A DNA stretch of 64,000 nucleotides from an uncultured Gammaproteobacteria bacterium (GCA_963729605.1 CAVSNY010000006.1:384001-448000), one strand, 5' to 3'; positions 1-64,000 are shown, counted from the first letter of the stretch. Numbers and translations: made by a program. Notes: a model not told the origin generated them from the letters alone.

Positions 1-765
1 GGTGTTCACGTCCAACACCACCGCCGAACCGGATTTGGCGCGGTTCATCTGCACGGCGGCCTTGAGCTCGCGGTAGGCGATATATTGAATGCGGCGATCG
101 ATGCTGAGGGCGAGGTCGCGGCCGGGGACCGGCTCGTTGACGCGCTCGACGGTTTCGACGATGCGGCCGAGGCGGTCCTTCACCACCCGCATGCTGCCCG
201 GCGTGCCGTGCAGCACCGATTCGAAACTCCGCTCCAAGCCCTCCTGGCCGGCGTCGTCGACGTTGGTGAAACCGATGAGATGCGCGGCGACTTCGCCGGC
301 CGGATAATAACGCCGGTATTCGCGCTGAAGAGAAACCCCGGGAATACCCAGCGCCATTACCTGTTCCGCCAGCTCCGGCTGCACGTGGCGTTTGAGATAG
401 ACGAACTCGCGCGTCGCGTTGCGCTCGATGCGTTCTTTTAACCAGGCGCGATTGACGTCCAAGGTCTTGGCCAATTGATTCCACTCGTCGCGCGCACTCA
501 GCAAATCTTGTGGATTGGCCCAGATCGAATCCACCGGCGTGCTGATGGCCAGGGGTTCGCCGTGGCGGTCGGTGATCATGCCGCGATGGGCGGGAATACT
601 CACCACCCGCAGATGGCGAGCGTCGCCCTGGCCTTGCAGGAAATCTTTATGAAGAATCTGCAAATCCACGGCGCGCCAGATCAAGCCCGCCACCACCACG
701 AGCATCAGTCCGAGCAGCGTAATCCGCCGGCCGCGATAATTGGCTGCCCCTGCTTTGCCGGTCAC
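1..765 (-). CDS. ftsI: Peptidoglycan D,D-transpeptidase FtsI (PBP3), 5' part, runs off window
   Basis: Manual translation from a GTG overlapping the ftsL stop gives [77 protein letters not shown], which has a TM anchor and the RG.I.DR.G.PLA motif; canonical dcw order. Confidence 0.93.
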   Translation of the reverse strand, partial: MTGKAGAANYRGRRITLLGLMLVVVAGLIWRAVDLQILHKDFLQGQGDARHLRVVSIPAHRGMITDRHGEPLAISTPVDSIWANPQDLLSARDEWNQLAKTLDVNRAWLKERIERNATREFVYLKRHVQPELAEQVMALGIPGVSLQREYRRYYPAGEVAAHLIGFTNVDDAGQEGLERSFESVLHGTPGSMRVVKDRLGRIVETVERVNEPVPGRDLALSIDRRIQYIAYRELKAAVQMNRAKSGSAVVLDVNT

Positions 766-1085
766 GGTTTCAATACCACCACTTGATTGGGCTCCGGGAT
801 CGCCATGCCCAGCTTGGGACCGGCGATGCCCTCGACACGGCCATGAGTGGCCCAGGTACTTTGTTCCAACTGCAATTGACCCCACTCGATATCCAAGTCG
901 TCGCGGGCCTTTTGCAAGGCCTGCAACTCGACGAACAATTTGCGGCTCTGATGTTTGGCGTACACCACGCCCAGCGCCGAAACCACGACGCACAACATCA
1001 GCCAGACCATGGCCCGCGACCGCCGCGGGGCGCGCGTCTCCGCACCCCGGTTTGCGATCCGTTCCGCCGCCGCCCGCAGATTCAT
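762..1085 (-). CDS. ftsL: Cell division protein FtsL
   Basis: 107 aa; TM segment then coiled coil with [19 protein letters not shown]; lies between rsmH and ftsI. Confidence 0.95.
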
Positions 1086-2014
1086 ACCCGTTCCGCCACG
1101 CGCAACACCGCGCTGCGGGCGCGGGGGTTGTCCCGCACTTCCGCCTCCGCCGGGAAGCGCGCCTTGCCGACGGCCCGCAAGGTGGGTTGCGCGGCATTCG
1201 GCAATAACGGGAGATGACGCGGCAAGTCTTCACCGCGCGCCTCGCGGCGCATATAACGCTTCACGATGCGATCTTCCAGCGAATGAAAACTGATCACCGC
1301 CAAGCGGCCGCCCGGCGCGAGCACCCGCACCGCCTGCGGCAGGCTGGCTTCCAGCGCCTCCAATTCACCATTGATATAAATACGCAAGGCTTGAAACGCG
1401 CGGGTCGCGGGGTGTTTGTCTCGCTCCCAAGCGGGATTGGCGGCAGTGACTATGGCCGCCAAACGCGCCGTGGTGGTGATGGGCGATTCCTGCCGCGCCT
1501 GCACGATGGCCCGCGCGATGCGTTTGGCGTAACGCTCCTCGCCGTAGGTCTTCAACACGTGAGCGATATCGGTTTCGCGGGCGCGGGCCAGCCAGGCCGC
1601 GGCGCTTTCACCCTGACCGGGGTCCATGCGCATGTCGAGGGGGCCGTCGCGCAAAAAACTGAAGCCGCGCGCCGGGTCGTCCAATTGGGGCGACGACACG
1701 CCGAGGTCAAACAACACCCCATCCACCTTGCCCGCCACACCGGCGGCCTCTGCAACAAACTCCAACATGGCGAATGTACCTTGTTGAATAGTGAAACGGT
1801 GGTCCCCCGCCAGCCGCTCCTTGGCCACCTGCACCGCCCGGGGATCCCTATCAATGGCGATGAGCCGCCCCTGTTCTCCGAGGTGATCCAATATCGCTCC
1901 GGCATGCCCGCCCCGCCCGAAGGTGGCATCCAGGTATACGCCCGACGGGCGGATTCGTAAGGCCTCCACCACCTCTTGCAACATGACCGGGTGATGGATG
2001 TCCACATCAACCAT
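1082..2014 (-). CDS. rsmH: 16S rRNA m4C1402 methyltransferase RsmH (MraW)
   Basis: [52 protein letters not shown] motifs; start placed at ATG 2014. Confidence 0.97.
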
Positions 2015-2019
2015 GGGCG

Positions 2020-2472
2020 TCAGAGAGAAAGCGATTCCAACTCGGCCGGCAAAGGATGTTCGCCATCCTCCTCCGCCAACCACTGTTCACGGCTCGCATC
2101 CCAACTCGCCTCATTCCACAATTCAAATTTATTACCCTGCCCGATCAGCACCACCCGCTTATCGAGGTCCGCAAATTCACGTAACGGGGGCGGCAGCAGA
2201 ATCCGGCCCGCGCCGTCGAGCTCCACCTCGGTGGCATGCCCGATCAACAGCCGCTGCAAACGGCGGGCTTGCGGGTTGAAGCTCGGGAGTTTGACCAGTT
2301 TGCGCTCGATCACTTCCCACTCCGGCAGGGGATACAGCAACAGGCAATGATCGCGGTCCACCGTGATCACCAATTGGCCATTGCACATTTCCTGAAGACG
2401 ATCGCGGTACTTGGCCGGCATCGCCATGCGGCCTTTGGTATCCAGATTGAGCGCGTTGACCCCGCGAAACAC
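2020..2472 (-). CDS. mraZ: Transcriptional regulator MraZ
   Basis: MFRG...[10 protein letters not shown] and [10 protein letters not shown] duplicated SpoVT/AbrB motifs; first gene of dcw. Confidence 0.97.
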
Positions 2473-2494
2473 CCTGCGCCTCCCGTGAGCGGAT

Positions 2495-2526
2495 CACCAC
2501 TATGACCCACTTTGCCCCACTTCCAC
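2495..2526 (-). promoter_or_regulatory. MraZ operator: three AGTGG direct repeats at 10-bp period
   Basis: CCACT at 2497, 2507 and 2517 on + (AGTGG on -), just upstream of the mraZ start; MraZ is known to bind phased (G)TGG(G) repeats. Confidence 0.75.
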
Positions 2527-2754
2527 ACACTATAGGTAGGCGCATGCCCCAGTGTCAAGGAAATTCAAGACACGATCCACGGGATTCCTGCTGTGGTGAC
2601 AGGGACTTAGAGCAACATTGATCAACAAGGTATACGAAAAATTCTCGACAAAGAACGCGCTGAAATCATGGGCTTGAGAGGGGTAGTTTTGGTAAGGACT
2701 TAAGAGTGGGCGCCGTCTCGGATCACACGGCGTGGTGAAAGTGGGAAAAAATAA

Positions 2755-3101
2755 GGAGTCGGCCGATAAGCCGGGTTCTGTCGTGGACAGTCATTCATCT
2801 GCGATACGCGTCGCCACGCACCTCTAGCGACCTACCCGGGGACAACGCGGGCCGCGTCCAAGTCCCCCTATTTGGTCTTGCTCCGGGTGGGGTTTACCCT
2901 GCCGCGCGTGTTGCCACCCGCGCGGTGCGCTCTTACCGCACCATTTCACCCTTACCTGCCCCTCGCGGGACATCGGCGGTATATTTTCTGTGGCACTTTC
3001 CGTAGGCTCGCGCCCCCCAGGCGTTACCTGGCACCCTGCCCTATGGAGCCCGGACTTTCCTCCATATCCACAAGGGATACAGCGACTGTCTAGCCGACTC
3101 C
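2755..3101 (-). ncRNA. rnpB: RNase P RNA, bacterial class A
   Basis: Minus strand reads GGAGTCGGCTAGACAGTCGC...GAGGAAAGTCCGGGCTCC...AGTGCCACAGAAAA...ACAGAACCCGGCTTATCGGCCGACTCC; P1 ends are complementary; between rsmI and mraZ. Confidence 0.97.
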
Positions 3102-3165
3102 GGCGCTAAAGGTAAAGCACGCGGCCGGCGGGGGCAAGACATTTCACGCGCCGGCGGTAACCCCG

Positions 3166-4023
3166 TCATTCATTCTCACCCTCCCGCAGCGACACCGCCA
3201 ATTCGTACAAGCGGTTGCGGCGTTCACCGCTGATCTCCGCCGCCAAGGCCACCGCCTGTTTGAGTGGCAGCTCCGCCAACAGCACGCCCAGCACCCGCCG
3301 GCTTTCCTCGCTCACCGCGTCGGACGGCCGCGGCTCTGCGCCGCGCACCAACACCACCAGTTCACCTTTTTGTTGATCATCATCGTCCCGCACCCAGCTT
3401 GCCAAGTCACCGAGCGGCGCGGCGCGGAGGGTCTCGTATAACTTGGTCAGTTCCCGCGCCAGCACCGCCTCGCGTCCGGCGCCGAAGACCTGCGCCATAT
3501 CGTCCAAGGCCGCGACGATACGGTGGGGCGCCTCGTAAAAAATCAGCGTGCGCGGATCGGCCTGTACGTCGAGCAATCGCTCGCGGCGGGCGGCGGGTTT
3601 GGCGGGCAAAAAACCCTCGAAGGAAAAGCGGTCGGTGGGCAGACCCGAGGCCGACAAGGCGGCGACGAGGGCGCTCGCCCCGGGCACGGGGATCACCCGC
3701 GCCCCCGCCTGATGGGCGGCGCGCACCAAATGATAACCGGGGTCGCTCAGCAGCGGCGTCCCCGCGTCGCTGATGAGGGCGATGGCCTCGCCGGCAAAGA
3801 GTCGCGCGATCAATTTCTCCGCCTGCTGCCGCTCGTTGTGCTCGTGCAGCGCGACCATCGGCGTGGCGATAGCGAAATGCCGCAGCAGCGGCGCGCTGTG
3901 ACGGGTATCCTCCGCCGCGATCACGCTCACGCCGCGCAACACTTCCACCGCACGCGGCGACATATCGCCTAAATTTCCAATGGGCGTCGCCACCACGTAC
4001 AACGCGCCCGCCACGATTGACAC
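3166..4023 (-). CDS. rsmI: 16S rRNA Cm1402 methyltransferase RsmI
   Basis: LYVVATPIGNLGD, AAEDTRH, SDAGTPLLSDPG, FEGFLP, RELTKLYE; start taken at GTG 4023. Confidence 0.96.
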   Translation of the reverse strand: MSIVAGALYVVATPIGNLGDMSPRAVEVLRGVSVIAAEDTRHSAPLLRHFAIATPMVALHEHNERQQAEKLIARLFAGEAIALISDAGTPLLSDPGYHLVRAAHQAGARVIPVPGASALVAALSASGLPTDRFSFEGFLPAKPAARRERLLDVQADPRTLIFYEAPHRIVAALDDMAQVFGAGREAVLARELTKLYETLRAAPLGDLASWVRDDDDQQKGELVVLVRGAEPRPSDAVSEESRRVLGVLLAELPLKQAVALAAEISGERRNRLYELAVSLREGENE

Positions 4024-4120
4024 CTGTGCCCCCCCCACCGATACTGTGCCCCCGTGATCCTCAAACATTCCGTTTCGCCGCCCGCCACCCCGGCGGCCAA
4101 GGCGTCCGTCAAGCTACACC

Positions 4121-6007
4121 ATGAAACAATTCTCCACAATCCGCCGCGGCCTGCTTTACGCCGCCGCCCTCCTGGCCACCTTGAGCGCCTGCGCCACCGC
4201 CACCGAGCAATCCACTCAATCCGACGCCGCCCTGCTGGAAAAGGCGCGTGACGCCGAACGGAGCGGCAGTTACGCGGTGGCGGCCCAAGACTATTTGAAT
4301 CTCGCCACCGTCGGTGAACCGGCGGCGCGTTATGAATACTTGTTGAACGCGGCCGAGGCCTTTTATCGCGGCAGCTTTCTTGCCCAGGCCAAGAACACGC
4401 TGGCGGCGCTGCCGCCGCCGGCGCTCAGCCCGCGGCAGTTGGCCCGGCGGCAAAACCTGGTGGCCGCCATCGCCATCACCGAGCGCGACCCCGCCGCCGC
4501 GCTCGATGCTCTCAAGGACGTCGACGCCGCCGGCATGCCCCCCGACGTGCGCGCGGAGATCCATCAACTGCGGGCCATGGCCTACACCCAGACCGGCAAG
4601 CCGCTGGAATCGGTGCGCGAACGCATCGCGTTGGCGCCGCTATTGACCGACCCGGACGCCGCCCGCCGCAACGATCAACAACTGTGGCAAACCCTCCTCG
4701 GTCTGCCGCCGTCGGCGCTGGACAACCCCCGTCCCGCACCGCCGCCGGACACCCTCAACGGCTGGCTGGCCTTGCTGCGCATCGCGAAAATCCCGCTCAC
4801 CCAAGGCTTCGGCATCGAACAACGCATCGACGAATGGCGCCGTCTCTATCCGCACCATCCCGCCGGCCCGGACCTGCTCGACTCCCTGCTGGCGCGCCAG
4901 CCGGAACGGATGAGCAACCAACAACCCGGGCACATCGCCCTGTTGTTGCCCCTGAGCGGCGGTTTCGCCGCGGCGGGGGAAGCTGTGCGAGACGGCTTTC
5001 TCGCCGCCTACTTTCAGCGCGAACAGACCGCCTATCAGCCGGTCATCCAAATTTACGACAGCGGCGAAAACCCCGCCCAGGCGGCGCAGCTCTACGCCCG
5101 CGCGGTGGCGGACGGCGCCGAATTCGTGGTGGGCCCCTTATCGAAGGAAGCCGTGACCGCGCTGCGGCGGCACGACGCGCTCCGCGTGCCCGTGCTCGCG
5201 CTCAATTACAGCGACGACACCCAACCCCCGCCCGCCAACTTTTTTCAATTCGGCCTCGCCCCCGAAGACGAGGCCCGTCAGGTCGCGGAACGCGCCTGGC
5301 TGGACGGCCACACCCAGGCCTTGGCCATCGTACCCACCGGCGAATGGGGTGGCCGGGTGCTGCGCGCCTTTCAAGAACACTGGCAACATTTGGGCGGCCG
5401 GCTGGTGGCCACTCAAAACTACGCGGCCAACGAAAATGATTTCTCTGCGCCGCTGCGCCGCCTGCTCGATATCGACGCCAGCGAAAACCGCGCGCGCGCC
5501 CTGCGCGCCGCCCTGCAAACCGATCTCAAATTCGAACCGCGGCGGCGCCAGGACGCGGACTTCATCTTCATGGCCGCCTTTCCGCGCCAGGCCCGGCAAA
5601 TTCCGCCGCAACTGAAATTTTTCTACGCCGGCGATCTGCCGATCTACGCCACCTCGCACATTTACGAAGGCCGGCCCGATCCCGACAAAGACCGCGACCT
5701 CGACGGCGTGAGTTTTACCGACATCCCCTGGCTGCTGGACGATCAAGCCCAGCCCTTGCGCGACGCCGTCGAACAAGCCTGGCCCGGCCAAGCCGCCTCG
5801 CGGCGCCTCGCGGCGCTGGGTGCCGACGCCTATCGACTCATTCCTTATCTGGACTTACTGCGAAATTCGCCCCAAGAAGCATTTCCCGGCGCCACCGGCC
5901 GCTTGACCCTGGACGCCGACAACCGGATACGCCGCGCGCCGCTGTGGGCGCGTTTCAGAAAGGGCGAACCCACCGCGCTGGCGCCCGCCGCCGCGCCGGC
6001 GCAATGA
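4121..6007 (+). CDS. lpoA: PBP1a activator lipoprotein LpoA (LppC family)
   Basis: Lipobox LSAC; IALLLPLSG, VVGPLSKE, FGLAPEDEARQVAE, RRRQDAD motifs; rsmI-lpoA-yraN synteny. Confidence 0.92.
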   Translation: MKQFSTIRRGLLYAAALLATLSACATATEQSTQSDAALLEKARDAERSGSYAVAAQDYLNLATVGEPAARYEYLLNAAEAFYRGSFLAQAKNTLAALPPPALSPRQLARRQNLVAAIAITERDPAAALDALKDVDAAGMPPDVRAEIHQLRAMAYTQTGKPLESVRERIALAPLLTDPDAARRNDQQLWQTLLGLPPSALDNPRPAPPPDTLNGWLALLRIAKIPLTQGFGIEQRIDEWRRLYPHHPAGPDLLDSLLARQPERMSNQQPGHIALLLPLSGGFAAAGEAVRDGFLAAYFQREQTAYQPVIQIYDSGENPAQAAQLYARAVADGAEFVVGPLSKEAVTALRRHDALRVPVLALNYSDDTQPPPANFFQFGLAPEDEARQVAERAWLDGHTQALAIVPTGEWGGRVLRAFQEHWQHLGGRLVATQNYAANENDFSAPLRRLLDIDASENRARALRAALQTDLKFEPRRRQDADFIFMAAFPRQARQIPPQLKFFYAGDLPIYATSHIYEGRPDPDKDRDLDGVSFTDIPWLLDDQAQPLRDAVEQAWPGQAASRRLAALGADAYRLIPYLDLLRNSPQEAFPGATGRLTLDADNRIRRAPLWARFRKGEPTALAPAAAPAQ

Positions 6008-6381
6008 ACACGCGCCCGCCGCCGGGCCAAAAGGGCCGGGAAGAAGAAGAGCGGGCTTGCCGGTATCTGCTGACTCAAGGACTCAAGCCGCGGGAGCGCA
6101 ACTACCGTTGCCGCCACGGTGAAATCGATCTCATCATGGATGACGGCGCCGCCCTGGTGTTCGTCGAGGTGCGTTACCGGGCCAATCGCCGTTTCGCCGG
6201 CGGCGCCGAAAGCGTCGATCGCCGCAAGCAAGCCAAACTCGTCGCGGCGGCCCAGTATTATTTGCAGGCGCACCGCGAGCTGGCGCGGCGGCCGGCGCGT
6301 TTCGACGTGATCGCCCTCGCCCCCGGCGACGAACTTAGCGGTATCGAATGGATCAAAAACGCGTTCCACGCCGAGACATGA
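6004..6381 (+). CDS. yraN: YraN family protein (UPF0102)
   Basis: RNYRCRHGEIDLIM, LVFVEVRYR, RFDVIA, EWIKNAF; ATG overlaps the lpoA stop (ATGA). Confidence 0.95.
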   Translation: MNTRPPPGQKGREEEERACRYLLTQGLKPRERNYRCRHGEIDLIMDDGAALVFVEVRYRANRRFAGGAESVDRRKQAKLVAAAQYYLQAHRELARRPARFDVIALAPGDELSGIEWIKNAFHAET

Positions 6382-6418
6382 CGCATCTATATTTTAGAAT
6401 TTTAAGAGGAGCGAGACC

Positions 6419-7016
6419 TTGAAAACCAAAACCAATAAGCACACGACATCCGGCCTGGCGGCGCTGACCTTGATCGCCGGTATTCGCGACGGGCCTGCAA
6501 GGTTGCGCGGTGGTGGCGGTGGGCGGTGCCGGCGCCGCGGTGGCCACCGATCGCCGCAGCGCCGGCGCGATGGTCGACGATCAAGCCATCGAATTGAAGA
6601 TCAATAATGCGCTTTTTAAAAATCCCCAATTGAGCAAACGCGCGCACATCAATGTCACCAGTTACGGCGGGGTGGCGCTGCTCACCGGCGAAGCGCCCAG
6701 CGAAGAGTTGCGCGACACCGCGGTGGAACTCGCCCGCCACGTGGAGAATGTGCGCCGCGTGCATAACGAAATCGTCATCGCCGCGCCCAGCTCCACCAAG
6801 TCGCGCAGCCAGGATGCATGGATCACCACCAAAGTGAAAACCAAATTGATGGCCACTAAAGGCATCAGCGCCAACAGCGTCAAAGTGGTCACCGAAAGCG
6901 GCTCGGTCTATTTGATGGGGCTGCTTACCCGGGCTGAGGCCGACATCGCCACGGAAGCGGCGCGTCACATCGACGGCGTCAGCCGCGTAGTCACCCTCTT
7001 CGAATATCAAGATTAA
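6419..7016 (+). CDS. dolP: Dual-BON lipoprotein DolP/YraP with an apparent 1-nt frameshift near 6480
   Basis: Frame 1 gives MKTKTNKHTTSGLAALTLIA; the shifted frame continues VFATGLQGC (lipobox) then DRRSAG and two BON domains (DAWITTKVK, VKVVTE.G.VYLMG). Confidence 0.85.
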
Positions 7017-7025
7017 ACGCGCGCC

Positions 7026-8423
7026 GTGTCCCCCGCTCCCCTAACTCCGGCCATGCTCGCCGCGCTGCGCAGCGCGGCGGGCGCGGACCGGGTTCTCACC
7101 GATCCCGCCGATTGTTGGCCTTACGGCTACGACAACAGCCGGCGCCACGCCTTGCCGCGGGCAGTGGTGTTCGCCACCACCCACGAGCAGGTGCGTGACA
7201 TCGTGCGTTTATGTAACGAACATGCCGTGCCCCTGGTGGCGCGCGGCCGCGGCACCGGCACCACCGGCGCCACCGTGCCGCTGCACGGCGGCGTGGTGCT
7301 GGCGCTGGAGCGCATGGACCGCATCCTCGCCGTCGATCCCGACAACCGGGTGATGGTGGTGGAGCCCGGCGTCACCAATCAGGCGGTGCAGGACGCCGCG
7401 GCGCAACGCGGTTTCTTCTGGCCACCCGATCCGACCAGCGCGGCCTTTTGCAGCGTGGGCGGCAATCTCGCCTACAACTCCGCCGGACCGCGCGCGGTGA
7501 AATACGGCACGCCGCGCGAAAACACCTTGGGCTTGCGCGCCGTCACCGGCAGCGGCGCCGAGATCCGCACCGGCGTGTACACGACCAAGGGTGTGGTGGG
7601 CTACGATCTCACCCGGTTGTTGATCGGCTCGGAGGGTACGCTGGCGATCATCACCGAAGCCACCTTGAAACTCACGCCGCTTCCGGAAACCCGCCGCACG
7701 CTACAGGCCGTGTACGCCGACATGCACGGCGCGGCGCGCGCGGTGTCGCGCATCATGGCGCAAGCGGTGACGCCCTGCGCGCTGGAATTCATCGACGGCC
7801 GCGCCATCGAGATGATCCGCGCCTATGCGCAGACACCCTTGCCCAGCGGCGCGGGCGCGATGTTGATGATCGAAGTGGACGGCCAGCACGCCGCCATCGA
7901 CGCGGCGGCCGACAGCGTAGTGCGGGCCGCGCAAGGCGAAGGTTTGCTGGACATCATCGCCGCGCGCGGCAAGGAAGAAACCGCCGCGCTGTGGGCGACT
8001 CGTAAAGCATTATCGCCCGCGCTGCGCACCATCGCGCCGAAGAAGATCAACGAAGACGTGGTGGTGCCGGTGTCGCGCATGGCGGAGTTGATCGGTGGCC
8101 TCGAGAAATTGTCGCGGGAATTCGCCATCACCATCGTCAATTTCGGCCACGCCGGCAACGGTAATATCCACGTCAATCTCTTGGTGAATCCCGACGACCC
8201 GGCGGAAATGGCGCGGGCCGAGCATTGTCTCGACCGGGTCTTCGATCTGGTGTTGAAGCTCAAGGGCACCTTGTCGGGCGAACACGGCGTCGGCATCGAA
8301 AAACGCGACTTCGTCGCCCGCGAGATCGAACCGGAAACCCTGGAACTGATGCGCGCGATCAAACGGCTGTTCGATCCCAAAGAGATACTCAATCCCGGTA
8401 AGATGCTGCCCGCTGAAAAATAA
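7026..8423 (+). CDS. FAD-linked oxidase, GlcD/D-2-hydroxyacid dehydrogenase family
   Basis: RGRGTG, PPDPTS, GGNLAYN.AGPRAVKYG, GYDLTRLLIGSEGTL, EDVVVP, GHAGNGNIH, SGEHGVG, LNPGK. Confidence 0.9.
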   Translation: MSPAPLTPAMLAALRSAAGADRVLTDPADCWPYGYDNSRRHALPRAVVFATTHEQVRDIVRLCNEHAVPLVARGRGTGTTGATVPLHGGVVLALERMDRILAVDPDNRVMVVEPGVTNQAVQDAAAQRGFFWPPDPTSAAFCSVGGNLAYNSAGPRAVKYGTPRENTLGLRAVTGSGAEIRTGVYTTKGVVGYDLTRLLIGSEGTLAIITEATLKLTPLPETRRTLQAVYADMHGAARAVSRIMAQAVTPCALEFIDGRAIEMIRAYAQTPLPSGAGAMLMIEVDGQHAAIDAAADSVVRAAQGEGLLDIIAARGKEETAALWATRKALSPALRTIAPKKINEDVVVPVSRMAELIGGLEKLSREFAITIVNFGHAGNGNIHVNLLVNPDDPAEMARAEHCLDRVFDLVLKLKGTLSGEHGVGIEKRDFVAREIEPETLELMRAIKRLFDPKEILNPGKMLPAEK

Positions 8424-8465
8424 ATTCGCGGAGGCGCGCCTTGCGCGGATCGGCGCGCCGATCCG

Positions 8466-8846
8466 CTACTTCACCACCTTCAATTTCGGCTTGCCCGGCG
8501 CGTCGAGCGGCGAGTGCGGCCCATCGGGCGGCGCGCCGCCCTCGTCGCGGAACATCATGCCCTCGCCATTCTCGCGCGCGTAGATGGCGATCACCGCCCG
8601 CGGCGGCAGGGTAACCTCCATGGCCGCGCCGCCGAAGCGCGCGTTGAAGCCCACCTCGTCATTGTTGAGGCGCAATTGATTCACCGCGCGCGGACTGATG
8701 TTGAGCACGATCTGGCCGTCCCGCACATGCTGGGTCGGCACCACGATACCTTCCACCGTCGCGTCCACTACGATGTACGGCGTCATGTCGTTATCGACTA
8801 TCCATTGATATAAAGCACGGATCAAATAAGGCCGGCTCGACGTCAT
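8466..8846 (-). CDS. sspB: ClpXP adaptor SspB
   Basis: MTSSRPYLIRALYQWIVDN, FNARFGG, AIYARENG and the C-terminal ClpX-binding motif LKVVK. Confidence 0.97.
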   Translation of the reverse strand: MTSSRPYLIRALYQWIVDNDMTPYIVVDATVEGIVVPTQHVRDGQIVLNISPRAVNQLRLNNDEVGFNARFGGAAMEVTLPPRAVIAIYARENGEGMMFRDEGGAPPDGPHSPLDAPGKPKLKVVK

Positions 8847-8955
8847 TTTCTGCAAAGACCACACTCCTGTACTGCGATTTGCTTACCCTGCTTACAGCTT
8901 GCGCATCCCTTTATGTAGTATACCCACCGCGGCTACGCGGTCCAGGGCGCTCATT

Positions 8956-8996
8956 AAAAATAAAAACCGCCGCGGGCCGCTCGCGCGCGGCGGTCG
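8956..8996 (-). terminator. Probable intrinsic terminator between sspA and sspB
   Basis: ACCGCCGCG...CGCGGCGGT stem followed by a T-rich run on the minus strand. Confidence 0.5.
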
Positions 8997-9356
8997 TATC
9001 GATCACGGCGATTCAGTTTATTTGGCGTTCCTCAACAAGCAACGATCATGCTGGTTTGGACCGGACGGGGCGTTGATGGCGTAGAGGGCCTTGAACGCGC
9101 GGTCCGTTCCTGAGAGACCTCGACGGTGTCGATTTGCGCAACGGATCCTGCGAATCGATGTTGGCGCCTTTCATTTCCTTCTCGCCGGCCTCCTTGGGCG
9201 TGTCGTCGCACACCGTCTTGAACGCGGCGTTTTCTCGATTATTGCCGAAAATTCCAGGCCAGACCTCCTTCGCTCGTTCGCAAACGAGGGCGGAAGTCAG
9301 TCATTATCTCTATAATTTATTTTTACTGCCCCGGCGCGGTCGCCGGAAAGAGGGTA

Positions 9357-9983
9357 CTAACGGCGCAATTCCTTTTCCGCCGGAGTGAGACTTTGTTTAA
9401 AACCGGCGCGGGCGAACAGGCGGTCGCTGTACTTCTGCAACGCTTTGGCTTGCGGGGGTAATTCAATATCGAAATGCGGCAGACGCCACAACAAAGGACC
9501 GAGCGTGCAATCGGCCAGCGTGAGTTCGTCGCTCATGAAAAAAGGTTTTTGATCGAAGACCGCCGCGATCACCGTCAAGCCTTCGCGGATGATCTTGCGG
9601 GCCTGGGCGGCGGCCTTACTGTCTTCGCCGGAGAGGTCGGGCAATAGACTGTACCAATCCTTTTCCATGCGATGCACGTACAGTTTGATGCGCGCTCGCG
9701 ACACCGGATCCACCGGCAACAAGGGCGGATGAGGATAACGCTCGTCCAGATACTCCATGATGATCTGCGCGTGATACAACACCAAGTCGCGATCGACCAG
9801 GGTGGGCACCGCGCCGTAGGGGCTGAGCTCGCTGAGATCTTCCGGCAACACGTCGCCGTTCACGTTCAGGATGTCGACGCTGATGCCTTTTTCCGCCAAG
9901 ACCAAACGCACCCGGTGGCTTTGCAGGCAGGAGGCTCGGGAATACAAGGTCATGACTGGTCTTCTGCTGGCCGAAATCACCAT
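9357..9983 (-). CDS. sspA: Stringent starvation protein A (GST-like)
   Basis: MTLYS, SHRVRLVLAEKG, PTLVDRDLVLY, IIMEYLDERYPHPPLLPVDPV, PLLWRLP. Confidence 0.96.
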   Translation of the reverse strand: MVISASRRPVMTLYSRASCLQSHRVRLVLAEKGISVDILNVNGDVLPEDLSELSPYGAVPTLVDRDLVLYHAQIIMEYLDERYPHPPLLPVDPVSRARIKLYVHRMEKDWYSLLPDLSGEDSKAAAQARKIIREGLTVIAAVFDQKPFFMSDELTLADCTLGPLLWRLPHFDIELPPQAKALQKYSDRLFARAGFKQSLTPAEKELRR

Positions 9984-10258
9984 GGGTACCTCTCTCATCT
10001 CACACCTCGAGGGCTCACCGCGCAGCCCCGTAGATTACCGTGTCCATCAAGCCCGTCACGCAATTCAAAGATAAGCGGGTCGCTGCCGTTCCCGACCACC
10101 GGGAAGAGGTGCCGATTATACCGTATAGCGCGCTAAGCGTGTGGGAAGCGCCGCGGATTCGACTGTGCGGCGGGAATGCGCCTCGCCGCTCCCCTTTTTT
10201 GATCGATCTTCAATCTTCATCGCCTTGACCCCGCGACAAACCACGGAGCATTTCAAGA

Positions 10259-11068
10259 TTAAAAACCCCGCGCCTCGCGGATGCGCTCATAGGCCGACCT
10301 GATTTGGTGCGTACGCTCGGCGGCCATCTTCATCATTTCCTCCGGCAAACCCTTGGCCACCAGTTTATCGGGGTGATGCTGACTCAATAAACGTCGGTAG
10401 GCCTTTTTGATCTCGTCGTCGCTGGACCGTGCCGTCACATTCAACACCGAGTAGGCGTCGGCCAGTGACGGTTTATTGTCCTGCGCCGCCCGTCCGGTTC
10501 CCTCGCCGAAACCGCGCGCGGCGGCGAGCATCGCCTCCAACTGGCCGAACTCCGCCGCGCTGAAGCCCAATTCACCGCTCACCCGCAACAGCAAGACTCG
10601 CTCGGCGGGATGCATCACCCCGTCGGCATACGCGGCCTGCAGCAACACTTCCAAAAACATCCGCAGCAAACTGCGCCGCCGCTGGCATTCCTGTTTGAAT
10701 TGAGCCAAGACTTGATTCAAGGGAAAATCGGCCCGCTTGCCTTCGTTGAACAAGCGCATCGCCGCCTGCTTCAATTCGGCGCTCAGGTTCAGGCGATCCA
10801 TCACCAGACGGGCGATCTCTATTTCATCCCGGCACACCCGCCCATCGGCCTTGGCCACATGGCCCATCACCGAAAAGGTCGCGGTGAAAAACGCCGCTTG
10901 CACCCGCTGCTGGTCGCCGGGATTCAAGCCGCCGTGCAAGACGTGCAGTGTGTATTCGGCGGCCTTGCGGTCCAAACCGTGCCCGAGCGCCACCCCGATC
11001 AACGCACCCAAGGGACCGCCGATCAAAAAACCCATGGCGCCGCCCAGCGCCTTTCCCCACCAACTCAC
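10259..11068 (-). CDS. djlA: Co-chaperone DjlA (TerB + J domain)
   Basis: WWGKALGG N-terminus, MGHVAKADGRV, J-domain KKAYRRLLSQHHPDK; GTG start with GGGAGG RBS. Confidence 0.96.
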   Translation of the reverse strand: MSWWGKALGGAMGFLIGGPLGALIGVALGHGLDRKAAEYTLHVLHGGLNPGDQQRVQAAFFTATFSVMGHVAKADGRVCRDEIEIARLVMDRLNLSAELKQAAMRLFNEGKRADFPLNQVLAQFKQECQRRRSLLRMFLEVLLQAAYADGVMHPAERVLLLRVSGELGFSAAEFGQLEAMLAAARGFGEGTGRAAQDNKPSLADAYSVLNVTARSSDDEIKKAYRRLLSQHHPDKLVAKGLPEEMMKMAAERTHQIRSAYERIREARGF

Positions 11069-11186
11069 GTTAGCCTCCCAAGCTGTAGAACAATCCTGAA
11101 AAACAGGGATCAAGCACGAAACGAAAATCTCCTGACTAAAGTCCGGCGTTGACGATCCGGCAAAATACATCAATCTGAAAACAATG

Positions 11187-11241
11187 GACCGCGGAGGACG
11201 CGGAGTTCACAGAGGAAAACAAGGGCTCCGCGTCCCGCGCG
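11187..11241. repeat. Short imperfect inverted repeat, likely member of an intergenic repeat family
   Basis: CCGCGGAGGACGCGGAG ... CTCCGCGTCCCGCGCG between djlA and the cupredoxin gene. Confidence 0.4.
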
Positions 11242-11358
11242 AAGTCACCCGGCGGGTGAACTCGCCAACGCCACACATTATCCTGATTTCCGCGCCCCCC
11301 AAGGTTGGCCGCTGCGATTTTCAGGATTAATCCCGTTACGTTTTATAGCGCGCCGTCC

Positions 11359-11715
11359 TTATTTCGCCACCAGGCTGCCGCGATACATCCGCATCTCGCA
11401 GGTAAAAATATATTCGCCCGGCGCCGGCGGCGTCAGCCGCAGCTCATACGGTTTACCGACCGGCAGATCGGCGCTCAACTTCAGTTTTTCGAAGATCACC
11501 TTTTCCGCGCAGGGGCTGGGATCCTTGCGCAAAAAACGCAGTACCAGCGGCTGTCCGGCCCGCACCTCGATGCGCGACGGCGTGTAGACGCCGTCCGCCA
11601 CCAGCACCGTCACCGGTACGTCGCCCGCGATCTGCGCGCGCGGCCGCGACAGCCAAAACCACCCGACGATGAGCAGGATCAACAACAGGCCCAGCAGATT
11701 CACCCACAGCGTCAT
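11359..11715 (-). CDS. Membrane-anchored cupredoxin (CupA-like Cu chaperone)
   Basis: N-terminal TM; [17 protein letters not shown] and [10 protein letters not shown] (CxMxM); translationally coupled to the Cu ATPase. Confidence 0.85.
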
Positions 11716-13973
11716 GCCGCGGCCTCGCGCACCTTGAACCAGCGCAGCCGGTTGGCGTTACTCACCACCGTCACCGACGACAAGGCCATCGCCGCGCCGG
11801 CGATCATGGGATTGAGCAACACACCGGCGAGCGGATACAGCACCCCCGCCGCCACCGGTATGCCGACGATGTTGTAAATGAACGCGCCGAACAGATTCTG
11901 TTTGATGTTGCGCAGGGTCACCTGCGACACGGCGATGGCATCGACCACGCCGTGCAGCGAACCGCTCATCAGCGCGATGTCGGCGCTCTCGATGGCGACA
12001 TCGGTGCCGGTGCCGATGGCGTAGCCCACATCGGCCTGCGCCAGGGCCGGCGCGTCGTTGACGCCGTCGCCCACCATCGCCACCACCGCGCCGGCCGCCT
12101 GCAATTCGGCGACGCGCGCCGCCTTGTCCTGCGGCAAGACCTCGGCGATGACCTCGTCGATACCCACCTGCCGCGCCACCGCCTCGGCGGTGAGCCGATG
12201 ATCGCCGGTGAGCATCACCACCTTCAAACCCAGCGCGCGCATGCGCGCGACGGCGGCCCGCGCATCGGCCTTGACCGGATCGGCCACCGCGACGAGCCCC
12301 GCCAACACCCCGTCCACCGCCAAATAGATGGGCGTGGCCGCCTCGCGCGCCAACGCGGTGATGTGCGCATCGGCCGCCGCCACCGTCACGCCGCGTTCAT
12401 CCATCAATTTACGATTGCCGAACAAGATTTGCCGAGCGCCGATTCGAGCAGACACACCGCGGCCCATGACGGCCTCGAAGCGTTCGACGGCGGATAAAGT
12501 CAGTTCGCGAGTCCGGGCGGCCGCCAACACCGCCGCCGCGAGGGGGTGCTCCGAACCGGTTTCCACGCTCGCCGCCAGTTGCAATAACGTCGCCTCATCC
12601 CAGTCTGACAGGGCGACGATGCGCGTCACCGCCGGCCGGCCCTCGGTCACCGTGCCGGTCTTGTCCACCACCACCGTGGTGAGCCGCGCCGCCTGCTGCA
12701 AGGCCTCGCCGTTGCGGATCAAGACGCCGTATTCCGCCGCCTTGCCGACGCCGACCATGATCGAGATCGGCGTCGCGAGGCCGAGCGCGCAGGGGCAGGC
12801 GATGATCAGCACGGTCATGGCGGTCACGATCGCGAAGCTGACCGCGGGCGCGGGACCGAAGTTGTACCAGGCCAGAAAGGTGATCGTCGCGACGATCATG
12901 ATGCCGGGCACGAACACCGCCGACACCCGGTCGGCCAAACGGCCGATGGCCGGCTTGCTGCCCTGGGCGCGCCGCACCATCTCGATGATGCGCGCCAGCA
13001 CCGTGTCGCGGCCGATGCGTTTGGCCTGGAACAAAAAGCTGCCGCCGAGGTTGATGGTGCCGCCCACCACCTCGTCACCCACGCGTTTGATCACCGGCAT
13101 GGGCTCGCCGGTCAACATCGATTCATCGACGTTCGACTCGCCGTCGATCACCACGCCGTCCACCGGCACCCGCTCGCCGGGCCGCACCCTCACGCTGTCG
13201 TCCAGCCCGACCTCGGCGAGCGGGATGTCGCGCTCCTCGCCGTTGCGCAGCACCCGCGCGGTCTTGGGCTGCAGGCCGATCAGGCGGCGGATGGCCTGCG
13301 AGGTGCGGCCGCGCGCGCGCATTTCCAGCGCGGCGCCGAAATTGACCAGGGCGATGATGATCGCCGCCGCCTCGAAATAGGCATGCCGGGCGAGGCTCGG
13401 CACCGCGTCGGGAAAGATCACCACCGCCATCGAATACGACCAGGCCGCGCCGGTGCCGAGGGCGATCAAGGTATCCATATTGGCGTTGTGAACCTTGAAG
13501 GCCTTCCACGCCGCGAGAAAGATGTGGCCGGCGGAATACACCATCGCCGCCAGGGTCGCCAGGCCCGCCGCCAGCCAAAACCCGCGGCCGCTACCGTCAC
13601 TCAAGGACGGCAGCCAGCCCGACAGGTCACCGATCATCAGCGGCGCGCCAACGGCACCCGCCACCATCGCTTTGTTGAGTAAACGCCGGTAATGGGCCGC
13701 CTCGATCGCCTGTTTTTCATCCTCGTCCTCGACACCGCGCAGCTCCGCGGCGTCGTAGCCGGCGGCTTTGACCGCGGCAACCAGTTCGGCGGAACCCGCC
13801 TCGCCGCTCACCGACGCGGTACGCTCCACCAGATTCACCGCGGCCTCGCGCACGCCCGGCACGGCGCGCAGCGCGGTCTCCACCGACGCGACGCAACCCG
13901 CGCAGCTCATACCGGCGATCGACAGCCTGATCGGGCCAGGCTCCTGGGCGGCATGTTGGAAAGAATCGCTCAT
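11712..13973 (-). CDS. copA: Cu(I)-translocating P1B-1 ATPase
   Basis: [47 protein letters not shown]. Confidence 0.93.
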
Positions 13974-14261
13974 AAGCGGGCTAGCTTACACTCATTCAAT
14001 GAGCACTTTCAGGCCGGCCGGCGCGACTACAAACAAAAGGCTTGATTTACCGCGACGAAACACCGTAGATTCAAGGCGGACAGTGCGTGGCAAAGGGATG
14101 CTGGCGCGCCACTTTCGCCCTTCACGGCGGCGCCCGTTTTACCGGCCGGCCTCGACCGGCCACTTTAAAAAGGCACACCGGTGCCGTAACCCTGTGGCAA
14201 GCTGAATTACCGTGATACCGTGCGGCTGATCGACCCGCGGGACAAGAGAGGGACTGGAGAA

Positions 14262-15137
14262 ATGAGTCTGAGTCCAAAAGAAATGGTGGCCGGCGCCATC
14301 GAAATCGCATCCCTGCCCGAAGTGTTCCTGAGGGTTAATGAAATGATCGACAGCCCGCGTTATTCCGCGGCGGACATCAGCACCGTCATCAGCAGCGACC
14401 CCGGCCTCACCGCCCGCCTGCTCAAGATCGTCAACAGCGCCTTTTACAGCTTCCCCTCGCAGATCGACAGCATCTCGCGGGCCATCACCATCATCGGCAC
14501 CCGCGAACTGCGCGACCTGATCCTCGCGACCTCGGTGGTGCGGGTCTTCAAAGGCATTCCCAACGATTTGGTCACCATGGACGATTTCTGGCGCCACAGC
14601 ATTTGCTGCGGTCTCGCCGCCCGCGCCCTCGCCACCAAACGCGGCGAACGGCTGGTCGAGCGTTTCTTCGTCGCCGGCCTGCTCCACGACATCGGCAGCC
14701 TGCTCATCTACCGCAAAATCCCCGAACTGGCGCGCGAGGCCCTGCTGCGCTGCCAGCACAACGACGTGCCTTTGTACCGCGTCGAACAGGACATCATGGG
14801 TTTCGACCACGCGGCGGTGGGCGGCGAAATCCTCCGCAAGTGGAAACTGCCGGAGCATTTGCAAGAGGCGGTGGAATTTCATCACACGCCGAGCCGGGCC
14901 GAGCGCTTCCCGCGCGACACCGCGCTGATCCACATCGCCGACGTCGTCGCCGACGCCATGCAATACGGCAATTCCGGCGACCCGCGGGTCCCGCCGATGG
15001 ACGCCGACGCCTGGCGCTTCGCGGAACTCAACGACGACATCATCGCCTCGGTGATGGAGGACGTGGAAAAGCAATTCTCGGCCAGCCTGGAGCTGATCCG
15101 CGCCGAACCGCCCAACGTCATCGCCAAGATTCATTGA
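14262..15137 (+). CDS. Stand-alone HDOD domain protein
   Basis: SLPEV, DPGLTARLLKIVNSAFY, FWRHS, AGLLHDIG, DHAAVGG...WKLP; GGAGA RBS. Confidence 0.9.
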   Translation: MSLSPKEMVAGAIEIASLPEVFLRVNEMIDSPRYSAADISTVISSDPGLTARLLKIVNSAFYSFPSQIDSISRAITIIGTRELRDLILATSVVRVFKGIPNDLVTMDDFWRHSICCGLAARALATKRGERLVERFFVAGLLHDIGSLLIYRKIPELAREALLRCQHNDVPLYRVEQDIMGFDHAAVGGEILRKWKLPEHLQEAVEFHHTPSRAERFPRDTALIHIADVVADAMQYGNSGDPRVPPMDADAWRFAELNDDIIASVMEDVEKQFSASLELIRAEPPNVIAKIH

Positions 15138-15281
15138 GCGCGGGCGCTGTACGAAACATCCCTTGGCCGCCAAGTACGCCAAAAAGAAAAACCCCCTCTT
15201 CATTGGAAATCTTTTTAAAAGCGTCCTTGGCGTATTTGGCGCCTGGCGGGTCAATCGCGTTTTGACTTCCTCCACACGACC

Positions 15282-16982
15282 TCAGCGCAAATACGCCTCG
15301 CTGGCGTAGCGGCGCATCATGCGATGCGAGTTGAAGAACGAGGCGTTCTTGCAGATGGCGCCCTTCATCACCGCCACCCAGCCCGGCTGATTGGTGTAAT
15401 ACAGCGGCAGCACGACGTTTTCGAGTTTTGCGTATAAGGCCTGCGCGTCGTCGCCGTTGGCGGAGTCGCTGCTGTCGCCGATAGCCCAGCCGGTCACACC
15501 TTCGATGCAGGCCTCGACCCACCAGCCGTCGAGCACGCTCAGTTGCGGCACGCCGTTGAACGCGGCCTTCATGCCGCTGGTGCCGCTCGCCTCCAAAGGC
15601 CGCAACGGGGTATTCACCCACACATCGGCGCCCGCCACCAGATCCAAGGCCAACGCCATGTCGTAACCGGGCAAAAAGGCGCCGCGCACATCCCCCGCCA
15701 ATTCGCGAAAATGGAGGTGGGCCTGGGTGATCAGGCCTTTTCCACCCTCGTCGCGCGGATGGGCCTTGCCGGCCATCACCAGTTGAAACGGCCATTGCTG
15801 CGCGATGTTTTTTAAACGCGCCACATCGGAGAACAGCAGGTCGGGGCGCTTGTACGCGGTCATGCGCCGGGCGAAGCCGAGGATGGGCACCTTGGGATTG
15901 AGCGTGACGCCGGTGAGCGTCTTCACCTTGTCGATGAGCCTGGCCTTGGCCGCGCGGTGCGCCTCCCAGATCGCGGCGTCGGGGATGCAGCAATCGGCGC
16001 GGATCAGCAGCTCCGGCTCGTGGCTCCAGCCGGGCAGATGCAGATCGAACAATTTATTGAAACTCGGGCTGGTCCAGGTGTGGGGATGCACGCCGTTGGT
16101 CACCGCACGCACCCGGTAACCGGGAAACATGCGGCGCGACACCTCGGCGTGGCTTTTGGCCACGCCGTTGACGTAATCGCTCAAGTTGAGCGCCAGCCGC
16201 GTCATATTCAACGCGTCGTCGCCGGCCAGGCGCTTCAACGTGACCAGGTCCAGATAATCCTCGCCCAACACCCGCCGCACCAGATCGTAGGAGAAGCGGT
16301 CGTGGCCGGCCTCCACCGGGGTGTGGGTCGTGAAGTTGCACAGCTCGCGCACCCGTGGAATATCGTAAGGCGATTCCCCCGGCCGCAACTCCGTGGGAGG
16401 AAAGGCGTAACGGTTCAACAATTCCGCCGCGAGCAGGGCCGAGTGGCCTTCGTTCATGTGATATTGGCTGATGGTCAAACCCAGCGCCTGCAAGAGGCGC
16501 ACGCCGCCGATACCCAGTATCACCTCTTGTTTGAGGCGATACACCTCATCACCGCCATACAGAAAACGGGTGAGCTGGCGATCGTCTTCGCCGTTCTCGT
16601 CCAGATCGGTGTCGAGCAGGATGACCGGTTCAGAGCTGTCGTCGGTGAGGCCGCGCACCAGATATAACCACGCCCCCACCCAGACCCGCCGCCCCTCGAT
16701 GGTCACCACCACCTTGGCGTCCAAGGGCGTGGCCGCCGCGGCCGGATTCCAGGCATCGGGCAATTCACGCTGGCGGCCTTGTTCATCCAGTTCTTGCCGG
16801 AAATAACCGGCGCTGCTGACCAAGGTCACCGCCACCATCGGGATTTCCAAATCGGCGGCGGAACGCAGCGTATCGCCCGCCAGCACCCCCAACCCGCCCG
16901 CGTAGGTGGGGATATCGGACCGCAAGGCGATCTCCATGGAGAAATAAGCGAAACGCGGACCGTAGGTATAACGTTGCAACAT
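15282..16982 (-). CDS. glgP: Alpha-glucan (glycogen) phosphorylase, short type
   Basis: AYFSMEI, YAGGLGVLAGD, HMNEGH, FARRMTAYKR, GKAHPRD, PLP motif EASGTSGMK. Confidence 0.93.
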   Translation of the reverse strand: MLQRYTYGPRFAYFSMEIALRSDIPTYAGGLGVLAGDTLRSAADLEIPMVAVTLVSSAGYFRQELDEQGRQRELPDAWNPAAAATPLDAKVVVTIEGRRVWVGAWLYLVRGLTDDSSEPVILLDTDLDENGEDDRQLTRFLYGGDEVYRLKQEVILGIGGVRLLQALGLTISQYHMNEGHSALLAAELLNRYAFPPTELRPGESPYDIPRVRELCNFTTHTPVEAGHDRFSYDLVRRVLGEDYLDLVTLKRLAGDDALNMTRLALNLSDYVNGVAKSHAEVSRRMFPGYRVRAVTNGVHPHTWTSPSFNKLFDLHLPGWSHEPELLIRADCCIPDAAIWEAHRAAKARLIDKVKTLTGVTLNPKVPILGFARRMTAYKRPDLLFSDVARLKNIAQQWPFQLVMAGKAHPRDEGGKGLITQAHLHFRELAGDVRGAFLPGYDMALALDLVAGADVWVNTPLRPLEASGTSGMKAAFNGVPQLSVLDGWWVEACIEGVTGWAIGDSSDSANGDDAQALYAKLENVVLPLYYTNQPGWVAVMKGAICKNASFFNSHRMMRRYASEAYLR

Positions 16983-17088
16983 CGGCGCCCCCCCGTGACT
17001 GGCCCGGATATCCTGCGCTCGGCGCGGGCGGATCACAAGGCGCGCCATGACCGCCGAGCGCGCCGTACGTCAACGTCAATTCATGAGA

Positions 17089-18021
17089 TCAAGACAGGTG
17101 TTGCTCGGCGGCCTTGACGCCCGCGCCGTCGGCCGACCGCGGCCAAGCCGGCAATAAACTCGCCAGCCCCGGCCCCAACACCCGCTCGGTTTGCGCCATG
17201 GCCGCCGCCTGCACCTCGGGGCCGCCTTTGCTCAACGGCCAACGCAGCTCGGGCAGCGACGGCTCCAGGGCGATGACCGTCGCGCCGCAACCGGCCGGGC
17301 AGCGATGAACGCTGAAGGGCTCCCCGCTCAAATACCAGGGCCGGCGACGGTACAGCAAAAGATAGAGTATCTCCACCATCGACCACGGACCGTTCACGGC
17401 CCGCTCCAAACCGGCCCGCCCCTCGCGATTCGCCGAGACGTGATGCAGAATCAAGGAATCCAGCCCGTGCTTGCAACAAAGCGACTCGCTGGGGGCCAGT
17501 TCGATGGTCGCGCCGTCGGCGAACAACTCGCCGTCGATCGTCACCGGCCGGTACAACACCGGCATGGCGGCGCTGGCCATGATGCGCGGCGCCAGCACGC
17601 CGCTGGAAAAACACGTCTTGGCGCCGGTGCTCAAATTCATGGCCAAGGCATAAAACGGGATGCGGCATTCTTCGAAGGTCTGCGCCGCGAGATGGCGCCG
17701 CACGAAATCCATCGCCGCCGCGGTATCGGACAAGCCGGTATACCCGCGCCCCTTGTGCACCGCCAACTGCCAGGCCAGGCGCAGCCAGCCGTCGGGGGTC
17801 CAATATTCCGCGGCCCGCACCTGGGCGATCGCCGCCGCCCACTTCGCCAACGGTGTGCCGCTCGCCGCCACCCCACCCACCAGCGCGCCCGCGCTGCAAC
17901 CGGAAACGGCGCTCACGGCGATACCCAATTTCTCCAAGGCCAGTAAAAAGCCGGTGTGGGCGTACACGCCGCGGCCGCCGCCGGCACTCAGCACCACGCC
18001 GACCCGGGGACTTTGGCTCAT
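17089..18021 (-). CDS. Patatin-like phospholipase
   Basis: LSAGGGRG oxyanion loop, GCSAG nucleophile, ASAAMP, DGA. Confidence 0.88.
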   Translation of the reverse strand: MSQSPRVGVVLSAGGGRGVYAHTGFLLALEKLGIAVSAVSGCSAGALVGGVAASGTPLAKWAAAIAQVRAAEYWTPDGWLRLAWQLAVHKGRGYTGLSDTAAAMDFVRRHLAAQTFEECRIPFYALAMNLSTGAKTCFSSGVLAPRIMASAAMPVLYRPVTIDGELFADGATIELAPSESLCCKHGLDSLILHHVSANREGRAGLERAVNGPWSMVEILYLLLYRRRPWYLSGEPFSVHRCPAGCGATVIALEPSLPELRWPLSKGGPEVQAAAMAQTERVLGPGLASLLPAWPRSADGAGVKAAEQHLS

Positions 18022-18183
18022 TTTGATTCGATCACTCATAGAAACAAACCGGAAACATCGTGATGGCGCGACCGGGCACGCTGCGTCCCGGCCCCTCTGG
18101 TAAATGCGAAGACTAAAAACGCCCAATTCAATTCCGTCGCCGACGGACGGCGCGGCGGCTTTTCATTACATCCCGCGGCCGGC

Positions 18184-18651
18184 TTATTTTCCCAAGGAAC
18201 GCTGCTGCATATCGTACCACGCGGCATACACCGGATCGGGCCAGCGCGATTGAAACCATTCGACCACCGCCGCGATCTCCTGTTCCGATAATTTGTCGCC
18301 CCATGCCGGCATCTTGCCTTGGCCCGGCGGACTGCCGTCACGAATCATGGCGCGCAGCATCGCCGTGGGATGGTGCCATTCATGACCGCTGCCGTTGAGC
18401 GGCGGCGGCGGAAAAAATCCGTCCGCGTCACGCTGCCGCCAATTGGGCGCGCCTTCGCCGTTCGCGCCGTGACAGATCGCGCAGTGCTGCGCGAACACCC
18501 GTTGCCCCAAGGCCAACTGCTGCGGATCATAATCGCGCACCGCGTTGCTGCCGGCCAGGGTCTCCACGCCCGCCGGACCGCGGCCCACATCACACCCGCT
18601 CAACACCAAGCACGCGATTGCTACAAACCGGATCCATGGCCAGTCAATCAT
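18184..18651 (-). CDS. Monoheme class I cytochrome c lipoprotein
   Basis: Lipobox LSGC, CAICH, PPPPLNGSGHEWHH, axial Met in MPAW. Confidence 0.9.
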   Translation of the reverse strand: MIDWPWIRFVAIACLVLSGCDVGRGPAGVETLAGSNAVRDYDPQQLALGQRVFAQHCAICHGANGEGAPNWRQRDADGFFPPPPLNGSGHEWHHPTAMLRAMIRDGSPPGQGKMPAWGDKLSEQEIAAVVEWFQSRWPDPVYAAWYDMQQRSLGK

Positions 18652-18789
18652 GGCATCTCACCTGTCGCGCACCGCCATAAAAGAAACCAAGAATAAATCT
18701 CCTCGCTAAAAATAATCTCCGCGACGTCGAAAATCCGCGATGGATTTTCTCAAGCCCTGGCTAAAGCATAGCCGTGATTCCCGCCATCG

Positions 18790-19218
18790 CTACCTTTCAA
18801 AGTGATCCGCGTGTTCATCATGTGGAAGGTTCATTTGTCGCACCGACTCGCCGCAGCGCGCCCGGGTCGCACGATCGACCATGATCCGCGGATTGCCGAG
18901 CAGACGCTGACACGACGCTTCAACCGACAGCGTATTCGCCGCTTCATACCGCGCCGGGAATTCGGGCACGGGCAACATTTCCCAGCGCGACTCTTCATGC
19001 GGTTTGGGATTATCCCGGCTCAAATAAGACCACGGTCCATGTACCACCGGCGGCGAGTCATCCTGCTTCGAAGCGGCAGAGTCGATCGCTGCGCTGGGCA
19101 CCGGTTGCGAAGACGCGTCCATGCCGTGATGATGGTGTTGCCCCGCCTCTTCCGCGGTTACGATGGACCCGCCGCTCGACAGGCCGGCGCATAAAATAAT
19201 TACGGCAAACGGTTTCAT
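18790..19218 (-). CDS. Exported His-rich protein, possible metal chaperone
   Basis: Signal peptide, GQHHHHGM, a Cys pair, C-terminal HDEHADH; starts 2 bp after the barrel gene stop. Confidence 0.65.
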   Translation of the reverse strand: MKPFAVIILCAGLSSGGSIVTAEEAGQHHHHGMDASSQPVPSAAIDSAASKQDDSPPVVHGPWSYLSRDNPKPHEESRWEMLPVPEFPARYEAANTLSVEASCQRLLGNPRIMVDRATRARCGESVRQMNLPHDEHADHFER

Positions 19219-19220
19219 GG

Positions 19221-20459
19221 CTATTCTCCAAAACCGGCGGGGCCGGTGCCGCCCATAGTGTGTTCGAAGTCGAGCAGGCCGCCACGCTCGGCCACCGACT
19301 CGTTGAAGGTCATGTCGAAGGCGAATACCAGTCCGACCTGCACGCGATGCTCCGAGTCATAACCCAGTGCGGCGGCCAAGGTGTCGTCGTTGCGGCGATA
19401 AAAATATTGCGCCGCGACATCCACGCCGCTGCCGAGGCGATAGACATAACTCGCGCCGGCCAGCAGCGCGCCGGCGTGATTGAAATCGCCGTAGTCCTGC
19501 CAGGCCGCCAGCAAGGCGGTTCGCCAGCGGGTTTGCAGATGGGGACGGTGGGCATAACGCAAGGCCGCCGCGACGCTGGTGAGCGCGGCGCGCGCTCGTG
19601 CCGCGGGGTTGTCGAGCGCGGCGACGTCTTCACCTGAACGCACGATGGCCTGCGCATCGGCCACCCATTCGCCTTCGGGATCGTCATTGAGATGGTAAGA
19701 CAGCGCCGCCAGCAGCGAGGTCACCGCGACGTTGTCCAACCCAGCAACGGCACGGGCGTTTTGCTGATCGACGCGCAGCGCGGCGTAACGCAGCCCCCGT
19801 TCCACTTTAAATGCCACCGGCAATTCATAAGCGACCCCGATGGACGCGCCGTTGAAATCCTGCGCGCCCACCGCGCCGCCCGCATCGCGTTCGGCGCGCC
19901 CGGTGACGGCCGCATCGAACCTCCAGGCCGGGCGCCACCACCACGCCGCCTGTATGAGGTTGCCGAATACTTGATCTTCTTCCGCCAGCGAGACCGAAGA
20001 GGCATTGGCGACCACGGTAAAATCCAACAAGTCGTCTTCGCGCAGCACCGGAAAATGCAAGAGCGTGTTGGGCAGCCGATGACGGCCCATGACCAAATCA
20101 TAACGCGGCCCGCCGATACCGACGTAAGCCTGCGACACGAACATACCTTCGCTGATTTCCCGCTGCTCTTCCACAATTCGCAAACCCAATCCGGCGTACC
20201 CATACTGCCCGGGCTTGAACAGATATTTGCTGAAGCCGAGCAGCAGGCTGCTGTCGCCGATATCGAGTTCGGTGTCTTGTTCATCACCGCCGTCGGTTGC
20301 GTCCCGCGCATTGGTATTCAACGTGACGACGGCCCGCCCGCCGATAGTGAATTCGGGAAACACCTCCGGATCGAGCTCCAGGGCGAACGCACTCTGATTC
20401 ACCAGCAGACCCAGCGCCAGGGCGCCGCCGATTTTTAAACGGGTTTTCATCTTCCGCAT
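19221..20459 (-). CDS. Outer-membrane beta-barrel / porin-like protein
   Basis: Signal peptide ending AFA; porin-like GDSSLLLGFSK and SQAYVGIGG; many alternating amphipathic strands ending VQVGLVFAF, followed by a tail. Confidence 0.7.
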   Translation of the reverse strand: MRKMKTRLKIGGALALGLLVNQSAFALELDPEVFPEFTIGGRAVVTLNTNARDATDGGDEQDTELDIGDSSLLLGFSKYLFKPGQYGYAGLGLRIVEEQREISEGMFVSQAYVGIGGPRYDLVMGRHRLPNTLLHFPVLREDDLLDFTVVANASSVSLAEEDQVFGNLIQAAWWWRPAWRFDAAVTGRAERDAGGAVGAQDFNGASIGVAYELPVAFKVERGLRYAALRVDQQNARAVAGLDNVAVTSLLAALSYHLNDDPEGEWVADAQAIVRSGEDVAALDNPAARARAALTSVAAALRYAHRPHLQTRWRTALLAAWQDYGDFNHAGALLAGASYVYRLGSGVDVAAQYFYRRNDDTLAAALGYDSEHRVQVGLVFAFDMTFNESVAERGGLLDFEHTMGGTGPAGFGE

Positions 20460-20469
20460 GACCCGCCCC

Positions 20470-21771
20470 TTATTGATTGATCGAAATGGAAGGGACATAC
20501 GGCACGTCGCCCATATCCTCGTATTCGAGCATGGTGATCATGCCGCCCGGATACACGCCGTTATTGCGGCTCTGCGATTCCTTGTGATCGTGAAAATCCC
20601 AGAAGCCGGGGTTGTCGCCGAACACCACGATGTCCACGGTCTTGCCCGGCGTTACCGGCACGGTGTTGAGGCGCAGCGGCTGCGGCAGCGGATTGCCGTC
20701 TTCGGCGACTTTCCAGAATTGATGGCCGTGCAAATGCATGTGATGGTCGAACACGCCGCCGTTGATCAGCCGGATGCGGATGTATTCGCCCGAGCGGATC
20801 TTGATATGGCCATGCTCCATGGTGGCGGGAAACGATTTGCCGTTGATCGCGAAAAAATTGGGACGCACCTCGGCGGCGGCGGGGTTGGCCATGCCCTGCA
20901 AATAAGGCGGCCGCCAGCCCGCGTCGATCGCCTTTAAAAACTCTTGATAGTTTCTGAAGAAGCCATGGGTGAGATGCGAAGGCCGCCGACGTGTCATCAA
21001 TTGATTGACCCGTTTCATGCCGCCCAATAAATCGTTGATGCCTTGCCGGGTCATGTTGACGTCGAAGGCCTCCAGCATCAACACGTAATCGCGGGTGTAG
21101 GGAAAGGCCCGGCGGATCGGATCGTCGGGACTGTCGATGATGAAGGCGCCGTGCAGCGCCGACATCATGTGCAGCGGCGTGCCCCAATGGCAGTGATAAA
21201 AACGCGTGCCGGCCGGGCGGGCCTGAAAACGATACGTGAACACTTCCTCGGGATGCACCGGGTCTTGGCTGGACATCGGCACGCCGTCCATGGTGTAGAT
21301 CAAATCCACGCCGTGCCAATGAATGGTGTGCATCTCCTCCGTCTTGTTGGTGATGTTGACCTTGATCCAATCGTTTTCCTGCACCCGGAACACCGGCCCC
21401 GGCACCTGACCGTTGAAGGCGAACACCGGAAAACGCACGCCGGGCAACACTTCGTGCTCGACCAATTCGAAGGTCATGTCGAATTCCCGATAGGCCACCG
21501 CGTCGTCGGCGGGCGCGCCGGGCGGCGCGCTGCGGGCGCCGATCATATTGTGGCCGGACTGAAACATCATCGAGCCGTGGCCGCCCACATATTCATGCGC
21601 CGCCGGGGTTGCCGCGGGTTCCGCGCCGCTCGCCCGCGCCGCGAGACCGGCGGCGATCACACCGCCGCCCAACGCCGCGGCGCCGCGCAGAAAATCCCGC
21701 CGCGTACAGGCCGGGGCATCGTCCGGCGCCGCGGCGGACGGGGATGCCGCCGAATAAACCTCGTTCATCAT
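20470..21771 (-). CDS. Tat-exported two-domain multicopper oxidase
   Basis: TRRDFL Tat motif; HTIHWHG, YHCHWGTPLH, HHMHLHGH, FHDH copper motifs; GGAGA RBS. Confidence 0.9.
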   Translation of the reverse strand: MMNEVYSAASPSAAAPDDAPACTRRDFLRGAAALGGGVIAAGLAARASGAEPAATPAAHEYVGGHGSMMFQSGHNMIGARSAPPGAPADDAVAYREFDMTFELVEHEVLPGVRFPVFAFNGQVPGPVFRVQENDWIKVNITNKTEEMHTIHWHGVDLIYTMDGVPMSSQDPVHPEEVFTYRFQARPAGTRFYHCHWGTPLHMMSALHGAFIIDSPDDPIRRAFPYTRDYVLMLEAFDVNMTRQGINDLLGGMKRVNQLMTRRRPSHLTHGFFRNYQEFLKAIDAGWRPPYLQGMANPAAAEVRPNFFAINGKSFPATMEHGHIKIRSGEYIRIRLINGGVFDHHMHLHGHQFWKVAEDGNPLPQPLRLNTVPVTPGKTVDIVVFGDNPGFWDFHDHKESQSRNNGVYPGGMITMLEYEDMGDVPYVPSISINQ

Positions 21772-21894
21772 CGTTTCTCCAAATCGGATCATGGATTCTT
21801 TACGGCGGCGCATGTTTTCGCATACGAAGCGCCGCCGTATCACGCCGGACGGCGCGCGCAGCGCGCAGTGCCGGCTTCGATCAAACAGTCGGGC

Positions 21895-22251
21895 TTAAAG
21901 AGACGTGATGGGAGGGCGAGTATGGACGGGGCTGTCCGCCGCGACCGGCAAGACATGCCAAATCGGGACATAGACCGGATGATGTTTGGCGAGGGGTGGC
22001 AATAATGTGGAGGGAATGGCGAGGCAACAATGGCCGCCGGCGGCGCAATCGCCGTCGTGAGACGACAGCGTATGTTCGTCCGCCGCAACCGTTACCTGCT
22101 CATGATGATGCGCCGCGGCATGTTCACCGTCCGGCGCGGCGCTCACCGCGGTGGACGCCGGCTGAACAAAGGCGCCGACCGCCGCCACCGCATGCAAGGA
22201 CAGGTTGGCGAGGGTAATCAGGAGGATCATGCTGACGATCTTGCGCAACAT
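21895..22251 (-). CDS. CutF/DUF2946-like exported His/Cys-rich leader protein
   Basis: Signal-like N-terminus, HAAAHHHE, CAAGGHCC, Pro-rich C-terminus PVHTRPPI; directly upstream of the MCO. Confidence 0.65.
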   Translation of the reverse strand: MLRKIVSMILLITLANLSLHAVAAVGAFVQPASTAVSAAPDGEHAAAHHHEQVTVAADEHTLSSHDGDCAAGGHCCLAIPSTLLPPLAKHHPVYVPIWHVLPVAADSPVHTRPPITSL

Positions 22252-22355
22252 GCGGCGGCCTTGACGAGAAGTCCGGTTATTAACTACCGGCGGGCGTGTT
22301 TCTGTCAAGCCGACGAGCGGCGGTGGTGGGCAACACCGCTTTGCATAAGTCGGCA

Positions 22356-23267
22356 TCAACGGCCCATGCGCACGGTCTGCGCGCCTTCGGTCAACACGAA
22401 CTCCTTGAAGATCTGCGCCACCGGCGAAAGCCGTTTGCCGTGCCGATTTACCACATACCAATGGCGCAAAATGGGAAACGCCTCCACGTCCAGCACCACC
22501 AGCCGCTGCAATTCCAGCTCCAGGGCCAGGGTGTGAATCGACACGATGCCCAAACCCAAGCCCGCCTCCACGGCCTGCTTGATGGCCTCGTTGCTGTTCA
22601 TCTCCATGCCGGTGGACAGCTCCACCCCCTTGTCGGTGAAGAACCGCTCCATGGCGGTACGGGTCCCCGAGCCGCGCTCGCGCATCACGAAGGTCTCTTG
22701 CTGCAAACGTTTCAGGGAGACTTGTTTCTCGCCGACCAAGCCATGCCCGGGCGCGGCGATGATCACCAGCGGGTTTTCCATGAACGGTTCCGCCACCAGT
22801 TCCAACCCCTGGCTGGGCGGCCGCCCCATGATCACCAGGTCGGCGTCGTTGCTGTCCAGATGCCGCAGCAGGCCCTCGCGGTTGGTCACGTCGAGACTGA
22901 TGGTGATGTGTTTGTAACGCTGGCTGAAGGTGGCCAGCAGTCGGGTCGCGAAATAATTGGCGGTACTCGCCACCCCGATCACCAGCCGGCCCCGTCGCAC
23001 GCCCTTGAGTTCTTCCATCACCCGCTGGGCCTCGTTCAATTCCTGGGCGATGGTCCGGCTGTAGTGGTGCATCTCCCGGCCGGCCTCGGTGAGATATACC
23101 TTTTTCCCGATCTGTTCAAACAGCGCCAGCCCCGCCTGTTCTTCCAAGAGCTTGATCTGCATGGAGACGGCTGGCTGGGTGAGGTGTAATTCCTCGGCGG
23201 CGCGGGTATAGCTGCCATGGCGGGCCACGGCCTCAAAAACCTTCAATTGGCGAAAGGTGACATTCAT
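22356..23267 (-). CDS. cbbR: LysR-type regulator CbbR
   Basis: HTH TFRQLKVF...AAEELHLTQPAVSMQIK; REXGSGTR; SNEAIKQAV; divergent from cbbL. Confidence 0.95.
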   Translation of the reverse strand: MNVTFRQLKVFEAVARHGSYTRAAEELHLTQPAVSMQIKLLEEQAGLALFEQIGKKVYLTEAGREMHHYSRTIAQELNEAQRVMEELKGVRRGRLVIGVASTANYFATRLLATFSQRYKHITISLDVTNREGLLRHLDSNDADLVIMGRPPSQGLELVAEPFMENPLVIIAAPGHGLVGEKQVSLKRLQQETFVMRERGSGTRTAMERFFTDKGVELSTGMEMNSNEAIKQAVEAGLGLGIVSIHTLALELELQRLVVLDVEAFPILRHWYVVNRHGKRLSPVAQIFKEFVLTEGAQTVRMGR

Positions 23268-23283
23268 CGCGATTCGATTCCGT

Positions 23284-23340
23284 ATAACTCATAAGTAAAA
23301 ACTTATGTCATACATCATATTTATTTAATTTACATTATGC
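23284..23340. promoter_or_regulatory. CbbR binding region / divergent cbbR-cbbL promoter
   Basis: AT-rich stretch with the dyad CATAAG-TAAAAA-CTTATG (23290-23307), typical of LysR T-N11-A sites. Confidence 0.65.
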
Positions 23341-23475
23341 AATCCAGGACCTATACTTTTCCGCCATAGCGCTCAGCAGCGATCAGCGCTCCTGTATGCG
23401 GTCCCCATCGCCGGCATTCGGTGAGGACTGGAAAAACCGACTCACTTTTTATTAATGGCGAGGAGATTCAACATC

Positions 23476-24897
23476 ATGGCCGTAAAGACTTACAAAGCAG
23501 GCGTAAAAGAATATCGCGAAACCTATTGGATGCCCGATTACACCCCCCTCGACACCGACATCCTGGCCTGTTTCAAGATCACCCCGCAGCCGGGCGTGCC
23601 CCGTGAAGAGGCCGCCGCCGCGGTCGCCGCCGAATCCTCCACCGGCACCTGGACCACGGTGTGGACCGACTTGCTGACCGACATGGACTATTACAAAGGC
23701 CGCGCCTACCGCATCGAAGACGTGCCCGGCGACGACAGCTGCTACTACGCCTTCGTGGCCTACCCCATCGACCTGTTCGAAGAAGGCTCGGTGGTCAACG
23801 TCTTCACCTCGCTGGTCGGCAACGTATTCGGCTTCAAGGCCATCCGCGCCCTGCGTCTCGAAGATGTGCGTTTTCCCATCGCCTACGTGAAGACCTGCGG
23901 CGGCCCGCCCCACGGTATCCAGGTCGAACGCGACGTCATGAACAAATATGGCCGTCCGCTGCTGGGCTGCACCATCAAGCCCAAGCTCGGCCTGTCCGCG
24001 AAGAACTATGGCCGCGCCGTGTACGAATGTCTGCGCGGCGGTCTCGACTTCACCAAGGACGACGAGAACATCAACAGCCAGCCCTTCATGCGCTGGCGTC
24101 AGCGCTTCGACTTCGTGATGGACGCCATCAACAAGGCCGAAGCCGAAACCGGCGAACGTAAAGGCCACTATCTCAACGTGACCGCGCCGACCCCGGAAGA
24201 GATGTACAAGCGCGCCGAATACGCCAAAGAAATCGGCGCCCCGATCATCATGCACGACTACATCACCGGCGGCTTCACCGCCAACACGGGTCTCGCCAAC
24301 TGGTGCCGCGACAACGGCATGTTGCTGCACATCCACCGCGCCATGCACGCGGTGCTCGACCGCAACCCGCACCACGGTATCCACTTCCGCGTGTTGGCCA
24401 AGATCCTGCGCCTGTCCGGCGGCGACCATCTGCACTCCGGCACCGTGGTCGGCAAGCTCGAAGGCGATCGCGAGGCGACCCTCGGCTGGATCGACATCAT
24501 GCGCGACAAGTTCATCCAGGAAGACCGTTCGCGCGGCATCTTCTTCGATCAGGACTGGGGTTCCATGCCCGGCGTATTCCCGGTCGCCTCCGGCGGTATC
24601 CACGTGTGGCACATGCCCGCGCTGACCGCGATCTTCGGTGACGACTCCGTGCTGCAATTCGGCGGCGGCACCCTGGGCCATCCCTGGGGCAACGCGGCCG
24701 GCGCCGCGGCCAACCGCGTCGCGCTGGAAGCCTGCGTCGAAGCGCGCAACGAAGGCCGGCAGATCGAGAAGGAAGGCAAGGACATCCTCACCAACGCCGC
24801 CAAAAACAGCCCGGAACTCAAGATCGCCATGGAAACCTGGAAAGAGATCAAGTTCGAATTCGACACCGTGGACAAACTGGACGTGGCCCACAAATAA
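23476..24897 (+). CDS. cbbL: RuBisCO form IA large subunit
   Basis: [28 protein letters not shown], catalytic [27 protein letters not shown]; GAGGAG RBS. Confidence 0.99.
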
Positions 24898-24975
24898 GGT
24901 GCATGCAAATCCGCACGGGTTTGCATGCACACCTCCCCCTCTCCCGCGTGCGGGCGAGGGCCGGGGTGAGGGCCT
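24896..24975. repeat. Stem-loop plus REP-like CCCTCTCCC...GAGGG element between cbbL and cbbS
   Basis: GTGCATGCAAATCCG...CGGGTTTGCATGCAC hairpin followed by CCCTCTCCCGCGTGCGGGCGAGGGCCGGGGTGAGGG. Confidence 0.6.
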
Positions 24976-25028
24976 CTCCGAATACCACTGACCGAATCGA
25001 ACCGAACTTTAACTTTGGAGTTTAAGCA

Positions 25029-25385
25029 ATGAACCAAATGCAAGATTACAAATCGAGCCTGACCGACGTCACCAGCCGCAAGTTCGAGACCTTCTCCTAT
25101 CTGCCGGAAATGAGCAAAGAGCAGATCCGCAAACAGGTGCAATACATCGTCAGCAAGGGCTGGAACCCGGCCATCGAGCACACCGAGCCGGAAAACGCCT
25201 TCGACCACTATTGGTACATGTGGAAGCTGCCGCTGTTCGGCGAAACCAACATCGACACCATCCTGGCCGAGGCCGAGTCTTGCCACAAGGCGCACCCCAA
25301 CAATCACGTGCGCTTGGTGGGCTACGACAACTACGCCCAGTCCAAAGGTGCCGAGATGGTGGTGTTCCGCGGCAAACCCGTGTAA
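25029..25385 (+). CDS. cbbS: RuBisCO small subunit
   Basis: [36 protein letters not shown]. Confidence 0.98.
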
Positions 25386-25411
25386 TTCCTGGCCAGGCTG
25401 AGCTTGGAAAT

Positions 25412-25449
25412 GAAGCCCCTGGCCGCGCAAGCGGACAGGGGCTTTTTTC
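25412..25449 (+). terminator. Intrinsic terminator after cbbS
   Basis: AAGCCCCTG...CAGGGGCTT stem followed by a T run. Confidence 0.75.
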
Positions 25450-25534
25450 TACCCTAACCGATACGAACCTTAAGCAGAGGATACCGCGCCGGATCCTGCG
25501 CCTAATGTTTGCCGAATTTTTAAGGAGAGCCGTC

Positions 25535-26341
25535 GTGAGCGAGCACAACACCGAGCAATACCGCATCCAGAATCAGCCTTATTACCGGCCGGTCGCCGAC
25601 GAAACGGCGCTGTATGAAGCGGCCTACGGCGCGCGCATGCCGATGATGCTGAAAGGTCCGACCGGCTGCGGCAAATCGCGCTTCGTCGAATACATGGCCT
25701 GGAAACTCGGCCGGCCGCTGATCACCGTCGCCTGCAACGAAGACATGACCGCCTCCGATCTGGTCGGCCGCTTTTTGCTCGACGCCAACGGCACACGCTG
25801 GCAGGACGGCCCGCTCACCACCGCCGCGCGCATCGGCGCGATCTGTTATCTCGATGAAGTGGTGGAGGCGCGCCAGGATACGACGGTGGTGATTCATCCG
25901 CTCACCGATCACCGCCGCCAATTGCCGCTGGAAAAGAAAGGCGAACTGGTCAGTGCCCATCCCGATTTTCAATTGGTGATCTCCTACAATCCCGGCTATC
26001 AGAATCTGATGAAGGATTTGAAGCAATCCACCAAACAACGCTTCGCCGCGCTGGATTTCGACTATCCGCAAAGCGACGTGGAAACTGAAGTGGTGGCCCA
26101 CGAAACCGGCATAGATTTGGAGACCGCCGGCAAGCTGGTGCAAATCGCCCACCGCGCGCGCAATCTCAAAGGCCACGGCCTCGACGAAGGCATCTCCACC
26201 CGTCTGCTGGTCTACGCCGGAAACCTGATCGCCAAAGGCATCGCGCCCAAGGCCGCCTGCGCCATGACCCTGGTGCGTCCCATCACCGACGACCCGGACA
26301 TGCGCGACACCTTGGACGCGGCCATCGCGACGTATTTTTAA
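25535..26341 (+). CDS. cbbQ: RuBisCO activase AAA+ subunit CbbQ
   Basis: GPTGCGKSRF, ACNEDMTASDLVGR, YLDEVVEARQD, SYNPGYQ, KQSTKQRF; GTG start after AAGGAG. Confidence 0.97.
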   Translation: MSEHNTEQYRIQNQPYYRPVADETALYEAAYGARMPMMLKGPTGCGKSRFVEYMAWKLGRPLITVACNEDMTASDLVGRFLLDANGTRWQDGPLTTAARIGAICYLDEVVEARQDTTVVIHPLTDHRRQLPLEKKGELVSAHPDFQLVISYNPGYQNLMKDLKQSTKQRFAALDFDYPQSDVETEVVAHETGIDLETAGKLVQIAHRARNLKGHGLDEGISTRLLVYAGNLIAKGIAPKAACAMTLVRPITDDPDMRDTLDAAIATYF

Positions 26342-26346
26342 ATAAA

Positions 26347-26480
26347 TGTAGGGTGGGTTAGCGCAGCGTAACCCGCCGATCCGCGCCGGCAGGCGCACCT
26401 TGTAAATAAGTTCAGACAAAAATGGAGTCGTTACGCGACAGGGGTGGGGTTACGGCGCGAAGCACCTAACCCACCCTACA
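26347..26480. repeat. REPIN-like inverted pair of GTAG-family REPs
   Basis: TGTAGGGTGGGTTAG (26347-26361) and its exact complement CTAACCCACCCTACA (26466-26480). Confidence 0.8.
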
Positions 26481-26494
26481 TTGGGGAAACAACC

Positions 26495-28834
26495 ATGGCC
26501 GTAAAACTCGACGATTACCGCGAACTGCTGGAAGGCATCAATCCGACCCTGCACGACACGCTCGAGGCCAACTTCAGCGAGGCCGCGCGGGTGATGTCGC
26601 CGCAGGGTCTGCATAATTATCTCGAAGGCACGCGCGCGCTGTCGCAACTCGGCCGCGGCACGGACCTCATCGCGTCTTATCTCGAAAACATGCCCGCCGT
26701 GGTCAAGGAGTGCGGCGAAGAGGTGATCGGCGACAGCGTCAACGCCGCGCTCAACCTGGTCTCCATGGTGAGCGGCGAGATCATCGCCCTGCTGTTCGCC
26801 ACGCTGCCCACCGCCGCGCGCCGCTTGGGCGACGCCGAATTGCTGCGCGCGTATCTCGGCCTGATCCATCAACTCTCCGCCAAGGTGCCGCGCGGCTTGC
26901 GGCCCATGCTCGCCCATCTCGACGAGCTGTTTTCCAAACTCACCCTCGGCGGCTTGCGGCGCTGGGCCTTGTGGGGCGCGCAGGCCCATGGCCGCGATTT
27001 CCAGACGCAAATACTCTATTTCAATCTGCAAAGCGCCGACAGCCAAGCGGTGTTGCAGAAGGAACGCCGCGGCACCTTGTTCGTCGACAGCCAGCGCAAA
27101 TTGAATTTTTATCTGCGCGCCTTGTGGGCGCGCGATTTCTTCATGCGGCCCACCTCGGGCGATTATGAAAGCCGCGAAGGTTACAAACCCTATATCGAGC
27201 AGCGCGTCATTCATCTGCCCGACGCCTTCGACGATTACGCCGGCATCTCCGGCAAGGAACTCTACCGCGCCGCCGCCGCCCACGCCGCCGCGCATCTGGT
27301 CTACACCCGCGCGCCGCTCTCCGCCGAGGCGCTGACGCCGGCGCAGATGATCTTCATCGCGCTGTTCGAGGACGCGCGCATCGAACACCTGGCGATCGGC
27401 GACTTTCCCGGCCTCAAACAATTGTGGCGGCAATTCCACGAGAAACTGCGCGAGGTGAGTTGCGCGGTGGACCCGGTGGTGGAATTGCTGGAACGCGCCG
27501 CCTTCGCCATGCTCGACGATTCCTATGTGGACGTCGATCCGTGGGTGCGCGACGCCGCCGCGGCCTTTCGCACTGAATTCGCGCAGCGGCCGCAGAACCC
27601 GCGTTTGAGCTGGGACCTGGGCGTGACCTTCTACAATGAATTGAGCGGGCGCTACGCCATTCCCAGTTTGCGCGTGCTGGAGTCGGTGGCGATCCCCTAT
27701 CGCGACGACAACCGCTACAGCTGGGCCTACGACGAGGCCGAGTGGCACGCGGCGGAATACCTGCCCGCCAGCCAGCGCCAAGTGCGCAAACGGGTCAGCG
27801 TCATGGACATCGCCAACGAAGTGGACTGCGAACTGGCCGGCGACGACGCGCAGGAGGTGTGGATCTGCGACACCGAACTCTATCCCTACGAAGATCACGG
27901 CGTCAGCTACAACGAGATGTGGGGCAAGGAGCCGGCCAACGAACCCTATCACTACCAGGAATGGGACTATCAAGTGCAGTTGCACCGCCCCGACTGGGTG
28001 ACGGTGCTGGAAAAACGCGCGCGCAAAGGTGATCCCGCTCTCATCGAACAAACCTTGCTCGAACATCGCCCGGTCGCGAACCGCTTGAAGCATTTGATCG
28101 ACGCCATGCAGCCGCGCGGCGTGGTGCGCCAGCGCCGCCAGGAAGACGGCGACGAGATCGACATCAACGCCGCGATCCGCGCGATGGTGGATTTGCGCAT
28201 GGGCGAGACGCCCGACCCGCGCATCAATATCCGCTATATCCGCAAGACCCGCGATTTAGCGGTGCTGGTGCTGCTCGACCTCTCCGAGTCCACCAACGAA
28301 AAACTCGGCGGCAGCGACAAGCCGGTGCTGCAACTCGCGCGCGAGGCGACGACCTTGCTGTCGTGGGCCATCAACGGCATCGGCGATCCCTTCGCCATCC
28401 ACGGCTTCGCCTCCGACGGCCGCCACGACGTGCAATATTTCCGCTTCAAGGATTTCGATCAACCCTACGACGACGACGCCAAGGCCAGACTCGCCGGCAT
28501 GCAGGGCGGCCTCTCCACCCGCATGGGCGGCGCGCTGCGCCACGCCGGCCATTATCTGCTGCAACGGCCGCAGCGGCGTAAATTGATCTTACTGGTGAGC
28601 GACGGCGAACCGGCCGACATCGACGTGCGCGATCCGCAATATCTGCGTCACGACACCAAGAAGGCGGTGGAGGAATTGGCGAGCCGCGGCGTCACCACCT
28701 ATTGCCTCACGCTCGACCCCAACGCCGACGACTACGTGGGCCGCATCTTCGGCGCCAATCACTACACGGTGGTCGATCACGTGCAGCGTCTGCCCGAACG
28801 TTTGCCTACGCTGTTCATGGGTCTGACCAAATAA
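26495..28834 (+). CDS. cbbO: RuBisCO activase adaptor CbbO (vWA domain)
   Basis: KERRGTLFVD, EDARIE, YQEWDY, MIDAS DLSES, STRMG, SDGEP. Confidence 0.96.
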   Translation: MAVKLDDYRELLEGINPTLHDTLEANFSEAARVMSPQGLHNYLEGTRALSQLGRGTDLIASYLENMPAVVKECGEEVIGDSVNAALNLVSMVSGEIIALLFATLPTAARRLGDAELLRAYLGLIHQLSAKVPRGLRPMLAHLDELFSKLTLGGLRRWALWGAQAHGRDFQTQILYFNLQSADSQAVLQKERRGTLFVDSQRKLNFYLRALWARDFFMRPTSGDYESREGYKPYIEQRVIHLPDAFDDYAGISGKELYRAAAAHAAAHLVYTRAPLSAEALTPAQMIFIALFEDARIEHLAIGDFPGLKQLWRQFHEKLREVSCAVDPVVELLERAAFAMLDDSYVDVDPWVRDAAAAFRTEFAQRPQNPRLSWDLGVTFYNELSGRYAIPSLRVLESVAIPYRDDNRYSWAYDEAEWHAAEYLPASQRQVRKRVSVMDIANEVDCELAGDDAQEVWICDTELYPYEDHGVSYNEMWGKEPANEPYHYQEWDYQVQLHRPDWVTVLEKRARKGDPALIEQTLLEHRPVANRLKHLIDAMQPRGVVRQRRQEDGDEIDINAAIRAMVDLRMGETPDPRINIRYIRKTRDLAVLVLLDLSESTNEKLGGSDKPVLQLAREATTLLSWAINGIGDPFAIHGFASDGRHDVQYFRFKDFDQPYDDDAKARLAGMQGGLSTRMGGALRHAGHYLLQRPQRRKLILLVSDGEPADIDVRDPQYLRHDTKKAVEELASRGVTTYCLTLDPNADDYVGRIFGANHYTVVDHVQRLPERLPTLFMGLTK

Positions 28835-28923
28835 GCCCGGGCTGGACTTCCCCGGCCGGGCTGGAGATACTGACGGCGACAACACTGATACCCGCGGCGC
28901 GGCCGCGGGAAGGTGAGCGCCCC

Positions 28924-29286
28924 ATGCCATATCGGTCCCGTCTCAACAACATCCCCAGCCTCAGATCGATGCCGGCCACGGTGCCCGCCGCGCGTTACAA
29001 CCGGGTCCGCCTCGCGCTGCGGCGCTTGGAAAACCCGCTGCGCATCGAACTGCCCGGCCTGCGCAGCCTGGACGTGATACTGGAAGATGAAGTGTGGGCC
29101 ATCGTCGATCGCGATCTCAACGACATCCCCATCGCGGCGTGGACCGGGTTTGAATCGCGCAGCGCGCTGCACACCCCGCTGCGCTGCACGCTGCATTATT
29201 ATCACGCCCATGCCAGCGCCATCCTCGACACGGCGCTCAATACCCTGGACCGCATCCTCGGCCAGCGGCTGGCCAGGCACGGCTGA
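28924..29286 (+). CDS. Hypothetical protein (120 aa)
   Basis: Globular-looking ORF MPYRSRL...YNRVRLALRR...WAIVD...NDIPIAAW with host-like codon usage, after cbbO. Confidence 0.7.
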   Translation: MPYRSRLNNIPSLRSMPATVPAARYNRVRLALRRLENPLRIELPGLRSLDVILEDEVWAIVDRDLNDIPIAAWTGFESRSALHTPLRCTLHYYHAHASAILDTALNTLDRILGQRLARHG

Positions 29287-29364
29287 CAACAGCACTGCAC
29301 CGCGCCGGCCAGCCCGGTGCAATCCGACATGGGCTTAAACCCCCGCCGCTGGTAAAATCCGCCC

Positions 29365-30339
29365 ATGTCTTTACGATACGACGCCTTGAAAATTCTCAGT
29401 GACGGCGGCTTTCATTCCGGCACACGGCTGGGCGGCGCCCTCGGCGTCAGCCGCACCGCGGTGTGGAAACACCTGCGCGCCTTGGGCGAACTCGGGCTGG
29501 ATATCTACGCCGTGCCGGGCAAGGGCTATCGCCTGGCCCAGCCGGTGGAATTCTTGGACGCGCGGACTATCACGTCGGCCATGGACGCCGACGCGCGCGC
29601 CCTGCTCGGCGGCATCGAAGTCCACCCGCGCCTCGACTCCACCAATACCCATTTAATGAAACAGGCCGCCGCCGGCCTGGCTTCCGGGCACGCCTGTCTG
29701 GCGGAATACCAAGAGGCCGGCCGCGGCCGGCGCGGCCGCAACTGGGTCTCGCCCTTCGGCGCCAACATTTATTTATCGATCCTGTGGCGTTTCACCCTCG
29801 ACCCCACTCAACTCGGCGGCCTGAGTCTCGCGGTGGGCGTGGCCATGGCCCGCGCCCTGCGCGCGGCGGGCGTCGACGGTCTCGGCCTCAAATGGCCCAA
29901 CGATGTGCTGTGGCAAGGCCGCAAATTGGCGGGCATCCTGCTGGAGATGAGCGGCGAGTCCTTCGGCGCCAGCAGCGTGGTGGTGGGCCTGGGCGTCAAT
30001 TGCCGCATGCCCAAGGCGGCCGGCGCCCACATCACACAAGCTTGGACCGATCTCGAAGAAATCCTGGGACGCCGCCTCTCGCGCAACACACTGGCGGCTT
30101 CCTTATTAAGCGAGGTATTGCCGGTGCTGCGCGATTATCAAACCCAAGGGCTCGCGCCCTTTCTCGACGAGTGGCAACACCACGACGCGATGCGCGGCAA
30201 AACCGTCAATCTGCAACTGCCCAATCAATCCATCACCGGCATCGCGGCGGGGGTGGACCGCGACGGCGCCCTGTTGCTGACCCGCGACGGCGCCACCCAG
30301 CGCTATCTCGCCGGCGAAATCAGCGTCAGGATGGCGTAA
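29365..30339 (+). CDS. birA: Biotin-protein ligase / repressor BirA
   Basis: HTH SRTAVWK, DSTN, GRGRRGR, KWPND, KLAGIL. Confidence 0.97.
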   Translation: MSLRYDALKILSDGGFHSGTRLGGALGVSRTAVWKHLRALGELGLDIYAVPGKGYRLAQPVEFLDARTITSAMDADARALLGGIEVHPRLDSTNTHLMKQAAAGLASGHACLAEYQEAGRGRRGRNWVSPFGANIYLSILWRFTLDPTQLGGLSLAVGVAMARALRAAGVDGLGLKWPNDVLWQGRKLAGILLEMSGESFGASSVVVGLGVNCRMPKAAGAHITQAWTDLEEILGRRLSRNTLAASLLSEVLPVLRDYQTQGLAPFLDEWQHHDAMRGKTVNLQLPNQSITGIAAGVDRDGALLLTRDGATQRYLAGEISVRMA

Positions 30340-30467
30340 CCGGCGATGCGAGCATTCAGCGCAATTTTCTCGGCCCGTCATGCCGGCCCGCGCCGGAGCG
30401 ACGGCGTGTACGCATTAAACCGCTAATCCAACAACCCAACACGGCTCACACGAAAAAGGATGTTCTC

Positions 30468-31223
30468 TTGATACTGCTGATCGACATCGGCAACAGCCGC
30501 GTCAAATGGGCCAGCCTCCAGCGAGGCAAACGCGCCACCGGCCACAGCGCCCCGCGTCCGCTGGGAAGCGAATGGGAGGCCTTCGCCGCCATGGCGTGGG
30601 GCACGCTGCGCGCGCCGAAAAAAATCCTGGTCTGCAACGTCGCCGGTCAAACCCATGCCGAAGCGTTACGCGCCTGGACTCTCCAACACTGGCAAGTCGA
30701 ACCGCGTTTCATCCTCGCCCAGGCCGCCGCCTGCGGCGTGCGCAACGCCTACACCGTCCCCGAACGTTTGGGCGCCGACCGCTGGGCGGCCCTGATCGCC
30801 GCGCGCGCGCGCTGGAAAACAGCGCTGTGCGTGGTCGATGCCGGCACCGCCATCACCCTCGACGTGATCGACGCCGACGGCGCCCATCTGGGCGGCCTGA
30901 TCCTGCCCGGCATCGAGATGATGCGCCGCAGTCTGCTGGAGCGCAGCGAAGGTATCCGGCTGGCCGCCGATACGCCGGCCCCCGGCGACATCAGCCTGCT
31001 GGCCCGCGACACCCGCGACGGCATCGACGGCGGCACGCTCTACGCCGCGGTCGCCGCCATCGACCGCATCATCGCCGACACCGGCGCGGCCTTGAACCTC
31101 TCCCTCACCCGCGTCATCACCGGCGGCGACGCGGAAACCATCTTGCCCTTATTGGCCGGACCCTATCATCATGTGCCGGAGTTGGTATTGGACGGCCTCG
31201 CCGTCATCGCGGAGGAAAAATGA
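30468..31223 (+). CDS. coaX: Type III pantothenate kinase
   Basis: LLIDIGNSRVKW, LGADRW, VDAGTAITLD, GGLILPG, TGGDA, LVLDGL; TTG start. Confidence 0.95.
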   Translation: MILLIDIGNSRVKWASLQRGKRATGHSAPRPLGSEWEAFAAMAWGTLRAPKKILVCNVAGQTHAEALRAWTLQHWQVEPRFILAQAAACGVRNAYTVPERLGADRWAALIAARARWKTALCVVDAGTAITLDVIDADGAHLGGLILPGIEMMRRSLLERSEGIRLAADTPAPGDISLLARDTRDGIDGGTLYAAVAAIDRIIADTGAALNLSLTRVITGGDAETILPLLAGPYHHVPELVLDGLAVIAEEK

Positions 31224-31462
31224 GAGTCCTGTTTCTATTGCTCATCATCGCCAACCTCGGCCTCTTCGCCTGGCATACTCAAACCCAGCGTCTGGACCAG
31301 GCCCTGCTCCTCGGCCCGCAGCCGGTCGATGAACGCACCCCGCCGCTGCTCTTGCTGAACGAACTGCCCAAACAAACACCGCCGGCGGAACCCGCGGCGC
31401 CGCGCGAGTCCGCGCTGCAAGAACTCCCCGCCGATCCGCCGCCGCCCGCCGAATTGCCTTAG
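31220..31462 (+). CDS. Short membrane protein; N-terminus of the usual coaX-linked SPOR protein without the SPOR domain
   Basis: MRVLFLLLIIANLGLFAW followed by a Pro-rich tail; ATG overlaps the coaX stop. Confidence 0.65.
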   Translation: MRVLFLLLIIANLGLFAWHTQTQRLDQALLLGPQPVDERTPPLLLLNELPKQTPPAEPAAPRESALQELPADPPPPAELP

Positions 31463-31516
31463 CGGGCGCGATTACATACAATTTCGGCTCCATCCGATAA
31501 CAAACTTATCTTCAAC

Positions 31517-31592
31517 GCTGGCGTAGCTCAGTCGGTAGAGCAACTGATTTGTAATCAGTAGGTCACGGGTTCGACTCCTGTCGCCAGCACCA
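31517..31592 (+). tRNA. tRNA-Thr(TGT)
   Basis: GCTGGCG/CGCCAGC acceptor stem, anticodon arm CTGAT-TTGTAA T-CAG with TGT, GGTTCGACTCC T-loop, CCA end. Confidence 0.97.
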
Positions 31593-31677
31593 AAAATCAG
31601 TAACTTATGAAGATCAGCTTAAGCGGCCTTTTCAGTGTAGACGCCCTGTAGACGTCTTAATACGCATTTAAGTCAGT

Positions 31678-31722
31678 CTGAAAATCCCTGTGTCGGCGGT
31701 TCGATTCCGTCCCTGGTCACCA
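31678..31722 (+). mobile_element. 3' half of tRNA-Phe(GAA), probable att-site scar
   Basis: CTGAAAATCCCTGTGTCGGCGGTTCGATTCCGTCCCTGGTCACCA: anticodon loop, T-arm and CCA, but no D-arm or 5' acceptor strand. Confidence 0.8.
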
Positions 31723-31982
31723 ATAATAACTTCACCTCTCAGTGCAGCCCTTGTAAGCACAGGTATTTAGTGCGCGCAGCAAACCTTGCGGTGGTTTCAG
31801 CACCGACCGCACACGCACGAAGTGCGCGGACGCGTGTCGGCGTGTTATTCACGTGCAGGCGCCGTTCAGAAACCGAGAGAGGATATAAAAGTCCCCCCGG
31901 GGTGAGTCATACAACGTTACCCGGAGGCGTCGTTAGCTGGAAATGGTGAGGAGGGCTGCGACGGCTATAGCTTAACCACCTC

Positions 31983-32516
31983 TTAACTCTGGGTGAGCTT
32001 ATGCAAGTCAATAAACATAATTGGATGCTCAGTACTCTGGGAATTGAGGAGAGTAAAGCCTCTACGTTTATACCAGCTCACAGCGTTGCGTTTTGCATCG
32101 ACCACCAAAAATCTACACCCCACATGAGGCATAATGTTTTGCGTTACATGAGCTATACACCAGTCGATCATTCCGGTGCCGTGCCCTTTAGATTGCAAGT
32201 TTGCGTGCACAGCGAATCGAGCTATCTTTAATGCTGGAAATGTTTTATACCCGTTAGCGCCGTCACAATCGTCTAGCCGCGTTTCGGATTGATTCACTAT
32301 TTCGCTGCACGTGAGAGTTATGAAACCACAGATGTCCGCATCATCGTCTAGCGAATTAACTAGAACGAAAGTTTTAGCAATATTGGATGAATGAAATTTT
32401 TTAGCGTCCCTTATTAGGAACGTTTTTAGCGGATTGAAGTCTTTATCCCCGAGCGAAAACTTTTTAACTGCATCCCCGGGCCTAATTGGCCGCAGAAATA
32501 GCGCGCGCTCCGACAA
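31983..32516 (-). CDS. GNAT acetyltransferase toxin (AtaT/TacT-like)
   Basis: FSLGDKDFNPLKTFL, PALKIARFAVHANLQSKGHG, FLVVDAK..AVSWYKRRGF; AT-rich; GGGAGGGAG RBS. Confidence 0.8.
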   Translation of the reverse strand: MSERALFLRPIRPGDAVKKFSLGDKDFNPLKTFLIRDAKKFHSSNIAKTFVLVNSLDDDADICGFITLTCSEIVNQSETRLDDCDGANGYKTFPALKIARFAVHANLQSKGHGTGMIDWCIAHVTQNIMPHVGCRFLVVDAKRNAVSWYKRRGFTLLNSQSTEHPIMFIDLHKLTQS

Positions 32517-32573
32517 ATCTCCCTCCCAATAACCGAATGTCTTCCTCTGGTGGGAAGTTATAATAAAACGTAA

Positions 32574-32759
32574 TTATTTTTTGCGAGTTGTGATCGTCGC
32601 GTAACCCCGAGCATTAAACTCATTTACTAATTTTTTACCGCGCGCCAACGCATCATGAGCGGCCTTCGAAGGGCGCCCATATGTAACTTGGCGTTCAAAC
32701 GCAGTTGCGTCTTCGCCGGAAATTTTGATTCCACCAAATGTGGTAGTCTTCACAGCCAT
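32574..32759 (-). CDS. Small putative antitoxin (61 aa)
   Basis: Directly upstream of the GNAT; IKISGEDATAFERQV...PSKAAHDAL resembles the C-terminal half of DUF1778 antitoxins. Confidence 0.6.
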   Translation of the reverse strand: MAVKTTTFGGIKISGEDATAFERQVTYGRPSKAAHDALARGKKLVNEFNARGYATITTRKK

Positions 32760-33115
32760 GGATTTGACCCTTTGCCGACCGCGCTAAAAAGCAGCATTTT
32801 GCTCTACTTGTTATCGACAAAAAAACCCGCAAGATTATCCGCGGGCGAAAAAAAGAAGTTTCTTAGCAGGCAATTTCCAATTACCTGGAAGTAATTATGG
32901 TTCACGCTATACAATTTGTATATAGTTTGTCTACAGTTTTATAAGGCTTGAATATTGAGATTCGAATTAAGTTATTGATTTTTAAGAGTCCGCCTTCCGC
33001 CCAGTTGAGCAGCATAACGGTCTTTTCTTTTGCCAATGCTACCCCTGGCCGAATACCAGGTTCCCGAGCGCAATTTATTCAGCTTTAGGGCACGCCCAAC
33101 TTCCCCGCCTTTGCT

Positions 33116-33205
33116 CGCCAAACGGAGCCGTTCTGGTTCTGTATAAATTCGCTCTAACAGAGCCGTAGCAAAATCAACCAAATCTTCTGCGTCTGACTCA
33201 CTAAG
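33116..33205 (-). pseudogene. Remnant resembling the C-terminus of a DUF4145 protein
   Basis: LSESDAEDLVDFATALLERIYTEPERL with no intact N-terminus. Confidence 0.5.
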
Positions 33206-33604
33206 AGTTCTTTAAAGACTGCCTATAGAAAGAGCTTTGCCCGTTCTTAGACCGAGCCAATACAGAGGTCGGGCGGGCTTGATGGCATGCGCATGATATT
33301 GCCGGACGCCGGTTGTTTCCTTATCTGCTCTCTGCTAATGCTGCTTGCCGAGCAGGGACTGATCGGTAACTCAGCGTGAACGCTAGAAAGAACGCAAAGG
33401 GTCGAATTGAGAGGCTACCGAAATGGACTTCGTCGAGCGGCTAATAACCGTGGATTAAAATATCTAGCGGAGGAAGGGCCAAATACCAAGTGCGGCAACC
33501 ACTTCCTTATCTCACGTATGCATCAAACAAGATGCTCAAGTCAATAGCATCGCCTTCAGCGAGCCTTGGGTTTAAGTTTGACGGTTTAATCTATTGGAAT
33601 GAAC

Positions 33605-34098
33605 ATGACAGGAAACGAGTGGAAGACATACGAAGAAGTCGCAACATTCCTCCTTCATCAGTTTGCAGAGCACTTCGGCCTTGGCCGTTTTGAGGGCAAG
33701 CAAGTCGTCCCTGGAGAAAGCGGAACCAAATGGGCGATGATGCAAAGGGGTGCGCGGAAGATGGCAAGCAATTCGTCATAGTCGAATGCAAGCGGTACCC
33801 CAACAGAGGTATCAGCCAAGCAATCGTCGCTTCCTTGGCGTGGACAATTCAGGATACAGGCGCGGCTGGCGGCGTCCTTGTTTCACCAGTCGGATTTCAG
33901 GATGGCGCGAGGAAGATCGCTGCCGCCACAACAATAAGTGAAGTCACGCTCAGGGAAGACTCTACAACTACTGACTACATGCTTAAGTTCCTCAATAAAA
34001 TTTTCTGTGGCGTCTCAGACAACATCAGCATTACTGAGAGTATCTCTATTGTCATCCAAGATGAGAGCGGCAATGTCATCGAAACTCGCCGTGGGTAG
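33605..34098 (+). pseudogene. Mrr-like PD-(D/E)xK endonuclease, frameshifted near 33737
   Basis: WKTYEEVAT...GESGTKW joins (I)DAKG...FVIVECKRY...GVLVSPVGFQDGA if one base is restored. Confidence 0.75.
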
Positions 34099-34282
34099 CT
34101 AACCGGAGTTAGAAAACTCTTTATTTACGGGACAAGAGGGTTAATCGGGATGCATCCAATTACGCTGCCAACCTATACGATTTGAAAGCTGGGATATTAC
34201 CGGGACAGAGTCCAGCGTCAAGCCGAGTTGGATTAAGCGCCATGCCTCATGTCCGATCTTCGGCTCGACATATATCCAGCTG

Positions 34283-36868
34283 TTATTTGGACTTCATCTT
34301 CCGCAGCAATGGCCCTGCATTCTCCAGATAGCGCGCAAGATACGGCGCCGTGCGGCTGGCCGCGGTCCGCGCCACTTGCGCGGGCGGGGCAGCAATCACG
34401 ATTTGTCCGCCCTCATCACCGGCGCCGGGGCCGATATCGATCACCCAGTCGCTGCCGGCGACGACGCGCATGTCGTGTTCGACTACGATGACGCTGTTGC
34501 CGGCCTCGACCAAGCCGTCGAGCTGCGCCATGAGTTTCTCGACGTCGGCCGGGTGCAGTCCCGTGGTGGGCTCGTCGAGGATGTAGAGCGTGTTGCCGCG
34601 CGAGGCCCGCTGCAGTTCGGTGGCCAGCTTGATGCGCTGCGCCTCTCCCCCGGAGAGTTCGGTGGCGGGTTGGCCGAGCCGCAGATAGCCGAGCCCCACT
34701 TCGCGCAACACATGCAGCGCGGAGTGGAGCGGCGGCGCGTCGGCAAAAAAATCCCACGCCGCGTCCACCGTCAGCGCCAACACGTCGGCGATATTTTTGC
34801 CACCGTATTTTATCTCCAGTGTTTTGGGATTGTAGCGCGTGCCATGACAGGCGGGACACGGCGCGTAAACGCTCGGTAAGAACAACAACTCAACCATCAC
34901 GAAGCCTTCGCCCTCGCAGGTGGCGCAACGGCCTTTGGCGACGTTGAATGAAAAGCGGCCGGCGTCGTAGCGCCGCGCACGTGCGGCGGCGGTCGCGGCA
35001 AATAATTTGCGCACGTGATCGAACAGCCCGGTGTAGGTGGCGAGATTGGAACGCGGCGTGCGGCCTATCGGTTTTTGATCGACCCGCACCAAGCGCTTGA
35101 TGCCTTGCAGGCCGCCACTGATGCGGCCGCCGAGCGTGGTGACCGGGCTGCGTTCGAGTTCGTCGCCCTCTTCCTCATCGGCGCCGAGGACGTGGCCGAG
35201 TTCACTCGCCACCAGTTCCACCAGCACTTGGCTGACCAGACTGGATTTGCCCGAGCCGGAAACGCCGGTGATGCTGGTGAAGACACCGAGCGGAAACGCG
35301 ACGTCGAGCGCGGAAAGATTATTGCGCGTGACACCGCTGAGGCGCAGCCATGCCGTCGGCTCACGCGGCGCGCGCTCCGCCGGCGCGTGATCGGCGAACA
35401 AATAAGCCCGGGTCTGCGACTGGGCAATCTCACGCAGGCCGTCGGGCGGACCGCTGTACAGCACGACCCCGCCGTGTTCGCCGGCGGCGGGGCCTACATC
35501 GACGATCCAATCGGCATGGCGCACCACGTCGAGTTCATGCTCGACCACGAACAGCGAATTGCCCGAGGCCTTGAGGCGATCGAGCGCGCGCAGCAGTGCT
35601 TCAGTGTCGGCGGGATGAAGTCCGGCCGATGGTTCGTCGAGCACGTACACCACGCCGAACAAATTGGAGCGTACCTGTGTCGCGAGCCGCAGGCGCTGCA
35701 ATTCACCGGGCGATAGCGTCGGCGTGCTGCGCTCCAGCGTGAGATAACCAAGGCCGAGGTCGAGCAACGCGCCGAGGCGCGCCAGCAAATCTTCGGTGAT
35801 ACGCCGCGTCACCAGCGCTTTTTCCGGGTGCTCCTTGGACAATGCGGCGAGATCGGCCGCCGAGCCCTCGGCATAAGGGCGAATCAGTTCGGCGAGTCGG
35901 ATCAACGGCAGCCGCGCGATGTCGGCGATATCGAGCCCGGCGAATTTCACCGCCAGCGCTTCGCGCCGCAAGCGTTTGCCGCGGCAGAGCGAACACTCGG
36001 TCCCCGCCAGATACTGCGCAGCGCGCCGCTTCATCAACGCGCTCTGGCTGTTGGCGAAGGTGTGCAGCACGTGACGGCGTGCGCTGGTGAAGGTGCCCAT
36101 GTAGCTCGGCTCTTCCTTGCGCTTGAGCGCGCGTCGCACCTCGGCGGGCGTGTAGCCCGCATACACCGGCACCACCGGCTGTTCGTCGGTGAAGAGTATC
36201 CAGTCGCGATCCTTCTTCGGCAGCTCGCGCCAGGGCCGGTCGATGTCGTAGCCGAGAGTCACCAGAATGTCGCGGAGACTCTGGCCATGCCAGGCGGTCG
36301 GCCAGGCGGCGACCGCGCGCTCGCGAATGGTGAGCGTGTCGTCGGGTACCAGCGAACGTTCGGTCACCTCGTAGACGCGACCCAGACCGTGGCATTGCGG
36401 ACACGCGCCTTCGGGCGTGTTCGGTGAGAACGATTCCGCATACAGCAATTCTTGGCCGCGCGGATAATGGCCGGCCCGTGAATACAACATGCGCAGCAGA
36501 TTGGCGAGCGTGGTGACACTGCCCACCGATGAACGGGTGGTGGGCGAACCGCGCTGCTGCTGCAGCGCCACCGCGGGCGGCAGGCCGTCGATCTCATCGA
36601 CATCCGGCACCGCCATTTGATGAAACAGCCGCCGAGCGTAGGGTGAAACCGATTCGAGATAACGCCGCTGCGCCTCCGCGTACAGCGTGCCGAAGGCCAG
36701 CGACGACTTACCGGAACCCGACACACCGGTGAATACCACCAGGGCACCGCGCGGAATGATGAGATCTACATTTTTAAGATTATGTTCGCGCGCACCGTGC
36801 ACACGCACGAAACCGGTAAACCGTACATCCGGCGCGGCGCGAGTAGGCTGTTTGCCCGTTTCTTTCAT
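34283..36868 (-). CDS. Class II UvrA (UvrA2/DrrC-like ABC ATPase)
   Basis: GAREHNLKN, two GVSGSGKSS Walker A motifs, Zn fingers, [15 protein letters not shown]; 861 aa, shorter than canonical UvrA. Confidence 0.9.
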
Positions 36869-37290
36869 AAGCGCCCCGGTTATACGACACGAAGTGGGCT
36901 GGAGGACCGATTGGTTTAATCAGTGACGGTGGTGGGGTACATCATTAGCATAGTATAAGAAGCGTCATGACGCGGCGGTGACATGCATGGCCTCGCGCTT
37001 GCGGTTGATTACGCCGCCTAGCCGTCCACTTCCGATCAGCTCAGATCATAAACTCCGCACGTGTTAAGCACCGCATAGCCACATTTATAGCTCCAAGCGC
37101 AAGGGTAAATATTTTGCGTTTATCAAAAGTAAAGATTTCAAAACTGCTGTAAAGCCTGCACGTGAACAACACCGGTATTGCCTGATACCTTATGTAATTT
37201 CCCGAGGGACAATGGCTTGCGCGTAAAAAATTTCCGGCCTGCTATTTGCTAAGACAACCTGTGTGTTTAACTTGTAACAGGAGAGATATC

Positions 37291-37536
37291 ATGACTCAGC
37301 AGGACAAGCGCAATCAAAATCAAAACCCCAACGATCCCAACCAAAAACAAAAACCTGGTCAGCAAAATATCGGCCAGCAAAATCCTCAGAACCGGGGCAG
37401 GCAAGAGCAGGACGAGCCTGATTCCGCTCGTCAAGATTACGATACGGAAAATCCTGGCCGGAAAAACCGCAATGTGCAGGATCCGCGGGAAGCCGGCCGT
37501 AACAAAGGCCAGAAAACACCAGACCGTGTTATTTAA
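37291..37536 (+). CDS. Small Gln/Asn-rich hydrophilic (disordered) protein
   Basis: AGGAGAG RBS then MTQQDKRNQNQNPNDPNQKQKPGQQ...; hydrophilin-like composition. Confidence 0.65.
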   Translation: MTQQDKRNQNQNPNDPNQKQKPGQQNIGQQNPQNRGRQEQDEPDSARQDYDTENPGRKNRNVQDPREAGRNKGQKTPDRVI

Positions 37537-37542
37537 TGTGTA

Positions 37543-38375
37543 GAACCTATCTCAAAATTGCCTGAGCAGGATACCGATGGTTGCCAGCTGCACAAACCCG
37601 AGAAAATTCTCGGCGTAGTATTCCCAACGGACCAGGAGACGACGTTGCCATTGAAGCCAGGCAAAGAAGCGTTCCACCAGCCAGCGTCGTTCGTATCGGC
37701 GCAGGCGACGCCCGTCTTGTGTCTTGGATTTTACGCGATTCTGCCGGTGCGGCGAGATCATCTCGATGCCCTCTTGCCGCAATTCCTCGTCCAGTTTGTC
37801 GCTGTCGTAGGCACGATCGCCAATCAGATTTTCCGGCTTCGCTTCGATCATGTAGAACTCGAAACTCAGCTGCACCAGCGTGACTTCATGGTGGTTCGCC
37901 GCATGCGTACTGACCGCCAGCGGCAAGCCGTGACGATCCACAATTGCCATGATTTTAACGCCTTTTCCGCGTTTTGTCGGGCCGATCTCCGCGCCGCCGC
38001 CCTTGGCCGAGGCAAACGTGGCATCGATAAAGCATTCCGATTCATCCAGCACGCCTTCATCGCGCAGCGTGTTGGCGAGAGAGGTCATGACATCACGCAG
38101 CACTTCGTTGCGGCACCAATTCTGAAAACGGCGATGCACCGTTTTGTAGTTCGGATAGCATTGCGGCAGCATATGCCACTGCGCGCCGGTATTGAGAATC
38201 CAGAGAACGGCATCGAGGACTTGACGGGAAGAAATCGGCTTGCGACCTGCGCGCCCCGCCGCAATGTTTTCCTCCGGAAAGTGTTCCCGGATGCGTTCCC
38301 AGTGTTGGTCGCTCAGCCGTAGCATGCGGCAAATTATATGCGATTCTGCTCAGCTTGTGATTTTGAGATAGGTTC
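37543..38375 (-). mobile_element. Complete IS5-family insertion sequence (833 bp)
   Basis: Perfect 16-bp IRs GAACCTATCTCAAAAT (37543-37558 / 38360-38375), with TA on both sides (target duplication). Confidence 0.93.
37552..38325 (-). CDS. IS5-family DDE transposase
   Basis: LWILNTGAQWHMLP..YPNYKTVHRRF, IDAT, GDRAYD, YERRWLVERFFAW. Confidence 0.95.
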   Translation of the reverse strand: MLRLSDQHWERIREHFPEENIAAGRAGRKPISSRQVLDAVLWILNTGAQWHMLPQCYPNYKTVHRRFQNWCRNEVLRDVMTSLANTLRDEGVLDESECFIDATFASAKGGGAEIGPTKRGKGVKIMAIVDRHGLPLAVSTHAANHHEVTLVQLSFEFYMIEAKPENLIGDRAYDSDKLDEELRQEGIEMISPHRQNRVKSKTQDGRRLRRYERRWLVERFFAWLQWQRRLLVRWEYYAENFLGFVQLATIGILLRQF

Positions 38376-38388
38376 TAATAAAGATGGA

Positions 38389-38421
38389 AGTGCGTGCCGG
38401 GCTTAAATCCCGGCACGCATG
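38389..38421. terminator. Hairpin, probably the original terminator of the 37291 gene
   Basis: GTGCGTGCCGGG-CTTAAAT-CCCGGCACGCAT. Confidence 0.55.
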
Positions 38422-38512
38422 CCTAATGCCACGACCATTTGCATGATCATTTAAAGATCGGTCATCCATAATCTATACATTCTGCTGAATCATTCACGCC
38501 TTTACTCAAGCC

Positions 38513-40597
38513 TCAAGGCCGCGCCAACCAAACATTGTAGATGCCGCTGCCTTTGCGGGTTTTCAGGAACCAGCGATAATCGCCGGCGCTGCCGTTGTAG
38601 CGGATATGCTCCGTCGACGTGCCGCTGTTGGCGTTGGCGACCGCGATCCATTGTTGCCCGTCCCAGCGCTGGAGGGCGAGATCGAAGTTGGTGTCGGCGG
38701 GGCCTTGCAGCCAGCCTTCATGGATGCCGGCGTCGCTGGAGTAATGACCGCCGTCAGGTTGATACGCCGTACCTCCCACGGCGAGGCTTCCCGTGTAGCT
38801 TACACATGCCGTGCATGGCGCACTGACCGGGGCGGTGACGGTGACGACCGCGGTGCGGGTGTTGACGCCGCCGCGATCGTCGGTGACGGTGAGCGAGACG
38901 GTGTAGCTGCCCGCCGCGGTATAGGTGTAACTCGGATTGCGCAGTGTCGAGTTGCCGCCGTCGCCGAAGATCCATTGCCATGAGGCGATACTGCCGTCGG
39001 CGTCGCTGGAGGTATCGGTGAAGGCCACTTGCAAACCATTGGCCGCCGCGTTGAAGCCGGCGACCGGGTCTTGATTGGCGACCGGGACGGTGTAGCCCGC
39101 GGTCAACGCGACGCCCGCGTAATCGGCGCTCGCATGCAGCATCACATGATAAGTGGCGGCGGCGGGTGCGGCGAAAACGCAGGATTCGGCATTGCCGGTG
39201 TTGATGGAACTGCAATCAAAAATACCGGTGGTGGGCGCGCTGCCGGCGCGCACGTAGAGATCGGCATTGCCGCTGCCGCCGGCGGCGACGATCCGCAGAT
39301 CAGTGGCGCCGGCGGGAACATCGATCGTGTAATAACGGCCGCTGCCCACTGCGCCGGCGATATTTTGCAGCGTCACGCCGTTGGTCAAGGCCGTGGGTTG
39401 CGAGTCGTTCACGAACAAGGCCTGCAATAAAAGATTGGGGGAACCGGCGCCGATCGCGCTGAGCCGTCCGCTCACCGCGTTGGCCTTGATCGCCGCTTCG
39501 ACCTCGGTGGGTTTCTTGGCGGGATGCGCGGCGAGATACAACGCCGCCACGCCCGCGGCATGCGGGGTGGCCATGGAGGTGCCGCTGAGATTTTTAGCCG
39601 CGGTCGCGGCGGTGTGCCAGGCGGAGCGGATACCGACGCCGGGCGCGAAGAGATCGAGGCAGCTCCCGTAATTGGAGAAGCCGGCGCGGACGTCGTTGGC
39701 CGCGCTCGCGCCCACGGTGATCGCCTCCTTGGCGCGCGCGGGCGAACCCGCGCAGGCATCGGTCTTACCATTGCCGGCGGCGACCACATAAGTGACGCCG
39801 CTGGCGATGGAGTTGCGCATCGCATTATCCATCGCGGCGGAGGCGCCGCCGCCGATGCTCATATTGGCGACCGCCGGCGATCGATGATTGGCGGTCACCC
39901 AGTCGATGCCGGCGATGACCGACGACGTGGTGCCCGCCCCCGTGCAATCCAATACCCGCACCGCATATAACTTGACGCCCTTGGCGACGCCGTAGACCGT
40001 GCCGCCGATGGTGCCCGCCACATGGGTGCCGTGGCCGTGGCAATCCACGCCGTCGCGGCCGTCTTTCACGCTGTCGAAACCCAGGCTCGCGCGGCCGCCG
40101 AATTCGGCGTGAGGCATATAAATGCCGGTGTCGAGCACATAGACGTGCACGGTGTCCGCCGTGGTGTCGTAGTTGTACGTGGTATTGAGCGGCAGATCGG
40201 CTTGATCGATGCGGTCCAAACCCCAGGTGGCGTTGATCTCGGTGGCATCGACGGTGATGATTTGATCCTCTTCCACCAGCAGAATACCCGGATCGGCGGC
40301 GAGCGCTTCGGCCTGGCGCCGCGTCATTCTGGCGGAGAAGCCTTTGATGGCGTGTTCGAAGACGCGCTCCACCCGCGCACCGTGGGCCTTGGCGCGCCGG
40401 TCGGCGAACTCGGACACGCTGGGTCGGGATCGGAGACTGGCGGCGAGTTCATTGGAGCGGCGCACCTGGTCCGGCTTGATCTGCACGATGTATTGGTCGG
40501 TGATGGGCTGTTTGCCGCGCAAAACCGGCGCGGCCTGGCCGGCGACCGGAATCATCGATATTAGAAGCAGGGTGGCGAGTAGTCGTGCGCTCATCAT
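38513..40597 (-). CDS. Secreted S8 serine protease (aqualysin/proteinase K type) with I9 propeptide, PPC and PKD domains
   Basis: Signal peptide; WGLDRIDQ, catalytic VLDTG / HGTHVAG / GTSMATPH; PPC GNADLYV; PKD WIFGDG. Confidence 0.93.
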   Translation of the reverse strand: MMSARLLATLLLISMIPVAGQAAPVLRGKQPITDQYIVQIKPDQVRRSNELAASLRSRPSVSEFADRRAKAHGARVERVFEHAIKGFSARMTRRQAEALAADPGILLVEEDQIITVDATEINATWGLDRIDQADLPLNTTYNYDTTADTVHVYVLDTGIYMPHAEFGGRASLGFDSVKDGRDGVDCHGHGTHVAGTIGGTVYGVAKGVKLYAVRVLDCTGAGTTSSVIAGIDWVTANHRSPAVANMSIGGGASAAMDNAMRNSIASGVTYVVAAGNGKTDACAGSPARAKEAITVGASAANDVRAGFSNYGSCLDLFAPGVGIRSAWHTAATAAKNLSGTSMATPHAAGVAALYLAAHPAKKPTEVEAAIKANAVSGRLSAIGAGSPNLLLQALFVNDSQPTALTNGVTLQNIAGAVGSGRYYTIDVPAGATDLRIVAAGGSGNADLYVRAGSAPTTGIFDCSSINTGNAESCVFAAPAAATYHVMLHASADYAGVALTAGYTVPVANQDPVAGFNAAANGLQVAFTDTSSDADGSIASWQWIFGDGGNSTLRNPSYTYTAAGSYTVSLTVTDDRGGVNTRTAVVTVTAPVSAPCTACVSYTGSLAVGGTAYQPDGGHYSSDAGIHEGWLQGPADTNFDLALQRWDGQQWIAVANANSGTSTEHIRYNGSAGDYRWFLKTRKGSGIYNVWLARP

Positions 40598-41168
40598 TTC
40601 ATCCTCATGGCGAAGGCCGTTGCGAAGACCGGCGGTCTTACGCATGCGGCTCATGGTAACGGCCTTGAGGGGTGGGCGAAAGCGCCAAACCCGGCTTTTT
40701 TCTCGACCTGTGAGGCCGGTCACAGGAGCGCCGACGACGGGGATGGACCCCTGCCAACCGGCACCGCTCGGCAACCGTCGAGATCGATAGCGGCGGCGGC
40801 ACGCATGCATTCGGGTTGAGCCCGTTCCTGCAATATGCGCGAGTTCGCCGTGTGATGTTAAACGGCGCGTTATTCACGGCTCCGTCATTCACTCGCGTTG
40901 CTTGGCGGCGTATTTTCGTATTTATGAGACGCGTCAGGCGTGATCACCATCGACTCCTCGTCTTGATTAAACAGCGGAAATAACTGTCTTATCAATGCAC
41001 TTACCACTACCATAGATATAGTGAGTATTATATCCCGCCGCCATCATCGCTACGCCACATAGCGCAAGGTAGCGTCGATTCCACCTTTAGGTTGCAAGCA
41101 TCAGTTCATCAGTCTATTTTTAAATAGACAAGGAATAACAAATAAAGGGTCCAGCAAGTAAAAGGAGG

Positions 41169-41579
41169 ATGGGCATCATGACGAATCTGATCGGACAACT
41201 GCTCGGCGACACCCTCGACCCACTGCTGGGGCAATTACAAAATCTGGGATTCAACGATCAACAGGCGCTCTTATTTTTGAGCCACGCCAGCGAAGAAACC
41301 CTGCACGCCTTGCAAGAGGAAGATGAGCGTACCGATATTTCGTCGATACCCGAACAAGATTTGCTGGATCTCCTGCTCGACAAAATCAATACCGACGCAC
41401 TGGCTACTAAAGTCGGAATCGAGAATAGAATGGCCGCCCAAGGTTTACCCGCCATTCTGCCCACGCTCATCCATGTATTCTCCAACGCCAGCGCCCTCGG
41501 CAATCTGGGCGGCCTGTGGGGGCAGCCTTATAAGGGCATCGCGAATAAACTCAAGGTCGGTCTCGGTAAATTAAATTAA
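41169..41579 (+). CDS. Hypothetical helical protein (YidB/DUF937-like)
   Basis: AAGGAGG RBS; LATKVGI...GLPAILPTLI resembles YidB. Confidence 0.6.
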   Translation: MGIMTNLIGQLLGDTLDPLLGQLQNLGFNDQQALLFLSHASEETLHALQEEDERTDISSIPEQDLLDLLLDKINTDALATKVGIENRMAAQGLPAILPTLIHVFSNASALGNLGGLWGQPYKGIANKLKVGLGKLN

Positions 41580-41638
41580 CAACTGAAGAATTCACGCGGC
41601 ACCTCAATAACACCTAACAATAGATAAAGGAGTCTGCA

Positions 41639-42043
41639 ATGACCAAACCAGCCGGAACGAGCGACGACCCCGATCTCAACGATGTTCAAACACTTTCCAA
41701 GGCCAACATCACCAGCGAGTCTTTGCCGAAATTAAACGGCAATCCGAAAAATCAGCAGCAATTGGCCATCCAGGCCGGCCTCGCCGAAATGGCCATGCTG
41801 AAGTGGATCAATAGGGGCGATTTATCCCGCATCAAAGACCTCGCCGGCCGCTACATCGAATTGTTCGAGGCCGCGGGCGTGGACACGGTAAAAGAATTGC
41901 GCGCCTGCCAGCCGGAGCATTTGACGGATAAACTGCTACGCGTGAACGAGGTGAAACGTATAGTGCGGAAAACGCCGACGCTGCAACAGGTGCGGGCCTG
42001 GATAGCGCAAGCCAAACGCCTGGAGCCCGCTCCCACTCACTAA
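41639..42043 (+). CDS. DUF4332-like HhH protein
   Basis: DLSRIKD...YIELFEAAGVDTVKEL...NEVKRIVR.TP...V..WI.QAK; AAGGAG RBS. Confidence 0.75.
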   Translation: MTKPAGTSDDPDLNDVQTLSKANITSESLPKLNGNPKNQQQLAIQAGLAEMAMLKWINRGDLSRIKDLAGRYIELFEAAGVDTVKELRACQPEHLTDKLLRVNEVKRIVRKTPTLQQVRAWIAQAKRLEPAPTH

Positions 42044-42069
42044 CACATCCGGCCAACGGTTTTTTTTAT

Positions 42070-42100
42070 AAGCCTTCCCCGCCAAGGGAAGGCTTTTTTG
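42070..42100. terminator. Intrinsic terminator between convergent genes
   Basis: AAGCCTTCCC-CGCCAA-GGGAAGGCTT followed by a T run. Confidence 0.8.
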
Positions 42101-42207
42101 TATTCATCAATCCCCGCGCACGCGCCTTGCGGCGGCCGGCATGTTGGCAGTACCTAGGGCCCGTGCACCGCCGGTTCAACGCGTTTCAACAACACCCGAC
42201 CGACAGA

Positions 42208-42885
42208 TCAACCCTGGCCCACGGCTTCGTCGCGCAATTCATCGTTGGGCACGATGTGAATCTCCACCCGGCGATTCTGGCTGCGGCCTTCCGCGCTGTC
42301 GTTGCCCGCCACCGGCCGCTCGAGGCCAAAACCCATGATGCGCATCCGCTCGCGGCTGACACCCAGACTCGCCAGATAATCCGCCACCGCCCTGGCGCGG
42401 CGTTCGGACAATTGCAGGTTGTAACTCGCGGCCCCCACGTTGTCGGTATGGCCGGTGACCGTCATATCGGTCTTGTCGTATTTCTTGAACACGTCGGCCA
42501 TTTTCTGCAACGCCGCCCGCGAACCGGATTTGAGTTCCGCGCTATTAAAATCGAAAAGGATTTTATCCTTCATGGTGACGATGATGCCGTCATCGACGCG
42601 CTCGGTCTCCGCCACCTGTTCCAGTTCCTTGGCCTGTTTATCCATATATTGACCGACCACGCCGCCCAGCACCGCGCCGGCGATCCCGCCGATCACCGCG
42701 CCTTTGCCGGTTTTATCTTTTTTGCTGCCGATCAAGCCGCCCACCGCCGCGCCGCTGGCGCCGCCGATCATCGCGCCTTTTTGAGTACGGCTGAGCGAAC
42801 CGTCGCTCGCGCATCCCAGCTGCATCAGACCCAGCACCAATACCACGGCCACCGGCCGCCAATAACGCTGATTCACACCACGCAT
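42208..42885 (-). CDS. OmpA-family lipoprotein with glycine zipper (YiaD-like)
   Basis: QLGC lipobox, GAMIGGASGA, YMDKQ, GHTD, NLQLSERRA, NRRVEI. Confidence 0.9.
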   Translation of the reverse strand: MRGVNQRYWRPVAVVLVLGLMQLGCASDGSLSRTQKGAMIGGASGAAVGGLIGSKKDKTGKGAVIGGIAGAVLGGVVGQYMDKQAKELEQVAETERVDDGIIVTMKDKILFDFNSAELKSGSRAALQKMADVFKKYDKTDMTVTGHTDNVGAASYNLQLSERRARAVADYLASLGVSRERMRIMGFGLERPVAGNDSAEGRSQNRRVEIHIVPNDELRDEAVGQG

Positions 42886-43071
42886 AAATGTATCCTGGCC
42901 TCATTGATAAGGACGTTCATTCTACACGCAATAGGCCTGCGGAATGTCGACGTGGCTAGCGGACATAGCGCAAATTCATTGTCTTTAATCGGCGACATAT
43001 TTCATACCGCCGTTCACCCCCGCCGTCCCGCCTGGGTTAGAATGGCCCCCCTGAAAATCAATGCGCCGTCC

Positions 43072-45240
43072 ATGCACCCCTATTCGCTTTTCGCCACCAC
43101 GCCCAAAGGACTGGAATCCCTGCTGCTCGCCGAATTGAGCGGGCTCGGCGCCGTGGAAGTCAAAGAAACCCGCGCCGGGGTGAATTTTTCCGGCCCCTTG
43201 CATCTGGCCTATCGCGCCTGTCTGTGGTCGCGGCTGGCCAGCCGGGTATTGTTGCCGCTGGATCATTTCGCCGCCGCGACGCCCGAGGCGCTCTACGCCG
43301 GCGTGCATGCCCTGGCCTGGGAAGACCATCTCGGTCCCGACGACACCTTGGCCGTCGATTTCACCACCGTGCAATCGCAGATCAATCACAGCCACTTCGG
43401 CGCGCTCAAGGTCAAGGACGCCGTCGTCGATCGCTTCCGTGAACGCGACGGACACCGTCCCTCGGTGGCGCGCGAGCGGCCGTCGCTGCGCATCCATGTC
43501 TATCTCTACCACGACCAGGCCACCGTTTATCTCGACTTGTCCGGCGAGGGCCTGCACCGCCGCGGTTATCGCGATAAATCGGTCGCCGCGCCCTTGAAGG
43601 AAAACACCGCCTGCGCATTATTGATCCGCGCCGGCTGGCCCGAGATCGCCCGCGCCGGCGGCACACTGCTCGACCCGATGTGCGGTGGCGGCACTTTGCT
43701 CATCGAAGGCGCGCTGATGGCCGCCGACATCGCGCCGGGTTTACTGCGCGACTATTTCGGTTTTCAGGGCTGGCGCGGCCATGACGCGGCCTTGTGGTCC
43801 GAACTGATCGCCGAAGCGCGGCAACGGCGCGCCGACGGACTGCAACGACTGACGACTCTTTACGGTTTCGATGCCGATCCGCGCGCCGTGGAGGCCGCGC
43901 GCCACAACGTCGCGGCCGCCGGACTCACGCCGCACATCCTCATCGAGCAACGCGATGTGAATACGCTGGTGGCGCCGCCCACGGATACGCCGGGCCTGCT
44001 CGCCGTCAATCCACCCTACGGCGAACGCCTCGGCGAAACCGAAGCCCTCAAACCGCTTTACGCCGAACTCGGCACGAAACTCAAGGAACACTTCAGCGGC
44101 TGGCGCGCGGCGGTGCTCACCGGCGATCCCGAACTCGGCAAAAATATGGGCATCCGCGCCCGCAAACGTTACGTCCTCTTCAACGGCGCGCTGGAGTGCA
44201 AGCTATTGTGCTTCGACGTCACGCCCGAATGGTTCATCACCCCGCGTCCAGCGGAAGACGATTTGCCGCTCAGCCCCGGCGCGGAGATGCTGGCCAATCG
44301 TCTGCGCAAAAATTTAAAAACAGTGGGGCGTTGGGCCGCCAAGGAACAGGTGTCTTGTTACCGGCTCTACGACGCGGACCTGCCCGAATACGCGGTGGCG
44401 GTGGACGTCTATCACGGCGAAAAATTATGGGTGCACGTGCAGGAATACGCGGCGCCCGCCAGCATCGATCCCAAAAAGGCCGAGGCGCGTTTACGCGATG
44501 CCTTGCGCGCCATCCCCGTCGCGCTGGACATTCCCCGCGAGCAATTGTTTTTTAAAATTCGCCAGCGGCAAAAAGGCAGCGCGCAATATCAAGCCAGCGA
44601 CGAAACCGGCGAGTTTCACGAGGTGCGCGAAGGGCCTTGCCGATTACTGGTGAACTTCACCGCGTATCTCGACACCGGCTTGTTTCTCGACCACCGGCCG
44701 GTGCGTGCGTTGATCCGCGAACTGGCCCGCGGCAAAGAATTTCTCAATCTGTTTGCTTACACTGGCAGCGCCAGCGTCCACGCCGCCGCGGGCGGCGCGG
44801 CCGGCACCACCAGCGTCGACATGTCGCATACCTATTTGGAATGGGCGCGCCGCAACATGGCGCTCAACGGCCACACCGGCAAACAGCATCGCTACATTCA
44901 AACCGATTGCGTGCAGTGGCTGGCGGCGCAAAGCGCATCGGCGCATCGGCAACGCTACGGGTTGATCCTGCTCGACCCACCGACCTTTTCCAATTCCAAA
45001 CGCATGGAAGGCAGCTTCGACGTGCAACGCGATCACGTGACCTTCATCCGTCAAGCCGCGGCGCTGCTCGCGCCTGGCGGCACACTGCTGTTTTCCACCA
45101 ACTACCGACGCTTCAAACTCGACGCCGTCGCCTTGGCCGATTTGCAAGTGGAAGACATCTCCCGCGCCATGCTGCCTGAAGATTTCGCGCGCAACCCGCG
45201 CATCCATCAAGTGTGGCGGATACGGGCCGGCGACGCGTAA
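43072..45240 (+). CDS. rlmKL: Bifunctional 23S rRNA methyltransferase RlmKL
   Basis: CLWSRLASR, THUMP domain, LHRRGYR, DPMCGGGT, NPPYGERL, YLDTGLFLDHR, DPPTFSNSK. Confidence 0.96.
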   Translation: MHPYSLFATTPKGLESLLLAELSGLGAVEVKETRAGVNFSGPLHLAYRACLWSRLASRVLLPLDHFAAATPEALYAGVHALAWEDHLGPDDTLAVDFTTVQSQINHSHFGALKVKDAVVDRFRERDGHRPSVARERPSLRIHVYLYHDQATVYLDLSGEGLHRRGYRDKSVAAPLKENTACALLIRAGWPEIARAGGTLLDPMCGGGTLLIEGALMAADIAPGLLRDYFGFQGWRGHDAALWSELIAEARQRRADGLQRLTTLYGFDADPRAVEAARHNVAAAGLTPHILIEQRDVNTLVAPPTDTPGLLAVNPPYGERLGETEALKPLYAELGTKLKEHFSGWRAAVLTGDPELGKNMGIRARKRYVLFNGALECKLLCFDVTPEWFITPRPAEDDLPLSPGAEMLANRLRKNLKTVGRWAAKEQVSCYRLYDADLPEYAVAVDVYHGEKLWVHVQEYAAPASIDPKKAEARLRDALRAIPVALDIPREQLFFKIRQRQKGSAQYQASDETGEFHEVREGPCRLLVNFTAYLDTGLFLDHRPVRALIRELARGKEFLNLFAYTGSASVHAAAGGAAGTTSVDMSHTYLEWARRNMALNGHTGKQHRYIQTDCVQWLAAQSASAHRQRYGLILLDPPTFSNSKRMEGSFDVQRDHVTFIRQAAALLAPGGTLLFSTNYRRFKLDAVALADLQVEDISRAMLPEDFARNPRIHQVWRIRAGDA

Positions 45241-45254
45241 GCGTGGAGTCGATT

Positions 45255-45485
45255 AAGGCGGGGGTTGGCGCAGCGTAATCCCCGATCGCGCCAAGTGTTC
45301 CTTATGATGATTGATTGATGAGGCGCTGGGCGACGAGTTGGTGGGTTAGGCCGTTGCACAGCCAACCCACCCTCGTATCTCGATTCTTTCCTGCAAGTGG
45401 AGAATCGCCGTGTGATCATCGGGCAGAAATGTAGCCTGGATGTAACGAAGTGGAACCCGTTACGCTACGCTCCACCCAGTCTACC
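45255..45485. repeat. Cluster of degenerate REP-like palindromes
   Basis: GGGGTTGGCGCAGCGTAATCCC, GGTGGGTTAGGC...GCCAACCCACC and GTAGCCTGG...CCAGTCTAC; related to the REP at 26347. Confidence 0.6.
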
Positions 45486-45587
45486 TTTCCAGGGTAATCC
45501 CACCCATCTGCACCGCCAGGCCTTTCCCACGACACTGGCGGCCTTTGGGCAGATCGCGAAAACGCCGCCCAGTTCGGCCCATACCGG

Positions 45588-46712
45588 TTATTGCGCTTGA
45601 CCGCCGCCGTTATCGCCGCTCACCGCCGCATTGCGCGGTGCGATATTGCCGGCGTCGTCGGAAACCACGATTTCGACACGGCGGTTCAGCTGCCGACCCA
45701 CGGCGGTGTCGTTGCTGGCGATAGGATATTCTTGGCCATAACCCCGTATTTGCACGTTAGCCGGACCAGAAACCAACTTAAGTATGGCGCTACGAACCGC
45801 TTCAGCGCGTCGTTCAGAAAGTTGCTCATTGTATTGTCCGGTGCCGGTGCTATCGGTAAACCCTTCTACCAACACGTTACGTTCCGGATTCTTCTTAAGG
45901 AACTCGGCGATTTTCTCCACATTGCGCACCCCGCCGGCTTTTAGCTGTGCCATGTTGGTATCGAACAATACGTCGCCGCCCAAGGTGACGACGATGCCCC
46001 GTTCGGTTTTCTTACCGTCCAACTCTTTGAGCTGCGCGTCGAGCTGATCGGCACGCGCCTCCGCGCTTTGGGCTTGGCGTTGAGTTTCCTCGAGCTTGAG
46101 CTGGGCTTCTTGGGCTTGGCGCTGAGTTTCCTCAAGCTTGAGCTGGGCTTCTTGCGCTTGACGCTGCGCTTCCGCGGATTGTTGTCGTGCCTGTTCTTGG
46201 GCGGCGAGTGCCTGCCGCTGCGCCTCTACGGACTGTTGTTGCGCCCGCTCCTGCATGGCTTGCGATTGACGTTGCTCACTCTCCAATTGGCGTTGGGTCT
46301 CCGCCGCCTTGGCTTCTGAAGCGTCCGCGCTCTGCTGCGCCCTGTCTGCCTCGAGAGTACGCGCATCGAGACGAACTTTGTCACGCTCGGCGGTCGCCGT
46401 TTCAATCGCTTGCTCGGCTATTTTCAATTTCGCCGTTTCCTCGGCGATCAGCGCTCGCCGTTTCGCCAAATAAGCCAGTTCGTCGACGCGCTCCGTTTTT
46501 TCATGCTTTTTCCACGCCTGCTCCGCGGTAGTGAGCGCATCTTTGGCTTGTTTCAATTCCATGGGGGCGAGCTTGGCGACTTGCGCATTGCCTTCCGCGG
46601 TCTTGACCTGGCTGCGGGCATCATCCAGACGAGCATTTTGCGGCATGGTGCTGCAACCTGCCAGCACGGCGCCGGCGATGAGCATGGTCGAAAGAGTGAG
46701 ATGATTATTCAT
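45588..46712 (-). CDS. DUF4398-OmpA lipoprotein with long coiled coil
   Basis: LAGC lipobox, LAYLAKRRA, TERGIVVTLG, VLFD, EGFTDS, LSERRA, NRRVEI. Confidence 0.9.
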   Translation of the reverse strand: MNNHLTLSTMLIAGAVLAGCSTMPQNARLDDARSQVKTAEGNAQVAKLAPMELKQAKDALTTAEQAWKKHEKTERVDELAYLAKRRALIAEETAKLKIAEQAIETATAERDKVRLDARTLEADRAQQSADASEAKAAETQRQLESEQRQSQAMQERAQQQSVEAQRQALAAQEQARQQSAEAQRQAQEAQLKLEETQRQAQEAQLKLEETQRQAQSAEARADQLDAQLKELDGKKTERGIVVTLGGDVLFDTNMAQLKAGGVRNVEKIAEFLKKNPERNVLVEGFTDSTGTGQYNEQLSERRAEAVRSAILKLVSGPANVQIRGYGQEYPIASNDTAVGRQLNRRVEIVVSDDAGNIAPRNAAVSGDNGGGQAQ

Positions 46713-46746
46713 AAGTCTATTCCTTGATAGGGGGGCTATCTGTACG

Positions 46747-47187
46747 TTATTTGGCATTGCGATTCATTTCTTCGTGTAACACGCGAGTGCCTTCATCCAA
46801 GGCGGTCACGGCCTTTTGCGCCTTCGCGGCGCGGGTCTTGACCGTCGCGAGCTGGGCATCGACCTGGGCCTGTTCGGCCAATGTCAGCGCCTTTTGGTAT
46901 TCCTTGTCCGCCATGGCTTTATTGGCGGCAGCCAGTTTGTCCTGCGCCGCCTTCATCTCCACGGACGCAAATTCGGTGGCGCCGGCATTGGTCGCGTTGG
47001 TTACCGCTGCACTGGATACGGCCAACTGCTCGGTGGGCGCCGGGATGCTCGCGCAACCGGAAATGACTACGGCACAGACCATAACGCCCAGGGCGAGACG
47101 CCGTGAATAACGGGTTAACGCGGGTGTTATAGCCTTACTGGAATTTACTGCGGTTTTGTTAGGATGCACTTTACTCTCCTTATGCAT
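46747..47187 (-). CDS. DUF4398 lipoprotein
   Basis: ISGC lipobox; A..AGATEFA..E...A..KL, AEQAQVDAQLA; start uncertain. Confidence 0.85.
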   Translation of the reverse strand: MHKESKVHPNKTAVNSSKAITPALTRYSRRLALGVMVCAVVISGCASIPAPTEQLAVSSAAVTNATNAGATEFASVEMKAAQDKLAAANKAMADKEYQKALTLAEQAQVDAQLATVKTRAAKAQKAVTALDEGTRVLHEEMNRNAK

Positions 47188-47275
47188 GATTCAGGGCGCC
47201 TTGCGCCGGATTTAACGCATTCGAAGCTTGCGATACACGTCAATATGCGGAGAATACGTGGCGATGGGCGGACCG

Positions 47276-47374
47276 TCTGTGCGCTACCGTACCAAGCTCA
47301 GGTTTCTACTGGTGACGGTACGCTTGGGATGATGCAAGGGAACATATCATGCGGTATGTGCGCCGGCGTACAGA
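47276..47374. promoter_or_regulatory. Two copies of the palindrome TCTGTRCG-N4-CGTACAGA
   Basis: TCTGTGCG-CTAC-CGTACCAA (47276) and TATGTGCG-CCGG-CGTACAGA (47355) in the divergent DUF4398/Crp promoter. Confidence 0.6.
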
Positions 47375-47470
47375 CAACACGCAAATGACTTTCACCGTGA
47401 TACACTGCCGCACATTCCTCCACGCCGTCATGCAATCTCGCCGCGGACCGCAACTTCGGGAAATTGATTG

Positions 47471-48223
47471 ATGCCCACACCCCATAGTCCGATGCAAAAT
47501 CATCTTCTCGCCGCGTTGCCCGCTGCCGAGTTCGGCCGTTTGTCGCCCCATCTGGAACTGGTGACGATGCCGCTCGGTAAAGCCCTTTACGAATCGGGCG
47601 GCCGTCTGGAACATGTTTATTTCCCTACCACCTCCATCGTGTCGCTGCTGTACGTATTGGAAAACGGCGCATCAGCGGAAATAGCGGTGGTCGGCTATGA
47701 AGGAATACTGGGTATCTCGTTATTTATGGGTGGCGAAACCACACCCAGCCGCGCGGTAGTGCAGAGCGCGGGACACGGTTATCGCCTGGAAGCGCATCTA
47801 CTGAAACAGGAATTCAACCGGGCCGGGCCGGTGCTGCGTTTGTTGCTGCGTTATACCCAGGCGCTGATCACCCAGATGACGCAGACCGCGGTATGTAATC
47901 GCCATCACTCGGTCGAGCAGCAACTGTGCCGCTGGTTATTGCTAAGCCTCGACCGCTTATCCACCGACTCGCTGACCATGACCCAGGAGTTGATCGCTAA
48001 CATGCTCGGGGTACGCCGCGAAGGAGTGACCGAGGCCGCCGGAAATCTCCAGCGCGCGGGATTGATCCGCTACAGCCGTGGCCATATCGAAGTGTTGAAC
48101 CGACCGGGTTTGGAAAAGACGGTATGCGAATGCTACGGTGTGGTTAAACTGGAATTTGATCGTCTGCTTTCAGATATCCCTCGCGGCGATCCTTCTATGT
48201 CCTTGGCCAACCCGGCGCCGTAG
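47471..48223 (+). CDS. Crp/Fnr-family transcriptional regulator
   Basis: QNHLLAALP, HVYFP, QTAVCNRHHSVEQQLCRWLL, HTH TQELIANMLGVRREGVT. Confidence 0.93.
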   Translation: MPTPHSPMQNHLLAALPAAEFGRLSPHLELVTMPLGKALYESGGRLEHVYFPTTSIVSLLYVLENGASAEIAVVGYEGILGISLFMGGETTPSRAVVQSAGHGYRLEAHLLKQEFNRAGPVLRLLLRYTQALITQMTQTAVCNRHHSVEQQLCRWLLLSLDRLSTDSLTMTQELIANMLGVRREGVTEAAGNLQRAGLIRYSRGHIEVLNRPGLEKTVCECYGVVKLEFDRLLSDIPRGDPSMSLANPAP

Positions 48224-48319
48224 CTTGATACTCCGCGGGTGTTTATTGCGGTTGAACAAATTGATCAAGTTGATCGTGTTGATTTCAAATTCCCGTCGGC
48301 GGCGCCGAGTTCGCGCAGA

Positions 48320-49024
48320 TCACTGCGCCGGCGCCACCGACAACTCCCGCCGGCCACTCTCGGCCGAATCCGCATCCGGACTATTGCGATCAACCCACTC
48401 TTGACCGCGCCGTGCCAGCCACTCCGCCTCTTCCTTGGGCAGCGGGCCGCGCTTGAGGGTATTCTCCCATTCCCACAACGCGGCGCGGGCGCGCCGCACG
48501 TAATCTTCCGACGCCGGATCCGAAGGTGCGAGATGGATGTAGGTACGCATGGCGCCCAAGGCGACGGGCAGGTCATTCATGCCTTCCGCCGCGACCGCCA
48601 GGCCCCAATAGGCATTGCCTTGATAAGGCCGCAGGTCGACGGCGGTTTGGAAAAAATCCCGCGCCGCGGCGTATTGCTCCAAGCCCAACAGCGCATAACC
48701 CATGTTGACGTATGCCTCCGGCATGCGCGGCGCGAGGGCGATGACCCGGTGCAGGGCGGTGATGGCGTATTCGTATTCGCGGGCATGCAGCATCATCACC
48801 GCTTGCTGGAAGCGTTGGGTGATTTGTTCTTCGCGAGCGGCGCTGGCGTGTCCGCGCGGATCTAGCACCGGGTCGATGCGCGGGGCGACCGTGTCTTCCA
48901 AGGTCGCCAATTCCGGGCTGCGGCTGAGTCCGCCCAGCAGGCCGATGATGGCCAGCAGCAACAGCACTGACAGGAAAGAGGCGACCTTGGGCTGGCCGGC
49001 AATCACGCTATCGAGCGAACTCAT
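48320..49024 (-). CDS. Membrane-anchored TPR protein, last gene of the cytochrome cluster
   Basis: N-terminal TM; TPR motifs PEAYVNMGYALLG and NAYWGLA; overlaps the ccsA stop. Confidence 0.85.
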   Translation of the reverse strand: MSSLDSVIAGQPKVASFLSVLLLLAIIGLLGGLSRSPELATLEDTVAPRIDPVLDPRGHASAAREEQITQRFQQAVMMLHAREYEYAITALHRVIALAPRMPEAYVNMGYALLGLEQYAAARDFFQTAVDLRPYQGNAYWGLAVAAEGMNDLPVALGAMRTYIHLAPSDPASEDYVRRARAALWEWENTLKRGPLPKEEAEWLARRGQEWVDRNSPDADSAESGRRELSVAPAQ

Positions 49025-49878
49025 ATAACGCCTTTATGCGCGGCGGTGCTGTAGAAGGGCGTACCGAAATAGGTGAGGAAGGCGATGATGAAGATCGCGA
49101 TGATGAATACCGCACCGGCCCGCATCGGCAGTCGATAGGTCAAGCGCGCATGGATGGCGCCGCCTAAGGCCAGCCAGGTGAGAAACGACGAAGTTTCAAG
49201 CGCGTCCCATGACCAGTAACGGCCCCAGGCGTCCTGCGCCCACACCGCGCCGGCGATCAGCATGCCGCTGTGAAAGATAAAGGCGAGCAGCATGAAACGC
49301 CACGCCAGGTAATCGACCATGGCGTCATTGGGCAATTGGCGGAACCAAGGTTCCAGACGCCGCACGCCGCGCAGCAACAAAGCGCCGGCTAGACCGGTGC
49401 CGACCAGGCAGAAGCCGAGGAAGAATTTACCGAGACCGACATGCGCCCACAGCCAATTGTTGTAATAGGTGGGCGGAAAGGCGGTGTCGGTGGGTTCGAG
49501 CATCAACACCCACACACCCAGGATCCACATCAAGGGCAAGGCCACTACCGCGCTGGCGCGGATCGCCGGATAACGCCAATAGGCGTAGCTGTAAATGACG
49601 CCGAGGCTGAACAACTGGCTTATCAACAATTCGAAGAGATTGACGAATGGCCCGTGACCGATGCGCATCCAGCGTTCCGCCAAGGCCATCGCCAGCAGCG
49701 CGACGCCGGCGAGAATGAAGATGAACGCCGGGGTTTCGTAGCTGCGATTCACCGCGGCGCCCGCCGCGCCGCCGCGCGTCAGCACCACGCCGCGAATCAC
49801 AATAAAAGTGGCCAAGGCATACGCGGCCATTCCCGCCCACAACCAGGGTAGCTCGGTCATCGTTTTCCACTCATTCAT
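49021..49878 (-). CDS. ccsA: Cytochrome c biogenesis protein CcsA/ResC
   Basis: WWD motif GAVWAQDAWGRYWSWDALE, conserved His (WAHV, AIHA, AAHK), several TMs. Confidence 0.9.
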   Translation of the reverse strand: MNEWKTMTELPWLWAGMAAYALATFIVIRGVVLTRGGAAGAAVNRSYETPAFIFILAGVALLAMALAERWMRIGHGPFVNLFELLISQLFSLGVIYSYAYWRYPAIRASAVVALPLMWILGVWVLMLEPTDTAFPPTYYNNWLWAHVGLGKFFLGFCLVGTGLAGALLLRGVRRLEPWFRQLPNDAMVDYLAWRFMLLAFIFHSGMLIAGAVWAQDAWGRYWSWDALETSSFLTWLALGGAIHARLTYRLPMRAGAVFIIAIFIIAFLTYFGTPFYSTAAHKGVI

Positions 49879-50903
49879 ATTGCACCCCCTTTGGAAGAAG
49901 CGGGATATCTTCCCGCCTTCATTGCCTCGGCGGCCGCCCCGGCCGGCATGCGCGCGCCGAATTTACGCCAGAAATGGACGGACATGCCTATCACGCCGAA
50001 TACCGATATCACGAACAGCCACTGCAAGGTGGGATCGTAAAATATTTTATAACCCATCCAGGTCGACAGGCGTTCATACCGCAACTGTCCGCCGGGTAAA
50101 TTCACGGTCTCGCCCGGCTGTAGTTCGACGCGATCGGCGCCGGTGTTGACCACGAGCGTGCCTTTGGCCTTTTGGCCGTCCAATACCCACGCCGCTTTTT
50201 CCGTTATGCCGGTTTCGAGGCGCAGCCAGAATTTGATCTCCGGCCCACCGGGCGGCTGCCAGGTATTGTCCTGTTTGAATTCGAACAAGGGATAGGCCGG
50301 CATGTGCACCACGCCGGTCTGCGGCTCACCCCGCTCGGGCATCCAGGTCAGCAGCGGCGCGAAACCTTTGTTGAACGAGGTGTAGAAACGATAGCCTTCC
50401 AACACCAGAGGCCGGTCGTCACCGACTATGCGGCGTTCCCAACCGCCTTGCCCGTCCGGCACGCGCACCTCGCTGTGGGTGAGACCGCGTACCATGCCCG
50501 GCGCGTAATCGACGGTATAAGGCCCTTGCACGAAGACCAGTTTATCCAAATTACCCGCATGCCAGGGACCGCGGGTATCGTCGAACAATTCGTCGGCGGA
50601 AAACGGGGTGTCCTGCACCATCTCCACATGGGCCTCCAAGTGGGTGAGACGGCCTATCGCGGCCAATATCACCACGCCCAGCAGCGCGATATGAAACGTG
50701 AGCAGGCCGCCGCGGCGATTGATCCGCGGGTTGGTGATGATGGCGGCCAATAGATTGACCGCCAAAAACGCCATGGGCACCACCAGCACCCACACCGAGG
50801 TCGTCACCGGGTTGCCATAACTCAACCCCGCGCCGATGGCCAGCAACACCATGCCCACCAAGGTGAGCCGCAGGGAGGCGAGAGGTCTCAGGACGGCATT
50901 CAT
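49875..50903 (-). CDS. Cytochrome c biogenesis protein ResB/CcsB-like
   Basis: LASLRLTL N-terminus, TM His (FHIAL), periplasmic domain with PLVLEGYRFY, YDP then TM; coupled to ccsA. Confidence 0.8.
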   Translation of the reverse strand: MNAVLRPLASLRLTLVGMVLLAIGAGLSYGNPVTTSVWVLVVPMAFLAVNLLAAIITNPRINRRGGLLTFHIALLGVVILAAIGRLTHLEAHVEMVQDTPFSADELFDDTRGPWHAGNLDKLVFVQGPYTVDYAPGMVRGLTHSEVRVPDGQGGWERRIVGDDRPLVLEGYRFYTSFNKGFAPLLTWMPERGEPQTGVVHMPAYPLFEFKQDNTWQPPGGPEIKFWLRLETGITEKAAWVLDGQKAKGTLVVNTGADRVELQPGETVNLPGGQLRYERLSTWMGYKIFYDPTLQWLFVISVFGVIGMSVHFWRKFGARMPAGAAAEAMKAGRYPASSKGGAI

Positions 50904-53587
50904 GGAAGATTGTTGCAGGTTTCTTCACCGTTGCCGTTCATCCACGTAATACCTCGCTTGCCATTGCCCGGCGCGCCGGCTGAACCGCAACTGACCGGCG
51001 TCCATTCACCGCTGCGTTTGAAGTTGACCACCTTCAGCACCGAGCCGTTGTAATACGGCCCGCGGTAATAACGCTGCGGGCTGGGCGTGCGCACCTGAGT
51101 GCCCGCCGGCAAACCGGCTTCCAGTCCCACGTCGTTCAAGTTGACCAGGAAGTTTTTATTCTTCCAGCCGTGGGGCACGGCGATATGGCAGAAATTGCAG
51201 CGGAAATTGCGCACCACGTCTTCCTTGGCGTGACCGGTATGGAGATTGACGTTGGGCACGCCCACGCAAGACGCATTACCGGTGCTGCGCCGGAAACCGC
51301 TCTGCAAGGTTTGATTGCCGGCCAAAGGACCGGCGGGAAATGCTTTGCCGTAGTAATCGTAATTATGGCAGCGGAAACACAAGGCGTCGGGGGTGGCCGC
51401 GCCGGTATTGTCGTTCCACGGACCCTTCAGAATAAAATCATTGTTCGAACCGTGCGGTCCCCAGGAATTGCCTTGCGCACCGCCGCGCGGCACGGCGCCG
51501 TCATTGACGTCGGTATCCGAACCATGGCAATCGGTGCAATACATGGTCTGGGTACCTACGCCCGCGTTGAAAGGCGTTACCCAGACATCGGGACTATTGA
51601 TGCTGCGTACCGCGATCGTGCGCCCGGTGTCCTTGAGCGCGGGGTGCCAGGACCGATGATTGTTGTCCACCAGATTGACGCAGTTGCCCTGACTGTCACG
51701 ATAACCCGGCCAATTTTCCGAAGTCGCGTAATTGGCGTCGGTATAGGTGTCCTGGCATTCGCCTATGGCACCGGTGAAGAACGCGCCGGTCGGTGTAGTG
51801 GGAGTGCCCTCGCCTTTGTGATCGTCCGGCGATTGATATTCCATGGCCTGATTGGTGTATTGGAACATCGCGTTGGTCCCCGGCGGCGTACCGCCCCGGA
51901 AGGATCCCAGGTTGGGCGGTGAATCATACGCGTTGTTGGAGTGGCACTTCATGCACACCTGGTATTCGCGAGTGACGTAAGGCGCATTGACGTCGGTGCT
52001 GCCGCCCACGCCGGGATCACCGCGTTTGATCTCGAAGATCGTTGGCTCGCTGCCGAACTCGGTCGACGGCCAACCGCCCGGTTCCACGCCGGAAATACCG
52101 CGCAATACGCCGGAAGCCAAATTGGTGTGGATACCGCCGGTGGCGGCGAGCTGACTGGCGGTATGATTGTGGGTGCCTTCCTCCGGGTCAGGTATGTTGG
52201 GATCATCGTTGAATAACCGATTGCGGATCACCCGATGGGGATTGTGGCAGTCGGTACATTCCGCATGGCGGTTGTTGGGATCGCCTTTGCCCATGTGGAG
52301 AGTGGATTCCACGAAATCTTTACCGCCTTGCTGGCTCCTGAGCGGGCCGGTGCCAATGTCGTGCATCTCGCGCCCGGCCGGTTGATCGGCGCTGGCGATG
52401 GGCATGTGCCGGGCCATGGTGGTGAAGTCGGTTTTAATGTCGGGCACGCCGAAGCCGGGGCGGGTGCTTTGGGTGCCGCCGGTAGGACCGCCGCGCAGCA
52501 CGTCGCCGTCCGCCGAATGACAGGCGTAACAGGTTTCTTCGATGGCCGGTTGTCCCCCATGACGGAATTTGGCGCCGCTCGCGGTGATCGCCGGCGGGCC
52601 GTCGGCGCCTTCACGCAGAATGCGCCGCGAGCCTTGCACGGTGTGGGGATCATGGCAATTCAAACAGGCCGCCTGCCACACTTGGATGCCGCGGGGAAAT
52701 TCGCGGAGATCGGCCGCGGCATCTTGGTACTCATAGGTGGCGACGGCGGAGCTGGCGTGAGCCGAACCGACCCAGCCCGCCTTGTCGTGGCAGCCCAGGC
52801 AAATGATGTCGTTCTCGGCGTTGAACTGGCGATCCACCGGCTCTGCTCTCTGAAAGCGGTTCGCCCGCAGAAACTTGATATTTTCCCCCGAGGTATCGCG
52901 GATATGGGGATCGTGACAACTGACGCATTCCAAGCGATTTTCTTCCAAGGGCAGCAACGGCGCGGGCTGGCCTTGCACCCGGTCGCCCACATGGGCAACC
53001 ATAGCGGGATCATACAGCTCACCGTCACGCTCGGCTTGCGCGCTGTCGTAGGTAAAGGAGATGGGATGGTCGTTACGCAAATCCACGCCCAATCTGCGGG
53101 TGAAGCCGGTGGTGGATCCCATGCCTTCGGGAATGGTATCGCCCGGTCCGATGCCCGGGCCGGTGAAATCGATATTGGGATCTTCGACGCGATTGAGCAC
53201 ATTGACCGCGCCCAGGGCGAGGGTGCCGTCATGGCAGGATAAACACAATTTAGACTTGGCGCGCGGCTGATCCAGATCGATCGCGTCGAGCGAGCCGGAG
53301 GAATACGGCGTATAGGTGGTACCGGAGAGTTTGCGGTTCCACAACGGCGCCATGGGCGCCTTGGTCGCGCCGTGCGGCGTGTGACAGAAGGCGCATATCT
53401 GCGACTCGCTGCTGGCGGCGGCATTGCGTTGCGCGCCGTCGGGCAGGATGGGGATCACCGTCGCGGAAAAATTGTGCCTGGTGTTGCGGATATCGGAAAT
53501 ACGTTCGGCCTGCGCCGGCAGGGCGGATAAAATCAAACACGCAGCGGTCAGCGCGAGGATGCACCCGTTTCGCAGCGTCCGTATCAT
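50900..53587 (-). CDS. Undecaheme c-type cytochrome (UetJ-like)
   Basis: Signal peptide ending AQA; 11 CxxCH: CAFCH, CLSCH, CVSCH, CLGCH, CLNCH, CYACH, CTDCH, CMKCH, CTDCH, CFRCH, CNFCH. Confidence 0.95.
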   Translation of the reverse strand: MIRTLRNGCILALTAACLILSALPAQAERISDIRNTRHNFSATVIPILPDGAQRNAAASSESQICAFCHTPHGATKAPMAPLWNRKLSGTTYTPYSSGSLDAIDLDQPRAKSKLCLSCHDGTLALGAVNVLNRVEDPNIDFTGPGIGPGDTIPEGMGSTTGFTRRLGVDLRNDHPISFTYDSAQAERDGELYDPAMVAHVGDRVQGQPAPLLPLEENRLECVSCHDPHIRDTSGENIKFLRANRFQRAEPVDRQFNAENDIICLGCHDKAGWVGSAHASSAVATYEYQDAAADLREFPRGIQVWQAACLNCHDPHTVQGSRRILREGADGPPAITASGAKFRHGGQPAIEETCYACHSADGDVLRGGPTGGTQSTRPGFGVPDIKTDFTTMARHMPIASADQPAGREMHDIGTGPLRSQQGGKDFVESTLHMGKGDPNNRHAECTDCHNPHRVIRNRLFNDDPNIPDPEEGTHNHTASQLAATGGIHTNLASGVLRGISGVEPGGWPSTEFGSEPTIFEIKRGDPGVGGSTDVNAPYVTREYQVCMKCHSNNAYDSPPNLGSFRGGTPPGTNAMFQYTNQAMEYQSPDDHKGEGTPTTPTGAFFTGAIGECQDTYTDANYATSENWPGYRDSQGNCVNLVDNNHRSWHPALKDTGRTIAVRSINSPDVWVTPFNAGVGTQTMYCTDCHGSDTDVNDGAVPRGGAQGNSWGPHGSNNDFILKGPWNDNTGAATPDALCFRCHNYDYYGKAFPAGPLAGNQTLQSGFRRSTGNASCVGVPNVNLHTGHAKEDVVRNFRCNFCHIAVPHGWKNKNFLVNLNDVGLEAGLPAGTQVRTPSPQRYYRGPYYNGSVLKVVNFKRSGEWTPVSCGSAGAPGNGKRGITWMNGNGEETCNNLP

Positions 53588-54651
53588 GCGCCCTCTCTCA
53601 GGAACTGAAGTATGACCACCCGGCCATTAAAACTGTCGGCGATGTAGACCCGGTCGCGGTGATCGGTCCACACTCCCGCCGGCAGATAAAATTGCCCGAG
53701 CCCCCCGCCCGTACCGCCGATCGGCAACAATAACTCACCTTCGGGGTTGAATACTAACAAATAATCAAAATACGATTCTACCACATAGACATTGCCGTCT
53801 TTATCCACGCCGACGCCCTTGGGGCGCGGCATGTCGCCCACGAATATCCCGCGGCGGCCGAACACTTGCAAAGGCTCGCCATCGGCGGACACCACCTGCA
53901 CCCGGGCGTTGAGGGTATCCGTCACATAGAGCCGATTATCGGCGAAGCTCAAATATGTGGGGGAGTTATATTCACCGGCCGCCTCGCCGCGGTGACCGAA
54001 GGTTTTCACCAATTCGCCGCCGTCGCTGAATACTTTGATGGCGTGGCCGTGGGTGTCGGCCACATAAATCCGGCCGTTCTCCGCATCCCGCGCCACGCCC
54101 GTGGGCCGCACCAACTGGTCTTTACCAAGAATGCCGCGCGGAACACCGTCTTTATTCAAACGGACCACGTAACCCAGTTCCGCGTCGGCCACCAGGATTT
54201 CGCCGTCGGCGCCCAACGCGATCCCGATCGGGGCAACGAACCGGACATTGTCGCCGGCCATCTCCCACACCCGCAAACTACCGGCCTGCTCATCGAACAC
54301 ATAGACCGCTTGGCGGCTGACGTCGGTGACATACACCCGGCCCGCCGGGTCGGTCACTCCGCCCTGCGGCCGCTGCAAGACCACCGGCACATGTTTGGGC
54401 GAGGTCAAGCCGACCAGCCACTTCAAAAAGCGCGTGCCGCTGGACCCGAAACCTTGCTCGGGGACGTGGATATTTTGTTCGCCGACGAGCTCGCCCACAT
54501 ACTGATACCGCGGCGTCTCGGGCGGCGCGGGCCACACCGCCGTGAAAGGCGGATCGGGCTGATAACGCAGCGTGCTGTGGGTCGGCGCGCATCCCGCCAA
54601 TATCGCGGACGCGACCAACAACCCCGCCGCGAACTTGGCACGTCTCACCAC
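53584..54651 (-). CDS. NHL-repeat beta-propeller lipoprotein (UetI-like)
   Basis: LAGC lipobox; WPAPPETPR; six P.G....G..YV.D repeats. Confidence 0.9.
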   Translation of the reverse strand: MVRRAKFAAGLLVASAILAGCAPTHSTLRYQPDPPFTAVWPAPPETPRYQYVGELVGEQNIHVPEQGFGSSGTRFLKWLVGLTSPKHVPVVLQRPQGGVTDPAGRVYVTDVSRQAVYVFDEQAGSLRVWEMAGDNVRFVAPIGIALGADGEILVADAELGYVVRLNKDGVPRGILGKDQLVRPTGVARDAENGRIYVADTHGHAIKVFSDGGELVKTFGHRGEAAGEYNSPTYLSFADNRLYVTDTLNARVQVVSADGEPLQVFGRRGIFVGDMPRPKGVGVDKDGNVYVVESYFDYLLVFNPEGELLLPIGGTGGGLGQFYLPAGVWTDHRDRVYIADSFNGRVVILQFLREGA

Positions 54652-54667
54652 ACGACACCCCCCTTAT

Positions 54668-55723
54668 TTATTGTTGCGTTTTGAATCCGCCTGCCGAGAT
54701 CTTGAACACTTGGATACGGCCGTTGAGACTGTCGGCCACGTATAAAGACCCCCCATCCAGCCACACGTCGCTCACGCCGTTGAAGCGGCCGGGCCCCACC
54801 CCGGCGCCGCCAAGGGTCGCGACCAACTTACCTTGCTCGAATATCCGTACGGTGTTATTAAAAAAGTCGGAGACGTAAGTTTGATTATCGGCGTCGACCG
54901 CCACGGCATTGGGAAACACCACGGTATCGGGATCGAAGGCGTATTTGAACGCGCCTTCCTCCGAGAGGACTTGGGCGCGATGGGCGAAACGCGCGGTGAC
55001 ATATACACCGTCGGGACCGCGAGCCATGGAGGTGATATTCAAGAATTCACCCTCGCCTTCACCGCGGCCACCCAGGGCGCGCCACAAACCGCCCGCGCCA
55101 TTGAAGATCAACACGTGATCGAGCACGCCGTCGGCGACGTAGACATCGCCGGTGGTCTCGTCCACCGACACCGCCACCGGCCGCCGCAGATTCATGGAAT
55201 CCTGGAAGGTGGCCTCCAGACGGCCATTGCGATTGAACTTGAGCACCTTGCCGCCGACGCTATCGGCGAGATAAAACGTGCGGTCGCCGGTGACGAAGAT
55301 ATCCGCCACATCGCCGACCACCAGCCCGCGCAAACTGACCAGCACTTCCTGGGTTCCGGAAATACGATCATAAAGGATCACCTGCTGCTGATCGGCATCG
55401 ACCACGTACACCCAGTGATCTTTGGCCGCCACCGCCACCGGACGGCGGAAACGCGCATCCTGCAAGAGCACCAGGCCTTCCGTGTCGCCGGTCATCACCG
55501 GCCGCAGCTCGCCGTTGCCGAAAAAGGCGTTGCCGGTCCGGCCGCCACTGATGCTTTCTTCAAAATAAATTTGGGTCGAACCGGTCTCGGCGACCACCAC
55601 GCCTTCGGCGCCCGAGGACATGGGGGTGCCGCCGAACATGGAACATCCGTTCAGTAGCCAGGTGCTGCCGATCAGCAGCGCGGTCAGCGCAGCCCGGCGG
55701 AATCGCGCGGTACGGAGTGGCAT
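54668..55723 (-). CDS. NHL-repeat beta-propeller lipoprotein (UetH-like)
   Basis: LNGC lipobox after the ATG at 55723; repeats PVAVA..YVVD, GDVYVAD, LYVADSLNGRIQVF. Confidence 0.88.
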   Translation of the reverse strand: MPLRTARFRRAALTALLIGSTWLLNGCSMFGGTPMSSGAEGVVVAETGSTQIYFEESISGGRTGNAFFGNGELRPVMTGDTEGLVLLQDARFRRPVAVAAKDHWVYVVDADQQQVILYDRISGTQEVLVSLRGLVVGDVADIFVTGDRTFYLADSVGGKVLKFNRNGRLEATFQDSMNLRRPVAVSVDETTGDVYVADGVLDHVLIFNGAGGLWRALGGRGEGEGEFLNITSMARGPDGVYVTARFAHRAQVLSEEGAFKYAFDPDTVVFPNAVAVDADNQTYVSDFFNNTVRIFEQGKLVATLGGAGVGPGRFNGVSDVWLDGGSLYVADSLNGRIQVFKISAGGFKTQQ

Positions 55724-56286
55724 CGTCCACAATTCATGGTGGGAGGGAAGGCGACCTTGCCATGGCAAACACCGCAGTATTTGCCTTGGATGATGTCCGA
55801 CATGGTAACCGGATTTGCCCCTTTCTGGGGAAGAAAAATCGCGGGATGGCAATTGGCGCAGGTCAACCATTCCGTGTGGGCCAAATGGGGAAAGCGCACG
55901 AAGGGCATGGAACCGGTATTCTTGAAAATGATGTCGAAGTCGGCGACATACATATCCTTGTCGCCCAGCTTGCTCTGCCGCGCGTCGATCATGCCCTTTT
56001 GCAGCACTTGCACCCAATCGATGATGCCGGCGGCGTCGCGCGGGAAATCCTTCATGGATTCCACCGGCTCTTGGAAAATGGTGACGGCGCTGTTGGTGGG
56101 ATCGTGGATACCGTCTTCGATGACGGGCACCACCTCACCTTCGGTTTGGAAGTGCAGGCCCTTGGTCCACACCGGGCCATCTTCCGCGTGCGCCACGACG
56201 GCCCAACCGAAAAACAGGGCGATGGCCACAGCGAAATATCCGCGGAGATTATTCTTAAACGCGTATCGCTCGACGCCTTTATTCAT
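55684..56286 (-). CDS. Periplasmic triheme c7-like cytochrome (UetG-like)
   Basis: Signal peptide ending AHA; VRFPHLAH, CANCH, CGVCH, CGRCH. Confidence 0.92.
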   Translation of the reverse strand: MNKGVERYAFKNNLRGYFAVAIALFFGWAVVAHAEDGPVWTKGLHFQTEGEVVPVIEDGIHDPTNSAVTIFQEPVESMKDFPRDAAGIIDWVQVLQKGMIDARQSKLGDKDMYVADFDIIFKNTGSMPFVRFPHLAHTEWLTCANCHPAIFLPQKGANPVTMSDIIQGKYCGVCHGKVAFPPTMNCGRCHSVPRDSAGLR

Positions 56287-56408
56287 GCTGTCCCCATTTG
56301 GCATGCCACGCCCCTGCGGGCGTGGGCTCGGGTAATATAACGTGTTTTCGAGACAAGTCACACTCAAAAACGCGCGCTTGTCCGCGCCACCCTCGGCCTA
56401 CGGGACGA

Positions 56409-58028
56409 CTATTGCACACCCGCCAGCCGCAAAGCCCTTTGTATCCTTTCGGTCGCCGCCTGCATCGCCATCACGGCCATTTTGTGATCGCCCTTGGCCG
56501 CCAATCCCAAGGCCTCGTCATGAACCTCGGTGGCGCGACCGGTCAGTTCGTGCATCATGGTCACCGTTTGCGGCGCCGGACGGCGTTGCTCGATGGCCAC
56601 GGGCACCAGTTCCACGTAACTGCGGTAACGGGACAGCTCGAACTCATATTCATCTTTAGGCGAGGCGAAGTTCTTGTCATAGACCACGGTCTGCGAGTGC
56701 AACATCGCGCTCAAGGCCGCGGTGATCAGCTCATTGGCCGATTCCAGCCGCTTGGCCGCGCCTTCGTGATCGCCTTTGCCCGCCAGGCTTTCCGCCTCGC
56801 TCAGCAGCTTGTCGTATTTGGCCTTGTCCAATTCCTCGCCCGCTTTACCGGGCTTCATGCCCTGCGCCACGTTTTTCTGGTAAGAGGCCTTAAAACCGCC
56901 GACCTGTTCCAGCAAGGCGGCGTAACGGGCTTTGTGGTCCACCGCCGGTTGCTCGGGAACTAAACGGGTGGCGGCATTCATCATCCGCAAGGCCTCGTCC
57001 ACCGAGCCCATGGCCTGGTTATTATCACCGGCGGCGAGCGCGGTACGCACGGCGATCAACTGCTCCTTCGCCCCGGCGACCAAGGCTTGCGCCTCGGCGT
57101 TATTACTGGCGGCCACCCGCTTGGCGGAGGCGGACGAGCCGATCAGCATATCCGCGAAACTCAGCTTCTGCTTCACTTGCTCCGCCGTATAGTTGCGGAC
57201 TATCGGGGTCTCTGCCGCGGGCAGCGCGGGCGGCGCACCCAAGCTCACCTTTTCCCCAGCGTTGACCACGTGAATCCTGCCACCCATATAAGCGTGGTTA
57301 CGGCATTCGTAATACACCTCGTCCGGTGTCGTGGCCGACGGTGTAAAGGTCGCGTCGCCCTTGAAAATAAACTGGCCGGTGATACCGTCGGTCAAGGTGC
57401 CCGCACCGCGGCCCACCGGGCTGGTCGTGAAATAAAAATCGTGCATCACCCCGGTGTCCAAACTAAACGTGTAGGTTACGCCGCGGGTCAGCACCAGCTC
57501 TTTGCCCTGCACGCCGTCCGTCACGAACGCCATGTCCGAACCACGGCCGAAATAAGGGTGACTGGCGTCCTTGGGTCCGGCGACCAACTGAAAAGTTCGC
57601 GGTGTACGATCAGCCACTACGGTGACCGGACCGGGGCGTTGCGCGGCCGGCACGCTTGCCGCGGGTTTGGACGGGACCGGGCTGGGCGCCACTACGGCGG
57701 GGGGCGCGACTACCGGCGCAGGCGCCGCAGCGGGCGGAACGGCTTCGGCGGTTGGAACAACGTCGGCGGGTGGCGCGGATAAATCGGTTTTATTTTCCGG
57801 CGCGGTCTGCGGTGATTCCTCTACCGGCGCGGACGGGGCCTCCGTGCTGCCGGCCTCCGGTTGCGTGAGGGCGTCGTCCGTGGTGGTGGCGACTACACTC
57901 GGCGATTGCGCCGACATGACCGGCGCCGGCGCGGCGGTCTGCGCGACCTCTTTCTTTTCACCGGTGGACACACACGCCGTCATCGCCACCGCGATCGCCA
58001 GACATAACAATTTACGCTTTGAGTTCAT
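56409..58028 (-). CDS. Lipoprotein: Pro/Ala linker + cupredoxin-like domain + helical repeats (UetF position)
   Basis: Lipobox MTAC; low-complexity linker; MHDF...YYECRNHAYMGG; three A.GD...A helical repeats. Confidence 0.8.
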   Translation of the reverse strand: MNSKRKLLCLAIAVAMTACVSTGEKKEVAQTAAPAPVMSAQSPSVVATTTDDALTQPEAGSTEAPSAPVEESPQTAPENKTDLSAPPADVVPTAEAVPPAAAPAPVVAPPAVVAPSPVPSKPAASVPAAQRPGPVTVVADRTPRTFQLVAGPKDASHPYFGRGSDMAFVTDGVQGKELVLTRGVTYTFSLDTGVMHDFYFTTSPVGRGAGTLTDGITGQFIFKGDATFTPSATTPDEVYYECRNHAYMGGRIHVVNAGEKVSLGAPPALPAAETPIVRNYTAEQVKQKLSFADMLIGSSASAKRVAASNNAEAQALVAGAKEQLIAVRTALAAGDNNQAMGSVDEALRMMNAATRLVPEQPAVDHKARYAALLEQVGGFKASYQKNVAQGMKPGKAGEELDKAKYDKLLSEAESLAGKGDHEGAAKRLESANELITAALSAMLHSQTVVYDKNFASPKDEYEFELSRYRSYVELVPVAIEQRRPAPQTVTMMHELTGRATEVHDEALGLAAKGDHKMAVMAMQAATERIQRALRLAGVQ

Positions 58029-58224
58029 ACGTCTCCTCGCCGAATCTCATGGCCATACCCAGCCGCAAAGCGTCCGCCGACCCGGTTCATCTCGAACTCA
58101 GTCCAGATGAAATTTACCTCCTGGGCAACGGTGTTGCTCACAGTTTGTCCGTAAAACACGGTGTCAAAAACGGGCTAAATGCGGCGGCGCCACAATCACT
58201 TGTGGCGCCGCTTGCGTTATCGGA

Positions 58225-58911
58225 CTAACGCCAGGGATTCTTAAGCGTGGCGTCGCTCAACGGCGGCGACCAATCCGCGGGCTTGGGCTTGGAGTGGCAC
58301 TTGGAGCAGGTCTTGGTGGTGATCGGGAAAGAAACCTTGCCATGACACACACCGCACTTCTGTCCCAACAGAATGGCCGACATATTGATTTGGTTGGCCC
58401 CTTTCTGCGGGATGAAGATGGCGGGATGACAGTTGGCGCAGGACAGCCATTCGGTGTGTTGACGATGGGGGAACACCACGTCCGGCACCGAGGCCTTCAC
58501 CTCGCGGACGATATCCATGTCCATCACGAAGGGCTCTTCGCTGGAATCGATACGGTCCCAGCGGGGTGAGAGCTTCTTCTCGTCGATGGCCTTCACCCAG
58601 TCGACATGATTGCCGAACTCGGTGGTGGGCAGACCTTTATAGGCCTCCTTAGGCGGCTGGAGAATATGGGTGCCTTCGTTCTCCGGATCGTGATAGCCGC
58701 TCTCCGGCGGCGCCGCGTTGGGATCCTTTTCCTTCTTCAAATTGCGGTTGAAGGTGTTGGAGGACGAGACATCGGCGAGCATCAAGCGTTCGCCGGGCGC
58801 CGCCTGCTGCATGGCACCACTAAACAGACCCGCGTCCGCGGCGAAGGCGGAAGCAGAAACCAGCAGGGTCAACACCGCTGATCCTACAAAGATTTTCAAT
58901 TGTTGTGTCAT
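58225..58911 (-). CDS. Periplasmic triheme c7-like cytochrome (UetE-like)
   Basis: Signal peptide ending AFA; VVFPHRQH, CANCH, CGVCH, CSKCH; GAGGAG RBS. Confidence 0.92.
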   Translation of the reverse strand: MTQQLKIFVGSAVLTLLVSASAFAADAGLFSGAMQQAAPGERLMLADVSSSNTFNRNLKKEKDPNAAPPESGYHDPENEGTHILQPPKEAYKGLPTTEFGNHVDWVKAIDEKKLSPRWDRIDSSEEPFVMDMDIVREVKASVPDVVFPHRQHTEWLSCANCHPAIFIPQKGANQINMSAILLGQKCGVCHGKVSFPITTKTCSKCHSKPKPADWSPPLSDATLKNPWR

Positions 58912-58935
58912 GACCACGCTCCTCACATTGACCGG

Positions 58936-59382
58936 TTACTGTTTGGCAGGCTGTTGTGGAGCGTTGAGCGCCTTATAAGGTGGCGACACTAGACGCTGCA
59001 CGGTGCTCCCGTGAATGTGGGTCGGCGTGCCAGGTATGCCGGAATGGCACATATTGCAGTTCTCCACGGACCAAGCCACCTCCCCGTTATGGCAAGCGCC
59101 GCAGAATTTACCGTCGATGATCTTGGCCATGGTGATCTTGTTGCCGCCGGCTTTGAACTCGAATCCCAGGTCGGCATGACAGACCTTGCAAGTGAAACGA
59201 ATACGATGAAACCAGTGCGGGAATACCACGGGACGCATACCGGCCGCGTCGGCGTAATTATTAATGATCACATCGGCATATTCCGCTTTGGCGGGGGTCA
59301 TGGCCAGCAGGGCCAGTCCCGCTAACACCCCCAAAATGGAAAATCTCCATTTGATGCTACGGTCGGCTTTGTAGGACGTCAT
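58936..59382 (-). CDS. Periplasmic triheme c7-like cytochrome (UetD-like)
   Basis: Signal peptide ending AKA; VVFPHWFH, CKVCH, CGACH, CNMCH; GAGGAG RBS. Confidence 0.92.
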   Translation of the reverse strand: MTSYKADRSIKWRFSILGVLAGLALLAMTPAKAEYADVIINNYADAAGMRPVVFPHWFHRIRFTCKVCHADLGFEFKAGGNKITMAKIIDGKFCGACHNGEVAWSVENCNMCHSGIPGTPTHIHGSTVQRLVSPPYKALNAPQQPAKQ

Positions 59383-59460
59383 GCACGGTCTCCTCGGTTA
59401 ATTTGACGTATTATAATTAATCACCAGCAAACGTGGTAATGGTTTCAAAGAGCAACCCCA

Positions 59461-61212
59461 TTAAAATCGGCGCATCACGCGAAAGTATAAGAGCTGCGAA
59501 GCCTCGTGGCCGTTATCCATCCATCTGAAACTCAGGCTGGCGTCCACCAATCCGATGGTGTAATTCAGGCGGTTTTCCCATTCGTTGCGATCCAAACCCT
59601 CACCCGTGGAGGCTTGCGAGAGCCGCAGGTCGGAGTTGAATTGCAGGCGCGGAATACTGAACAGGGTTTGCTGAAGATAACTGATCTGACCGGTGGTGGT
59701 GGTCACCGAGCCGTCATTGGCTCCACCGGAGAAATCGCGCACCACCGTCTGCAACGTCAAATGGCCCGACAACGTGCTGCGCGCACCCAAGGCCTGATAA
59801 CGCGAGGCCTGCAAATTCACCAGCTGCTGCTCATCGCTCAGATCACCGAAATTACGCGAATCCGACAAGGTGAGTTGCACCAGGGTGGTCGCACCCTGAG
59901 TGGACGACTGATTCCAGCCCAAGCTTGCGCTGTGATCCAGGCGATGCTGAGTGGCCTCATCACCGGTGGTCAACACCTCGTTGAAGGCCTGAGTCAGACC
60001 CACGCGCAAAGACGATTGCGGGTCCAGCATCCACATCCTCTGCGCATCGTGACCCAATGAGGCCTGTAACGACTGGACGTTTTCATCCACGTCGCTCTGG
60101 TTTTCCAGCGCGCCGCTGACATACCACTGATACGTAAAACTCCGCCATTCGATCAGATCGGATTGCAGCAGGGCGCCAAGTCGCTGGCGATGCAGGGTTT
60201 GATTGGCGCCATTGATATCCGACTGACTGAAATTGGCGCTGCCGTCAAAGCGCAGCCGTTTCGAATATTGATAGAAGGCGCCCGCCGTCGCGCCGAAGCT
60301 GGCTTGATCGCTGGATTGCGCGGAATTTTCGCCGGCCATGGTATAGGCGCGCGCGCCCGCGCTGACCGTCCAGCGTTTATCGACCGGCCGCCAGAACGTG
60401 AAGCTGGATACCTGGTTGATTTCCGTGGTGACGGTATCCACCAAGCCGGTCGCCCCTTCGAAGGTGGTATCGAGATGGTAATGGCTGGCCTTGGTGTCGA
60501 GCCGGATATCCTCGTTGGGGAAATAATAATGATCGACGTCGAGAATGAAATTTTCTTGGTGGCGATCGGTGCGCGACTGATCGGTGGTTTCTATATTGCC
60601 GCGGAACAACAAGCGCTGGCGGACCGGCCGCCAGTCCAATTCCACGCCCATAATTTCGTTTTCATAGGTACCGCTCAGGTCCGAATCCCAGGTGCGCGCA
60701 CCATATCGCAACTGGGCGCGATGGCCTTCTTCGGTGATGTACGATTGCCGCAAATCCAAATTGGTGGTTTGGTATTCCGAACCGAACACCCGCACCAGCG
60801 GGTTGTAGACCACGGTATTGTCCACCCGGCTGTCGGTGGCTTGATACAACAAGCGGAAAGGGGTGCGGCTGTCCGGCAACACGTTGAGCATCAGGTCGCC
60901 GGAATACACGTCCGAGGTGGTGCTGGTGCTGGCGTTGCCGTCGTCCAGGTCCGAGCTGTCCTTGGCCAGGGTGGCGCCGCCCTCGACGGTGGCGAACCAC
61001 GGCTGCCAGATATAAGAGCGTAAGCGCAGATTTCCCAACAACTGGTTGCTGGTGGCGTCGGTGGTATCGGTGCTGAGCGAACGGAAACTGTAACCCACGC
61101 TGCCTGACACATCCACGGGCAAGGCGCGCGCCGCGGGGCACACGGACACCAGCGCCACCAGCGCCAAGCCCTGGGTGACGTGAGATGCGAACGCAGCACA
61201 GACCCGTCTCAT
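59461..61212 (-). CDS. Large outer-membrane beta-barrel (UetB/C-like)
   Basis: Signal peptide ending ARA; about 580 aa of Ser/Thr/Gln-rich amphipathic strands; C-terminal LYFRVMRRF ends in Phe (BAM signal). Confidence 0.85.
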   Translation of the reverse strand: MRRVCAAFASHVTQGLALVALVSVCPAARALPVDVSGSVGYSFRSLSTDTTDATSNQLLGNLRLRSYIWQPWFATVEGGATLAKDSSDLDDGNASTSTTSDVYSGDLMLNVLPDSRTPFRLLYQATDSRVDNTVVYNPLVRVFGSEYQTTNLDLRQSYITEEGHRAQLRYGARTWDSDLSGTYENEIMGVELDWRPVRQRLLFRGNIETTDQSRTDRHQENFILDVDHYYFPNEDIRLDTKASHYHLDTTFEGATGLVDTVTTEINQVSSFTFWRPVDKRWTVSAGARAYTMAGENSAQSSDQASFGATAGAFYQYSKRLRFDGSANFSQSDINGANQTLHRQRLGALLQSDLIEWRSFTYQWYVSGALENQSDVDENVQSLQASLGHDAQRMWMLDPQSSLRVGLTQAFNEVLTTGDEATQHRLDHSASLGWNQSSTQGATTLVQLTLSDSRNFGDLSDEQQLVNLQASRYQALGARSTLSGHLTLQTVVRDFSGGANDGSVTTTTGQISYLQQTLFSIPRLQFNSDLRLSQASTGEGLDRNEWENRLNYTIGLVDASLSFRWMDNGHEASQLLYFRVMRRF

Positions 61213-61513
61213 TGTTATTATCGCGCGCCCCTCAGTGACATATCCCCTCGAAGCCTCCACCCGGCGCTCCCCCGGATGGCGAGCTACAACGCGCGCGCGG
61301 ACATTGCCCCCGTCCGCCGTCGTGCGCATTGCCGCGCGCCGTAAATTTTTTCACCTTAAGCGACCTCGCACCTCAATGCAAGATCACTCGCCCTCAACGA
61401 CCGGCGCCACTCATTTTTAATCGCCTAGCGGCGCCCACTCTCCCTTGCCCGCCCTGATGTCGCCCGACAATCCCTCCTTGATCGGGACTGAAAATTAATA
61501 CATCGGCCGCAAT

Positions 61514-62329
61514 TTATTTATTATGACAAGTTAAACACACGGCGCTGCCCGCTGGGTCAACGCGAAGGAAAGTGGGGGTCTCATCCACGTGGGGATCATG
61601 GCAGGAGCCGCACTCCACATAAGGCTGCGCCTCGCCCGCATACGCCCCCCGCGTCGCCACCCGGGTATACAGCTTCATATCGGTACGTTCGAAGGATTGA
61701 GTCCCCTCGGGGGTATTGACCCACCACACCCGGCTGGTGCCCATGATCTCTGAATTGGCGGGATGAAAATCCCGGTCCGCGCCCGGTCCGCCCGCGTTCG
61801 ACAGTGAATAACCACCACCCGCGTATTGAATACCGATAGGATGGTCGTTGGTGAGATCCTTGCCCAAATTAGTGATCACCGCCGGCCGGCCGATGCGGCC
61901 TTGCGCGGGCCGCGCCTGTCCGCTCCAGGCCCCGTTGCGAAAACCGGGCACCTGCACGCCGGAGCCCGGCTCGTTGATCAAGGTATCCATGGCTTGCGTG
62001 CCGTCGTGGCAGGAAAGGCAGGCGACCGAGACCGAACCTATCGGCTCGATGGACCCATCGAGGGTGGTGGTGCCGAGTTGATCGTAGGTTTCGTAGCCGG
62101 TGGGGTCGATGTTGCGGTTCCATAATGGAACGGCCGCGCTGGCGTTGGCCCCATGAGGCGTATGACAAAATACGCAGATCTCCCGCGTGCCGTCGATATT
62201 GCTCACGGCATTCAGCCCCCCCGCACTCAAGTTGTGCTTGGTATTAAATACGCCGCCGAGGCTCACGCCCCCCGCCAACCACAGCAGCGTCGCTCCGGCA
62301 AAAACCAAAGCGCGATAACCGGTTTTCAT
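61514..62329 (-). CDS. Tetraheme cytochrome c, OmcE-like (UetA position)
   Basis: Signal peptide; NTKHNLS, ICVFCHTPH, PLWNR, CLSCHDG, NLGKDLTNDHP, ECGSCHDPH, FLR, CLTCHNK. Confidence 0.9.
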   Translation of the reverse strand: MKTGYRALVFAGATLLWLAGGVSLGGVFNTKHNLSAGGLNAVSNIDGTREICVFCHTPHGANASAAVPLWNRNIDPTGYETYDQLGTTTLDGSIEPIGSVSVACLSCHDGTQAMDTLINEPGSGVQVPGFRNGAWSGQARPAQGRIGRPAVITNLGKDLTNDHPIGIQYAGGGYSLSNAGGPGADRDFHPANSEIMGTSRVWWVNTPEGTQSFERTDMKLYTRVATRGAYAGEAQPYVECGSCHDPHVDETPTFLRVDPAGSAVCLTCHNK

Positions 62330-62612
62330 CACTCGCCCCTTTAAAGGGTTTTCCGCCGTCAGATTTTGTCAACTTAGGCGCTAAGTTACAAGTGTTTAAA
62401 CTGACTATGGCCATCGGCGCGCAAAACCTTGTGATTCGCCCGCTTCCAAAGTTAGTCAAAACGGCGCGGGAGCCGAAAATGACCGCGCATCAAAACCAGC
62501 GGCCGCGGCCCTTCCCGTCTCAACGCCTCATCAAACGCGCTTGATTATTTTAGCGACGTCGCCTGACAGTGGAGCAACCGTTGACCGTTCACATCCAACC
62601 GGACATATCGAC

Positions 62613-62645
62613 ATAAAAAAGGGCGCCTGCAGGCGCCCTTTTTTC
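62613..62645. terminator. Bidirectional terminator after the porin
   Basis: AAAAAAGGGCGCC-TGCA-GGCGCCCTTTTTT. Confidence 0.85.
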
Positions 62646-62663
62646 TCATGCCTCGGTTCCAAC

Positions 62664-63710
62664 TTATTTCGAAGAAAATTTATGGTTGATACCCAATGAC
62701 AGGGCCGACGCATCCTGGCCGGTCACCGAGTTCAACCTGGTCAAGTCATAATTGCCATTGTCGCCATTGCTCATCAGGTTGTACATCGCGTACAACTCGG
62801 TGTTCTTGGTGAAGTTGCGAAACACGCCCAAGGCGAAATGGGTGGCGCCGGAATCGGCCTCCGAGTCTTTTTCATCGGCCATGGCGACCGAACCCTTCAG
62901 CGTATAACCCTCCAGCTTATGGGCCACGCTCACCAGAAAGGCATTGCGCTGATTGTCGGCGCCGCCCTCATCGGCGCTTTCAAAAATCGCCCCCACCGTG
63001 GTGGGACCGAAGGCATAGCTGCCGCCCACCTTCATGGCCACCGCATCGTCGCCGTTGGTGTGATAGGCATTGAGCGACTCGTAAGCGGCGGTGAGGTACC
63101 AGGGACCGCTGTTGTAACTGCCGTTCACGCTGTAGACATCGCGATCGCTCTACCGCGTGGTCATGGGCAGATCGTCATCGCCCCGATGATCGGCAAACAC
63201 ATAGCCCAGCATCGCGCTGAAGCCGTTCATGCTCGGCGTCGTGTAGATGATAATGTTGGAGGCGCGGCGATCGAACAATTTATTGCCGTCGTCCACGCTG
63301 CCGATGATGGCGTTGAAATCGCCCTTGGTCTCGGCAAAGATATCCAGCTTGGAGGTGGCCCTTTTATAGGGGGTATCGTGTTTGCCCGCCAGCACCTGAC
63401 CAAATCCGCCCGTCAGACCCACAAAGGTGTTGCGCTGGCTGCTGAACGCCGCGCCGTCGTCAAAATCCACCTGCTGCTCGATCTGCCACAAGGCGGCGAG
63501 TCCGTTACCCAAATCCTCGTCGCCCTTGAAACCCAGACGGGAATCGTAGCTGGTCAGACTAATGGCGCTGTCTTCATTGCCCGCCGTGGGGTCATTATTG
63601 TTATTGAAATCCAACGAGACATAAGCCGCCCCATACACCTCCACGCCGGCCTGCGCCAACGGCGCCATCATGGCAGCCACGACACCCGCGGCGATCATAT
63701 GTTTATTCAT
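62664..63710 (-). pseudogene. General trimeric porin (Porin_4 type) interrupted by an in-frame TAG at 63150-63152
   Basis: MNKHMIAAGV...AQA, SRLGFKGDEDLGNGL, RNTFVGL.GGFG; the frame continues after TAG as SDRDVYSVNGSY...GINHKFSSK. Confidence 0.85.
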
Positions 63711-63891
63711 TATTCCCCCTCGACTATATTGAACCCCGTCTAAATCAACCCCGTCGATCAAAAACCGCCTTGCGCCGCGCGCTGGTCTGATGTTGATATC
63801 TTCCCGTGAAAAATCAGCACGGTAATCGCTCAACAGTCTAACAGTAGCGCATAGCCGCCTTTGTCACAACGCTCTCCTGCATGCGTTTCTC

Positions 63892-63917
63892 AAAAAAAAG
63901 GCGCCCGCAGGCGCCTT
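63892..63917 (-). terminator. Terminator after the upstream porin
   Basis: AAAAAAAAGGCGCC-CGCA-GGCGCCTT, similar to the terminator at 62613. Confidence 0.75.
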
Positions 63918-63939
63918 CTCATTCTTGGACAGTGAAGAT

Positions 63940-64000
63940 TTATTTGGAGGAGAAATTATGGTTGATACCGACAGATATCGCCGAGACACTCTTGTCGGCA
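63940..64000 (-). CDS. 3' end of a second, paralogous porin
   Basis: ADKSVSAISVGINHNFSSK* mirrors ASALSLGINHKFSSK* of the downstream porin. Confidence 0.8.
   Translation of the reverse strand, partial: ADKSVSAISVGINHNFSSK

Follow-up and report, generated by a model that had tools for sequence, protein, structure and literature searches.

A close known relative of the locus studied here is the uetABCDEFGHIJ-ccsAB-nrfG cluster of Ca. Tenderia electrophaga, reported by Eddie et al. (bioRxiv 10.1101/2022.05.06.490989). The sections of that paper drawn on here raise the possibility of conductive polymers made of UetA or UetJ and tie these possible polymers to the conductivity of the community. 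PSORTb predicts an extracellular location for the Tenderia UetA orthologue, and in those sections the localisation of Uet proteins is by prediction only. Uet is still presented as a porin-cytochrome complex in papers from 2023 and 2026. Tenderia is able to grow on cathodes, and the genes for its trihemes rank among its most highly expressed ones.

Clusters encoding OmcE nanowires in Geobacter sulfurreducens and Desulfuromonas soudanensis (7TFS, 9YUQ; PMC13712944) form the second point of reference. As excerpted, PMC13712944 defines a minimal omcE cluster in which OmcE is joined by a large barrel, a pair of beta-propeller lipoproteins and two multiheme cytochromes, with resB/ccsB adjoining. OmcE homologues are described there as sharing a set of four CxxCH motifs and four distal histidines, and it is argued that a non-extending 'anchor' cytochrome would need nine histidines. 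A large outer-membrane barrel plus one or more beta-propeller lipoproteins encoded nearby serves as the operational filter for OmcE subunits, and OmcE homologues accompanied by a porin and a propeller are reported in Pseudomonadota. Both the polymer idea and the OmcE-like clusters of Pseudomonadota are already in print, and the original prediction, which presented heme nanowires in an autotrophic gammaproteobacterium as new, overstated its novelty.

Composition of the cluster

The window, the whole stretch of DNA that was analysed, comprises 64,000 nucleotides from an uncultured Gammaproteobacteria bacterium. Twelve ORFs, all on the minus strand, occupy 48320-62329, exactly where the original prediction had placed 12 co-oriented genes. 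Five of the products are cytochromes with a total of 24 CxxCH motifs. The heme-motif density of the cluster is not due to chance, because the remaining 44 ORFs of the window (14,398 aa) hold 3 CxxCH. Matches to Pfam and NCBIfam profiles back the family names; the cut-off of TIGR04257 is 40 bits.

61514..62329, minus strand: uetA, OmcE-family tetraheme (4 CxxCH, PDB matches)
61213..61513, minus strand: gap at the usual place of uetB, gene absent (PPIase HMM search of the window)
59461..61212, minus strand: uetC, predicted outer-membrane beta-barrel (AF2 model, C-terminal Phe)
58936..59382, minus strand: uetD, c7-type triheme with signal peptide (3 CxxCH; PF14522, 4.1e-16; TIGR04257, 68.6 bits)
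58225..58926, minus strand: uetE, c7-type triheme with N-terminal extension (3 CxxCH; PF14522, 8.8e-12; TIGR04257, 62.8 bits)
56409..58028, minus strand: uetF, cupredoxin-like lipoprotein (lipobox in translation; conserved motif)
55684..56304 (or 56367), minus strand: uetG, c7-type triheme (3 CxxCH; PF14522, 1e-12; TIGR04257, 69.5 bits)
54668..55723, minus strand: uetH, NHL beta-propeller lipoprotein (NHL, 4.2e-9; DUF5128 six-bladed propeller, 4.8e-9; lipobox)
53584..54651, minus strand: uetI, NHL beta-propeller lipoprotein (NHL, 6.2e-26; lipobox)
50900..53587, minus strand: uetJ, undecaheme (11 CxxCH)
49875..50903, minus strand: ResB-like (CcsB-type) System II cytochrome c biogenesis membrane protein (PF05140, 2.2e-9)
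49021..49878, minus strand: CcsA-type System II heme-handling protein (PF01578, 5.5e-25; TIGR03144, 110.7 bits, under the cut-off of 187.6)
48320..49024, minus strand: TPR protein (NrfG/NlpI-like) with N-terminal membrane anchor (TPR_2, 1.6e-10)

The tetraheme UetA, the barrel UetC, three c7 trihemes, the cupredoxin UetF, two NHL proteins and the undecaheme UetJ were found in the order that characterizes Uet, with ccsA, ccsB and a TPR gene (nrfG) downstream (PF01578, PF05140, TPR_2). With the exception of the PPIase, the gene order is that of a Ca. Tenderia locus (L068). The original prediction had equated this order with uetA-J. The equation holds for A and C-J, as it does for the System II pair and the TPR gene, the content and order of all these being common to the window and the Ca. 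Tenderia electrophaga cluster, but fails for uetB; the published cluster, as excerpted, also has batDBA, whereas no batD, batB or batA adjoins the TPR gene among the downstream ORFs of the window (bioRxiv 10.1101/2022.05.06.490989). These ORFs encode a convergent Crp-like regulator, a DUF4398 protein and an OmpA-like lipoprotein. In the Tenderia cluster the TPR gene nrfG lies at the matching place (bioRxiv 10.1101/2022.05.06.490989). The agreement with the published cluster and the position of UetA in a tree, where Ca. Tenderia loci are among its nearest, sustain the Uet identity, and the cluster is almost certainly a Tenderiales-type Uet cluster with OmcE-family units.

The accessory genes, judged by their descriptions, resemble those of the minimal omcE cluster in PMC13712944, as had been foreseen: a barrel, two propeller lipoproteins, extra multiheme cytochromes and resB/ccsB accompany a subunit homologous to UetA. 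Both elements of the filter used in that paper, the barrel and the propeller lipoproteins nearby, occur in the window. We read the Tenderiales-type Uet cluster as a system for extracellular electron transfer and as the probable counterpart, in proteobacteria, of the omcE nanowire cluster. Three c7 trihemes, the cupredoxin lipoprotein and the TPR protein set the present cluster apart from omcE clusters. The omcE hosts are anaerobic metal reducers, whereas the host of the window is an aerobic-type autotroph with RuBisCO genes (cbbR-cbbLSQO, about 22356-28834). OmcE filaments have been observed in Geobacter and Desulfuromonas; filaments of the Uet system are a prediction.

Neighbourhoods were counted in the best 80 of 619 confirmed loci; the 80 include no Geobacter or Desulfuromonas locus. 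Among them, a barrel gene was present in 63/70 loci having enough downstream DNA, c7 trihemes in 59/66, a downstream NHL gene in 50/57 and a J-like cytochrome in 38/53. A core made up of the tetraheme, the barrel, a pair of NHL propellers and one J-like cytochrome recurs across phyla. One locus outside Pseudomonadota (L066) encodes an NHL protein, a tetraheme, a barrel-sized protein, a second NHL protein and an 11-heme J-like cytochrome. Clear homologues of the NHL and J-like proteins in the window are encoded by L060, L066 and L070 (E 1e-42 to 1e-71), with UetI sharing 35-40% identity with the propellers of these clusters (E 1e-60 to 1e-71).

Kinship of UetA and UetJ with OmcE

UetA has a Sec signal peptide, 4 CxxCH motifs and no lipobox. 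Both halves of the protein align with solved OmcE filaments (9yuq_N, E 7.8e-28; 7tfs_A, E 4.9e-24). In an alignment of 54 homologues (A1) the 4 CxxCH motifs and the distal H32, H59, H163 and H247 are invariant, accounting for all eight heme-ligand histidines. No ninth histidine is conserved in these 54 sequences, the ninth His of the window protein being variable. On sequence grounds UetA is a true OmcE homologue with all heme ligands conserved, and the assignment of the tetraheme to the OmcE type in the original prediction stands. In the tree UetA falls within a starred set of six rows (support 96/80). Two Ca. Tenderia loci, with 71-72% identity to UetA, are among its nearest rows by path.

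The clear kinship with OmcE makes a heme wire in a CO2-fixing bacterium plausible, and UetA may plausibly be the subunit of such an OmcE-type wire. Membership in the OmcE-like family cannot by itself imply a filament because the family is very large (4124 representative clusters at E<=0.001). OmcT and OmcJ are close paralogues of nanowire subunits that are not known to polymerise (bioRxiv 10.1101/2025.11.06.686851). UetA is longer than the solved OmcE proteins by ~40-50 residues; the alignments show that ~75 residues are inserted ahead of heme 3, after the third distal-His motif and before the third CxxCH. This insert is missing in both solved structures and would count against a filament. The AF2 model of UetA, built without hemes, is poor (pLDDT 48).

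UetJ contains a complete OmcE-type tetraheme unit at residues ~30-270, followed by a 7-heme extension. The similarity to UetA spans all four motifs (BLASTP, E 3e-22), and the N-module matches solved OmcE at 1.7e-19 (7tfs) and 3.3e-18 (9yuq). All 16 heme-binding residues are retained in 21/21 J N-modules. In the tree the J N-modules and the tetrahemes form separate groups (support 100/99). The N-module of UetJ might be an adaptor that replaces one UetA at the base or tip of a filament, the chain continuing into seven hemes at or through the barrel. We regard this role as rather unlikely. If true, UetJ would fill the 'anchor or tip' position for which the OmcE field reports no cytochrome in omcE operons, and an OmcE-type nanowire would run inward and feed CO2 fixation in an aerobic gammaproteobacterium.

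Two features of the locus had escaped the original prediction, namely the OmcE-like module in UetJ and the absence of uetB. UetJ was also considered as an MtrA/DmsE-family decaheme and rejected (TIGR03508, 41 bits against a cut-off of 192.2).

The UetC barrel and the place of uetB

The AF2 model of UetC (pLDDT 88.1) has 28 strands, short loops and no plug; Eddie et al. likewise predicted 28 strands for the Ca. Tenderia barrel (bioRxiv 10.1101/2022.05.06.490989). The ORF is open to 61329, and an alignment of homologues (A2) favours the later start at 61212. UetC has no Pfam or NCBIfam match and no match among PDB sequences, and PF11854 (MtrB/PioB) was found neither in UetC nor in any of 47 family members (E<=1). 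Foldseek returned generic large barrels only, the top one being MtrB (6r2q_B, TM 0.39). Identity to the Tenderia barrels is only 36%. Similarity between the UetC family and the barrels of distant clusters is weak, with hhalign probabilities of 39% (A4) and 15.5% (L060), and this appears to count against a shared nanowire machinery.

The MtrCAB, MtoAB and PioAB systems resemble the window in having a large outer-membrane barrel beside multiheme cytochromes. The Mtr-type barrel has 26 strands against 28 in the UetC model, and the cluster lacks both PF11854 and an MtrA-family decaheme. Neither OmcE-type units nor NHL propellers are known from any Mtr cluster.

In 74/80 related loci the tetraheme gene is followed by that for UetB, a SurA-like PPIase. 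A PPIase HMM searched against the six-frame translation of the whole window gave nothing at E<=10. The absence of uetB, the chaperone-type gene most tightly tied to the tetraheme elsewhere, counts against the filament reading. The osc (omcS companion) genes of G. sulfurreducens follow a similar logic by description, in that the subunit gene is accompanied by genes for folding (OscH), secretion (OscE, F, G) and morphology (OscD) and by paralogous cytochromes (PMC13194489, as excerpted). OmcS is a hexaheme without sequence similarity to OmcE, and a counterpart of the osc PPIase is absent from the window. Shen et al. in 2025 are said to have described a prolyl isomerase in OscH and a propeller-like OscD.

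Direction of electron flow and competing explanations

UetF was described simply as a lipoprotein in the original prediction. Its parts are a linker rich in Pro and Ala, a cupredoxin-like domain and, at the C-terminus, a helical domain of ~270 aa. A cupredoxin-type H...C-x-x-H-x-x-M motif is kept in the window and in 10 gamma/Tenderia-type loci (11/82 aligned rows), while rows outside these loci have the C-terminal domain only. Among the aligned rows the motif is confined to the Tenderia-type clade. High-potential chains typically contain cupredoxins. UetF is also termed a cupredoxin by Eddie et al. (bioRxiv 10.1101/2022.05.06.490989).

The following chain is proposed. The two propellers would assist holo-UetA in its export through the UetC barrel or in being seated on it. 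On the outside UetA would form an OmcE-type head-to-tail heme chain, a histidine of one unit ligating a heme of the next. Through its OmcE-like module UetJ would connect this chain, at the barrel, with the seven further hemes that UetJ carries. A cathode or mineral would supply electrons, which would pass inward by way of UetA and UetJ to the abundant periplasmic trihemes and the cupredoxin, then to oxidases and, by reverse electron flow, to the CBB cycle. The operon ends with a dedicated System II heme lyase together with the TPR protein. We assign the whole chain, from export of UetA to inward flow, a probability of about 0.5. The nanowire reading of the original prediction is partly supported, and the inward flow that it considered plausible in view of RuBisCO fits both the cbbR-cbbLSQO genes and the cupredoxin, as well as the cathodic growth of Tenderia and the high expression of its trihemes.

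A classical porin-cytochrome conduit is a tentative but serious alternative. UetJ would be threaded or docked in UetC as MtrA is in MtrB, UetA would sit at the surface as a monomer or would cap UetJ 1:1 through the shared OmcE-like interface, and the propellers would only stabilise the complex. This is the published Uet model, and MtrB is the top structural match of UetC by TM-score; UetC nevertheless lies outside the MtrB/PioB Pfam family. UetJ is long enough to span the membrane in the model of Eddie et al. (bioRxiv 10.1101/2022.05.06.490989), but with 41 bits against TIGR03508 it leaves the cluster without an MtrA/DmsE-type decaheme. A UetA-UetJ heterodimer would, like a polymer, provide a ligand for the heme that lacks one of its own, yet UetA shows precisely the eight conserved histidines of filament-forming OmcE, a ninth not being conserved, and proven OmcE filaments sit amid the same gene set (PMC13712944). 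A stabilising role for NHL propellers in outer-membrane cytochrome complexes was proposed for Desulfovibrio ferrophilus IS5, where multiheme cytochromes are co-expressed with two NHL beta-propellers and tied to electron uptake from solids (PMC5815863). The likeness to IS5 is by description; its cytochromes belong to other families, and its nanowires are described in the cited part of that paper as membrane extensions, not cytochrome polymers (PMC5815863).

The same machinery could run outward and deliver electrons to minerals, to electrodes or to partner cells. Geobacter and Desulfuromonas OmcE filaments reduce extracellular acceptors, multiheme conduits can be reversible, and loci whose titles name denitrifying or heterotrophic genera (such as Aromatoleum, Noviherbaspirillum and Ramlibacter) also contain related clusters. 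Outward flow is improbable here, given the cbbR-cbbLSQO genes in the window, the cupredoxin motif of UetF and nearest named relatives that belong to Ca. Tenderia, a cathode-oxidising autotroph. A purely periplasmic role, in which the multiheme proteins would serve redox reactions of a soluble substrate and the barrel would be a common solute porin, is very improbable. The c7 trihemes are periplasmic carriers, as such a module would have, but the plug-less 28-strand barrel of the model is far above solute-porin size, the barrel is strictly linked to an OmcE homologue and lipoprotein propellers across phyla, and Pfam and NCBIfam revealed a catalytic domain in 0/12 cluster proteins.

The inward nanowire, if it exists, would extend cytochrome nanowires beyond anaerobic metal reducers to iron- and cathode-oxidising autotrophs. 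The question of the long-distance electron carrier in Tenderia biocathodes is made concrete by the OmcE kinship of UetA, by UetJ with its second such unit and by the accessory genes in common. Among cultured bacteria, the cluster occurs in loci of Aromatoleum toluolicum T, Noviherbaspirillum sp. ST 5-3 and Aestuariirhabdus sp. LZHN29, which are tractable hosts.

Composition of the cluster and its relation to the Tenderia uet cluster

The uet cluster consists of twelve ORFs in a row at 48320-62329 on the minus strand.

Proteins of the uet cluster, all encoded on the minus strand
ORF 1: UetA, tetraheme, 4 CxxCH
ORF 2: UetC, 583-aa protein without a family match
ORFs 3-4: UetD and UetE, two trihemes
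ORF 5: UetF, 539-aa lipoprotein
ORF 6: UetG, third triheme
ORFs 7-8: UetH and UetI, two NHL-repeat lipoproteins
ORF 9: UetJ, undecaheme, 11 CxxCH
ORF 10: ResB-like protein
ORF 11: CcsA-type protein
ORF 12: TPR protein

The original prediction had reported 24 CxxCH motifs for the cluster, which the ORF count bears out, and its family names are backed by Pfam and NCBIfam. Outside the cluster, the window has 44 further ORFs with 3 CxxCH motifs in 14,398 residues, so their concentration in the cluster is not due to chance. Rfam produced no match inside the cluster, and a motif scan gave no signal for promoter-like sites (3, with 7.2 expected) or terminator-like sites (23, with 18.1 expected).

Related loci were collected in a genome scan aimed at Geobacter-type loci, using a diverse alignment led by an intermediate homologue. 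At least 636 stretches matched; of the at least 619 that passed confirmation, the best 80 were analysed. The uet cluster was named in Candidatus Tenderia by Eddie et al. (bioRxiv 10.1101/2022.05.06.490989), and its content and order are common to the window cluster. The predicted match to uetA-J holds, except that uetB is absent. A SurA-like PPIase gene (uetB) directly follows the tetraheme in 74/80 related loci (the best 80 of at least 619). A profile built from these genes found no match anywhere in the 64-kb window at E<=10, and where related loci carry uetB the window has a uetA-uetC spacing of about 300 nt (61213-61513). The apparent loss of uetB is one variant feature of the window cluster. 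Downstream, Tenderia has bat genes after the cluster end; these were not found after the TPR gene of the window, where a convergent Crp/Fnr-type regulator gene is located instead (47468-48223, plus strand).

In the careful tree (111 rows, unrooted) UetA falls within a 6-row starred set with support of 96/80. Measured by path, the rows closest to it include the two Ca. Tenderia loci, to which UetA is 71-72% identical, as well as three other gammaproteobacterial MAGs.

OmcE-type units in UetA and UetJ

UetA was compared with all PDB chains. Only two proteins gave significant matches, and both are OmcE filaments, from D. soudanensis (9yuq, E 7.8e-28) and G. sulfurreducens (7tfs, E 4.9e-24). The matches cover both halves of UetA. 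Four CxxCH motifs and four further histidines are invariant in 54 UetA homologues (50-97% identity), while the ninth histidine of the window protein varies among them. According to mBio PMC13712944, OmcE homologues show the same histidine pattern, and a non-extending 'anchor' would require nine histidines. The OmcE-like family is very large, with 7195/8000 scored candidates at E<=0.001 and 4124 representative clusters at 50% identity; therefore, membership alone does not imply a filament. OmcE itself was not among the top 150 matches listed in the representative search. Five CxxCH occur in eight of the 124 small OmcE-like proteins; such five-heme variants are described in PMC13712944.

An AF2 model of UetA, built from the 54 homologues and lacking hemes, had a pLDDT of 48.3, too low for a fold search. 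Modelling of a dimer (two copies of residues 24-271) with 4 of the 8 needed hemes gave no answer (score 0.00 against a mark of 0.42) and speaks neither for nor against dimerisation.

A second OmcE-type unit was identified in UetJ. Residues ~30-270 align with the entire UetA, all four heme motifs included (E 3e-22), and match the OmcE structures 7tfs (E 1.7e-19) and 9yuq (E 3.3e-18). This module opens every J-like protein of the related loci, and 16/16 heme-binding residues are kept in 21/21 J modules. The branch splitting the J modules from all 87 tetrahemes has support of 100/99 in the careful tree. On its J side are the 20 J modules together with four J proteins truncated at the end of their loci. 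J rows of Nitrospirota, Binatota and Myxococcota cluster with the proteobacterial J rows, apart from their own tetrahemes, in this unrooted tree. According to Eddie et al. (bioRxiv 10.1101/2022.05.06.490989), 'no other conserved functional domains' are present in UetJ, and our literature search found no description of its OmcE-like unit.

Conserved neighborhood, the barrel and UetF

By record title, nearly all of the best 80 of at least 619 loci are from Beta-, Gamma- or Alphaproteobacteria. The remaining records are of two Nitrospirae, one 'Deltaproteobacteria', one Binatia, one Caldilineales and one Chitinophaga MAG; none of these best 80 confirmed loci is from Geobacter or Desulfuromonas. 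Downstream genes were counted within the 80 for loci with sufficient downstream DNA. The tetraheme is followed by the barrel family in 63/70 loci, c7 trihemes in 59/66, an NHL protein in 50/57, and a J-like cytochrome in 38/53, a count limited by the 10-kb flank. An additional NHL gene lies immediately upstream of the tetraheme in 50/75 loci. In many betaproteobacterial loci (such as L004, L020, L023, L032, L036, L043, L049 and L059) the main tetraheme is preceded by another OmcE-like tetraheme and one more NHL gene.

The System II genes are mostly outside the flank of the related loci. In Aromatoleum toluolicum T (L005, 7981-19431) they end a compact cluster without J, composed of NHL, tetraheme, PPIase, barrel, one c7 triheme, two NHL, ResB and CcsA. 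This cultured denitrifier is a possible experimental host; Noviherbaspirillum sp. ST 5-3 and Aestuariirhabdus sp. LZHN29 are also cultured and have the cluster.

A core of NHL protein, tetraheme, barrel-sized protein, NHL protein and 10-/11-heme J-like cytochrome is kept in three distant clusters (L066, L070 and L060). UetI shares 35-40% identity with their propellers, and UetJ 30-34% with their J proteins. The 'smallest' omcE cluster of PMC13712944 has two multiheme cytochromes, two beta-propeller lipoproteins, OmcE and a large barrel beside resB/ccsB; by described gene content it equals this core.

The model of UetC has 28 strands, short loops and no plug (pLDDT 88.1). Foldseek returned only generic 22-26-strand barrels at TM <=0.39, the best being MtrB, and the barrel profile had no match among PDB sequences. 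The named ESM Atlas clusters closest to the barrel are 'TIGR03016 PEP-CTERM-associated outer membrane protein', offering no more than a lead. In the distant clusters, the proteins at the barrel position belong to a separate family with 22 members.

Barrel-position proteins of the distant clusters
L066, 10558-12234, Myxococcota
L070, 1861-3795, Binatia
L060, 11816-13384, Nitrospirota

These proteins are weakly similar to the UetC family and close to one another. In hhalign comparisons, the UetC family alignment (A2) had a probability of 39% with the distant family (A4) and 15.5% with the L060 protein, and A4 and the L060 protein had 89%. Longer gene models in the 22-protein family have an N-terminal DUF1670 match, and PF11854 (MtrB/PioB) is matched by one member.

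UetF carries a lipobox and combines a cupredoxin-type H...C-x-x-H-x-x-M motif with a helical C-terminal domain. Conservation of the motif is limited to the window plus ten loci of the Tenderia type; other lineages retain the C-terminal domain. UetF had no match among PDB sequences, and the ESM Atlas held nothing informative on its C-terminal domain.

Proposed electron uptake and other genes of the window

The composition, homology and conserved linkage of the cluster are established by these comparisons. The odds that UetA polymerises are, in our estimate, roughly even. The published porin-cytochrome model, with UetA as a monomer or paired 1:1 with UetJ, is the chief competing explanation. If UetA polymerises, holo-UetA would pass through, or be seated on, the large barrel, aided by the propellers, and would assemble extracellularly into an OmcE-type heme chain, to which UetJ may attach via its own OmcE-type unit. 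Electrons would flow inward via the trihemes and the cupredoxin, ending at the respiratory chain and the CBB cycle. The Tenderia trihemes rank among the most expressed genes on cathodes.

Both the polymer idea and the association of OmcE homologues with a porin and propeller in Pseudomonadota are already published. Eddie et al. (bioRxiv 10.1101/2022.05.06.490989) suggest that UetA or UetJ might build conductive polymers, and PMC13712944 reports the homologues. Our literature search found no paper tying UetA to OmcE by name, and the cluster comes with a sharpened, testable reading.

The RuBisCO named in the original prediction was confirmed as a form I operon.

Form I RuBisCO operon
About 22356-28834: cbbR (minus strand), cbbL-cbbS-cbbQ-cbbO (plus strand)

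The longest ORF over cbbL (23452-24930, minus strand) has no family match and was rejected as a spurious antisense ORF. Copper-related genes adjoin the operon at 11712-13973 and 18184-22461 (minus strand), including a CopA P-type ATPase, a multicopper-oxidase-like protein (20470-21843), a CopL-like protein and a monoheme cytochrome c (18184-18651). A low-GC stretch at 31517-34100 (GC 0.47 at 32-34 kb) adjoins a tRNA gene and has GNAT and Mrr-like ORFs; together with an IS5-family transposase at 37552-38325 it looks like a small mobile islet. Directly upstream of uetA is a gene for a Porin_4/PorB-like Gram-negative porin (62664-63833, minus strand). One in-frame TAG (63150-63152) breaks this gene; it could mark a pseudogene, stem from a sequencing error or be a site of read-through.

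Follow-up and report, generated by a model that had tools for sequence, protein, structure and literature searches.

UetA, the OmcE-family tetraheme cytochrome of the uet cluster, as a candidate nanowire subunit in a RuBisCO-bearing gammaproteobacterium

The tetraheme c-type cytochrome studied here is encoded in a 64,000-nucleotide stretch of DNA from an uncultured Gammaproteobacteria bacterium (GCA_963729605.1, CAVSNY010000006.1:384001-448000; this whole stretch is termed the window). On the evidence of its sequence, membership of this protein in the OmcE family is close to certain. Its gene, uetA, opens the uet cluster of a Tenderiales-like, RuBisCO-bearing gammaproteobacterium. The favored explanation, with a probability of about 0.55, is that UetA is a secreted OmcE-family cytochrome which forms a filament by means of the uet machinery and serves the uptake of electrons. 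Filament formation is the uncertain step of this explanation, made plausible by homology and gene content. The new point is the presence of an OmcE-like module in UetJ, another cytochrome of the same cluster. The name uetABCDEFGHIJ was given in 2022 by Eddie et al. to genes of the Tenderiales electroautotrophs, represented by Ca. Tenderia electrophaga (bioRxiv 10.1101/2022.05.06.490989). The text of that preprint already refers to the product of the first gene as "tetraheme cytochrome UetA" and already floats the polymerization of UetA or UetJ, in the manner of the Geobacter polymers. The features of the cluster in the window are collected in Table 1.

Table 1. Genes and features of the uet cluster, with positions counted from the first nucleotide of the window.
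Feature	Position	Strand	Details
uetA, OmcE-family tetraheme c-type cytochrome, 271 aa	61514..62329	-	Sec-type signal peptide, without lipobox
uetA-uetC spacer, 301 bp	61213..61513	-	where most relatives have uetB (PPIase)
uetC, large outer-membrane beta-barrel, 583 aa from M40	59461..61212	-	about 28 strands; C-terminal ...FRVMRRF
uetD, c7-type triheme cytochrome, 148 aa	58936..59382	-	PF14522 E 4.1e-16; TIGR04257 nanowire_3heme E 3.8e-19; three CxxCH
uetE, c7-type triheme cytochrome, 233 aa	58225..58926	-	PF14522 E 8.8e-12; three CxxCH
uetF, lipoprotein, 539 aa	56409..58028	-	lipobox AMTAC; sub-threshold Pfam match only; no CxxCH
uetG, c7-type triheme cytochrome	55684..56304	-	PF14522 E 1e-12; three CxxCH; start uncertain, 56304 or 56286
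uetH, NHL beta-propeller lipoprotein, 351 aa	54668..55723	-	lipobox LLNGC
uetI, NHL beta-propeller lipoprotein, 355 aa	53584..54651	-	lipobox ILAGC; NHL E 6.2e-26
uetJ, undecaheme cytochrome, 895 aa	50900..53587	-	11 CxxCH; Paired_CXXCH_1 E 4.2e-26
N-terminal OmcE-like tetraheme module of UetJ	52778..53500	-	approximately residues 30-270
resB/ccsB-like cytochrome c biogenesis protein (System II)	49875..50903	-	PF05140 E 2.2e-9
ccsA-type cytochrome c assembly protein (System II)	49021..49878	-	PF01578 E 5.5e-25; TIGR03144 E 9.6e-32, below cut-off
TPR protein	48320..49024	-	TPR families

The open reading frame of uetA spans positions 61514-62332 of the minus strand and encodes 272 residues, or 271 when these are counted from the ATG at 62329. 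This ATG is the likely start codon, because a GGGG run resembling a Shine-Dalgarno sequence is located 6 nt before it. Counted from this codon, the four CxxCH motifs are found at residues 52, 104, 240, and 265. The translation contains the motifs NTKHNLS, ICVFCHTPH, PLWNR, CLSCHDG, NLGKDLTNDHP, ECGSCHDPH, FLR, and GSAVCLTCHNK, in the same order in which an earlier note, made from the DNA sequence, had read them. The protein holds nine histidines, of which eight are invariant in an alignment of 113 relatives with 50-97% identity. Four of the invariant histidines belong to the CxxCH motifs, and the other four are H33, H60, H164, and H248, while the ninth histidine, H190, varies among the 113 relatives (all in P0001 numbering). 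The proposal of four hemes accompanied by four candidate distal histidines is thus supported by conservation. All 113 relatives have exactly four CxxCH motifs and the terminus C..CHxK.

The comparison of UetA with all PDB chains by phmmer returned two significant matches, 9YUQ (E 7.8e-28) and 7TFS (E 4.9e-24), and the third-best chain reached only E 0.2. The entry 7TFS is the filament subunit OmcE of G. sulfurreducens, and 9YUQ is the OmcE bundle of D. soudanensis WTL (PMC13712944). The likeness to OmcE, to which the earlier note had pointed, is therefore real and lies far above chance. The aligned stretches cover residues 9-172 and 231-272 of UetA, with an identity to 9YUQ of approximately 40% over some 200 aligned residues, as counted by hand on the printed alignment. 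Similarity limited to the CxxCH motifs had been named beforehand as an outcome that would speak against the relationship, and the alignment gives a different picture. The non-heme motifs NTKH, PLWNR, NLGxDLxNDHP, and FLR are common to UetA and the OmcE chains, and each of the eight invariant histidines of UetA is paired with a histidine in both 7TFS and 9YUQ. In all three proteins, the chain ends two residues past the last CxxCH. Such homology extends over the whole heme-binding core, including the four CxxCH motifs and the four additional histidines. The search of Pfam and NCBIfam with UetA found no OmcE model, only a generic doubled-CxxCH domain, and therefore the databases call the relatives "cytochrome c3 family protein".

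The two proteins differ in length. UetA is about 40 residues longer than mature OmcE and carries a conserved beta-rich insert, a UetA-specific segment located approximately at residues 167-241. This segment is predicted by AlphaFold2 with a pLDDT of 80-91, and its residues D188, F189, D218, L221, Y222, and R224 are invariant in the 113 sequences. The AlphaFold2 model as a whole, built without hemes from the alignment of the 113 relatives, has a mean pLDDT of 57.4, and its heme-binding stretches remain below 50. The Foldseek search of the PDB with this model gave no match at E <= 0.001, an outcome to be expected of a coil-rich cytochrome modeled heme-free and neutral with respect to an OmcE-like linear packing of the four hemes. 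The predicted complex of two mature UetA chains with four of the eight hemes scored 0.01 against a mark of 0.42, which is likewise neutral with respect to binding. Models complete with hemes have been made for other OmcE homologues (PMC13712944).

The family is a large one. The profile derived from the 113 relatives was compared with 1.84 billion cluster representatives (50% identity clusters), of which 5393 matched it with E <= 1e-3, 3591 with E <= 1e-10, and 658 with E <= 1e-30. In species-representative genomes, a UetA relative is encoded by at least 584 stretches, out of 599 candidates listed. Among the matches listed, the carriers are mostly uncultured Gamma- and Betaproteobacteria, and some of their genomes bear groundwater or hydrothermal-vent MAG labels. 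The nearest UetA among these matches, with 94% identity, comes from a groundwater gammaproteobacterial MAG, and other near relatives among them come from Chromatiaceae-labelled MAGs and from MAGs of Ca. Tenderia sp. (UetA identity 72-74%). The assignment of the DNA to a gammaproteobacterial host agrees with these nearest listed relatives. Ten longer relatives contained no tandem fusion of two OmcE-like modules. Nine of them have an N-terminal extension only and still end in C..CHxK, and the remaining one resembles a frameshifted read-through.

The genes following uetA form a conserved series. In the window, uetA precedes uetC-D-E-F-G-H-I-J, the ccsBA genes, and the TPR gene, so the gene indeed stands first in its cluster, as had been noted. 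Wherever the locus extends at least 2.5 kb past uetA (70 loci), a uetC homologue lies downstream of it, and wherever it extends at least 4.5 kb (66 loci), uetC-D-E follow. The full set of eight genes from uetC to uetJ is found in 54 of the 57 loci with at least 9.8 kb, the exceptions being L057, L061, and L082. The listed carriers without a MAG label include Thalassotalea sp. G2M2-11 (L057), which has a reduced cluster, and Ideonella sp. A 288 (L059), where tblastn matched every gene from uetC to uetJ; the uet preprint names Leptothrix cholodnii as well (bioRxiv 10.1101/2022.05.06.490989). Strict colinearity of uetC-J was recorded in 43 of the 54 loci, since the best-match starts of adjacent or paralogous genes stand out of order in some. 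The reading of this count as rearrangement was rejected, because adjacent and paralogous genes shift the best-match starts. Two of the products have been described further in the orthologous cluster (bioRxiv 10.1101/2022.05.06.490989): the UetF orthologue is termed a cupredoxin-domain protein, and the TPR protein is termed NrfG-like. UetC itself had zero matches in Pfam or NCBIfam. Its AlphaFold2 model, based on 52 orthologues, has a mean pLDDT of 91.0 and 28 long strands, and Foldseek related this model to large outer-membrane barrels only, with a top TM-score of 0.40 for MtrB (6r2q_B).

The cluster of Ca. Tenderia electrophaga has the same order of genes: tetraheme cytochrome, barrel, two c7 cytochromes, lipoprotein, c7 cytochrome, two NHL proteins, undecaheme cytochrome, ccs genes, and TPR gene. 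The lifestyle markers RuBisCO and CcoN-like oxidases are likewise present in both organisms. Two differences separate the window from the Tenderiales uet clusters. The first is the lack of uetB, which is shared with the five closest relatives of the window. The second is the lack of the batABD adhesion genes past the TPR gene. They were not found among the eight open reading frames examined at 38513-48865, whose products are or resemble a Crp-like regulator, DUF4398, OmpA, an RlmL-like methyltransferase, DUF4332, a subtilase, and two proteins without a Pfam match.

The second system to which the cluster can be compared is that of the omcE genes themselves. In 2026, nanowire-competent OmcE genes were defined by their neighbors (PMC13712944). 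The minimal omcE cluster of that work consists of OmcE, two multiheme cytochromes, two beta-propeller lipoproteins, and a large barrel, and it adjoins resB/ccsB; the cluster-associated OmcE homologues belong predominantly to Thermodesulfobacteriota and Pseudomonadota (PMC13712944). The window contains every kind of gene in this list, namely the barrel, two NHL lipoproteins, the triheme and undecaheme cytochromes, and resB/ccsB. The likeness is one of the same kinds of gene, as UetC, UetH, and UetI were matched to their Desulfuromonadia counterparts by kind, not by sequence. In contrast to the omcE cluster, the uet cluster adds three c7 trihemes, a 539-aa lipoprotein, and an undecaheme cytochrome with an OmcE-like module of its own. 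A literature search of main texts retrieved no publication naming both OmcE and Uet, and a text search of the uet preprint (bioRxiv 10.1101/2022.05.06.490989) gave no mention of OmcE. The uet and omcE literatures seem to concern a single kind of machine, yet neither cites the other.

The direction of electron flow can be approached from the gene content of the host, whose assembly comprises 3.48 Mb in 7 contigs and is 94.5% complete. Two RuBisCO large-subunit genes, one of them within the window, confirm the RuBisCO-bearing host of the earlier note. The genome also encodes one full-length and two truncated CcoN-like oxidases, all of which score below the ccoN cut-off and above the COX1 cut-off. 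SoxB, DsrA, and NarG gave no match above cut-off in this 94.5% complete genome. Such a combination of RuBisCO and heme-copper oxidase without SoxB, DsrA, or NarG makes it most likely that electrons flow inward, taken up from a solid donor, in line with the proposal made for Ca. Tenderia electrophaga. Judged from these genes, the organism resembles the Tenderiales as they have been portrayed, aerobic autotrophs that live on electrons from outside the cell. The presumed host of UetA is thus an aerobic CO2 fixer, whereas the OmcE hosts are anaerobic metal reducers. The solved OmcE wires stem from metal reducers, and the OmcE of D. soudanensis titrates at -145 mV (PMC13712944). To feed an oxygen-reducing chain, a bis-His wire would require another potential window, a point that weighs against a UetA filament.

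In the proposed mechanism, the hemes of UetA would be attached by the cluster-encoded System II proteins CcsBA, which are recognized by family assignment. The secreted protein would then exit through, or be mounted on, the 28-strand barrel UetC, with the assistance of UetH and UetI. Outside, UetA would polymerize head to tail, with one conserved histidine completing the heme of the neighboring subunit, and the resulting polymer would be an insulated chain of bis-His hemes. The periplasmic c7 trihemes UetD, UetE, and UetG would link the barrel to the inner membrane. We infer export, polymerization, and passage through the barrel from the two solved OmcE filaments and the common gene set. The filaments of OmcE have been seen, whereas UetA is known from sequence alone. 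Two features of the protein weaken the case for the filament. The eight conserved histidines would be equally expected in a monomer with all hemes ligated internally, so that their number speaks for neither state, and the insert at residues 167-241 adds about 40 residues relative to mature OmcE.

The expression of uetA offers a further line of evidence. A gap of approximately 300 bp after the gene had been taken as the sign of a highly expressed structural subunit. The length of this gap depends on the start of uetC: it is 301 bp if uetC starts at its 40th codon, and 184 bp when measured from the longest open reading frame. Its interpretation did not hold. The gap corresponds to the slot of uetB: 72 of 80 related loci contain a homologue of this gene, and in one of these (L014) a 335-aa PPIase gene occupies the space after uetA. 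The short gap occurs only in the window and its five closest relatives (L006-L009 and L045, 230-419 bp in those five). The tblastn search of this genome with the UetB of L014 gave only distant PPIase paralogues, with 25-39% identity and on other contigs. The RNA of the spacer is somewhat structured (fold z-score -2.8), and a consensus scan located no terminator-like site on the coding strand inside it; the sole terminator-like site found on that strand, the minus strand, falls within uetA. Ahead of uetA, the scan showed no promoter-like site on this strand either, and the FNR/CRP-type box (TTGAT-N4-ATCAA, with up to 2 mismatches) was absent between uetA and the upstream porin.

Codon usage points in the same direction as the reinterpreted gap. 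The codon adaptation index (CAI), for which 31 genes of ribosomal proteins and elongation factors served as the training set, is 0.559 for uetA, which is the 37th percentile of 2401 open reading frames and the lowest value in the cluster; these background frames were picked greedily and some are spurious, a bias that, if anything, favors uetA. The genes from uetC to uetJ range from the 39th to the 72nd percentile of the same set. Both RuBisCO large-subunit (cbbL) genes reach the 99-100th percentile, which shows that translational selection has left its mark on this genome. The expectation of a highly expressed structural subunit was not supported, as the codon usage of uetA counts against a very abundant product. 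It counts against the filament as well, because a subunit required in thousands of copies for each filament would be expected to rank higher. Mainly for this reason, filament formation is kept near even odds. Metatranscriptome contigs are 95-99% alike over parts of uetJ, uetE/D, uetC, and uetA; such contigs cannot rank the genes, and DNA carry-over is possible. Pieces of the window occur in two sequencing libraries, one declared as RNA and the other possibly so.

Codon usage also bears on an alternative in which UetA forms no polymer. In this scenario, UetA is an extracellular or barrel-inserted cytochrome within a porin-cytochrome complex of UetC with UetA and/or UetJ, similar to MtrCAB, and transfers electrons over nanometres only. 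We regard this as a real, if lesser, possibility. A codon adaptation as modest as this is more readily expected of a stoichiometric component than of a bulk subunit, the beta-rich insert specific to UetA could serve as a docking surface, and the conduit drawn in the uet preprint includes an interaction of UetA with UetJ (bioRxiv 10.1101/2022.05.06.490989). An outer-membrane barrel beside multiheme cytochromes is also the arrangement of MtrCAB and MtoAB, and MtrB gives the UetC model its best TM-score among PDB barrels, 0.40. The resemblance weakens when the components are compared. UetC has no sequence-family match to MtrB or PioB, and its 28 strands exceed the 26 of MtrB; a UetC orthologue has likewise been described with 28 strands and with a pore of approximately 5 nm (bioRxiv 10.1101/2022.05.06.490989). 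Apart from generic CxxCH-domain matches below cut-off, the uet cytochromes show no relation to MtrA and MtrC. Moreover, both experimentally studied members of the family, 7TFS and 9YUQ, are filaments, and the filament genes have neighbors of the same kind, a barrel and two propeller lipoproteins (PMC13712944). The free C-terminus two residues past heme 4, found in 113 of 113 relatives, is likewise that of the filament formers.

The position of UetA at or beyond the outer membrane is itself assumed in both of these explanations. It could instead be a soluble periplasmic tetraheme carrier, or a substrate of assembly or maturation, with a likeness to OmcE that reflects the common tetraheme core only. 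A Sec signal peptide alone is no proof of passage beyond the periplasm, and three periplasmic-type c7 cytochromes are already encoded in the cluster. Such a role is nevertheless highly improbable, given that an outer-membrane barrel gene lies downstream of uetA in every one of the 70 loci, that predictors place the UetA orthologue outside the cell (bioRxiv 10.1101/2022.05.06.490989), and that the homologues of known location are extracellular filaments. The preferred explanation remains the secreted UetA filament.

Another cytochrome of the cluster may be connected with this filament. The search of the genome with UetA gave two paralogues, one of which is the N-terminus of UetJ (E 2.8e-19 in this own-genome search; BLASTP E 3e-22 between the module and UetA). 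The UetJ module displays the motifs NTRHNFS, ICAFCHTPH, PLWNR, CLSCHDG, LRNDHP, ECVSCHDPH, FLR, and ICLGCHDK, and it matches the PDB chains 7TFS (E 1.7e-19) and 9YUQ (E 3.3e-18) by phmmer. The motif T.HN[LF] is present in the N-termini of 54 of 54 UetJ orthologues, and all 42 orthologues with at least 255 residues available also show the complete signature of four CxxCH, two CxxCHxxH, and NDH. In the uet preprint, UetJ is said to have "no other conserved functional domains" (bioRxiv 10.1101/2022.05.06.490989). In the stand-alone members, heme 4 is followed by just two residues (113 of 113 aligned relatives, and nine of the ten longer ones), whereas UetJ runs on for seven more hemes after the module. 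In a maximum-likelihood tree, which comes from a quick search with the careful search unfinished and is unrooted in effect, 32 UetA rows and 43 UetJ-module rows are split by one branch (SH-aLRT 93). Matching subclades occur on both sides of this split, and the duplication is therefore older than the dispersal of the cluster through these lineages.

Such an arrangement of modules raises the possibility that UetJ may be a built-in end or adaptor subunit, acting as the anchor or the tip of the UetA polymer. For comparison, the OmcE operons examined in the 2026 study are reported to encode no OmcE-like tip candidate (PMC13712944). The most complete form of the filament explanation would make uet an OmcE-type nanowire machine for electron uptake in aerobic CO2 fixers, with UetA as the filament and UetJ as its own adaptor. 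The module of UetJ would exchange a His-heme contact at one end of the filament, and its heme chain would lead into or through the UetC barrel toward the c7 trihemes; alternatively, UetJ would form the distal tip. Taken with all its parts, this scheme is speculative and rather unlikely.

The joining of the uet and omcE systems yields predictions that can be tested in both directions, with the genetics of Geobacter applied to the uet genes and the physiology of an oxidizer applied to OmcE. To our knowledge, all solved cytochrome nanowires belong either to anaerobic metal reducers or to two archaea. Should UetA polymerize, the same device would serve CO2-fixing bacteria that take electrons from minerals, cathodes, or partner cells. 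Its filaments, if they exist, could account for the long-range conductivity noted for the biocathode community of Ca. Tenderia electrophaga (bioRxiv 10.1101/2022.05.06.490989). The UetJ module supplies a definite candidate for an anchor or tip subunit, which was not found in the omcE operons described in PMC13712944, and, if the adaptor role is true, UetJ would show how OmcE-type wires are fixed in place or brought to an end in this branch of the family.

The only part of UetA, a tetraheme cytochrome of the OmcE family, that is modelled confidently by AlphaFold2 is a small beta-sheet (pLDDT 80–91), which falls in the segment conserved specifically in UetA. The beta-strand content of the solved OmcE proteins is reported to be about 3%. 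Some longer and more distant members of the family (P0242, P0243, P0250, P0256 and P0262) carry N-terminal extensions of roughly 130–400 residues ahead of the first conserved His motif, and the C..CHxK C-terminal end is retained in these proteins.

Coordinates of the features in the window and elsewhere in the genome assembly (G000; C2 and C7, contigs; L003, the stretch of C7 with the third OmcE-like paralogue)
Feature	Position	Strand	Basis
RuBisCO large-subunit genes (two)	window 23914-24840; G000:C2:179971-180897		
Secreted subtilase, with PPC and PKD domains	window 38513-40810	-	Peptidase_S8
UetA-specific conserved segment, RVWWVNT...DMKLYTR	window 61820-62030; UetA residues ~167-241		AlphaFold2, conservation
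Split Gram-negative porin gene, directly upstream of uetA	window 62664-63833	-	Pfam Porin_4
CcoN-like heme-copper oxidase genes	G000:C7:654283-658204 and 667201-667578		
Third OmcE-like paralogue, 265 aa	L003 1327-2124 (G000:C7 about 781.9-782.7 kb)	-	
NHL lipoprotein gene, next after the third paralogue	L003 108-1250	-	

The uetB gene, which encodes a PPIase, is found in 72 of the 80 related loci and is absent from the window lineage and its five nearest relatives. The RNA of the 301-nt uetA–uetC spacer (window 61213–61513), which includes a 14-bp hairpin, folds better than shuffled sequences (z = −2.8). On the other side of uetA, the porin gene is interrupted by an in-frame TAG (window 63150–63152) and is thus divided into an N-terminal piece of 227 aa and a C-terminal piece of 154 aa, each corresponding to one half of Porin_4. 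Pseudogenisation, an error in sequencing and stop-codon read-through are the alternatives that would account for the split.

The subtilase ORF is located about 8 kb past the end of the uet cluster. In Geobacter, the maturation of OmcZ is carried out by a subtilisin-like protease.

The electron donor of the organism is not evident from standard markers; SoxB, DsrA and NarG were looked for in the genome and none was found. The only heme-copper oxidase genes detected are CcoN-like, three in number, and none of them reaches the cut-off of the ccoN family; one is divergent but of full length, and the other two are truncated. The codon adaptation of both RuBisCO large-subunit genes is very high (99–100th percentile), and therefore translational selection is detectable in this genome.

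The third OmcE-like paralogue contains five CxxCH motifs, the first of which reads CVYCHLPP, so that the His following the motif is replaced. It is similar to the "secondary cytochrome cluster" of the uet preprint (bioRxiv 10.1101/2022.05.06.490989). The paralogue also resembles the five-heme "OmcE-like" class which, as suggested in PMC13712944, may represent a new nanowire family.
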